Assembly (NCBI GenBank): GCA_036172245.1
Contig: JAYWIR010000004.1
Span: 2,356,001 to 2,420,000 of the forward strand
Source: Raillietiella orientalis
Lineage: Eukaryota
Direction: 5' to 3'
Length of the DNA: 64,000 nt
Shown: piece after piece, positions 1 to 64,000 of the stretch
How positions within the stretch are numbered: position 1 is the first letter of the stretch
Layout: each line of letters starts with the position of its first letter
Notes under the pieces: generated by a model
What the model saw: the letters and a program-made list of their open reading frames with translations, nothing else
Databases searched by the model: none
Told to the model about the DNA's origin: nothing
Program-made: the position numbers and the translations under genes

Positions 1-759
1 GCAGATCGGCAAACCCGTTGTTCGAGGAGAAATAGAGAATACAAGGGAGCAGCGAGATGAGAGAAGGAATCTGTTTTCACACAGTCACGCCGGAGCACGC
101 GAAACTCTGACTGCTAGAGTGGAGGGAGAAGGAATGTGACCGACATCCTGGAGGGTCGTTTGCAGTCTCCAGAGCCTATGTGCGAAAGGCAATGAAATGG
201 CCCAATCCAGGAAGTTGGTAGGAGGAAACTTTCAAATGCATGATCTAGCAACCCACGAGCTCACTCCCTCCCCCATTCCGTCGCTTCCCCGACCGAGGTA
301 TGCCCCAGGGAACCAAGTGGAAGACCGTGATGCCCGTCCATCCCATTCCCCTATTTATTGATTTATTTATGTTCCTATTTCTCCTTCCACTTCTCTCTAG
401 TTCTGTTCCATGTGAGGGTACTCCCTTTGGGTTCAAGCTGACGCATGTCGGTCTCTAACTGTTCTGTTTTGATGGATTTATTCATCGCAAGCTAATGGTC
501 CAGCTATCCGCGGTGAGAAGGTCACGCCACTGTAGTGAGGACCATGTTTCGCGAGCGCCCCGCTGTATGTCGTTCAGTGATCAGCTCACCCTACAGGGTA
601 GACGGTACTGTTTTTCCCTCCAAGTGACTCTTGGCTGGTAAAGAGAGGGATTATCCATATTCCTCAGAAGGAGTAACAAGGAGACCCCTTGAGAAGTCTT
701 CGAGCGTGCAGTGACTCCCCTGAGAAAATGGTGAGATCGGTGCTGACGAAGCCCTGACG

Positions 760-3574
760 TGAAAGCCACGTTGGGAACCTTCCGCGAGGCAATGGTCTCC
801 TCGGCCGGCAGAGATGAAGAGATAGATCTGGAAACCAGGGTCTATGTTGCCCAAAGGTTGTGCTTGGGTTGTGCTTGCCGTCACCTTACTCTTAAAAACG
901 AAATAGGACTATTTCGAAACCAGCCAGTACGGAGTTTGTTAAGGAACTCCAACGTCTCGCAGCGCGCCGCGGCAACCACTGAGAAATGACAGTGCTCAGT
1001 AAGGAGATAGAGCTAAGCTACACGAATACAGCGTGGGTCCACCGCCTACTCAAGTCGCCAATATACATAAATGGGAGGAAGGTTTTCTCCACCTCAAAGG
1101 ACCTACTGACGGTGATGCATCTTAGGAGAATTACTGTAGACTTGCCCAAAGACACGATGGTGGCCGAACTATCAAAGTCCAGCACTGTCCGTGCTATGTG
1201 GCTCAAAACAGTTACTAAATGACTTTTTTTTTTGGTAAATATTTTTTTTTACAATGAAATTGTACTGACATCCATATTACACTTGCAAAGATCAAACTTC
1301 ATTCTGATCCAACAGCATCAGCTGACATGGTTTCAATAACTAAATCAGCATGTGCTTTGTTAGCTTCCACAGATATGTGTTCTTACTTACTAGCATCTTC
1401 TCCATTTCCATCTTCTATTGAATGATTAACAGGATCTACATTTGATGTCTGAGATGGATCATCCTGTAGAGTAAAAACTGACGAAAGATCATGAGGTACT
1501 TTCCCTGGGGTTGAGAGAGTAGCTGAAGAGATTGCAGCTGACTGGAGGGAACTTCCACTATTCTTGGATGAAATATTTTGGGGCTGAACTGTTACTCACG
1601 CCCGCCCCAGAGTGACCAAGTGGAATAAAGCAGCGACGTCCTACCTCGAGATGGAGTGTGACGGTGCGAGAGAATCGTGCAGTCCTCAGCGGCTCCCAGG
1701 AAGTAAGTGGTGCTCAGCGAGGAAACGTCGGGGAATCAAAGTCCCCCGACGCGTTGCTGGAGGAAGCATGTGCCGCCAACATTCCCAACTCTCCGGAGCA
1801 CAAGGAGGTGGAGACACTTGGTAAGGTGCACGGCCGCGATGCAGCCAAAAACCCAGATCGGTGCCAGCCCCGTCTGAGGCTGGGCGGTCTCCCCTGCCAC
1901 GTGGGAGAAGGCGTAAAAAAAGCGGCACCTTCCCAGGCAAAAAGTGGAAGGCTGTCTTTGCGCACGATCTGCATGGATACGTGGAAGATCATCGGTGACC
2001 CGTGGAAGGACGCGAAGAGGATTGCGGAATCGCTGAAAACTTCGACCTCGCTCTTCGGCAGGAGGTGAACGAGCGCCCCACACAGATGATTTGAGACATC
2101 TCACGACTATCATAAGGAACCCCTGAAGCGGAAATGCGGCTCCGCATGGAGGGTCGCATTCCTCCTCGATCCGAGCGCAAAACGGGCAGTGTCCCAAGTA
2201 ATGGGGACTCGACTGACCTTGGCGTGGCAAATGTCTACGCACCCTGAGACTTCCAACTCCACCGGAATAGGATGGAGTTTCCTAAGGGATTGAAGCGAGA
2301 CTGGCGGCTCTCGGCGCACGCGGAGAAACTCTCACCTCATAGTAGGGGACTTCAGCATCCGCCTGCACTCAGATGAGGTAGCCCTTCCTGAGTCTGCTCT
2401 GGCAATTCAATGGGTTGTGTGCGGCAGTGGCCCATAAGCAGACGAACCTGGGGTGTCCGACTTTCTTATCACGTGCTCTTCTACAATTACCTCTTCTCAA
2501 GAATGGGAACGACGAAGACGAACACGGTCAGGGTCGAGTTTGGGCTGGTTTCCTCCGGAAGGGATCCTGAAGCGAAGATCTCGAGGATGCCAGAGGGCTG
2601 GATCAGCCACCAGAGAACTCGGGAAGAACTTTGAAGCTTTCTAGAGGACTGCTCCATGCACACAGTAAGAGACCGGGTTCGTTCCAAGGATTTTCGTGCG
2701 TCTTTTCTGTGAATAGCACCCTCCGCATCTTTTACCTTCAGACTTTGCCGAATGGCAAGAGTGCAGGGAAGCTTTCCTGCAAGTCCGCGCTGTAGGCAGG
2801 CAGCCCGATGCGAGACGCTCCTTGTGAGGCGCTATCACAGCGGAGGGACAAACTTGGCATTCGGAAGCTGCAATCCTGCTAAACTCTAAAGGGCAATTGC
2901 ACTCCTTGCCAGAGCACGTACGACGAGAAGCGAGGCAATGTGACTCTCACGAGCGCGCCTCCTGACCAAGATTGCGCAGCGGAGCTGCTGGAGAGGAGAC
3001 CACACGCAGACTGTCGGAGGAGGACCCATGCCGACTTGGCGGGCCATTCGCAACTGGCGAGATTGTTGCCCCTATCGGAGGGCTGAAAGGTAAAACTGCC
3101 CCGGGTGCAGATGGGCTGAGCCCTTTGAGTTTTACAAACTCCTGTTTTACAAACGAGTTGCATAAATTAGTGCTGATTCAGGGGTGGGCCAAGCAGCGCC
3201 TCCTTAGGTCAGCCAAGGTCCGTTTCCTACACGGAGGAGACCCGCACTGACTGAGCAGCTGGCGCCCCCTACACACCCGTTCGGGAATACGGGTGCCAAT
3301 TTGCTCTCCAAGGTGTGGATTGTGCGCGAATAGGAAAGTTGGAGGAATCCACAGGGAACCTGGAACAGACCTAAGCTCCCAGGCCGAACAGTGGATGTCA
3401 TCCTTCTCTGTGCCCGAACCTGGTTCAGGCTGCGGTAAGAAGCCACGGCAGCTTCTAAAAATAGCGCGATCTGCCCCGGGGCACTCGCGTGGGATTCCAC
3501 TGGAGAAACGAGCACTGGCTGTCGCTGTCGACCTTCTTGAGGCTTTCGATTTTCACCCGGATTTCGTCAAGGCA
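760..3574 (+). mobile_element. Degenerate L1/Tx1-like non-LTR retrotransposon copy (ORF1-like region, APE endonuclease, N-terminal RT), interrupted at 1217-1596
   Basis: ORF1/RRM-like VMHLRRITVDLPKDTMVAELSK (~1110-1180); endonuclease-like FDLALRQEV (~2040-2070) and GDF (~2345); RT motifs KTAPGADGLS (~3090-3125) and ALAVAVDLLEAFD (~3510-3550); many stops and frameshifts. Boundaries approximate. Confidence 0.75.
1217..1596 (-). pseudogene. 5'-truncated processed (retro)copy-like fragment of a host mRNA 3' end
   Basis: AT-rich insert. The minus strand reads VTVQPQNISSKNSGSS...DGNGEDASK*EHISVEANKAHADLVIETMSADAVGSE*, then a short UTR and A9/A10 tracts (T runs at 1224-1250). Flanked by direct repeat GTTACT (1211-1216, 1591-1596). 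Parent gene not recognised. Confidence 0.55.
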
Positions 3575-4800
3575 TTTATTGAATAATAAACTTTTACAAA
3601 GACGTGCAGTGGCTGGACCAATGCTCCAGCCACGCACGAAGAAACACAGAGCTTGCAGGGTCAACGGTTCGCAGACCGGTACGGTCCACCAAGGCAGCAG
3701 GGGGAAGGGGAAAAAACAAAAAACTAAACAAAACAAAAGAAAAAGTGGGAGGGTACGGGAAGGGATCACTGTTGCTGCTGGGGCCGTTGCATCCTTTGCA
3801 GGATGCCGGCAAGCTCTTGCTGTATGCTTGGATCCAGGTGGGGCCATCTCCACGCCCTCCTCAGGAATTGGGCGGCGCCCTGGATGGCACCCTTGTCGCG
3901 TGGTCCTCCTGTAGCTGTGCTCCATGCGGCGACGATCCCGCGAAGGCAGCACAAGGCTGCTATCGAGGCCGCGGGCCGAAGGGCGTCGGTAACGAAGAGG
4001 GCTTTTAAAGCGTCCCTGGGGTTGCCGCAGGGGATTCCGATGGCTGTGGCAAAGCGGAATCAAAGGGACCGAAGGGCAACACAATCCACAAGCAGGTGGG
4101 GGAGGGACTCCCGTTCCCCACACCTAACACAATTGGGGTCCACCGCTCCCCAGGTCCAGTGGTGTCGGCGGGCGTTGCAGGGGAGTCCCTAGTGCTGCAA
4201 CAGGAGCTGACTCCTGCCATTTTAAAGGGAGGGTGGAGGTGTTCATAAGTACCGGGGGCCACTTCAAATGTTCAATGGGAACATCGAGCAGCGCGCCCCA
4301 GCGCACAAGTCCATGGGGAGGCTACTCGGGGTCGCAGCGTCTGTTAGCTGGCCCGTCTTCCACTCTCCTATCTTTTTCTCCTTTCCGGAGATTGTCACTG
4401 TAACCTCCCACTTCGCCGCAACATCGCTGTCCTGATCTTCCATTAGGGAGTCCAGCGCAGCAGCGAGGGAGGTTCTTCCTGCCCACGCTCTCTTCTTAGG
4501 ATCCTCCAGGATCTCACGGAGCGTGCAACTTCTGTAACTCCCAAACAGGAACCGTCGTTGCTATTGGGAGCGTTGCATGCCGCACTGTGCCCACGTGCGA
4601 ACGGTTTCCTGCAACCAGGCATTACCGTTCGCGGGGCGACAGGTGATCAATCCATGGTTTCTCCGCGTCAGCGCAGCCACCCTCCGTAGCTGAAGTCCAC
4701 ATTGGTTGACACGGCGGCGGAGTGCAAGAAAGGACGTGAGTCCCGTCTTGCCGGTGGCTTGCTGGAGGGAGAGACATGCAGGGACGCACCAGTAGGTGCA
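3575..4800 (-). mobile_element. 3' end of an L1/Tx1-like element (ORF2 C-terminus, T-rich 3' UTR, stem-loop, AATAAA)
   Basis: C-terminal zinc-binding motif CVRCGERESLPHLLVDC (~4085-4135, with a frameshift); ORF end ELAGILQRMQRPQQQQ* at 3766; T-rich UTR 3705-3760; AATAAA on the minus strand at 3575-3580. 5' boundary uncertain. Confidence 0.75.
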
Positions 4801-4879
4801 CCACAACTCCGGCACAACGGCCATCAAACGGAACTGAAGCTGAAGCTCCAGCCGCTCCAACGTCAGGAGACCGAGACCG

Positions 4880-6600
4880 CCGTCCCGACGCGGAGGCTTA
4901 CGACTGCGTCAATCAGGAGCTCTTTCTCAAGCTGATGGGACGGTTTGGCTTCCAAGCCAGCCACCTGAACGTGCTCCAGCTCGAAACGGTAGTCATCATG
5001 CTTTTCACCAGTCCACCCAAGGCATCAAGGACAGATGAGGACCGAGACAGGCAAGCACCTTGAGCCCGATTCTCTTCAGTCTCTTTGAAGCAAGTCTCTT
5101 TTGACTAGCATGGAACCGACATACTTCATCCTGTCTTCTGTCCAACTCCCATGGCATGCTTAGTGTGACTGCCTTTGCCGAAGACTTACTCTTCCTGTTG
5201 CCTGCGAGGACCTTGGCAGTTTCATTGGAAGTGTTATTCGAGTTCATTCAAAGAGGTACTGGCGTCCGGATGAACAGGTAGAAGTCGAAAATCGTTGCTT
5301 TCGGTTTGATAGCGCATGCGGACTCGTCTTTGTCGGGATTTCCCGTGGGAGAGCCTCTACCTCACGTGAAGGTACCCGCGGTTTGGTTTCCCTCGAAGAA
5401 GGTCTGGTCTGTTTGCTCGGAAGCGTGCGCAATATGACCTGGTCCTCTTTCCCGATATCAAGCTGTGGCTCTCCAAGGAGAGCAACTGCATCGAACATCT
5501 CTGTCGAGTCCCCCTTCTCTTAGAAACAAAGCAGATCCCTCGGCTCGGGACTCTTTTTTGTGCACTCTGGCGACTGTTGGATGCCTCGCCAAGTCACCAG
5601 CGTAGTGCCCCAAGCGCTACGGGGCGCCGGCATACCCAAAGTGCGATGGAATGGCTTGGTCCCCCCTCTCCAGGAAGCAGACCTGAACTTTTTTTCCTGC
5701 TGAACGGATGCAGATGCAAGCATCGTTTCGGAGACCGGCCTTAATGCAGAGGTTGTGGGATGCTCATGAGTGTTTCTCTTCGTGCATTCCCATGATAAAT
5801 GTAAGGGTTTGCGTCCATCCTCTCACCCAACCTCAGGTGAGGGATAGGTCTGTGTTACCCGCCTCGCACAGTTGCGTTGCTGCTGAAGAAGCACGACTCG
5901 ACATCCTGTGTGCAGACGTGATTCCTCTACAGGCAGGATGTCCAGTCGTGCTGGAAATGCGGGTCACACCTGGAAAATCCCCCCTCGCTTCCCCCCTTTC
6001 GTAACTATGTCATGAAATTCCTGGAGAAACGCTCTCTGGGCACGATTCTCGGAGATGCTTACCTGTTTCTCAGAATCCAATGCAAGGCAATCCCGGGAGC
6101 CATGCGCTTTTCAGCACACATTCATGGGAAGAGGAGGAGGCGGACAGACTCATGTGGCATGGAAGCAAGCGAGGTCATGTGACACACTCATGTGACAGCC
6201 GAGCAGGCAGGCCACCAGTCATGCCACTGGTGGCCTGCCTGCTCGCTGAGGTCGCCAAACCCATTGCCCACTGGAAAACGTGTCGGCTGCGAGCTGCAAA
6301 CCTGGAGAAGCGCACATAGCAGATCCTTCGGGGCAGCAGTATCGGGGAACGGGAATGCTTCACAGTGCGCGTCTTGCCCTGACCCAGCCTTTCTTATTTA
6401 AAGAGCACGTGTGGAGGTATCTCCACTCCACACATCGCAGTGGGTGCGCTCCTCGGGGTGCTCTCATTGCTGAGGAGAGGTGGTGTTCCTCATTATGGGG
6501 GAGAACCGATGTGTCTTCAGCCAGATCTTTCCATAGGCATGGCTTCGGTCGCAAACTGTATTTGTTTTTATTTTTTTTGTTCGTACTAAATAGGTGGTCC
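4880..6600 (+). mobile_element. Degenerate L1/Tx1-like RT and C-terminal fragment
   Basis: AEAYDCVNQELFLKLM (KAFD-like, ~4890-4935), LSPILFSL (~5060-5085) and VTAFAEDLLFL (YADD-like, ~5165-5200). Confidence 0.65.
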
Positions 6601-6749
6601 GGCTGCCAGGATGAGAAGGTCGCATCGGGGATTTTTTTTCCTTAAAAACATACGTACAAGAGTCATACAAATAGATGGTTCCTTCGTAGTGGAGTTACGA
6701 ACGTGTCCCATCGCGAAGCAGTTTGCCCGTAGAGATCCACACAGGGGGA

Positions 6750-7330
6750 ACAAATAAGAAGCTAAAAAAAAAAAACCGAAGTTAGAAAGAAGAAACTGTC
6801 TTTGAAAACTGTGGAGGGGTAAGAGACAGGGTCACAATAACCTCCCTGATGTCTTCTTCATCTTGCCCAGGGTGCTGGCAAGTTCCTCTTTAAAATGCAG
6901 GAGGTGAGGTCAGGAAATATGACACGATAGGGATGAGGTTCCTGTTAGTTTGACCTCTTTAGGAGTATCTTCTCGCCGCTACGACTCGGTGGGGGAAGCA
7001 CAGAGCTGCGATTGCCTCAGCAGCCGACATGGGGACACACATGCGTTTCAGCAAGTCCTTCGGGTTGTCCATCGGGAATTGCAGGACCGTGGCAAAACGT
7101 TCCCACGTTGATGCGGGAAAGGGAAACGCGACTAACATATGCGGGAAGGTGTGAGCTTCGCCGCACAACGTGAAGTGTGGCAGGGCTCAGGGCCACACTT
7201 CTGGTCCAGTGGTCTCGGAGAGCTCCGACAGTGCAGACGTGTTTTTCTTTCGCTGCGCTTGAAGAAAGACTTGCTTACTGATTGTTTTTTCTTTAATAGT
7301 TTCAAGTAAATCTAGTATGAGGGGTAGCGG
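6750..7330 (-). mobile_element. L1/Tx1-like ORF2 C-terminal fragment
   Basis: PHFTLCGEAHTFPHMLVA (7130-7180) is homologous to the C-terminal Zn motif seen in the other copies. Confidence 0.55.
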
Positions 7331-8899
7331 TGTTTCTTGGCAGATATGCTGGCAAACACCGTCAACGAGGAAAGGATGAAGTGGAAACTTCATCATCCCT
7401 TCCTATGGAGACGGAGGCAGCAGCGTCCGAAGACTCGTCTCCTGGATACGGGAGGACTTGGGACTTGGAGTCAAGTGGAGGAAGCAGCGATGCCCACCAC
7501 ACCATTAAGCGATGCCCATTAGTCCTGCTAGCCGTGGCAGAAGCTACAGCTAGCAGGACTACAGACTGGGACTACGACATATAAGATAGGCCGTTTTGTT
7601 CTTGCATCGGTTGCGCGCTCTTTTGCGGAAGGGCCCTACAGGCTTAATGTAGAAAAGTCAGAATTGCAAGATCTCTCAGTGGTGAGTGGAGGACAACTAG
7701 TTGTGCTTCTCACAAGGATCTAGGACCATCTTAAAGACTCCTAAGGCTTCTGAATGCTCCATTAGTATCGGGAGCAGAAGGCTTCTGTTAGTCACGGCGG
7801 ACCACTCGAAGGATTACACTGCGGATGGACGAGAAGCCCTCTTCCAGTTACACGAGTGTGCGGAGGTGCAGGAATTATAATCAAAGCCAAATGTGCTCCC
7901 GGGATTTGTTCAAGAGAAATCTGTTCTAAGGCAATTCAATGGCTTGGCTGCAGCGCGCGTAATCCCACACGAGGGCAAACGACTTGCAGCTTCCCTATTG
8001 CAAACGGGTTCAGAATGCGTCGACTTGTGGTTTCCGGGGAAACCGAATGAGGTAACTGTAATAAGACGGGACACCTGAAGAGAAGATGTCTTGAAATTCA
8101 GTGTTACTCCCGCGAACAATTGAGAAACACGCAATTAGTGTGCTTGAAAAGAAATATCCGAATTTTCTCCGCCGCGGGAACAAGAACAAAGAAGAAAAAA
8201 GTAAACCCGGATGGGAAAACCAGCAAGGATCGACGAGCCAAACAACGAACAGGATCTGAGTCAACCCTCAAACCCTGCGAATTTCGCTTACTATCTCTCG
8301 TCTGGGGAAAGATGTAGGTGCCGAGAAGGCGGATGACACCCTGGTTGTGAATAAGGAAGAAAAAGGAAAGCCAACGCTCACCACCACGACTATGGACAGC
8401 GGAAGGAGCAGATAAGATCGTGCCAGGTAACACTCAAGCGCATTATCGCGATCCAGGTTTATCATCCGGTCACCCCAGAGCGTTTCTTCAGAACGACAAA
8501 CAAGTTGGAAACATGGTTTCGAAGGGAAAACAAAAAGAATTCCAAGGGGAAGGTTCGTCGGTACGCAGGTTCCATCGCTCTGAAAGCTAGGAATGTGTCG
8601 AAGGGGATAATAAATAAACAAATAAATAAAGGGAGGGTGGGGACAGTGGTCTCTGGCTTCTGCCTTCCTTCGTCCTAGAACCAGTGCAGGATTCCAGCGA
8701 CTTCGTCTTGACTTTCTCTTTTACGTGAGGCCACCTAGCAGCCGTCCTCATATGGACGGTGGCTGCCAAGCGAATGGCCTCTCTTCGCTGCTCCTGAGAT
8801 TCCAGCACAGCTAACTGTGACGATGGCGTGGATGCAACATATCGTTGCAATCACGGCGTCTGTACCGAGAGCCAGGTGGACGTTACGCTTGTAGATTCC

Positions 8900-9800
8900 C
8901 GGCAGTAACGCGCAAAATCCCGTCCTCCCGTCGCTTGCGCGTGAATGGACTGCGTGACGACGAGAAAAGGCGTGATGCAGCCCACACCCTGCGAAACTTC
9001 GATTTGGCGCTCCTCCAAGAGATCCACGTGATCTCGGACGAGGATGCCGCCGATTTCGAAAGAATTGAGGGCGGAAAGCTGCATTGGCGGTGTGACACCC
9101 GTCGCTCGAGAGTGGTGGCCTCCCTGATGATGACAACCATCATGAGCACGGTGTATAGCGTGCGGTTCGACGCAAAAGGTCGGGTCGGCCAGCTTGTGCT
9201 CAAGTGGTCCGACTCGATCGACCTCGTGGTCACCAACGTCTACGCGCCAAGCGGCTCCCACCTGCACAGGGGGCATAAAACTTATTCAACTGCCTGCAGC
9301 GCAGATGACTGGCTGAGGCGAGCGTGTGCAATGTCTACCTAAGTGCAGGAGACTTCAACATGCGCCTGTTTTCAGGTGGGAACATCGCCGAACTCCACCG
9401 CGTCAACGAGCTGTGCGTATTCGTGCGCGCGCAGAGTTTGTTTGACGGCGACCAGGGGATGGAAAACAGCATCAACCACGTCTTCCTCGACGAGCACCTG
9501 CACACGCAGGTGGGTCGCAGAATCAGGATGCCGTCGGAGCTGTCGAATCACCACCAAATTGAGATGGAAGTGCTGCCACGCTAGAAAAACATCTCGCTCT
9601 CCGCGTGGCGTATACCGGGAGACTGGATGTGTCTCCCCGAGGCTGCGGACCACCTTCTTAGCTTCCTACGAGGAGCAGGAGTGCAGCAACTAGAGAACTG
9701 GGACGCTGTCAAGCACTCGGTCCGTAAGTTCTGCAAAAGATTCTCGGTAGACTGCCTTCCCACCGGTTTCGCTGATGCCACCCGGATATGCCGGGACGTT
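8900..9800 (+). mobile_element. APE-type endonuclease domain of an L1/Tx1-like element (frameshifted)
   Basis: VNGLRDDEKRR...FDLALLQEIH (8941-9030), VTNVYAP (~9230-9250), AGDFN (~9345-9360) and NHVFL...SNHH (SDH-like, ~9475-9555): canonical APE motif order. Confidence 0.85.
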
Positions 9801-9859
9801 CATTCAAACTCTTCCAGAAGTCATGACAAAACGTGGTACAAGCTCCCACTAACGGCCAA

Positions 9860-11600
9860 CACTTAACAGGACCTGCCGGGACGCCGAGACTCAGACCAGC
9901 GTGACTCTCCTCGGCAGTGGAAAAGGATGGGAAAAAAACAAAAAGAAAAATAAAACAAAACAAAACAAAAAGCTTGGAGGGCCGTGAAGGGATCACTGAC
10001 CACTAAGAGGAGGGTCCATCCTTTGCAGGATGCCTTCGAGGTCCTTCTTTATTCCACCCAGGTGGGGCCATCCGGTAGCTCTCTGCAGGAAGCGAACAGC
10101 ATACGGGATGACGTCCCTCTCGTTGGCATCTTCATCTTCGGATTCACTCCAGGCCGCCACAATCCCACGGATGCAGCAAAGTGCTCCCAGGGCTGCGTCT
10201 GGCTGCAGGGCGTCACACGCGAAGAGGAGGCAGTAAACGTCTTTGGGGTTGTCGCCAACCGGCAAACTACCGTCGTCCCGAAGCGTTCACACAGGGGCCT
10301 GAGGTCAGGATAGTCAACTATCAGGTGGAGGAGGGACTCCCGCTCCCTGCACCTGACACACTCAGGATGTACTCTCCCCCACGTCCAATGGAAGCGGTGC
10401 GCGTTGCAGGGTAGACCCCAATGCAACAGCAGAAGCGCCGACTCTTGCCACTTCAGGGGAAGAATCCTGGATCCGTTTAACACTGGGGGCCACTTCAGAT
10501 CATCCATCTGGATGCCGAACACCTCGCCCCATCTCAGAAGTCAACGCGGAAAAACACTCGGGACCGTGGCATCTGCTAGCTCTCCCATGGTCCAGCAGCT
10601 CATCATCTTCTCTCTGCATGCGATACTGCAAGAGAATTGCCACCTCGGCGTCCGGCTGCTGTAAAGCGCCCTTGTCAGAAAGGGCATCGCCGTAGCTAGG
10701 GGGGTTGTCTCAGCTCACGTTATGCTCGCGGGATACTCCAGTATCTTCCGCAGGGTGTGGTGGGCGTAGAAGCCGCTTCGCAGGCAGTTCCACGTCTCGT
10801 GGCTCCTCTCGTTTAACTTCGCTCATGTGCCAGCACACTCCTCCAGCCAGGCGTAGGAGTTGGCGGGGCTGCAGACCATCCAGCCGTTCTTCCTTGCCAG
10901 GATGGCCATGCGTCCCAGGAGAAGGCCGCATCTTCTGATCTTCCGGCCGGGGCACAGAAGATAAGACGCGAGTCCTTGCATCCTGGAGACACGGTTGGCT
11001 AGGAGGCGGGCTGGAACGCACCAAGGTGTGCTCCACAACTTCTCTGCGATGGCCATGGTGCGCCGTCGCAGCTGGATTTCCAAGCGCTTCAGCGTTAGGA
11101 GGCCAAGACCGCTGTCCCGACGCGGAGCGCACAAGTCCTTCAGAGGCACTCGGGGCTTCCCGTTTTCCCACAGGGCGATGCGGAGGAGGTCCTTTGTCCT
11201 CTTTTTCAACTGGAGGGGAACGGGCAAACAAAAAGCAGGGGGCGGAGGATGGGAGCGACGAACGCGTTCCACACCGCGGCCCGTTCCGGCAGGAGGAACT
11301 TGCCTTCCAGGAACGGGCCGATCGCCAACTCTACCTTCTGGAGACGACCTGACCAGGTTTCTGACGGGCAGAAGTCCCCCAACGGAACACCCAGGTACTT
11401 CAGGTATCTGGCCGTGGGGATCCCCAAGCGGATCTAGTCAGGCCGTCCAACCCACGTCGCACCAACCACCACCACCGACGACTTTGCCTTGTTCACCCGC
11501 AGTCCCGTCCCGCGGCTTAGCAGATCGAAGAAATCCTCGACTGCCGCTGCCGGGGCGGACATGGTATACAAGAGCAGAAGGTCGTTGGCTGGATTCGCTA
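9860..11600 (-). mobile_element. L1/Tx1-like element, RT thumb to 3' UTR
   Basis: GLRVNKAKS, YLKYLGVPL, SGLGLL, HPECVRCRERESLLHLIVD and ORF end LEGILQRMDPPLSGQ* at 9993, then a T-rich UTR (9930-9972). Confidence 0.85.
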
Positions 11601-11899
11601 AGGGCCTGCGGAGCGAGTGGGCTTTCTTGCAGGCGCGGATATGGCAAAGACGGCCAGACGTACGTCGACTGGCGGAATTTCGAGCAGGGGCCGAACGCCA
11701 GGCCTGGCAGTCGGCTCGGCTATCTTGTTGGACGAAAGCAGCCAGGAATGCTCGGCCCCACCGCAGGTAAAGCTCATCGTGTGCAGTTACTACTACTCCC
11801 TTCACGCAAAGACACCACGAGAGCGCGACTTCTCGTGACGCCTGCTGCCATAAGGTGCACCAGCGTTAGGGGAGGAGGCGCGGTAGCGGCTCGCAGAAT

Positions 11900-14390
11900 C
11901 TTTCTTGATTGGAAAAATCATCATTGCCACCAGAAAGCTCCGGAAAAGGAAAGAGCCAGGGAATGATGCCTGCCCGCAGAGTTTTTTCAAAGCTTTGCGG
12001 CAGAGCTCGCGCTCCTATTACAGAAGATGGAACTGCTGATTCGAGAAACTGGCTAAGTATCTGACTCGTTTCGGTCAGCTAAAGTAAGGCTCCTCCCGAA
12101 AGGAGATCTACGCAACATTGGCAACTGGCGACCGATTACGGCAGTAAATGCAGACGCCAATTTTCTGGTGAAGCTGTGGTCCGAAAGAATCGGACGGGTG
12201 GCAGAAACGTTCATAAGACCTGAGCAGATGTACGCTTTTCCGGCCGATCTATGGAAACCAACCTTTTCCTCACGCGAACCTGGCTCGCGTTGCAACTGCA
12301 GGGTGACACAGCAGACCGGGTGAATCCTCGATTCCCCGCAAGCCAGGGACAGGGAGGCCCTCTGTCGGGAGATGCGTCGGGAGCACTTGCGGTCGCGGTC
12401 GATCTGCGCAAAGCGTTCGACTGAGTTGACCAGGAGCTGCTTTTAGAGCTTCTGGAACCCCTGAGACTTTCAGCCGTCTTCCTGGCCTACCTGCTCTCCA
12501 GCTGGCGCTTTGCGATGATAAATATTTTTTTTAGCTGCAATCACGTGTACGGAATTCCGGTGCGGTGCAGTGTGAGGCAGGGAGACATCCTGAGCCTCTT
12601 ACTCTTCAGCACCTACTTCGAGTTGGTGCTGAGAGCGTACAGGGATACTCTGGCTTCCATACCGAGCTCGTGCCCTGCCGTGTCAGCCTATGCAGATGAT
12701 GTCTTGCTGGTGCTCCCCAAGTCTGCCCCTGCGGATGCACTCGGGGAATTCTTCTAGCTATTAAGCAGTGGAACAGGCATGGGAGGTGAACGGGGCGAAG
12801 TCAAGCGTGTGCCCGTTCGGCGCGACGTGGGCTGGGCAGTCTGACTGGGTCCGTTTGTGGATCCCCACGGTTCGGTACTTCAAGTAGCTCAATGTGCAGT
12901 TAAGAGACGTCTCCTCCACGTAAGCGTGTTCCGGCTGCCTCCAGAAAGCGGGGTTGACTTGGACACCTTCGAACGGACCCGGTCCATTCCAAGGAGGCAA
13001 CTTTCGGTTTCTGGAACGGGCAGTCATTTGGAACACTTTTGTGGTCCCTGTCCTCCGACCCCTGCATTTTGTTTTCTTCATCCCCCCCGGTGTAGTAAAA
13101 AGGACGAAGGACCTCCTTCGAATGGCCCTCCGGGACAGTGGGAGGTTCCGAGTCCGAGTAAAAGACTTGTTAACTACTCGTCGCGTCGGAGGACTTGGAC
13201 TCCTGACGTTGGAGCGCATGTAACTTAAACTGAACCTCAGAAGACTACCCTTCGCCCCTGCACGATCGCTCTCCCAGCTGGCGGTTGGTGGCGAAGGACT
13301 CGCAACCCTGTTTGCGTGCCATCACCGCCCCCTCCCATCTTGCGGCTTCCCCCTCCGGTGCGTCGCTGCTCTAGTGAGAGCAAACACGTGAATTTCCTGC
13401 CGCCCTGCGAACACTCCGACCTGGAGGAAGGGAAAAGCGGAGACGTGGATCCAGCTCACCCGGGCCCCGTTGGAAGTTACCCGCTGCCAAGAGTTTCAGA
13501 AGAATAGTGGAAGAACATTGGAGGCGGTGGGTAGTGAGATGACTAAGTTGGCCTACCCACCAGCCACCCCCTTCGCCACAGCGGTGTCTCCGCTATCGGG
13601 GTACGAGGCGCCTTCCTACCGGCGAGGTGGGAGGTTTCCTGCAAGATCTCGGTCCGCAGAAAACCTATCGGTGGCTGGACTACGCGTCAGCTGGCTGACG
13701 CAGCAACGCCAAGAACCGGCTCCAAAGGACTTTTCAGTCCTTTGGAGCCGGTTCAGTCATTGGGGCGAACTCTTCTCCATTCAGCCCGAAGAGTTAGAAT
13801 TGCCCCTGTGTTTACGGACAGTAAGCTGCTTCTCCTCAATTGGCAGCAATCGACGCTGCTGGCAGCGTCGATTGCTGCCGTCGCACTGCACTGGGTCTCC
13901 CGTGCAATGAGCGCCGGCATCACTGGACGAGGGGAAACGCATCGCCGAACTGTGCCAGGTGTGGGGAGGAGACCTTCCCCCACCTCTTAGTATAGTGCAT
14001 CGCCCTCCGGGTTTTGTGGGAACATTTATCCGTGCCCCTTTCTCACTCCATGAATACGATTCCAGAGGCTCTTTGAGGCTCTTCATAAGGGTCTCCATGA
14101 TGCCCGCAGCAGCAATCGCAGCGCTGTGCTGTCGTGCGCTTTTGTATCAGCTTCCTGAGCATAGCTTCGAGATGACCTTACCTGAAAAGAAAGGAGGAGC
14201 TCGCTGATATCCTTCAATGGATGCAGAGGCCTCACCCACCACGAAATGTGATCCCTTTCCTTCTCTCCAACTAATCTTTTTGTTGTTACTTCTTCTTATT
14301 TGTTATAGTTCGTTTCCTTTTTTTTTCTTTTTGCGTTTCATCCCCCTTCCCCTTCATGGACGTGATGGACCTTGCTGGACTCCTTTTTTT
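11900..14390 (+). mobile_element. L1/Tx1-like element, RT core to 3' UTR (degenerate)
   Basis: DLRNIGNWRPITAVN (~12105-12150), AVDLRKAFD (~12395-12421), VRQGDILSLLLF (~12572-12607), SAYADDVL (~12683-12706), GGLGLL (~13188-13205), PNCARCGEE..PHLLV (~13945-13995), then a T-rich UTR at 14250-14345. Confidence 0.9.
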
Positions 14391-14599
14391 TTCAGTATAA
14401 TAATTGGAGTCGGTGGGCCTCTTGGCGCCATCGATCCGTGTAAGAGTATGAAACTCCCCGGCGCACGCGGGTGTTTGAAATCATGGCGCCTACCCGATAG
14501 TCCTCCCGAACACGAAGAATCCTCGCAGCAAGTCCATGGCGGTGTCCTCCGAGTGCAGGGTCGGGGACGCTAAAGCCTGCCTCCGCCACAGTTCCTGAA

Positions 14600-15500
14600 G
14601 GGCGCAGCAGTCCAAAAATAGGTGCGAGAAGAATCAATCTCCCCACACCTTCAACAGTTTGGGAACGTCACTCCACCGGAAATCAGGTGTCTGCGGTTGG
14701 TTGCGCTGAAAATTCCAGCGCACAAACAGCGGCACATCCTGTTTCCAACGCAAAGGGAACATCGAAGTGTCCACACAAAGGGTAGGACCACAGCTTCTTC
14801 GGAAGGCACACTCAAGAGTTCGTACGACCGAAGCAGTCCCTTCCCAAGGAAAAAAAAAGTGGCGGCATTCACAGACTCGCTCGTAGTCCAGCCTATCAGG
14901 AGTTTCGTGATTCCTGCAGTGGTGCAGGAGAACTCCCAGCACACCAGTTGTCAGCTGGTATGGTATGCCTTTAGGGAAGACAATCTCGTGCTCAGTAGCA
15001 CGAGAGACGAAACTGTGAACCAGTGGACGACGGGCCAGGTGGCTGGCGCGGAGACACCTACTACAGAGAGCTGCTTCGCTGGGCAGAATACCTGCAGGTT
15101 CCGCCGTCGGGGAATTGCGAACCCTTCCCTCTGTCTGGACAGCTCTGCTCCTCATCCTTAGGTGCCAACACGAAGAGACTTTGCTGATCGTACACTGGGG
15201 CTTCCCGTGCAACAAGAGACGTCATCTCTGGACGAGGGAGAGCGTCTCCGCGAACGGCGCCAGCTTCCGGGAAATGGAAGTTTGCTGTTGGACTGCGATG
15301 AACTTCGGAACTTGTGGAAACGCTTCGAAACCGCCCTGCTTCGGCCCGAAGACATTCCGAAAGGGATTCTGCGGTGCTGCTTCGCTCGGGTTGGGCTTCC
15401 TCCTATTCTCTCGATCGCCCAATCCTGTGTTGCTCCAGGTGGATCGTGGCGTCCCGGAACACTAAGGAGGCGCGATAACAAGGAAAAAGGAGTACATGCC
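14600..15500 (+). mobile_element. Further L1/Tx1-like ORF2 C-terminal fragment
   Basis: HWGFPCN (~15194-15214) matches HWGLPCN/HWVSRA in the other copies; LRNLWKRFETAL matches LRPLCERFGT in the 10-kb copy. Confidence 0.6.
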
Positions 15501-15899
15501 TCCTTTCCTCAATAATGAAAAATGTCGTAAAATGGTCTTCTACGAATAGTAGTCAAAGAGGACGCCTTCTGCATCGCATGCAGGTTACAGAAAACGTGTT
15601 GAGTGGGATCGATGACCCCTGTCCATTTTTAAAAAAATTTATTTTTTATGCCTTCCCCTACACCCTTCCTGCCCATCTGTGTAGCTGGTCTGCGTATCAC
15701 TAATTTTCTTTTTTTTTCTTTCAAGTTCTCCAGCTGTCTAATGAAATTACCAATTCATATTGCCTGCTTCTTTTTCTTCCTTTAGAAAATAAGCACCCCA
15801 GTATCACCGGGTAGCAACGATGTCGACGTTGTTCTACTGAGAGGATGTGTTCTGAAACGTCATTCAGCTGCAGCCCTGAATTCTTATACCCCTGGAGAC

Positions 15900-16760
15900 C
15901 GAGGTTTGGAAATCAGAGCCAGTGTTTCCATATCCTTCGTGTCCTCAGGCAGCAAGCTGAACCTGGCGTCCCCTCTCGCGAGTAGCCGATAGAGGATAAG
16001 GCTTTCCATCTTCTTCTTCCTCTTAAAAGACAGATGGTCTCCCAGAATTTTATCTCACAGAAGCAGCCGATATGCGCATCACAGACCAGCGTTTCATTCT
16101 GCTCATGACACCGGAAGGGTTTCTGTCTCAGTATGATGTTAGATACAGAGAAATAAGCTTACATAAATGCCTCGCCCCAGTGCTGACAGCCCTTCAGCAT
16201 AGACATGAAGATTGTTAACAGTCTGGATAGGTGTTCTCATACACTACTACAGGAGCTACAAAACTCCTTAGCAGATGGTCGACAGACAACTAACCAACGT
16301 GATCACTCCATAATACGTGTTGAAGGAGAGTACTGATGCCCTGAGAAACTGTCGGGCTACTCCAAGACAAGCTAGTGGCTCCCGTCTGTTTGTATACAGT
16401 TCATGCTCTTCTCAGGCTCCAGTAAAGATGGTACTGCTTTCTCATTGGAAAATTTCATGGAGCAAACGTCATCACTATGCAACGAGGGAGAGCTGCTCCT
16501 CGTACTTTACAGCATGTGAAATGAAGAGATCCCTCACTTCTTGGTGGACTGTAAAGCACTTCGTTTGGTCAGCAAGCATATAGTGAGGACACTCGCTCAC
16601 TTGACGACACCTCAGAAATTGCTGATGCATTTCTTACTCTCTTAACAGCACATCTTATGCTGCATCCTCAGCGTTATAACAGGCATCTGCTGTCAGAAAG
16701 ATGTCAACAGCCCATTGGGGTTTTGGTCCTAACCCCTACGTATTGCAGAAAGCAGAAAGG
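15900..16760 (+). mobile_element. Highly degenerate Ty3/gypsy-type pol (RT/RNase H) remnant
   Basis: LMTPEGFLSQYDV (~16102-16140) resembles the gypsy RT TAF.TP.G.Y motif. LDDTSEIADAFL (~16600-16635) and PLGFWS*PLRIAESR (~16712-16757) resemble RNase H tDAS..iGAVL and PIAF.Sr.L..AE.rY. Confidence 0.5.
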
Positions 16761-19700
16761 TGTCTTCACATGAATTGTAAAGCCGTACCTCACAACGTCT
16801 GAGGTTCAGAAGGACTTGCGTTACTTAGACAAGTGACTCCTCTCTTCACTTTTCCTTTTTATATGATCTTTTATTTTTTTCCACTGTCTCCACTCTCCTT
16901 TGTAATCCAGTCCCCTCTCTTTGGCGTAAGATGAACCAGAAACGCCACCTCCTAAGCTTGAGTGGAGTAAGCGGGAAATTTTTTTCCTACTTTGACTGGA
17001 AGAACCTCTAAGAAGTCTCTAATTGCATTATAGAGCATTCAACACATGTTTCCTAGTTCAAATTGTGTTTTCGAATCGCGTCAGTGCGTTGCGTAAAGTC
17101 CTCCAGAACTTTCCACGACTGAACACGACAATTTTCCTGATTCTTGGAGAGATATGTGCTGTATCTTTTCTTTGTTTTTGAGTGCGCTTTTTAAAGTGGA
17201 ATTTCATTAGTTTGTTGCATGAAGGTTTGCACAACCGAATCCTTTCTAATAGATAACAGTTTCCCATTCTTTCAAGAAGCATCCCATTTTGCCAAAATTT
17301 CTTTATGACTTTATCACTCCGTATAAGTGAGCATCATAGAAATTGAATTCTTGATTTGAAAACCTGACTTTCAGACCTTATAATCAGGAATTTGATGAAA
17401 AATAATTTGGGAAGTGTTTATAATAATTTAGATTTAGAATTATAATGTAGATAGTTGCTTACTTTCAGAGAGTTTATTTGAAGTTTCTTGTTAGATGTGA
17501 ATAGTTTGAATTCTTATTTTCGATTTTATGGCTTCTGAATTTTTGGTTTCTGTGCTTAGGCCTCCAACTAAACTCACAAAATGAATGGCACGGATTGCAT
17601 TTTCAAAGCATAGTCAAGAACCATGATGAGATTTTTTAAAATGTAAGCAAAAATTAAAGAAAATTTTGCATACGTTTTAGAAACCACATCTTTATCCAGA
17701 GAACACTTATCTTCATATCGTATCTTTTGGAATAACTGTTGAAGAAATCTGGTATTTGTTTCCTTCTTGCAAAGGATACAGCAAACAATCAGAGAAATGC
17801 AGCTAGGTCATAGAAATGCATTTTCGAAGGCTAATCTTGACATAAATTAAAATAACAAGCACAAGCACAATCTAGTAAAACTGCAAACTTATCACATTTG
17901 AGAAATCAAGCCAATGGGCTAGAATACTGAAGATGAAAATACGTTTGCCATAAATTTTAAAACAAAAAGGTTAACATGAAAGGGTTCTGTATCGTTATGA
18001 CATGAAATTTCTTTAGCATTATTGGAATCTGCCGTGTTCGATATACATTACTAGTCAAAGCCCAGATGGAAAATTGCTTCATATTTCTAGTAAATCTATT
18101 TTCTCCTCCGAAATTTTAAATTCAACAGCACAATGCTGGTCTCTTTCAATTTGAATATTATAGTGTGTGAATATATCAATGGAAGAGAATTCTCACAAGT
18201 TGATTCCCTTCTGAGATAATTCACGATTGCACATTCTCAATAAGTTAAATAGATTCCGAATAAAAAATCCCTGTTTTTCATTAGATATTTTTCTCTAATC
18301 TTATGCTCTTTTTAGCATGCTTATTTTAAAAATGCTTGAATTGAAATAATCTAATATTTTTCTTGCACATTCTTCTGATTCAAGAAATTCGAACTGAATT
18401 TTTTTTTATCAGATTTCTCATCCCTATTGATGACGACGCTTTTCTAATGGAAACATAATTAAAAATACTTCAACAAAAGCGTCTGCTCATGTACAAAGTG
18501 GAAATTATGTTTTTATCATGCCTCAGAGTCTTTGGATGAGTAGAAACAAGATATGCATTTAATTGATGCAGTATGGGCGTATTTATGAATATTTTCTTAT
18601 GTTCATCCAAATCCCTAAATACTTGAATTCTTATTTCACTAAATTCCCAGTTTAGCAGATCAATGCTGTGCAAAACATAATATATGATCATTGCTTCTCC
18701 GCAATAAGATTCATTGTGATCTTGTTTCTCCTTTTTTTGAATTAGGTGTCTGCTTTTGGATCACAAATCATGAATCCTTTGAAAATAATGTACAGATTTA
18801 ACGATGGACTTTGTTTTTAGATCCGTCGATAGGCTACTTATGGTTAGAACTGCTTACAAACAAAATCTGGATTATGCAATCATATGCAGATGACTTCATT
18901 TAAAAGATTATCAGCAGCACGTTTTTGTGTCCTTATTTTTTATTTGTTTCGACTGCCTTGAGAATTAAACTCAAGTTTCTATTGTTCTATTGTTCTAAAC
19001 TGAGTTTCTATTGTTCTCGTCCTAAAAATCAATAAAATAAAAGTAGCAGAAACATTATATTCACATGAGTCGATTAAGATATGCTGACATCGGCATTTTC
19101 AACTGATTTTTGCATTTTAAAAAGGGGAATGACATGAAAAGGACATTAGCTTGTTTCACTAAAGATTGTGAACTTTAAATTCCAGGACAGATATAAAGGT
19201 TTAAAACGAGATTCACAAGAAGCATTCGTTCATAACTGAGCAACTAATTATCTGACTAATCATGTGCACACATTTATTATTTTGCACTACCTTATGAATT
19301 TGATGACAAAATGAATTGGCTACAAATATTCGTACTTGTTTTCAAGTGATTGAAGATTATAAAACTTCTGTTCCCAAGGGAGCTTTCTTTCTATAATTTG
19401 AGTGTACTAAGGCTAATTGGGACGAGAGACTTCAGTACTATTAATTTCAGATTTCAGTAAATCGATAAATAAATTCACCTTGTTTGGTATAGAGTGTTTT
19501 TAATAATGAATGATAAACATTTAGAACAGTATTTAATCACTTTGATTTTTTGTAATGCTTTCTGTCTACGATTCAGGTCTTCTTTTTTTTTTTATTATTT
19601 CAACTATAATAAAGATAATCAAGTTTGAGTTTTTGTACCGTGCTTAGGTTAATGTAGCAATCATGATCTAAAATTAGTGTTTGTATTTCGAAATAACGTG

Positions 19701-19763
19701 TAGATGAGCGCTGATGCCGAAAGTAAAGAGGATCCATTGGCATAGGCATAAAGCATATGGATC

Positions 19764-22700
19764 ATGATCATGGATGTGGATCGGTGGATCGAAATAGCAA
19801 AATCGTGCAAATATCTACCAGAATTTGATCTAAAAGTAAGCAGCAAATTCTATTCTACAACCTTTTACAGCAAGTAGAAAATTGCAACCAATCGAAGATA
19901 TGGTTAAACATTATTCATGTTACATATACAGAAATTGATGAAAATGGGACATGATAGCATTGTAGTAGATTACATTAATTGATGAATTACATAGGCTATT
20001 TTTTAATCATCTAACAAAATCTTATGATGTTAATTTGATATCACTAACAGTATTAGTGACTGCGGAAAATTTCTTAAATATTACAATGTATTTCCCATTT
20101 GAATAAGTGTAAAAGCCTTGTACCTTGTGCACAGAGTTTCATTAATAAGTTTTCCCATACTAACGAAACAATTATTCCGGAGGTATTGCTGATAAAATTA
20201 TCTTAATCATATATTTCAAACCTCACTCTCTTTGTTACAATTGTATGATTTGTAAGCGGAATGTTTCTTACAGATTTAGAAAAAATAACAAAAGAAATTC
20301 TGCAAAAGAAATGAAAAAGGAAAATTTCTTGTTGAATTATAATTGCAATGATTGCATTCATTGATTTTATATAATTGTATCATATACAATATTTTTAGAA
20401 ACTTTGTGATCTGGTCTGTGATATTTTATTAGAAGAATCGAACATTCAGTCTATTATCTCACCAGTTACAGTATGTGGTGACATTCATGGACAGGTATTA
20501 AGATTAGTCAGAAATGATATTTTTAATGCTCAGTTTACAATTCAGTTTTATGACCTTGAAGAACTCTTCAAAACTGGTGGTCAAATCCCTGACACAAAGT
20601 ATATATTTTTGGGAGATTTTGTTGACAGAGGTTACTATAGTTTAGAAACACTCACCAGATTACTAACTCTGAAAGCAAAATGGCCAGATAGAATTACTTT
20701 ATTGCGTGGCAATCATGAATCAAGGCAAATCACACAAGTGTATGGATTCTATGGTGAGTTGGAACATAGCAGAAATTAACACAATGCATATTTTTTATAT
20801 GGGCATTCCCTCTGTTTTCTATTAATGATTTCAAATGTTTTTGTTGCTCAGTCTATGGTTGGATTGGGCTGCAATTGTTCATTATGTGGCAATTCTTCCA
20901 TGCCATTACTTTGTTGTGCATTACAGCAGACATCCATGCTGCTTCCAGATAACCCTTCCCTCATGATTAGTTGATTCTCATGAGATTTAAGGGAATATAT
21001 GGAAATTACCGGACATTTCCGATGCTTTCCAAAAGATCTTTTGTTCTCAGCTGTTTCTGTTTGTGGATCATTTTTTTTTGGTAATAGTTTGTTCCTGTTG
21101 TCAGTTGCCTTTTTTTTGCTGCAGAATATTGTCAGGTTTCATTTTAAACTGACTAGAATTTTGCATTCATAGAGACTGATAAACAAAATATTTGATGTTT
21201 GAACTTCAGAATACTCTCTCCTCCGTGATATACATAAATTTTCCTTTCATGTTGGAAAGCATACAAGTTGCTAACTGGCAGTTTTTATTATTGTTCACTT
21301 TTTATATGACAATGTTTTCCAGATGCATTTACTTGTTTTTTTCCTGCTTGTACTTCACTTTAGGACATCCACTTGTTTTGCATCACAATATTAGTAAGGA
21401 ATTCATTCATCAAATTGCGTCTAACAATTTTGAAAGTGGAGCCAGTGAAGTGTAATTTTATGATGGGACCTTGTTTGTGAACTTCAGTGAAGTGTAATGC
21501 TTCATTTCCTTGCATTGTGCCTGTTTATTTTAGAATGTTAGCCTTTATGAGATATGTGATCCTTTTTTGGTCTTTTATTAAAATTCGTTTTCTATCGTGA
21601 AATTTTTTTTCCTGCCTTTATCTTAAATTGCCTTATTTCATCAAGCTTTGATTTGTTTTCAACCTGGATGCTGTATGTTTGAGCTGTGCTTTTTGATTAT
21701 CAATAATAAACATTTAGATCTTGAAGTTCCATAGAAATATTTCCTACATTACTTAATTGTATGCAAGTGCACTTTTCCTTGATAATGTAAGCAATTTTAG
21801 GGTTGAAAACTTACTGAATGCGAGATTAAACAAGGAAAATATGCAAATTGCATGCTTAGCTCAAATGTTTAGTTCCTTTCCAATGTCTTGAAAGTAACAT
21901 AACATAAAAGGCATGTGCCAGTTGATAGCGTATCTTGTTTCCTAAGTTGGTAATTTTTATATTAGGCATATAAATAAGTACAACATTTAACTACTTAATG
22001 ACAAAAACAATCCATCAATTGCATTTGTTTCTTACAGTCACTTGAATTTCTCATTTGTTTAATTGGTGTGTGCCAATCTATTAGTAGCCCATGCTGTACA
22101 TCTAACATTTTCTCCTTAATGTTTGCTATTAACAGAAGAGTGCAAATGAAATAAGTGTTACATTGATTTAATGTGCATTGCAGATGAATGTCAAAACAAA
22201 TATGGCAATGCAGTAGCCTGGAGATATTGTTGTAAAGTATTTGATCTCTTCTCAGTAGCAGCGGTGAGTTTGTAGAACATTATAGAAGGAACATGTACTC
22301 TTTAGTTGATTGATAATAAGGTTTTGTGTGTCCATGGAGGACTATCTCCAGAAATCACTCAGCTGGACCAGATTCGAATTTTGGAAAGAAATCAGGAGAT
22401 TCCAGCAAGCGGTGCCTTCTGTGACCTTGTATGGTCTGATCCTGAAGAAATTGAAGGTTGGGGAAGAAGTCCACGTGGCGCTGGTTGGTTGTTTGGTGCC
22501 AGAGTGGTGCATGAATTCCTGGAAATGAATGGACTCCTCTTGCTATGCAGAGCTCATCAATTAGTGCAAGAGGGTTATAAGTACATGTTTGATCAACAGT
22601 TGGTTACTGTGTGGTCTGCACCTAACTACTGCTACCGTTGTGGGAATGTGGCAGCAGTGCTCACTTTTTTATCAGCCACACAACAAGAACCTAAAGTTTT

Positions 22701-22764
22701 CAATGCTGTACCAAATGACCAAAGAATAATTCCCCCAAGAAACTTTACTCCATATTTTCTATGA
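19764..22764 (+). CDS. PPP6C: Serine/threonine protein phosphatase 6 catalytic subunit (~304 aa, 5 exons)
   Basis: Exons 19764-19835, 20399-20494, 20546-20753, 22184-22263 and 22306-22764 with GT-AG introns; joins in frame (915 nt). PPP motifs GDIHGQ, GDFVDRG, RGNHE, HGG and [13 protein letters not shown]6-typical CKYLPE.DLK, KYMFD..LVT and C-terminal TPYFL. Start could be 19764 or 19770. Confidence 0.95.
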
Positions 22765-22795
22765 ATGCATTTTTAATGAAATGAGTTGAGCTCAA

Positions 22796-23836
<1,041 letters not shown>

Positions 23837-23869
23837 GTTTTGAGGTAATAGGATTTGAGGTTTCATTAA

Positions 23870-24150
23870 TTCTTTTCTATGTTCCACATATTCATTCGAT
23901 CTCTGTAATCACACGAAAAACACCAAAATCCAGCTCATGCGTGGACACGTGTTCGCACACAAACTATAGCCCAGACAATACGAGAGCCTTGAAATTAGAC
24001 TTATTAATATTCACCATTTTTATTACTATACGTATGCATACAATAACCTTTCTCAAAAGCAATTACGCTTATTTTCCTCCAGGAGAATCAAATTTAATTG
24101 GTTAACGACAAATTTCATTGTTTACGATCAGTTTTCATTTCAGCGGGCTT
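23870..24150. promoter_or_regulatory. Probable (bidirectional) promoter region between SURF4 and plus-strand exons
   Basis: CpG-containing patch upstream of the SURF4 ATG with an E-box CACGTG at 23946-23951; divergent gene geometry. Inference only. Confidence 0.35.
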
Positions 24151-24845
24151 TCCTAATTTGTAAACACCTAATATATTTTGCTAAGAGTTACGAAATATAC
24201 TAAAAACGAACCACACATGAATATTGATTTGTACTTTATATAGGGGATTTTTCTTATTCTAGATGATTATTCCTTGTATAAAAATAAAAAACATGAAAAC
24301 ATACTCGTAAAAGTGTCAATAACACACTTGAGTATTGATTTCTAACAGTCTTTAATCTCAGTAATAATAGGTCCTAAGTTCAAATACTGATTTCCATAAA
24401 AGTCTTAAAAAGAGAATTGGATTATCAAAATGCTAATTGTTATCGAAATATGAATAACATGACAAGCAAAAATTGCACATTTGTAAAGTATTGATTCCAT
24501 ACTCATTTTGCATTAATATATACTCTGTGTTTGTAACTTATTCAAATAACATGATCAGCCAATAATTGATGAGTACATTTATATATGTATAAATTATTCT
24601 GAATAACTGAGTTGATAACAGCAACTTCAATTCTTCAAGATAATTGTCTAGATGACTTATTGTTCTAAAGATAATTTCTCAAAGTCGTAATGGTTAAGTT
24701 TAAGCAAATGTGTATACTTAATAATAATTATTCTGCTGAAATGAAAACAATGTCATAGTATAAGATTGTTTGTTCTCTCTACAACGATTAATTCAAGTTA
24801 ATAAGTCTTCATTTGTTTTTGTTTTAGACCCTCTCTTAGCTTCAA

Positions 24846-25203
24846 ATGCAAAGAGTTTCTACATCTAGTGGATCAAATTCACGAAGAGCTTCTTTTGTTT
24901 CTTCTGATAGTAAGTATGCTGGCAGAAAAGGCATTTATCTAAGTTCTGAAACAATACTTTAGATTAATGTTCTTTGCAGCTAAAACTTTTCATGGTGTAA
25001 AAAAACATTTTGTAAGTATTTGGATGAATTAAGATATGCTACTTGCAAAATATTTGGTATTTAATTCCAGTATGATGCTTGAATTTAAATTTTAGATACT
25101 GGAACAATTAAGAATAGTCAAGAACCTCGATGTGAGGACAGGTATTAACCTGAAAGATTCAGTGAATTTTCTTAGCAGAAAATCTGGATGCGTGTTAACA
25201 TGA
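24846..25203 (+). CDS. Candidate 67-aa three-exon micro-ORF (or spliced uORF in the PPP4C leader)
   Basis: Acceptor ttttag|24828, ATG 24846. Exons 24846-24909, 24980-25011 and 25096-25203, with two GTAAGT donors and tttgcag/ttttag acceptors. Reads MQRVSTSSGSNSRRASFVSSDTKTFHGVKKHFILEQLRIVKNLDVRTGINLKDSVNFLSRKSGCVLT*. No recognised homology. Confidence 0.4.
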
Positions 25204-26100
25204 ATATTTTTTTGTAATTAATGATCATTCCTTTAAAAATTGTACTTTAATAAGTCAGTTTAACTTTGAGGAAATATGAAATAAAATATAAGGGCATATT
25301 GTAAGGAGGCTTAAGTGAATCTGCTAATTAGCTATATTAAGCTGTAATAGATAAGATAGTAATATTAACGATCCAAAATTCTATTCAATGTAAATAGAAA
25401 TTTTCGAGTAATTTTGATTAATCTGATCCAGGTCTTTATCACTAGGCAGTTATGTAGATTAACTGGTTAGATTTTGCACTCGTCATTCTTTGAAAATAGG
25501 AGTTTCTTTAAGGAATGCGTTTTCTTTTCCAGTTAGTGAGATTTCCAATTTGTTTTTGATTAGCAATGAATTCTTTCCTTAACTTTATCACTTTATATAT
25601 GAAATATATATTTTTTGATTTCCGAATCAAGTGATTTTTTGTCTTTTTATCAGTTGTAATTAGGACTGCAATAGTTTCATGAATTTGTTTGATATATGTA
25701 AAATTATTTTTAAAATGAATATGTATTTAAATTTCGATATTTAACATCCAAAATTTGAGAAAAAACAAAGATGAACATATGAAGTTCATATGCTTTAACA
25801 ATCGCTATTCAAACGGTTTGAAAGCCCTGTTATAATTTTAAATTGATTTTCCTGTTGTTAAAAAGTGCTTATTGAATACCTTAAGCGCATTAAGGAGCAG
25901 ACGTGTAATTCGTTGATTGTATTCGAACTAGAAAGAAATGATAAGTGCTTTTTAGGCATTTCTTTAATAAGAAAATAAGAAAATCATCTTCTTGTTGCTT
26001 TATGCTTTGACTTATGTGGGTACTTCTGATCATCGATTTAATAGCAATAACGTGAGTTCGCGGATGAAAATTTCTTTTGTATTATGAGAAAAATGACATT

Positions 26101-29100
26101 ATGACATCAAACTGTAGTGATTTAGATCGACAAATAGAACAACTTCGTAGGTGCGAAATCATTAAAGAATCTGAGGTGAAGAGCTTATGTGCCAAGGCTA
26201 GAGAAATTTTGGTTGAAGAAAGCAATGTACAACACGTCGATTCACCAGTCACTGTAAGTGTTTTGGTTATTTTTCTGGTCTCCTTTGTTTTGTTTTGTAA
26301 TTTAGAATGCTTTCAAATCATCCTATGGTTCTTAGATGCATTTTTTGTATAACTATCAGAGCAGAAATATTGCATTCTTGTTAGCAGCCCCACTTTGATG
26401 CTTTTTATTCTTGAGCATGCAATAGTTTTTATGCTCAGTAATCTCAATGAACTTTTTGGATCACACTTTAATGCAATCCGATTGTGTTTCATATGCATTC
26501 GGTAATGAGCAATCGTTTTGGAAAAAATTATTTCTTGTTTGTTTACGTTCCATGTGAAATATTCTCCATCGTTATTTTTGTTTTTTTAAGAATAACTAAA
26601 TAAATTGAGAGACAATTCAGACCAAGAAAGATGTGAAATGCATGTCTTGTTAAATTCGTGAACCATGTCTTACCCTAATATTCTGATGTATAAAGTTCCG
26701 AATCCTCCCATATAACTAAATGTAAAACTTAATTTAAATTAACTAATAAGACAGCTAAACAAAATGAGTATCTTTTTTGATGAAATTTTTCTTTTCAATT
26801 CCGTTTGCAGACCATGCTTTAGATTTTGTATTCCATAAGTTGCAAGTTCCAGAGCATAATGCTTGCAATCTTGCAATTTTAGTCTTTGTCTTGGAACTTA
26901 TCATTGCTGTACTATGAATGAAATGCTAATGCTGTAGATCATTTACAAAGGCAAAATGTGTCTTCTTTATTAAATATTTGGATATTTTTGCTTATTAATA
27001 TGCTTTAATAAAAAATTCTTTGATCACATGAATCTAGAAAGGTTAGCATTATAACTTGTTATTAACATTATTGTTATAAGTTGGAAAACTTCAAAGTTTG
27101 TCACATATAAGTAACACTGTTGAAGAATTTCAAAGTCTTATCCCAAACTTATTTAGTATCATTCTTTTTAGTATGAGAAATTTTTGTATTTTAATGTCTT
27201 TTTTGAATCAGAGAGTGTCTTTTTTGTCACTACATTAAGGAAGGTCTTGTAGCATGTAGTGTTACAGCTAATGAATTGTAGGGAAAACTTGTTATTTCCA
27301 GACCTCAAATCAGCGTAATATTAATAAATCATTTCAAAATGCTAAAAGCTGTGATCATATTTCAAGCTTTGATGTATGGAATTCTTTCAACACAATCACT
27401 CCCTTGCTTTTTATATGTTGCTTTATAAACATTTGATAATTATTTTTTGATTGATCTGCAGATCCTACATATTTTGAGAGTTTATATTTGTGGAAATACA
27501 TTCAAAATACTCTCTAATAAGATGTTGTATTTTATCGAAATTAAATGATAAGGAATTATCGAAAATTCCTTTTCATTTTATTGCATGTAAGATTTAACCA
27601 TCAATTTTATAAATCTGGATTTGATGTTCGAAATTCTTTGAGTCATTTTCCATAGTTTTTTTTATCTTTTCTATCTACAGAATATAGAGGAATTTGTCTT
27701 TTAAAATTATACATAAATTAATGCAGAATTTACAATGTGGCTGAAATTCATTGATCTTTGTCTAAACTCTGTTACATCATCATAATATTAGCAGGTATGT
27801 TTTTGTAATGTACAACTTAAGCTTTTTATCGCACAAATTGGCCATTGAATATTTATGACCCACTACTGAAATATACCAAAAAAACAGTCAGTTCTTTCCC
27901 CTAGCTTAGCTTGGACCCTTGAATTACATTATTTCAGCATTAATTGAGATCTTTTCCAGTAAAATTAAAAATTGTTTTCATTTGCCTCTGTTTAGACTAG
28001 AAGCATTGAAATTTAGGAGAAAATGAAATAATTGTGCAGATTTTTCGTATCTGTATTCTCTGTAGTATTGCTGATTTGTACAACATGGAGGTTTTCTATT
28101 TTGCCATCAGCATTTAAAGCATGTTGATATCCGAATTTTTTGTCTGATTCATAATAAAATAATAGTCCTAGTGATTAAAGATTCACTCGAGATTGAGGAT
28201 TACTGTGGTAGATTATTGTTCAGCTGTTGCTGTGTATGAATTCTTAGTCACATAGTGTTGAGCACATTGTCCTTTCAAAAATCAACCATATTACCCATCT
28301 TGATGCAAAAGATGCTTTACGAAATAAATGCCATAATAGCTGTTTGTTATATACAAAATTATTGTGTGCTCACTTGGTAAGTGTAAAACTACTTTTGTGT
28401 TTCATGTAAGTACACTTTGTACATTTAGTGGTATGATTTCTTTACAATTTTTATGGAACCTCTCCAGTGTCTTGAGAAATGTGTAATGTTCAAATACTTT
28501 ATTTATTTTTAATCTTCAATTAATGTTTTATTAAACTGAATTTCTCACTATGAAAAATCCCATCATTAAATCATTTGTGACTCCCTCTTGGCATCAACAG
28601 CTCCTTAAAAATTCTTTTCCAACAGTCTGTTCAGTACATTTATTTTATTAGCATGTTTTTTTAAAAAAAAAAATCACCGTTTTTTGGTTTCTTGGGTGGT
28701 GATTGCAGGTACAGCGTTTATCTCTTATAATGTCTTGGGTTGACCAAAAACATGGGATCAGGTCTCATCAACCACCTCAAGATGAACATTATGAGGTGTT
28801 ATTGTCACTTCATTGCTGCTAATTTTATTTTCCTCATCCATTTTTACAACACCTGTTTGATCTTAATATTGGTAACTATTGGATAACTTCAATAATCGGT
28901 TTTGTTGATTCAGAAGTGAATGAAGCAACAGTGACAAATCCTGGTGGACTCTTAAATGCAGAAAAATTTTCAGCTTTTTGCCATATCAAAGTGCAAACAC
29001 ATCACTCATCCACCTTACCATTTACCTGCTTACCTAATATTTGTGAGAACCTGTTCTCAGTATATGTTTTGTTTCTAATTAGTTTTTCGGCATTTTGATT

Positions 29101-32100
29101 CTGCTTCTCTTCTGTGTGTCCAAGTAAATTGTATGATTGGCTCAAGAATGCAGTTTACAGCACAAGAGTGTTTCAGCTATTTGAGTATCCTTTGCAGTCT
29201 TCAGCTAGTTTTCCTGGTTTCCATATCTTAGGTTTCTGTTTTCTATGGTTGGACCCAATTTGTGTTTGACTATGATCTTGAAATCCTATCGAAACAATTA
29301 TTGGATCTTTCCTATGTTCTCAACTAATTTATATTGCCAGATTAAGTAATTTTTAAAAAAGTTTGTTGGTTCTTCATTTCCTTTTCACCTAATTTGCAAA
29401 ATACAATTTCATGTAATTGATTTTGGTTGTTTAGATTACAGTTGATGTGTTCAGAAAGAGCAGGGAGATTGGAACTAATTCGCCATCAAAATCACAGAGA
29501 CAGAATCACAACCCTGATGCAGAACTTCCATTTTCTAAACAGTTTGAAGTTAAAATGTTGAATTAAATTAAGATTCAAAAACTGCAACAAAAGGTTTACT
29601 ACCATTTTCAACATGTTTATGATTTGATGATTCAGTGATATTTACCAAAAGTCTAAGATCGATATGGATTGAAAATCAAAGACTTAAAAACAGACTGGTA
29701 AAAATGTTTAAACATCGAATACATAAGTCTCTATTAGAAAAATTGTGCCAATTAGAAATCCAATTAAGGGTCTACAATCTGTGCATATATCATAAGCAGC
29801 TATGTTTTAAGCGAACTAGCATAAAAAAGCAAGACTTCAAAATTGAAAGTGAGATGCGCACATGACTCATATTTTCTCAAGAGGGATCTTCATTTGTCCA
29901 CTTGATTTCTGTGATCCAGTGACGATTCTTGCCTCAATTCTTTTGCTCAAGTAGAGTTTTTTTTTCTTTCCACTCACAGAATATGTGTTTCAATCGAAAG
30001 CATATGTTAAGCTTGTTTTATATTAAGATTTGTTTTTTGAGGATAGAATTCTTTGTTATAAATGCATAAAAACTCCACCATTACTAAGCTTAGATGTTAG
30101 GTTTTCATGTTGTCGTTTTTCTGTTTGTTATTCCCTTTCAGGAGATTCCTAAACTTCCCATTTCATGCCAAGTTTTTCGTTTTGCACAAAAATAGTTTGT
30201 TGCATGCATTAGATAACATTATGATATGCTTCTCCTTTCATCCTCTCCCAAAGATGATGGCTTAATTTGCCATCCAGTTCTTGCTTGCCTTTGCTTTCAA
30301 TAATGTGAATGCTTTTATTAACATTTTTGGTTTTTACTCTGATTATGATACAATAAAAGGTTTGTAAATAGCTTTTTACACATGACAGTTTTTTGTACTC
30401 AGATGCTAAGTAGTATATGCAATAATACCCAGTGGTCGCTTTCCATAAAACCTTCGGACGTTTTCACTCAAAGAATTCATGAGATTCATGTATCAATAGT
30501 GAGCGAGAAAAGAAGGAAAAAAAACAGGCACAGTATGATTTGTGAATATGCAGATATAAATGGGAGTGTGGTTTCTTTTCAATCATCTTAGAAGACCTAA
30601 CCATAATCTGATTTCTAAGTGGTTTTTCTTCTGAGCAAATTCTGTACTTATTTTGTTTATTTGTTGCCATCATATAGAGTATTGTATTAATATTACCCAC
30701 TGCTGCTCGTTTTGGTTTTATGGCATTTTACATGTCTTAATGCAATGCTCCTCATGGTATTTCAACTTTTAATTGAAATTGTTTTCAGTCATAATAGTTG
30801 ATTGCTGTTTTAGTTTTGAAGATAATGAAGATAATTGTGTTGGTTAGCATCTTTCTCATTGTTCATCGTATCGTTCAGTTTTTTGATTTAATTCCAAATT
30901 CAAAATATTTTGATCATAAAAGTAATAAAAGAGGAAAGTTGACTTTGTTTCTTTCTGTAATGCCTGGTTGTGGTACCAAACTTCTTATTGAATATTTCTG
31001 ACACAAAAGACCCAGTTTTTTGACCATGTGTGTTTGAAAATCTAAGTCCTTTACCTAAGTAAGTAAATATACCATTTTTGAAAATATAAAATTGAATTAC
31101 AGATAAGTGAATTACAGGTAATCATTATAATGATGTTGATGCTAATGTAATACTTGTTTTTTGTTCGTGAGGTACTCTGACACTGTGACAGGAGATAGCT
31201 ATGCTAATAGAGATTTGTAAATATTCTAGATCACTTGGATCAGTGATAATGCTGGTATCTTAGACCTGTAGCAAACAAAGCAGGAAGTTCTGTAGGTCTA
31301 TAAATGGTTACGGTAATATTTAAGAAATAATTTTGATAATTTCTTTTGGAGGAAGTGTCTCTTTACATGCAGAAGCTTCAAGATCTGATTTCCATGTAGA
31401 TTTTAGATTTTCGAGATCCGTTTATCAATTTTTGTCCTTTCTGTTTGTTTCACCTTAAAATGAAGTTATTTAAAATTTTGCCTTTACTATTGTTCGCTTA
31501 TTTTTTATTAGCATTTGTTCCTGTGTTTGTACCAGTTTATGTTATACTTGTATATCCATTTATCCAGATAAAGGTATATCCTTCACTTAATGATGAAAAA
31601 GTCTAATGTTTACTTTTCTTTTTCTATTTTCCCCAATTTTCGCCACAAAATTGAAGCAGTTTCTATTCTATTCATGGTATGATCGAAGTATGTTAATGGT
31701 TAATCCTTTTGTAAAAATCTGTATGCCTTGCACTTCTTGCTGTTTTTGGAGTAAATATTTATTAAATCATAGTCGTAGATAGTGGGGGATGGATTCTCAT
31801 ATATTATGTGGAACCCAAACATTTATATGTAAGTCCCTAAATTTAAAGAGCCTGCATTTCAGTAAAGGAATGAATAAGTGTGAACTAACAAGTAAAGTTT
31901 TATCTCCGAAATTGCACAATGATTTCTTAATGAATGAATTAACGAAGTTTTAATAAGTAAATAAATTGTTAATTTGAGTGATGTAGTCTTGTCCATTGAG
32001 CATGTAAAATTTTGTTTTAGTAGTAGAAAGTATTTTAAACTGTTTTTAAAGATGTCATGAATATCCTGAATCTTTTTCAGGTATGTGGAGATATCCACGG

Positions 32101-34816
32101 ACAATTTTATGATCTTCGGGAGTTATTCAAAGTCGGCGGTGATGTTCCTGATAGAAATTACCTTTTCTTAGGAGACTTTGTTGACCGAGGATTTTTTAGT
32201 GTTGAAACATTTTTGCTGCTTTTAGCTCTCAAGGTATCTGAAAAACTAAAAAAGTTGCATTTAATTTTTTACGAAATGTATTAATATTTTTTGATATTTG
32301 CTGTTTAACCATGTGGATAATCATTTTTAGTGGTGAATGACATATTTATTATTGCAAAAATTTACGCCTGTAGTATTTTTATGTGTAATATGTTTTGATG
32401 CATGTTTTCAATTCCAACTAGGTTCTGAAAGTCATACAAGAAAATAAACAAGCATATAAAAACCAATATTTTCTCAGTGTACAGGATAATATTCACATGT
32501 TTTAGTTTTGCATACTTTCACATTAAACTTTTATTTGCCAGTTTTGCACTTAGAATCGTACATATCAACAGATGCTCTCCTATAGTTATTTGTTTAGGTT
32601 GTAGTTGTTTAGAATTTTTTATAAATAAGCAACGTTTTTGTACATAACAAGCATTTCGTTTAGCACATTTAGAGGTAGTTTTAATTTTCTAATAGAAAAA
32701 ACAAAGGATTTTTTAAATTCTCAGAAAATATTGTGATAGGTTGTGCCACATATTGTGTTATTCCTTCATTGAATGCTTATAGCAAACCCTTAATGTGACA
32801 CTGGACTGTGGAATTCTTGTTTCAAAATAAATTCTGTTAAATTCATGGTGAATTCATATTCTAAAGACATATAATAGTAGATAAAAATACATTCATAAAA
32901 GTTAATGATTTGATCATCATCATTACTCTATTTTATCCCATAGAGAACTTGTGGCCATTATTTTAACATGTAATAATTCATCTTTCTATCACCGTTTATA
33001 TTAAGACGTGTAGCATGTTTTTTTTTTAACTTTTTAATTTTAGTGAAGCTGTCTTTTGATGATTTTCTTTTTTGTTTACTTAGTATTACAACCGCAACCA
33101 CTATGTTTGCTTTGTTAAAAGCTTTAAGATAGGTGCGTTTAACAAGGAAATAGAAATAAGTGGGTCAATGAAAACACGATTTTGAAAGCTCATTTTGATT
33201 GTGACTTGTTGCATAGTTTCATGTTCAGTGCACACTGATGATGTATGCTTGTAATTTTGAAAATCTGAATCCCATCTATGATAGTTGGAAATTCAAATTG
33301 GAGAAAATCTTGATTTGTTTAACAGTGGAATCTTCTCCCTCCCTCAGCTTTTTATATAAATAACCTATTGGCTAAACCATTGGTGATTTCATGATGAATC
33401 AAACAACCATTTGCAGATAAATTCATAATGTGCATTCTGACTAGAGCTAGCTTCCTGAATTGAACTGATTTGTTAGTTTGAATCTTGGAATGTATTTACT
33501 ATGAATCCCTTACCAGTTATGCTGTGTGCACATATAATGTTTCTGTAAAATTCAAGAAACGTTTAAGAAACTTCCATTTCAGCCATATGTAATTAGTTAA
33601 TTTATAGCATTCCATCCGACCACATGCTACATCACTTGCATGAATGTATTCTTGACTGAAAGTAGCATTCAGCATCATTCAATTTTCCTTAACAGTTGAT
33701 GAAGTCCATTTATCTAGCATTTGGCTCCAATTTTAGCAAGCTACATACATAACTGATTACTGTTATTGCTTTAAATAATAGTATCATGTAGATCAGACTG
33801 CAGTAAGTCTTAAAAGAAATCTAATAACTCCATATTCGAGTGATTTAGGTCTAAAATAGATAACACTTGTATTGCAACATTCTCAATTTATCATACAGTG
33901 CAGTAGAGAGAGGAAACGGAAAGAGCTATTTAAAATAATCTGCTTAAATTTTGAATGCTCTAAAGGAATAGAAGGTATTCACTCTACAAAGCATTATCAA
34001 ACAGAATCCAAGTAGAAACTGCACAAAAAAATTATGCTTAATAGGACTTTAAAAATGTAATTGTTATCAATTTTTATTCACATCAAGGTGTTGTTCTTAT
34101 GCAGGTACGATATCCTGATCGCATCACTTTGATTAGAGGTAATCATGAATCTCGACAAATAACACAAGTGTATGGGTTCTATAATGAATGCTTAAGAAAA
34201 TATGGAAGCAGCACTGTCTGGAGATATTGCATGGAAATTTTTGATTATTTGAGTTTATCAGCCATCATTGATGACAAGGTGAGTTTAAAGTAAAGCAATA
34301 TGATAGATGATGATTGTAGATATTTTGTGTTCATGGAGGACTTTCACCTTCTATTCACACTCTGGATCAGATACGTACAATAGATAGAAAGCAAGAAGTC
34401 CCTCATGATGGTCCAATGTGTGATCTGTTGTGGTCAGATCCTGAAGGTATTTATCTAAGTAGTACTCCATTTGAGGTGTACATGTAATATAAACAGATAC
34501 GCAAGGTTGGGGAGTAAGCCCACGTGGAGCAGGATACTTGTTTGGTTCTGATGTAGTTGCCCAGTTCAATGCAGCAAATGACATTAACATGATCTGTAGA
34601 GCACATCAGTTGGTGATGGAAGGATTCAAATGGCATTTTAATGAGACAGTTTTAACTGTATGGTCAGCACCCAATTACTGTTACCGTTGTGGCAATGTGG
34701 CTGCAATTTTGGAGCTTGATGAAAATCTTCAAAGAAACTTTACTATATTTGAAGCTGCTCCCCCTGAAATTCGAGGCCTCCCTATGAAAAAGCCACAACC
34801 AGATTATTTTTTATGA
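26101..34816 (+). CDS. PPP4C: Serine/threonine protein phosphatase 4 catalytic subunit (~308 aa, 5 exons)
   Basis: Exons 26101-26253, 32081-32233, 34105-34278, 34320-34446 and 34497-34816 with GT-AG introns; in frame (927 nt). PP4-typical [61 protein letters not shown] and C-terminal DYFL. Confidence 0.97.
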
Positions 34817-34902
34817 TACTCAGGATGTTCAAGTTTTTATTTACAGAAAATAGATTATTTATTACGAAACTGCTGTATATTAACGACGTTTAGCACTACT
34901 AA

Positions 34903-34964
34903 TATGCCTGGCAAGACAGTGGTAGCCTTGAGCAACCATTTTTTAACCACTGCTTGTCAGCATA
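34903..34964 (+). other. Intergenic RNA hairpin (19 bp, two 1-nt bulges) between PPP4C and SIRT4
   Basis: TATG-C-CTGGCAAG-A-CAGTGGT (34903-34923) pairs with ACCACTG-CTTGTCAG-CATA (34946-34964), with one G-U pair. Confidence 0.6.
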
Positions 34965-34992
34965 ATTTGCTTGTTGCAAATTGTATTTACAG

Positions 34993-36962
34993 ATGAAGAA
35001 CCTTTCCAAACTCTGTTGCTATTCTACTCAACTCTTCTGTGTACCCCATTGTGAGCATCCTTCTTCTCATTCATTGCTTGAATTACAGACGTTTGTAGAG
35101 AATCATTCTAAACTCCTAGTGCTTACAGGAGCAGGAATATCAACAGAAAGTGGCATTCCAGACTATAGGTCTCCTAGAGTCGGTTTGTTTGAAACTTCCA
35201 AGCATACCCCAATGAAATATGCTGAATTTGTCAGGAATGCCCAGAAGAGAGCATTATACTGGGCACGTAGCTATATTGGATGGCCTTACTTTTCCTCACG
35301 TACTCCTAATAAAGCGCATTTATGTTTGAAGCATTGGGAGTCACAAGGTCGCCTTCTTGGGATCATTACACAGAATGTAGATAGGTTACACCAGAAAGCT
35401 GGTAACCATCAAGTACTAGAGCTGCATGGCACTGTCCATGAAGTGCATTGTCTACATTGTGGCTACCTATTTGATCGTCATGCATTTCAGCTGGAACTGA
35501 TGAAAGCCAATCCTCATGTGCTCCTGCCTAACATGGGTAATTTCCAACCTGATGGAGATGTTGGTGTACAGGTATTCCAATTATTTGAAGGAATGTCAAA
35601 AGAATAATATACAATCAAGATAACAAAAAGTCTTTTCTCAGACTGAAAGCATGTATCACAACTGTAAAATAATTACTCTTGCATTTAGTACTACAGTTGT
35701 GTTTTTTTGTATAAACAATAATACTTTCTTTACATCTGTTGTAAAAACATGCTAAAATCCTCAATGCATTTGAGCTTGATTAGTTCTGTCAATGATCAGT
35801 ATTACACAATGAACATTTCAGTGATCTCCCTTGCAATATTTTATGCTTTCAAAACGAACAGGTACTGTAGTTGTACATAAAAGTAGACCACTTTGTTTAC
35901 AGATATCGATACTTTGCTATTTCAGAAGCAAGAAAGTGCTTTTTAATGCTGAGATTTTTTTCATGCTCACATATACCATGTTTTAGAATGTTGAAAATAC
36001 AAAACAACCATTTTGGTTACTGCAGATTTTACACTTTTAACAAGCAACTTGCAATGGTGCTTATTGTAACACTACCAAAACACGAAAATTGCAGGTGTTA
36101 AAGCTTGAGATTAGTTTTTTATCATCTGTATCACAGTTTCGCATACTTCAAAGAAATGTACTTTGCCGAGCCGTTTGTGACCTTATAATAAATAGGACTG
36201 CACAAAGAAAATTGTAAAAAAGATCTTTAGGCAGAAATTTTCGGAAATGGATTGCATTGAATTAACCAATGAAACAATGCGTTTTTCCAATTTATAAGTT
36301 GCCGAAGATTAACATATGCACTTCTAGAAAGAAATGAGATCTAGGATTCATCAAGTACTTGAATAGTACCATTTATCCCTAATTTATTTCTCATTTTTAC
36401 ACAGTTATTAAATATAAGGCTTTAATTTGATATAGCTTACAATTTTTAAATTTTGCTTCCTTTGTTCCAATTTACGAAACGAAACATTCTCTGTGGAAAT
36501 ATGTGAACCTCAATGCATGATTTTACTATCCTGAGTCCTTAGTGTCACTGAAATAGTACACATAAATGTGTTTGATTGCCATTTATAAACAAATATGTGA
36601 AGACAAATGGGAGAACTCGATGTAAAAATATAATGTTCATTACTTTCCAGATAGAAAACTTCCATGTTCCACTTTGTGCCAAATGTGCTAATGATACACT
36701 TATCCCAAGTGTAGTATTTTTTGGAGATACTGTGCCTGCTGAACGTGTTGCCCACGCTTATGATTTAGTAAATAGAGCACAAGCTCTTCTAATTATTGGC
36801 TCATCACTATCTGTGTATTCAAGTTACCGGTTTGTGGATTATGCATACAAACAGGGGAAATCCATTGCCATTCTTAATGTGGGACAGACAAGAGCTGATG
36901 CCTTGTGTCATGTTCGTGTGCATGGACTGGCAACTAATGTTCTTTGTCAAATAATAGTGTAA
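34993..36962 (+). CDS. SIRT4: NAD-dependent sirtuin, class II / SIRT4 (~296 aa, 2 exons)
   Basis: Exons 34993-35571 and 36651-36962 (CAG|gt ... ttccag|ATA). Motifs LTGAGISTESGIPDYRS, YWAR, TQNVDRLHQKAG, ELHG, CLHC...CAKC zinc site, PDGDV, VVFFGD and GSSLSVYS.YRF. Confidence 0.93.
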
Positions 36963-37004
36963 CCTAGTACCTGCCAGATTCTTTAGAATCGCAGCAGGAC
37001 TAGG
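36963..37004 (+). other. RNA hairpin (16 bp) immediately after the SIRT4 stop codon
   Basis: Stems CCTAGT/ACTAGG, bulged A, CCTGC/GCAGG, small internal loop, GATTC/GAATC, and a TTTA loop. Confidence 0.65.
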
Positions 37005-37049
37005 AGCTTTTATTTTAAGTAATAATCAGTAAATTGTCTATTACAATAG

Positions 37050-37812
37050 ATGGCATCCTTGCAGAGCATTACATCCAACTGGGACCCTCAAATGACCATA
37101 AACTTTGAGCCAATTCTTAAAAGCCTGCAAGGAATGGATAAGCAGCAGATGACTGAGCTGCTTGAAAATCCCAAAAAATTAGAAGATCTGATTTTGAGTT
37201 CAGAACAGGTAACAGAGTAATGTCACATAGTGGTGCAATTTAAGTTAGATAAAAACTTGTCAAGCCAACAAAGATATTTTGTTAATGAGCAATAAGTCCT
37301 TGGCAGAACAGAATGTGTCTGAAGGAGAAACTTTAAATGAATTGCGCCAACAAGTAAGCTCCCTCTATGAGGAAGCCAAAAAACTACAAGCTGATATTGA
37401 TGATAAACGCCGAAATCTTAGTAATGTACCAAACAACCAAGTAGCATGTAGTATTTTTTTTCTTTCAGACCAGCTAGAAAGTGGCCATAGATTGGAGACT
37501 GTTTTAGCTTTGTTGCAAACTTCTGCTGTGCAGGCAGAGGATAAAAGCGAGGCAAGCATTAACTTTGGTAACTACAGTATGACTGAAATTCCTTAGGCAA
37601 TTGCACAGGAATTTCTAAATGGACAGAAAAGTGTGGAATCGTTCCTGAAAAATTTCCAAGATCTGAGAAAATTAGCACATCTCAAAAGAGTTAAAGCTGA
37701 CAAACTCTCAGAAATTTTACATAATACTCCCTCCACAACTACAGCAACTCCTTATCCATTATATCCTCCTTCCTTGTTGTCAACACCTTATCCTAATATG
37801 CATGCATCTTAA
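37050..37812 (+). CDS. VPS37: ESCRT-I subunit VPS37 (Mod(r) domain, Pro-rich tail; ~209 aa, 4 exons)
   Basis: Exons 37050-37208, 37249-37420, 37469-37551 and 37597-37812 (last intron GC-AG). Motifs N.SLAEQN and AEDKSE|AIAQEFLNG.KSVESFLKNF...RKLAHLKRVKADKL; C-terminal TPYPLYPP..TPYP; VPS37B/C-like. Confidence 0.88.
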
Positions 37813-37870
37813 TCACAATACAGATAAGCACCATTTCAAATGTTAAATTTATTTTCAGTTTTGTCAGGAT

Positions 37871-38437
37871 TCAAAAACGTGCAACACAAACAATATAGAA
37901 ACATACAACCATAACGATCAACAATATGAAGTTAAACTGTCTTTCATAATTGGAAGGCTGCAGATCTTTTTGAATCTTTTGTTGGGCCTGAGCAGCTGAA
38001 TAATGAGCTTTCCACCATTCATCAAAATTAAATACTGCTGTTTTTCTTGATACAGGATGTAAAGATTGTTTCCTTACTTCATGACGCACAGGTCTTCGAA
38101 TTTCATGCATCTTTGGTTGGGCAGAAGTATTATGTATTACACCTTTGTCATATTGGTGACGTGAATGATAATCACTTAATACATTGTAAGCATTTGTGAT
38201 TTCATGAAAAAGAGAAGCTGCTTCTGGACTTTTATTGACATCTGGATGGTACACCTTTGATAATTTGTAATACGAATCTTTAATGTCTTTGGCAGTAGCC
38301 TTTGGTGACAGTTTTAGCAAATCGTAATAATCAACTTTGGAACTAAACATACAGTAACTGGCATGTTTATGCAATGCAAACATTGACAGTACTGATACCT
38401 TATTTGAAAGCAAGGAGCGAACTTTTGCAGCATACAT
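37871..38437 (-). CDS. DNAJC30: Mitochondrial J-domain protein, DNAJC30-like (188 aa, single coding exon)
   Basis: Basic presequence-like N-terminus; J domain DYYDLL...IKDSYYKLSKVYHPDVNK...AYNVLSD..SRHQYD; DNAJC30-type FNFDEWWKAHY; C-terminal hydrophobic transmembrane segment. Confidence 0.85.
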   Translation of the reverse strand: MYAAKVRSLLSNKVSVLSMFALHKHASYCMFSSKVDYYDLLKLSPKATAKDIKDSYYKLSKVYHPDVNKSPEAASLFHEITNAYNVLSDYHSRHQYDKGVIHNTSAQPKMHEIRRPVRHEVRKQSLHPVSRKTAVFNFDEWWKAHYSAAQAQQKIQKDLQPSNYERQFNFILLIVMVVCFYIVCVARF

Positions 38438-41400
38438 TTAGCCAGTTTTTCTTGTTCATAGATTCACATGCAAAATTCTACCATAGCAACAAACAAGAAC
38501 ATACATTAAAAAGAAATTTTGAAAAGTTGCTTACCATGCTACAAATTTTGCAGATATCTTATTAAACGCCAAAGAGTAAATCAGTAATCGTATGTGTCAG
38601 CAAAGACCACATTTTCCTTCTTTTGATGAATTGTAATGCAATGAATAGTTATACCTCAACTCCCTTGACCATGGGCAAACGCAGCTTACAAAACAATCCG
38701 TTAACTCTTGCTGGATAGATTCAACTATTGCAGCAGCAACATCTGAACCACATACATATACCAACAACGTCAATTCTTCGAAATAATAAAAATTTCAACA
38801 CTGTACAAATTAGTGGTTCATTTTAATGAACGGATGGCAGTTAACACGTCATTATTTAATGGCCATTACTCAAGTTATTACAACACTTGGTGTTGACAAA
38901 TTTCGCTTACAGCTCAAGCCATATTCTACCAAAATTCACAAACAATATTTGCACAACTTGGCAACGATCTGCTGGCAGAAATTCATACGTTGTCGAGCAA
39001 AACATGAAACTAAAAAACTGGAACTGAATTTCCAACATTCGTCAACTTTTGCCGCACGTACAGCCAAAGCGCGCACACACCCAGGTTTTCAAGATACTCT
39101 TCTACAAAACTAAGCTTTCTAATAGGTGACTGCATGCACAATTTTAGGTGTATACATCATATATATACACATAATATATATATATACATTCTTTTGCTGC
39201 ACGTACATTCTTTTTTTACTTCTGCATTCGTTAGCAACAAATACTTTCAGTGAAGATTTCGTTCAGAGACCACGAAATTCAATCAGGACTTTTAAAATGC
39301 CATTCAAGTGGTAACAAGCACGAAAGAAGGATCTTCTGCAGTTTTTTACCAGATCAAAACAATCCTCTTTATACATAACGATTATAGCTGTAGATTCATA
39401 GCGCTTTATTTTCAGGTAAACTAATGAATGAAACGATGGATGCATCCCCTTTGATCATCTTGTGTGACTTGTTCCAATTTCCATAGCGCTTTCTCTCATT
39501 TTTTATCTTCTAACAAACTTAATTCTGAAAGTCAACTTTCTCTGAGTTTTTTTTTCTAAATCCATTTTGTATGCTGTATTTTAAAAAATTCCGCAGTTCT
39601 TTTTTTTTTCATTGAATTCAATTTCATTTGCTAAAAATCCCATTCTGTTCTGGGGAGATTGCATTTTCTTAAAAAAAGGAAAATTCCCATAAACTAGAAA
39701 AACTCAGTGCTGATGACTACATTGGATTTGTCAGTCAAAGTTACGTCCTGTCACAAATTTTCTTATGAAACCTATTAGTAAACAACAAATCGCTGAATGG
39801 CATTTTCAATCTTGGCCGGTCTGTTACTTGGGGATGAACTGCTATCAGCCAAAGAAAACCTGGTCTGAGGAAACCTGGTTTCTTCATGGACAGCTGTGTG
39901 ATAAGTGTGAGAGTAGTTGGGCCACGCAGAAAACAAATCAATTTTTTTCTTAGGAAACATCCTTTAGCATCGTAGTAAATTTAAACTTTATTAATAGGCT
40001 CCACAATATGACCTTTGACCTTTAACCACAAGAGTCTAGAATTCAAATCAACGTAGACACTTCTTGCAACTTCGCTCATTCGATCTTACTCAGATGTAAG
40101 GAGACTAATGTCATTTGATGTATCATCTTTATATTCTCTGCAAATTTTGAGCTGTTAGCTCAAAACTGAAGAAAGCCCACTGAAATGAATTCATCTCAGT
40201 GGTTTACATAAATGCAATTGCAGGCATGTTAGCTTATTCAACAGATACTCGGACTTGCACATGATCAGCAGCGGTCTTTGAAATTTGTTTGTTCCGAACA
40301 GCTAGAATTCAATATCTCGTTGGTCTTTTCCCAATGTTGCTGAATAATCCATTTATAATGAGATTTAAGTTATGAAAATGACAAGGTACACTTCAACAAA
40401 ATTAAAACGTGGCATTATTTTTAAGTCCTTATTAACTTCTTTATCACAAAAATTATATCCTTTAGTTATGCTTAGAAGCAAAGCTCAAGTGAATTACAGA
40501 ATAACTGTTACATTATGAAACTGCTGAATAATTGCGTGTTTTGGGGGTGGAACGTCCGTTTTATTCAAATTTTTGTGCTAGACAAATGCTCCCGCATGAT
40601 ATATGCGTATTAAACATTGTAAAGCTAAAAATCGAAAAACATTCCTAACACTGAGCAGAAGGAATGCTTCGTGAAATCTTTACACGAAAACACATGTTCC
40701 AGCTGTACTGTACGAAACAGATCATCCGTAAATATGTACATACAGTTCTTATGGAGTAATGTTGCAGTTAATCTTAAAGATTGAAAACACTGAAACAGAA
40801 GTGTCATTTAAAAATTACAAATGTTTCATGCTTCACTTGCTTATTACAAGTGCTACGCCTTCTCCCTAATAGGCATTAGGCCAGAACGCACGGTTAATTT
40901 TCTAATTTGACTAATTTCACAAGGCATGGAGTATTCATTACTGAGTATGGTAAGCGAGGGCGGAACAGAATCTGGTTGAGCTGATGTGCCCTGGCATGAC
41001 CTCAGAACCACATCATGAACTTTCAATAACTAGTTTAACTCTGGCCTATGTCCACATCACGCGTGTACTTGGTACCTTTGCATCCGGCAATTTACGTGTT
41101 ACTGATTTATACTATACGTGAGATATGACTCCCTAAAGGTCGCCCGAGTGCTTCCACGTCCAGATACCCTGCAACAAAACCAAATCTGAAAGGAAACTTA
41201 ACGTCATCAGAGTCTGCCTACCATCGATGTCCCACAGAGCAGGGCACTCCGCTTTTAAAAATGCAATGTAAGTGAAGGCGGTCACTTAGCAAAACGTGAA
41301 AGCGCGATAAACGTGAAGAACACATCAAGAGAAGCCATCTAGATCGAATACTAAAATTCGAAACATGCTTTTTTGTACTCAGCATCTGCGTATGTTTGGC

Positions 41401-41975
41401 AACAAAACTGATATCAGCAAAACAACAATAAAGATTTTCTAAAGACGATGCATTTTGCGCTCACCAGCTGGGATGCAAACGGGACAGCGATAAAAAGAAA
41501 AAAGTTCTTAAAGGTGCTTATCTTACGAATGGGTGGCTTGACTTTTGGACTGATGTATCATACTCGATGGTCACTGTAACCTTATGCACATTAAAATAAT
41601 AAAATTCTTTAATTGTTACCAAAATACATAAAAACAAAATAATCAAAGAATGTGCTAATCGTATTGATGTTAAGAAGGCGATGTTAAATTTCATCTTCTT
41701 GGTCAGTTAACTGGAAACTAACGTAAGCAGTTTTCATTACTACGAAATGAATGTACGCAAGAAACAAGATTCCATGCCAGTGAAGTTTTTATTTCATATT
41801 TCTTAAAAGATTCTATTAAAAAATCATCAAAATATTCTTATAAATGCATACATGACTTAACAATAATAATTACAATTGTTGTGCATAATCAATAACCAAT
41901 GGAAAAATCCACTCTTCTTACTTGAATGAGAAATCAAGTAGAAAAAAAAAAAAAGAAAACGAAAAATGAGTGTTT

Positions 41976-42983
41976 TCAAGCTCTAAAAACATGAACTACT
42001 CTCACTACATACTGGCGACAAATGGGGCACTCATGCATTTGTTTACCACAATCAGTGCAACAACACATGTGACCACATTCCAATAAGACACAGTCTGTCC
42101 CTGCTTGCATGCATATACAGCAAAGATCTTCATCAGCTACATCTGAACAAAATATGTCATTTGAATTAAACCACTTATTCACTCACCTTCTTTCTTAATT
42201 GTTTTGGCAATCCATAAGGAGCGCAGTTTAACAAGCAACTCCTCTTTTTCACAACAGCCTTGGTAACTAACTCGATATTTAGAAAGTAATGCTCTGCAAG
42301 TGTGCACATCAAGATGCTCTAAGTGCTCTACACTTTTCACATCACTTAATGAGGGGATGCAAGACAAAGTTGTGGACTGTGCTGTAGAATTCTGCTGTGG
42401 AACACTTATTGGAATGCTCTGTGAACAACTGGAAGCAGTACTATTGGTGGAAGTGCTGTAAGGGGGAGAACTTTCTAATATTGATGAGGATGATGGCTGA
42501 ACTCTGATTCCCAGATCTTCATAGTCATCCCATCCACGAACCCGGATACCATCACAGTGAATATTTGAATTACAGCCAAACATTGGTTGGGTGCTGTGTA
42601 AAACTAGATCAACTAGATCCATCTTTTCTGCATAAGGAATTTCAAGATTTCATTGTTTCTCATTCTTATACCTTTACATAGGCGAACAGGTATATGCTGC
42701 ATGCTAAGGAAGCTCTTCAAATCTCTTATCCGAAATTGCATCAGTGAGTCCTTAGTTAATGGTCTTGCACTAAGGACTTGACAACGAATGCAAGGTTTAC
42801 TTTCCCTAGCAGCATTTGGCATACAGATATCACAATAACATAAATTGCATTCTAAACACTGTACCTACAAATAACATGCTCATTAGATGACTACTGAAAA
42901 CAAGGTCTCAAATTGCAGAAACATACCCGTTTTCTCCAAAGGGTAAACTTTTGAGAACATGACTCGCAAAACTTGGCTGGCAT
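41976..42983 (-). CDS. RNF34: FYVE-like/SAP/RING E3 ubiquitin ligase, RNF34/RFFL (CARP) family (~285 aa, 4 exons)
   Basis: Exons 42983-42927, 42864-42672, 42627-42187 and 42142-41976 with GT-AG introns; in frame (858 nt). FYVE-like CESC...CLEC..C.C..C...CIRC; SAP-like IRDLKSFL...C.EK.DLVDL and [59 protein letters not shown]34 vs RFFL not resolvable. Confidence 0.9.
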
Positions 42984-45900
42984 TATCAAATTTTTTCACA
43001 CTTTTTATCAAACTAATATCTATTTCATCCAATGGCATAATTCACTCTATCATTCCTAAAATATTTATTTTTACCAAACAACTTACAACAGCAAAGTTTT
43101 GATTAAATACTAATTTGTTCAGCTGAGACGACAGAGATCTTATATTTGTTGCCAGAGTTTTTTTAAGGCAGCTAATTACAACTAATTGTTAGTATGCATA
43201 TGCTTGTTCAATAGTCACGGCTTTCTCTCATGAAATAATTATTTGCTTTAGTAATTCCCTTTCGTAATCTCGGAATTTCTACGAGAATTTTTTTTCTTCT
43301 GATTCGTTAAAAAAAAAAAAAAAAGTTTCATCCCTGGGCGTTACTTCATTTTTCCCCAAAACGTACATATCAAATGGAATCTAAAAATCTGCCACCCCAT
43401 TTGCAATTACAAACAATAGAGCCTGGATGCTGCATTTTGATAAACTCTACGGCTTCTGGATTCAACTAAACTCGGGTTCATATTCCTGAGCAGCACCCAT
43501 TGTCACTATCAACGAGACTTTTTTTCGAAAACAACATCCTACGTACGTACGCTACCAGTGTACAACACACGTTACGCACATCGTTACGATAAGAGCCAGA
43601 CAAACGCGTGCATTCGGTGGTGATGAAAGGTTGGTCATTGAACGGCATTTGAATCACAGGTTGGAATTTGAATCACATCCCAAAAGAATAACTACTTTTA
43701 ATTCCGTTGTCGGAATATTTGCATAAATTGTCAAACAAACGTATGCGTCCAATGCACTTTTGTGCCCTTTGTCTTTTGCCGTTTTCAACCAAATTTTTGG
43801 ATCTTATCGAGTTGATCGCATGATCTTATGTGACGATAATTGACCCAGAAGGACTCTTTGCAGTGCTATAAGCTTCATGTTAAATTGAGCTTGGTTCCCC
43901 CCGATATGCCAGCACAGCTGATGGTGCACTTACAAACAACAAGCGACTGTTCCTGCAAGGTTGCTGCACTTGTCTCGTAGATTGTCTTTCTAATACCAGG
44001 GTATTTCTCATTCTAGATGAATAGAGGAAAGCAACTGGCTGACAAATGAACTAAAATTAAAGAGCAAATCAAAGAATGCAAATTCTAATAAGAACGTAAT
44101 CTTCTATGTTCTATTTAAAGTTATTTTTCAAAAACGATTGCAAATGTCAGTCTTGCCACGTTCGTATCAAAATCATTTGAAGATCAATAAAATGGGATTT
44201 TATTGTATTTTGTATCCAAACACAAATTTATGCTTTTAAATAAATTTATCTCACTACGCAAATTTGTTCATGTATGGAAACATATTGTTTCAATCAGATT
44301 TATGGTGGAAACTTTTTTCTTGAATTCTTCTGCAGTAATTAGATAATCAAATGAAAAGTCCATCATATTGTAAATTGATCTTTGGATCCTTTGTAAACAG
44401 GTACTTCCTAGCTATAATCATCTTTTCTATTTGAGAAATCACAGTTTTATCCGTAAAAAAAAAATACATAGTATTGTATTTTTACTTTTCTCCTTCGTAC
44501 CAGATACAATGGGAGTATTGGAGTTCAAAGAATCTCAGCTTGTGGATGTGAAACTATTGAATATCATGTAATAAACGAGTAACATAGGTATTCCATTTGC
44601 CCACTAGTAAGTATGAATTATAATCAATTAATTCTTAGTTTATCAAACTGTCGGTTATGCATAGGACTCATTTTCCCAATTGCATTAACATGTTTTTGCA
44701 TCTTGTTTTTGGTGTCTCGTCACAAGCTGAAATTATCCTCAAATTAGGTATTTTGTATTACCATAGCAACCAAGTGGATGGCTGATCATCTGAAACTCTT
44801 AGAATTCGTCCAGGAAATGCCATTAATGAATCTTATTCTACAGGAAAACTAAATTTCCTCACTTGAGGATCATTCTAGGCGCTCGATCGACATATTGTCC
44901 CAGAAAAAATAGCGGAGTAACTGATACGAGCTCACTGTGAAAGTCGTTTCAAATTATTACAGATTGAAGTTTTATCGAAAGACTCTTTAATCTTTGTCAG
45001 AATACTCACGGCCACGAGTGCATTAGGATGTTTATCATCTGGCATGATTCATTATGTTCATATTGATGTGAATTCGTCCACGCTAATCACATGAATGCAG
45101 TCCAGTGTATGTGGAGTGAGACGTTCAAATATGTTCAGCTTTTTTTTGATATTTTTTATAGCCTGAATATAATCTGTGACTGTCAAAACAGGAAGGAAAA
45201 CAAAAAATCAAAACAGGATTACTTGATTACACTTTTACTTTCATTAATTTTTGTAACTCACAGATCTACAACAAGTCAAAAGTTAATTTCACTGATGTCT
45301 GCTTGCTGAACTACATGAATGCTTTTTTCTTTGTCATCAAGGTATTTTTGACTGCCTTAGTCTTCAAAACTGGATAGTTTTGTCTTTCTGCTGAGTCTAA
45401 TCAAAGGTGTCAAGTGCGCATGGAGTTCTTATAGTATATCGAGTAATTTGCAGCAGATGGATTTCAAACAGAATTCTATTTACATGTACTATATTAAATA
45501 TTTGGATGTATACGGTAATCATAGGATTGATTCGGGAATAATTCAAATGTGTTCCTACAAGTTGGTCTCGACAGAATCTGAAAAGGAAGATAAATGTATG
45601 ATTTAAACAGTAATGGGCTTCAACAATGTTGGAAGAATACTGTTTACATCAAAACAGTTCCTACAGAAATATAATTTTTATTCAATTTTTCTTGATTAAA
45701 TCGTGGAAGATAAACTGACCAGGAATTTAGATAAACAGCGGAACACTAGTTAATCTGTTCAATAAATAGATGAACACGTCAAAGTATTTCTCACTACGGT
45801 ACCTAACAAAAAAATGGGAAGTAGAAGATTAAGACAGGTATACATGTCACAAATAGTTTCATATATTAGCACAGATTTCCTAGACTCTTCAATGACGATT

Positions 45901-48349
45901 CTTATCATACCTATACACTTTTTATCATTTCTTATGTCTATCTTTTCTATCAATATTACTCACCAGATTAATACACAGCTTGGTAGAATCAAGTATGTTG
46001 TACTGTTGAACCTATTTACACCTTTACGATCAATCACAGACTCTAAAATATCGACTGCTCTGCATCTAAACATTGACTGTTTGGTTGTTCTGTAAGTCGT
46101 TCCCTAATCTATTGATAGTTTGTTCCGTTGTGGACCACAGTTTTTTCATGTAGCATTTCATGGTCTCCAAGCGTAATTTTAAAGTACTCTTCATAATACC
46201 CTCTTTTTAAGGTCTTTCCCCATTCTCTTGAGAAAAGATTTGTAGAAATTGTACTCCAATGTGGTAAATTTAAATTATATTTGCTTTGAGTCTGCATTTT
46301 CCCTTTTTCTTAGACAGCATTTTTCGGAAAAGTGTCCTTTGTATTTTTAGCCATTGATACCTTGTTGGAAATTTTACTCTTTGAACTTCCACAATTAAAA
46401 GTCTTACCAGTCAATCCGTCTATATAGAAAGAAATGTGGGCAGCATTTGGATGAATCCTTGGGCATCTTAACCTGTTGCTCTGCATGAATTGGAACTACT
46501 ATCCGCTAATCAGTTTTTGCTTCTTCACCTATTCAAGCTCAACTGGTCTTATTCAACTCAACCATTTTTAATTTTTCCACGGGAGTAAAGGGCTATTTTT
46601 TTTTTCATTATGCTGTTTTTCTAACGCGGGTCTACAAAATTAAGGGATTTCAAAAAGTGAAAAACGTGGAAATGAGATTATCTGAACAAGAACATTAAAT
46701 ATCTTACAGAACAACACCGCCGGCAATGTATCCTGCTGTGTGATGAGGGCAGCCGAATGCAAGCCAAGCGAACTTCTCTTAAATGGACTGAATCCCATAC
46801 ATATGATAATTCTAATACCACGCTTATCTTGTACCTCGGATGGAGTAAACAGGGAGCAAATATTCTAATGCTTGTCCTTTTGGATAAGAATTCCGAAGTG
46901 GTTCGGAAAGCGAGGAGCTAAGTCTGCACATGAAGCATTGCTGTGCAGTTTGAATTTGACAATTTCGAAAACATTATTATCTAAATTCTTTTTATTTATT
47001 TTTGAGTTCGATTGTCTTGAGACATAGCGCGATATGTTGTAGCAGAAAAAAGGCACTGAAAAAAAAAAGAGTCGACAGACTTTGCCAGTGTTTGGAAATT
47101 CTGTAGTTGACTTATATCGTTATGTACATAGTTTGTCTCATCGTTCTTGCTTATTTGTATTGCAAGATCGTTTCGAATCACCTTCTGCAGGCAGAAATCA
47201 TTGGAGAAAGAACCCCCCTCTTGAATGGTGAAAATCGAGAACTGATGTACAGTTACGTTAGATAATCTGAAGCAACAAACCGTTTGTAGATTCAGATCAG
47301 TCTCCATAAGAATATTCAACGAAACAGTGCAGCCAGTATTGACAATCTATCAAGAAAATACACCTCTTTTATCCTAGAACGTGCAAGTGTTTGTGATAAA
47401 AGTGAGAACACCAGAAATGAGAATCTTAGAAGGCAGAGTTTTGCTTTTGCAACACTTGTTTCTCGAGCTCAATTTTTCTTTAAAAAATGAATTACCGTTC
47501 TTCGTTTTAAAAATTATTCTCCACTTTTCTAATAGGCTTACTCCGATAAGATTAAGGAAAGATGGAGAATTCCGTCACATAGATTAATTTCCACGAAATA
47601 AAAAGTTCGGAAGCCCATGAATCATCCAGAAATCAATGAAGGAATTCATGAGCTTCTTAAATAAAAAAAACGCTCTGGTATGGAAATATATTGAATGGAA
47701 CATGGAGCAATGATTATTATTCTTAACTACAGAAAGCAATTTTTGTTCTTTAGAAAAGTCATGATTGCTTCTCGGCCTTTCGGCTAAGATCAAAGTGTAG
47801 AAAAGTCATAAATGCTTATGGATTTATATAGAGAATAAGGATAAATTCAAGGAATTTAAATATATAATGACGAAAATTAGATGATGGAATTCATAGGGGG
47901 TTCATGAAGTCTGTCATTCGAATTTTAGAAAAAAGACTTTAATTACGGTTTTGTTATTCTTTTACGAGCACTTGGAATGGTTCCCGAATATTCGTGAGTC
48001 TTCTGCAAAAAAAAAAACTTATGACTTGAATAAAACTCGAAATTTACCTACAAATCTCCCTGAATTTTGTGAGAAAAGCATACAACCCCATGCTGACATA
48101 ACAGAAACTTATATGGTTAGGTTGCTCATCCCCCTGTGCAAACTTACCGGGGCCTGAAGGAATTAATAAATGCTCCCCGGAAACATAAGGAAGTGAAAAC
48201 CCGAAAATGTCTGAAAGAAGCTGATCTCCAGTAATTCACAATGCAAAAGTACGGGAGGGACAAGGAGAGTGCTTTGATATGTTGCTATAAAATACTCCCA
48301 ATTTTTGTTTTCGCTGGGAAAGACTGAAATGTGACACTTTTACTTCTAC

Positions 48350-51000
48350 AAACTGTTTAGCCGTCCGTGGATGTATCCATCAGTTGGATCGTCATCAACG
48401 TCACCCCAGCAACTCCAGCAGAAATAAATAGCAAATTCCAGCAGAAATGAAAAATGAAAAAGAAAAAAAAAAAAACTGCCCAGAACCATTTTTTAAATCA
48501 TATTCAGGGAAACAGATATAGGACGTAATGAGTTTTGCAGAAGGTTCTCTGTCAGTCGATGCATGGTCAGATGGACAGAGGTCCCTAACCGTGGTGATTT
48601 CACAGTTATTAGTGAACTGTTGAGGTTTCATTATAACGCCATTGAAACGTAAGTCGATACATTTTTTTTTAGATGTAACTGCCTTTGCTATTACACCCTA
48701 TTTGAAATCTACCGTCTCAGAAAGAAGTGAAGACTCCTGCATAGGTTGAACGGAGGAAACACTAAGCCATATTCCTCCGCAGTCTTCATAGTACTTCGAC
48801 ATTTTGGCATCGAGTAAGACATGTGATTCACGAATTATTATTGCTGTTCTGCTACCAATTTTCTGAAAATAGCAATCGAAAACAGTCGCTTCGCGACTGT
48901 AGTGGGTGTAACATAAAAGAAGCAAACTTTGGATATTTAAAAGTTTCCGCTGCAGGATCAAGGATGCTTCGTATTGGAAGAACGGAGTGTCTTCTGCGTA
49001 GCACCTCAGACAACGGAGGCAAAATCTGTCGTGAGGCTGACCACCCCAGAAAAGGTGAGCATAGTTTGACCATTTTCAAGTTCAGCAGAGTTTATGGTTG
49101 GAGGAATGTAATGGAAAGTGTGATCGAATTCCGGTTTTGCAGGTGGAACTCTTAGAAGAGTGGTTAGAAAAGTGTCGTCAACGAGAAAAACGAAAAGCTT
49201 ACTTGGAAACTTGAAGAGAGGCAGGGCGACATCTTCAGAGCTAGTCCCTATTGATTCGAAAGTTTCAAATGGCATGGCCCTTTGTCCAAGAGTTCAAGAG
49301 ATGAATGACACACCTACTCCCCGGGGATCATCTCTCCGCAACTTTCAAGGTAGTTCAAACTTTACCGAGCATGTCTGTAATATCAGTAAGACTTTAACAG
49401 ATTTGATAAGATTCTCAGATTCCTAGAGCACATAAATTCCTAAAGAAACCTGCTGTATATCACTTCTTCCATTAGCTTTATATGGAAACTGCAAGGGATT
49501 TTAAACTTATCTGCTACCCAACCAAGACTTTAAGGGCTATACTCAATACATAACCAAAATATGCGATGAATCTAGACTCGTGAAGGCAGGAAACAGGAAC
49601 AATTTTCTTGGTGATATAGAAAACATCCAAAACGAGTTCATTTTCCGCTTAAGTACCAAATTCGAAGTTTTGGGGATTCTCCATCTCACTATCATGAGCA
49701 ACTGGGACTACCCATGGATAGACGGCTAGTATCGACTTTCTTGTCTAGAGAAGCTATATAGCCGATGTAGCCCTTGTTATTCTTGAATATTAGCAATAGA
49801 TATTTGTTTTCCCTAATAACAAAGTATACATTAAATGAATTAAATGGTCCTCCTCTCTGCGCCTGAAACAAAATCAATTTTACTTTTGTGTACTAGTCAC
49901 AACGTTCCACGAGTCACATTCCTTAGATCAGAAACAGAAAACCTAAGATCTGCATCGTTTTTTTCTGGGCACCCTTCGAGAATTTCGATCAACATTCTCA
50001 CTATAAGACTAGCCAACGTAAATCTACTGTCTCACTTAATGACTGGGCCGCTGCAATCGGAGGCATTTACACAATACAAGGAGAAGGAAAAAAGTTCGAA
50101 GTATCCCAAACTACCATTCTCTGCGATCAAAGTTGTGGCTTTTATCACATTTCTTAAACAAAGCTGTAGTCTGTTATCACAAAAGAGTTCTCCAGCACTG
50201 CTTTCGCTCCCTACAACTACCAACTTTCAGGAGCACTGCCCCCTTTTATCAAGAAAAGTTTCACTTTCTCCTCCATCGTTACTTGCAAGTTTCGGAAAGG
50301 CAGGTGGGATGAGAAATTGTGGTTTCATCCGTCAAGATTTCTTACTTGGCATCACTCATCACGACAACCATAATTTGAGTATAGCTGCACGTCCCACATG
50401 TTCAAAGCTTAAGATGCTTAAGATAACAACCGTTTCTTGCCGCTCCGCGTCCATGAGAACTACTTGCCTCGGTCCCACAGCAAAGCCCAAGCTGCCGACA
50501 CACTCGATTCCAAGCTCTTTCAGAGCTTTTAATTCAACCCAACCGTTAATGTACTCTTGTTTTCGACGAAAGAATGAGAGCGATGCTCTTTTTAAACCAT
50601 GTCATGAATTTCAGGCAAGTTTATTCCTCCACATCACAAGCAGTTATCCTTCTACGCACAAACTCTTGGGAGTCCTTCCTGGACAAACAAACAGGTAATT
50701 GCCATTTGCGCACCATTATTTTATGAAAATAAAGAGGAAACGACATAACTGCATGCTCATACCCTCCCTCGTGTGACTCTCCTACGACGGTACCTGTCCT
50801 TCGGAATACCGATAACCATCCAACTTCTTTGCTGGACGCGCTAGCGCCTTCGACCGAAAAACACGCACTTCGGCAAACAACAAGCCTTTCATAATTGCCA
50901 GGCAAAGACGTCATGCTTCCCCCCTTTAGAAAACTAGGTACAATCACAAAACCTCTTCCACGACCTTGAGCTGAGTAACTTTCACCTCTGCTCTTTATCA
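48350..51000 (-). mobile_element. Very old L1/Tx1-like non-LTR element remnant
   Basis: Degenerate motifs in the expected order on the minus strand: TLASLIVRML (endonuclease start, ~49990-50020), NGQTMLTFSGVVSLTTDF (K.PG.DGL..EF-like, ~49020-49075), ETVDFK (D..KAF-like, ~48700) and TVRDLCPS (GVRQG.PLS-like, ~48570-48595). Weak similarity judged by eye. Confidence 0.45.
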
Positions 51001-51299
51001 TTTTGTTTACCAAAACCTGCAGACTCCGAAAGATATTAACTCGGTCAGCTACTTCAGTTCAAGGTTAGCGACGAACTGCTCACTTCATTAGCCAGTATGC
51101 CTTGTTTACGTTTCGGTGTACTCGCGTTAGGTGTGACGGCCTTGCTCTTCCCAGTCAACAGTCTGTTCGCTTTTCAGAAGAAGACTAAAGTGAGTGTCTG
51201 TGGTTATGAGCTCGATGCCCAATGTTTTCAAGTGTCAGACACTTATAGATTGAATCTCGTGTAATGGATGCTTCACATGGGATCTAGAGGCTTCAACAT

Positions 51300-52450
51300 G
51301 TTCTTTTACCAGTACGATGTCATCCAACCCCTTCTTGCAGAAGTAATGAAAAGCCTTGGAAGGCAGATTCCTTCTTCTCCTTCCCCTAAAAACATCCGTG
51401 CTGGAAGGGCACCTGTTTACAAAAACAATCCGATCTCAAGAAGATTCAAAGTGTTCCATTTTGCAAGAAGCCGAATTATCAGAGAAGCACAGCATCTTGT
51501 ATTGCTTTGATCAGGACCAACACATGATAGCCAGATTTTACTCAGGTGGCGAAACAGGGATCACCGACTGCATCAGAGCAGGAGCACGTGAAACGCAGTC
51601 TTAGTCAAATGCTCGGTGATGTTGGCACTCGAAATCCACGAATGAAGGAATTTGACTCAGCAAACGAAAAAGTATATACACTTGTGAATATGACCGGAGG
51701 TGTCGTTTTTTGAGAGGACTTTGAGGACGGAAGGATATCGCTGTCCTTTGATCCTAGCCTTTCTTCCCTTCCTAACTCTCTAACGAACCAAGGGAAGGTA
51801 GGATCCGGGCAGTTTGATTTTGAAAGACATCTGTAAAGACATCGGTCAACAACAGCTTTTCTCTGGGGAATTTTCCATACGCTTCAGAGAAATCATTGAA
51901 GAAGGAATGCGTTTTTCCAAGCAAAAAGAATGGCGCATTTTAATCTGCATAAAATGCATCGAAATGTAAAAAAAAAAAAAAGAGAGAAAGGGAAAGGAAA
52001 GAAGTCGAACTTTCTTTTTATAGCCTGCTCATATTTGATCGAGAAGGCATTATGTGGGAGATTCAGCGGATCATTCTTCTCAGAGAGTCACAGCTGAGAA
52101 TTCAGCCAAAAGTCTGTTTTCGCTAACATGCGAAGCTCTGTCGAAACCAAAATGAACAAATGAAAGGTAAGGCGTTTGCTCCGTGCCCTTCGTACTTTTT
52201 GGCCTCAGTGTGGTACGGCCCTTCATCGTGAGGTCTTCAGTTACTTGAACTCTCCCCAATTTATCGTTCTAGGAGTGACATCCGTAGAGCTCATTGCTGC
52301 TACAAAAACAAGTGAATGCTCCCATTCCAAAAACCTTAGAAGCAACACTCTTTTGCAAGCAAACGAAAGTTACTAGAAAAACGCAGTAGGAATCACCGGC
52401 AGTGAAGAACTGGATTGAATTTCGAACGGGCTGTAAGATACTATTAATAC
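51300..52450 (+). mobile_element. Old L1/Tx1-like fragments (C-terminal Zn motif/3' UTR and an RT piece)
   Basis: KCSILQEAELSEKHSILYC (~51448-51505) followed by TGATCC and a pyrimidine tract (~51749-51780), as in the left-hand copies; RTFWPQCGTAL..EVF and VKNW (~52190-52415) resemble the RT N-terminal region. Confidence 0.4.

Positions 52451-64000: not shown

What the first reader, a model, noticed from the sequence alone, without database searches (positions are those of the whole stretch)
26101..37812. Operon-like PPP4C-SIRT4-VPS37 unit with structured spacers and AG|ATG acceptors
Seen: three unrelated genes on the same strand, separated by only 176 nt (34817-34992) and 87 nt (36963-37049). 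Neither spacer contains AATAAA, and neither leaves much room for a 3' UTR plus promoter. Both downstream start codons are directly preceded by a 3' splice-site-like sequence (ttgtatttacag|ATG at 34993; tctattacaatag|ATG at 37050). Both spacers contain a strong bulged hairpin upstream of that acceptor. Known: SL trans-splicing operons occur in nematodes, tunicates and flatworms with ~100-nt spacers, and shared-first-exon gene pairs exist (unc-17/cha-1 type). The proteins here look arthropod-like, where operons are poorly described. Inference: one precursor is resolved into several mRNAs by trans-splicing or long-range cis-splicing from a common leader, possibly guided by the hairpins.
Basis: partly seen in the sequence, partly recalled or inferred. 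Interest (0 to 1): 0.78.

Follow-up and report, generated by a model that had tools for sequence, protein, structure and literature searches.

The report
Tightly packed three-gene tandem, possible operon
Three unrelated housekeeping genes sit head-to-tail only 176 and 87 bases apart in an arthropod-like genome, each gap holding an unusually strong RNA hairpin, but without RNA data it cannot be decided whether they form a true operon or are just crowded, overlapping genes.

Summary
The anatomy is real. A PP2A-family phosphatase of PP4C type (26101-34816), a SIRT4-like sirtuin (34993-36962) and a VPS37/Mod_r gene (37050-37812) lie on the + strand, with 176-nt and 87-nt spacers. Both downstream ATGs follow YAG. 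Both spacers hold hairpins that rank 4th and 7th among all 60-nt folds in 48 kb.

Three parts of the argument weaken.
- AATAAA is missing after 5 of the 6 genes examined, so its absence says nothing.
- Only the SIRT4 acceptor looks like a local 3' splice site (top 0.4% of positions). The VPS37 one is chance-level (about 10% of ATGs score as well).
- Convergent neighbours are 31 and 58 nt apart, so crowding at gene ends is general here.

In one metagenome relative, PP4C and SIRT4 are adjacent but convergent, so this is not an old operon. The nearest named relatives (one marker, weak support) are acariform mites. My literature searches found no report of spliced-leader trans-splicing in mites or chelicerates.

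No RNA data or genome could be reached, so co-transcription is untested. My odds are:
- about 0.4 for separately promoted, overlapping genes with a 5'UTR intron in SIRT4;
- about 0.2 for an SL-trans-spliced operon;
- about 0.1 for a shared leader exon.

The hairpins remain unexplained.

The parts
26101..34816 (+). PP2A-family catalytic subunit, PP4C type. Five exons: 26101-26253, 32081-32233, 34105-34278, 34320-34446, 34497-34816. Stop TGA at 34814-16.
   Evidence: ORFs. Junctions read (the donor offset for PPP4C_i1 is 1 nt low; boundaries re-derived by frame). Best solved relative is the PP2A catalytic subunit, E 9.7e-36. 91% identical to the phosphatase in L001. The PP4C label comes from recalled terminal motifs.
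34817..34992 (+). Spacer 1, 176 nt. No AATAAA or ATTAAA. Two ATGs. A second TATTTACAG lies at 34838-34846. A GTATAT candidate donor lies at about 34874.
   Evidence: The donor was read by eye.
34906..34962 (+). Hairpin 1: bulged stem of about 16-17 bp with a 23-nt loop. It ends 30 nt before the SIRT4 ATG.
   Evidence: -21.7 kcal/mol, z -3.2 on + and -1.4 on -. Rank 7 in the sliding fold. No other copy in the window.
34978..34992 (+). 3' splice-site-like sequence aaattgtatttacag abutting the SIRT4 ATG.
   Evidence: Matrix score 5.6. Matched by 0.38% of positions and 12 of 2064 ATGs.
34993..36962 (+). SIRT4-like sirtuin. Exons 34993-35571 and 36651-36962, with a 1079-nt intron between.
   Evidence: Pfam SIR2. 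Named Sirt4 hits, best 54% identity. Junction.
36963..37049 (+). Spacer 2, 87 nt. No ATG. No AATAAA, but AATAAT at +59 and AGTAAA at +66 from the stop.
36963..37004 (.). Hairpin 2: a 42-nt near-palindrome starting at the first base after the SIRT4 stop. It ends 45 nt before the VPS37 ATG.
   Evidence: -21.2 kcal/mol (+) and -22.8 (-), z about -6.4 on both strands. Rank 4 in the sliding fold. No other copy in the window.
37050..37812 (+). VPS37 (Mod_r) gene. Exons 37050-37208, 37249-37420, 37469-37551, 37597-37812. Introns of 40, 48 and 45 nt; the last is GC-AG.
   Evidence: Pfam Mod_r. Junctions.
37871..38437 (-). Convergent DnaJ-domain gene (188 aa, single coding exon), 58 nt from the VPS37 stop. 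It closes the cluster.
19764..22764 (+). PPP6C-like phosphatase upstream. Context only.
22796..23836 (-). SURF4 gene. Convergent with PPP6C (31 nt between stops) and divergent from PP4C (2264 nt between ATGs). Context only.

Best explanation
The three genes are most likely ordinary, separately promoted housekeeping genes crowded into a gene island where neighbouring transcription units overlap.

In this reading, each downstream gene starts transcription inside or just behind the gene in front of it. Each upstream 3'UTR runs into the next gene. SIRT4 carries a 5'UTR intron that ends exactly at its ATG. The donor could be the GTATAT at about 34874 (a 119-nt intron containing hairpin 1), or it could lie further upstream. 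The tag|ATG of VPS37 is coincidence, or the acceptor of a similar intron.

The two hairpins would then be RNA-level or DNA-level elements that keep the crowded units apart, for example by aiding 3'-end formation or termination of the upstream transcript.

Shown: the gene structures, the spacing, the quality of each acceptor, and the hairpins. Inferred: the promoters, the 5'UTR intron and any hairpin function.
For: - Crowding is general at gene ends here. Convergent stops lie 31 nt (PPP6C/SURF4) and 58 nt (VPS37/DnaJ) apart, so transcripts must overlap anyway.
- Canonical poly(A) signals are rare. AATAAA occurs after 1 of 6 genes and ATTAAA within 20 nt after 1 more. For PPP6C and VPS37 the first listed signals lie at +189 and +215, inside the opposite gene.
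- Local introns are often tiny: 40-51 nt in 7 of the 12 measured. Their donors include gtattt, gtattc and gtatct. A GTATAT...TTTACAG intron of 119 nt inside spacer 1 therefore fits local usage.
- DnaJ appears to have a short 5'UTR intron of the same style (read by eye).
- The VPS37 acceptor is no better than about 10% of ATGs.
- In metagenome locus L001, with the most similar phosphatase (91%), SIRT4 is the neighbour but on the opposite strand, 322 nt stop to stop. L002 and L008 have other neighbours. The same-strand arrangement is therefore not conserved.
- The nearest named relatives by PPP6C are acariform mites at 75%. [quoted passage not shown]
- I found no report of SL trans-splicing in this group.
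Against: - This reading does not explain why two of the eight strongest local hairpins in 48 kb fall in the 263 nt of the two spacers.
- It does not explain why the convergent junctions have no such hairpin.
- An 87-nt gap leaves no room for promoter plus 5'UTR, so the VPS37 promoter would have to lie in SIRT4's last exon or intron.
- The other same-strand gap in the window is 3538 nt. In Demodex the median distance between coding sequences is 1293 bp (PMC9218549). Gaps of 87-176 nt are therefore extreme.
- A strong acceptor exactly abutting an ATG is rare (12 of 2064 ATGs).
- YAG|ATG at both downstream genes and at none of 4 other starts is what a processed polycistron would predict.
- The ATCGAT motif found upstream of the PPP6C and PP4C starts is absent near the SIRT4 and VPS37 starts.
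Confidence: 0.4

Rival explanations
1. SL-trans-spliced operon. One promoter upstream of PP4C drives a precursor through all three genes. The upstream mRNAs are cleaved and polyadenylated in the spacers. A spliced leader is then joined at AG 34992 and at AG 37049 (or at the better acceptor at 37029). The hairpins act like nematode Ur elements, marking the intercistronic region for the trans-splicing machinery.
For: - Same-strand spacers of 176 and 87 nt. Nematode intercistronic distances are about 100 nt (PMC7986045, passages).
- A strong acceptor abuts the SIRT4 ATG.
- YAG|ATG at 2 of 2 downstream genes and 0 of 4 other starts.
- Exceptional hairpins 30 and 45 nt upstream of the acceptors. 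Hairpin 1 folds better on the sense strand.
- Variant signals AATAAT and AGTAAA sit 20-30 nt before the VPS37 ATG. As I recall, this matches SL1-type and Ciona operons that lack an intercistronic region; PMC7986045 states this for Ciona.
- SL trans-splicing has arisen many times, and within arthropods it occurs in copepods and amphipods (PMC7986045; PMC5111886).
- Ur elements direct SL2 trans-splicing in nematodes (bioRxiv 10.1101/642082, passages). That they include a stem-loop is my recollection.
Against: - No leader, SL RNA gene or transcript could be examined.
- The lineage is not known to trans-splice. PMC7986045 lists insects as lacking it, and I found nothing for mites or chelicerates.
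- The VPS37 AG|ATG is chance-level.
- A cis donor is available in spacer 1.
- Acceptor-like sites within 100 nt upstream of the six ATGs are no better than in random windows (24-86% of random windows do as well). There is thus no sign of pervasive trans-splicing.
- The relative L001 has the pair convergent.
- Rfam finds no SL RNA or other RNA family here.
Confidence: 0.2
2. Shared-leader locus. A non-coding 5' exon of the PP4C unit is spliced in cis either to PP4C's own exons or, over 9-11 kb, directly to the acceptors at the SIRT4 or VPS37 ATG. This is the unc-17/cha-1 type.
For: - Both downstream ATGs abut AG.
- A consensus donor GTGAGT lies at 26052, 49 nt upstream of the PP4C ATG and 15 nt downstream of an ATCGAT motif.
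- RNA-pairing-guided splicing choices, including genic trans-splicing, are documented in the mite Tetranychus urticae (PMC9258826, abstract).
Against: - No complementarity beyond shuffles was found between either spacer and 25900-26500 (107 and 44 of 200 shuffles were as good).
- The VPS37 acceptor is weak.
- Such loci are rare, and those I recall join functionally linked genes. These three are unrelated.
- GTGAGT near a start could equally belong to a small 5'UTR intron of PP4C.
Confidence: 0.1
3. Unprocessed di- or tricistronic mRNA. The downstream ORFs are translated by reinitiation or internal entry, with the hairpins as IRES-like or coupling elements.
For: - Short spacers, and spacer 2 has no ATG.
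- In the PP4C frame the whole of spacer 1 is open for 59 codons. It ends in a TGA that overlaps the SIRT4 ATG as ATGA. About 1.7% of positions in the AT-rich intron give an open run that long.
Against: - The upstream ORFs are long (about 300 aa), which, from general knowledge, disfavours reinitiation.
- The conserved C-terminal ...DYFL of the phosphatase argues for a real stop.
- Spacer 1 has two ATGs.
- There is no evidence for IRES activity.
Confidence: 0.05

Closest known systems
Nematode SL2-type operons (C. elegans and other clades)
   Same: - Unrelated housekeeping genes on one strand with spacers of about 100 nt.
- A TTTACAG-type acceptor right at the downstream ATG.
- A structured element upstream of the acceptor, at the place where Ur elements act (bioRxiv 10.1101/642082; PMC7986045).
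   Different: - No SL, SL RNA gene or polycistronic RNA has been shown.
- The organism groups with arthropods, not nematodes.
- The hairpins are much longer than the short Ur stem-loop I recall.
- The second acceptor is weak.
Tunicate operons (Ciona, Oikopleura) and SL1-type operons without an intercistronic region
   Same: At the SIRT4/VPS37 junction, variant poly(A) signals lie 20-30 nt before the acceptor and ATG. The poly(A) site and the acceptor could therefore coincide (PMC7986045).
   Different: - In Ciona the median intercistronic distance is about 1 bp (PMC7986045). Here the spacers are 87 and 176 nt and are structured.
- The lineage is not known to trans-splice.
Overlapping or crowded tandem genes in compact arthropod (acariform mite) genomes
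   Same: - Short distances between coding sequences and short introns (PMC9218549).
- Convergent neighbours here are 31 and 58 nt apart, and mini-introns are 40-51 nt.
   Different: - The window is not uniformly compact: it has introns of 1.1-5.8 kb, a 3.5-kb same-strand gap and a 16-kb GC-rich repeat block.
- The hairpins are not a known feature of such crowding.
Shared-leader loci (unc-17/cha-1) and RNA-pairing-guided splicing in chelicerates (Tetranychus sDscam)
   Same: - An acceptor at the ATG of a downstream gene.
- A precedent for RNA structure steering cis- and trans-splicing in a mite (PMC9258826, abstract).
   Different: - No docking or selector complementarity was found.
- The genes are functionally unrelated.
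- The unc-17/cha-1 comparison is recalled, not tested.

Membership tests
SL-trans-spliced operon | Two or more same-strand genes with very short intercistronic spacers | tested here: met
   Spacers of 176 and 87 nt. The other same-strand gap in the window is 3538 nt.
SL-trans-spliced operon | A single polycistronic precursor spanning the spacers | not testable with these tools
SL-trans-spliced operon | A common non-genomic leader on downstream mRNAs, and SL RNA genes in the genome | not testable with these tools
   No genome is held. Rfam finds no SL RNA in the window. Sm-site-like motifs occur at chance level: 30 found, 30.3 expected.
SL-trans-spliced operon | A functional 3' splice acceptor upstream of each downstream cistron, with no cis donor available | tested here: inconclusive
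   The SIRT4 acceptor is strong (top 0.38% of positions). The VPS37 acceptor is weak (9.8%), though a better one lies 20 nt upstream. A candidate cis donor GTATAT lies inside spacer 1.
SL-trans-spliced operon | Lineage known to perform SL trans-splicing | tested here: not met
   The nearest named relatives are acariform mites, with weak tree support of SH-aLRT 83. Searches gave no report for Acari or chelicerates. The taxon call is uncertain.
SL-trans-spliced operon | Arrangement conserved in relatives (not strictly defining) | tested here: not met
   Among the three loci with at least 88% phosphatase identity and at least 0.9 kb downstream: L001 has SIRT4 convergent, L002 has a different convergent gene, and L008 has an eIF1-like gene about 0.8 kb downstream.
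Shared-leader (unc-17/cha-1 type) locus | A common 5' exon with a donor that is joined to alternative downstream acceptors | tested here: inconclusive
   GTGAGT at 26052 is a candidate donor. No junction evidence exists. No spacer-to-leader complementarity was found.
Dicistronic mRNA with translational coupling | Mature mRNA carrying both ORFs, with a short or AUG-free spacer | tested here: inconclusive
   Spacer 2 has no ATG and spacer 1 has two. An open frame runs through spacer 1 and ends in ATGA. The mature mRNA is not testable.
Overlapping, separately promoted tandem genes | Independent TSS for each gene | not testable with these tools
   No CAGE or RNA data. The ATCGAT motif lies upstream of PPP6C (303 nt) and PP4C (69 nt), but not within 300 nt of the SIRT4 or VPS37 starts. 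One TATCGATA lies in the SIRT4 intron at 35903-35910.

The most novel reading that the evidence does not exclude
This is a true operon in a chelicerate-like (mite-like) arthropod. One precursor covers the PP4C-type, SIRT4 and VPS37 genes. It is resolved at the two spacers by spliced-leader trans-splicing or another hairpin-dependent processing step, with the two exceptional hairpins acting as the intercistronic signals. That would be an independent origin of operon processing in a lineage where none is described.
Probability: 0.18. Interest if true: 0.8.

Novelty: new member of a known kind. Interest (0 to 1): 0.45.

Why it matters
If the cluster is a processed polycistron, it would add a new arthropod lineage to the scattered list of animals with operons. 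It would also offer a compact, structured intercistronic signal that could be dissected in minigenes.

If it is crowding, it is still a clean example of how far tandem genes can be packed: 87 nt from stop to start. It also raises a narrower, testable question: what do strong hairpins placed exactly between crowded same-strand genes do? Candidates are termination, 3'-end formation or insulation.

Either answer needs only one long-read cDNA data set from this organism.

Tried and rejected
- **RNA evidence:** The look-up of sequencing runs (kind rna) on 32000-38500 listed no RNA holder. This is no evidence on expression.
- **Whole genome:** none is held.
- **Relatives by SIRT4 in metagenome contigs:** 94 pattern matches, none confirmed.
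- **Relatives by the phosphatase's last exon in metagenome contigs:** 80 loci kept of 568 confirmed. Only 1 of the 80 (L001) also holds SIRT4, and none holds VPS37.
- **The same exon in prokaryote genome contigs:** 8 loci, 0 with SIRT4 or VPS37.
- **DnaJ protein search for taxon:** only 2 hits, at 33-34% identity.
- **SIRT4 tree:** the window sits on a long branch (2.3) and is not placed in any supported group.
- **Protein atlas:** the machine was busy twice. I dropped it; the tool's own text says it is not for taxonomy.
- **Hairpins as repeats or mobile elements:** no second copy of either arm in 64 kb at up to 3 mismatches.
- **Hairpins as known RNA families:** no relevant match at E up to 5.
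- **Spacer 1 as a duplication of the stop-proximal segment:** suggested by two short repeats (D4 and D6). The alignment gives only 61% identity, with nothing but TATTTACAGA shared. Rejected.
- **Long-range pairing between the spacers and the PP4C 5' region, or between the two spacers:** at the shuffle mean.
- **Sm-site-like motif scan:** chance level.
- **ATCGAT as a promoter mark:** 10 in the window against 14.5 expected, so not enriched overall. Its place upstream of two starts is only a lead, and the DRE comparison is recalled.
- **Acceptor-like sites within 100 nt upstream of all six starts:** not better than random windows.
- **First weight matrix:** it used one wrong SURF4 site. It was redone, and only one search is used.
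- **PDB search with a VPS37 exon:** no hit.
Full report
**What is there**

The coordinates of the finding are exact. Five exons of a PP2A-family catalytic subunit run from ATG 26101 to TGA 34814-16. Its best solved relative is the PP2A catalytic subunit. It is 52-55% identical to PPP6C proteins and 91% identical to the phosphatase in a metagenome contig. The PP4C label rests on terminal motifs that I recall, not on a named hit.

After 176 nt comes a two-exon SIRT4-like sirtuin (34993-35571 and 36651-36962). Pfam gives SIR2 at E 1.4e-32 and 1.6e-8, and there are named Sirt4 hits with a best identity of 54%. After another 87 nt comes a four-exon VPS37 gene (37050-37812). Pfam gives Mod_r at 3.3e-11 and 2e-8.

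Both downstream ORFs are full length by comparison with homologues (for SIRT4; about 209 aa for VPS37 by my exon sum). The cluster is closed by a convergent DnaJ-domain gene at 38437-37871 on the minus strand.

**Surroundings**

Upstream lie a PPP6C-like gene (19764-22764, +) and SURF4 (23836-22796, -; Pfam E 5.2e-29). Downstream of DnaJ lies an RNF34/rififylin-like gene on the minus strand, with its stop at 41976.

The gaps are:
- convergent PPP6C/SURF4: 31 nt;
- divergent SURF4/PP4C: 2264 nt between ATGs;
- PP4C to SIRT4: 176 nt;
- SIRT4 to VPS37: 87 nt;
- convergent VPS37/DnaJ: 58 nt;
- same-strand RNF34-like to DnaJ: 3538 nt.

Gene tails are therefore crowded everywhere here. The two same-strand gaps of the finding are still 20-40 times shorter than the only other same-strand gap.

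**Which organism**

No genome is held. SIRT4 has no relative above 54% identity among the hits listed. It sits on a long branch outside any supported group.

The last exon of PPP6C is closest to an unnamed JGI protein (78%). Next come the acariform mites Brevipalpus and Oppia (75%), followed by insects and a pseudoscorpion at 70-73%. In a quick tree it falls with those mites and a tardigrade, at SH-aLRT 83. I read this as an arthropod, possibly mite-like, with weak support.

**The splice-site claim**

From 16 introns read in this window I built a weight matrix for positions -20 to -1. Leave-one-out scores of the real acceptors run from -4.8 to 9.2.
- The sequence before the SIRT4 ATG scores 5.6. 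Only 0.38% of all positions and 12 of 2064 ATGs in 16-64 kb do as well.
- The sequence before the VPS37 ATG scores -1.9. Only 2 of the 16 real acceptors score lower; 9.8% of positions and 216 of 2064 ATGs do as well.
- A better acceptor (6.4) lies 20 nt upstream of the VPS37 ATG.

YAG directly before an ATG occurs at 51 of 2064 ATGs. It occurs at both downstream genes and at none of the four other starts: atc, aac, att and taa before the ATG of PPP6C, SURF4, PP4C and DnaJ. So one acceptor is convincing. The other is not.

**The poly(A) claim**

Neither spacer has AATAAA or ATTAAA. However, AATAAA is missing within 300 nt of the stop in 5 of 6 genes, and only SURF4 has an early ATTAAA. The absence carries no weight. 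Spacer 2 has AATAAT and AGTAAA 20-30 nt before the VPS37 ATG.

**The hairpins**

Hairpin 1 (34906-34962) folds at -21.7 kcal/mol. Its z-score is -3.2 on the sense strand, with 3 of 200 shuffles as good, and -1.4 on the other strand. Hairpin 2 (36963-37004) begins at the first base after the SIRT4 stop. It folds at -21.2 kcal/mol (sense) and -22.8 (antisense), z about -6.4, with 0 of 200 shuffles as good on either strand.

In a 60-nt sliding fold over 16-64 kb (9588 windows, mean -7.4, 0.1 percentile -22.4) they rank 4th and 7th after collapsing overlaps. Most of the competitors lie in the more GC-rich 48-60 kb part. From the density of the other six loci at or below -21.7, I estimate about 2e-4 for one in each spacer by chance.

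They are not repeats within the window. They match no Rfam family. They are too short-stemmed for canonical miRNA precursors (my judgement). The convergent junctions have no comparable hairpin. This is the part of the observation that stands out and that no explanation below fully accounts for.

**Local splicing habits**

Seven of the 12 introns measured are 40-51 nt long. One of these is a GC-AG intron in VPS37. The others are 0.56-5.8 kb. Donors include gtattt, gtattc and gtatct.

A GTATAT at about 34874 could therefore serve as donor for a 119-nt 5'UTR intron ending at the SIRT4 ATG, with hairpin 1 inside it. In spacer 2 the only GT donors would give introns of 21-31 nt, or start 4 nt after the SIRT4 stop. 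A cis intron for VPS37 would thus need a donor in SIRT4 or further upstream.

**Relatives**

- A SIRT4-based scan of metagenome contigs found nothing.
- A scan with the phosphatase's last exon gave 80 loci. Only L001, the best at 91%, also carries SIRT4. There SIRT4 lies on the opposite strand, 322 nt stop to stop.
- L002 (90%) is followed by an unrelated convergent gene. L008 (88%) is followed by an eIF1-like gene about 0.8 kb downstream.
- Eight loci from prokaryote assemblies had neither gene.

The PP4C/SIRT4 neighbourhood may be old, but the same-strand arrangement is not shared.

**Literature**

PMC7986045 (passages read) makes three relevant points:
- it lists SL trans-splicing as absent from insects;
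- it lists it as present in copepods and amphipods, where operons have not been reported;
- it gives intercistronic distances of about 100 nt in C. elegans and about 1 bp in Ciona.

Ur elements direct SL2 trans-splicing in nematode intercistronic regions (bioRxiv 10.1101/642082, passages). Amphipod spliced leaders are listed in PMC5111886.

My searches for SL trans-splicing or polycistronic nuclear transcription in Acari or chelicerates returned nothing relevant. The one 'polycistronic' hit in a mite paper concerns mitochondria (PMC9218549). [quoted passage not shown] Genic trans-splicing helped by RNA pairing exists in Tetranychus (PMC9258826, abstract). These statements hold only for the library searched.

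**Weighing**

The spacing, the SIRT4 acceptor, the start contexts and the hairpins all fit a processed polycistron. None of them requires it. Against it stand the uncertain but non-trans-splicing-looking lineage, the chance-level second acceptor, the available cis donor, the general tail crowding and the lack of conservation.

My odds are:
- about 0.4 for separately promoted, overlapping genes with a 5'UTR intron in SIRT4;
- about 0.2 for an SL-trans-spliced operon;
- about 0.1 for a shared leader spliced in cis (a GTGAGT at 26052 is a candidate donor, but no spacer-to-leader pairing was found);
- about 0.05 for an unprocessed polycistronic mRNA;
- the remainder for something not considered.

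One data set of long cDNA reads would settle it.

Noticed in passing
window 1-16000: GC is 53-56% here against 28-37% in 16-44 kb, with a sharp step near 16 kb. Many long ORFs lie on both strands, and there is a reverse-transcriptase fragment with a YADD motif at 12425-12757 (RVT_1, E 4e-5, below its cut-off). It looks like a block of GC-rich LINE-like repeats. A mis-join was not excluded.
   Followed up: partly
window 34817-34996: In the phosphatase's reading frame the whole of spacer 1 stays open for 59 codons after the TGA stop. It ends in a TGA that overlaps the SIRT4 start as ATGA. A 30-codon uORF from ATG 34902 shares that frame. About 1.7% of positions in the AT-rich intron give an open run that long.
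   Followed up: partly
window 19764-34816: Two paralogous PP2A-family phosphatases (PPP6C-like and PP4C-type) lie 3.3 kb apart on the same strand, with SURF4 on the opposite strand between them.
   Followed up: no
window 22765-22795 and 37813-37870: Convergent gene pairs have only 31 and 58 nt between stop codons, so their 3'UTRs must overlap the opposite coding exon.
   Followed up: partly
window 20495-37596: Intron lengths fall into two classes. Seven of the 12 introns measured are 40-51 nt, including a GC-AG intron at 37552-37596. The other five are 0.56-5.8 kb.
   Followed up: partly
L001 1-1419: A metagenome contig has an intron-poor phosphatase, 91% identical to the window's, directly next to SIRT4 in convergent orientation. 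This may be an old PP4C/SIRT4 neighbourhood.
   Followed up: partly
window 19461, 26032, 35903-35910: ATCGAT lies 303 nt upstream of the PPP6C ATG and 69 nt upstream of the PP4C ATG. A full TATCGATA lies in the SIRT4 intron, 1.1 kb upstream of VPS37. The motif is not enriched overall. Its likeness to the insect DRE promoter motif is recalled.
   Followed up: partly
window 26052-26057: A consensus donor GTGAGT lies 49 nt upstream of the PP4C ATG. A 3-codon uORF (ATG 26093) overlaps that ATG.
   Followed up: no
window 38470-38530 (minus strand): DnaJ seems to have a short 5'UTR intron (gtaagc...ggtag) ending 44 nt before its ATG (read by eye).
   Followed up: no
window 58683-58754 (minus strand): A tRNA gene, the only Rfam match at gathering score in the window (66.9 bits).
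   Followed up: no
window 37501-37560: A strong local fold (-22.1 kcal/mol, rank 5 in the sliding scan) lies within VPS37, over exon 3 and the start of its GC-AG intron.
   Followed up: no
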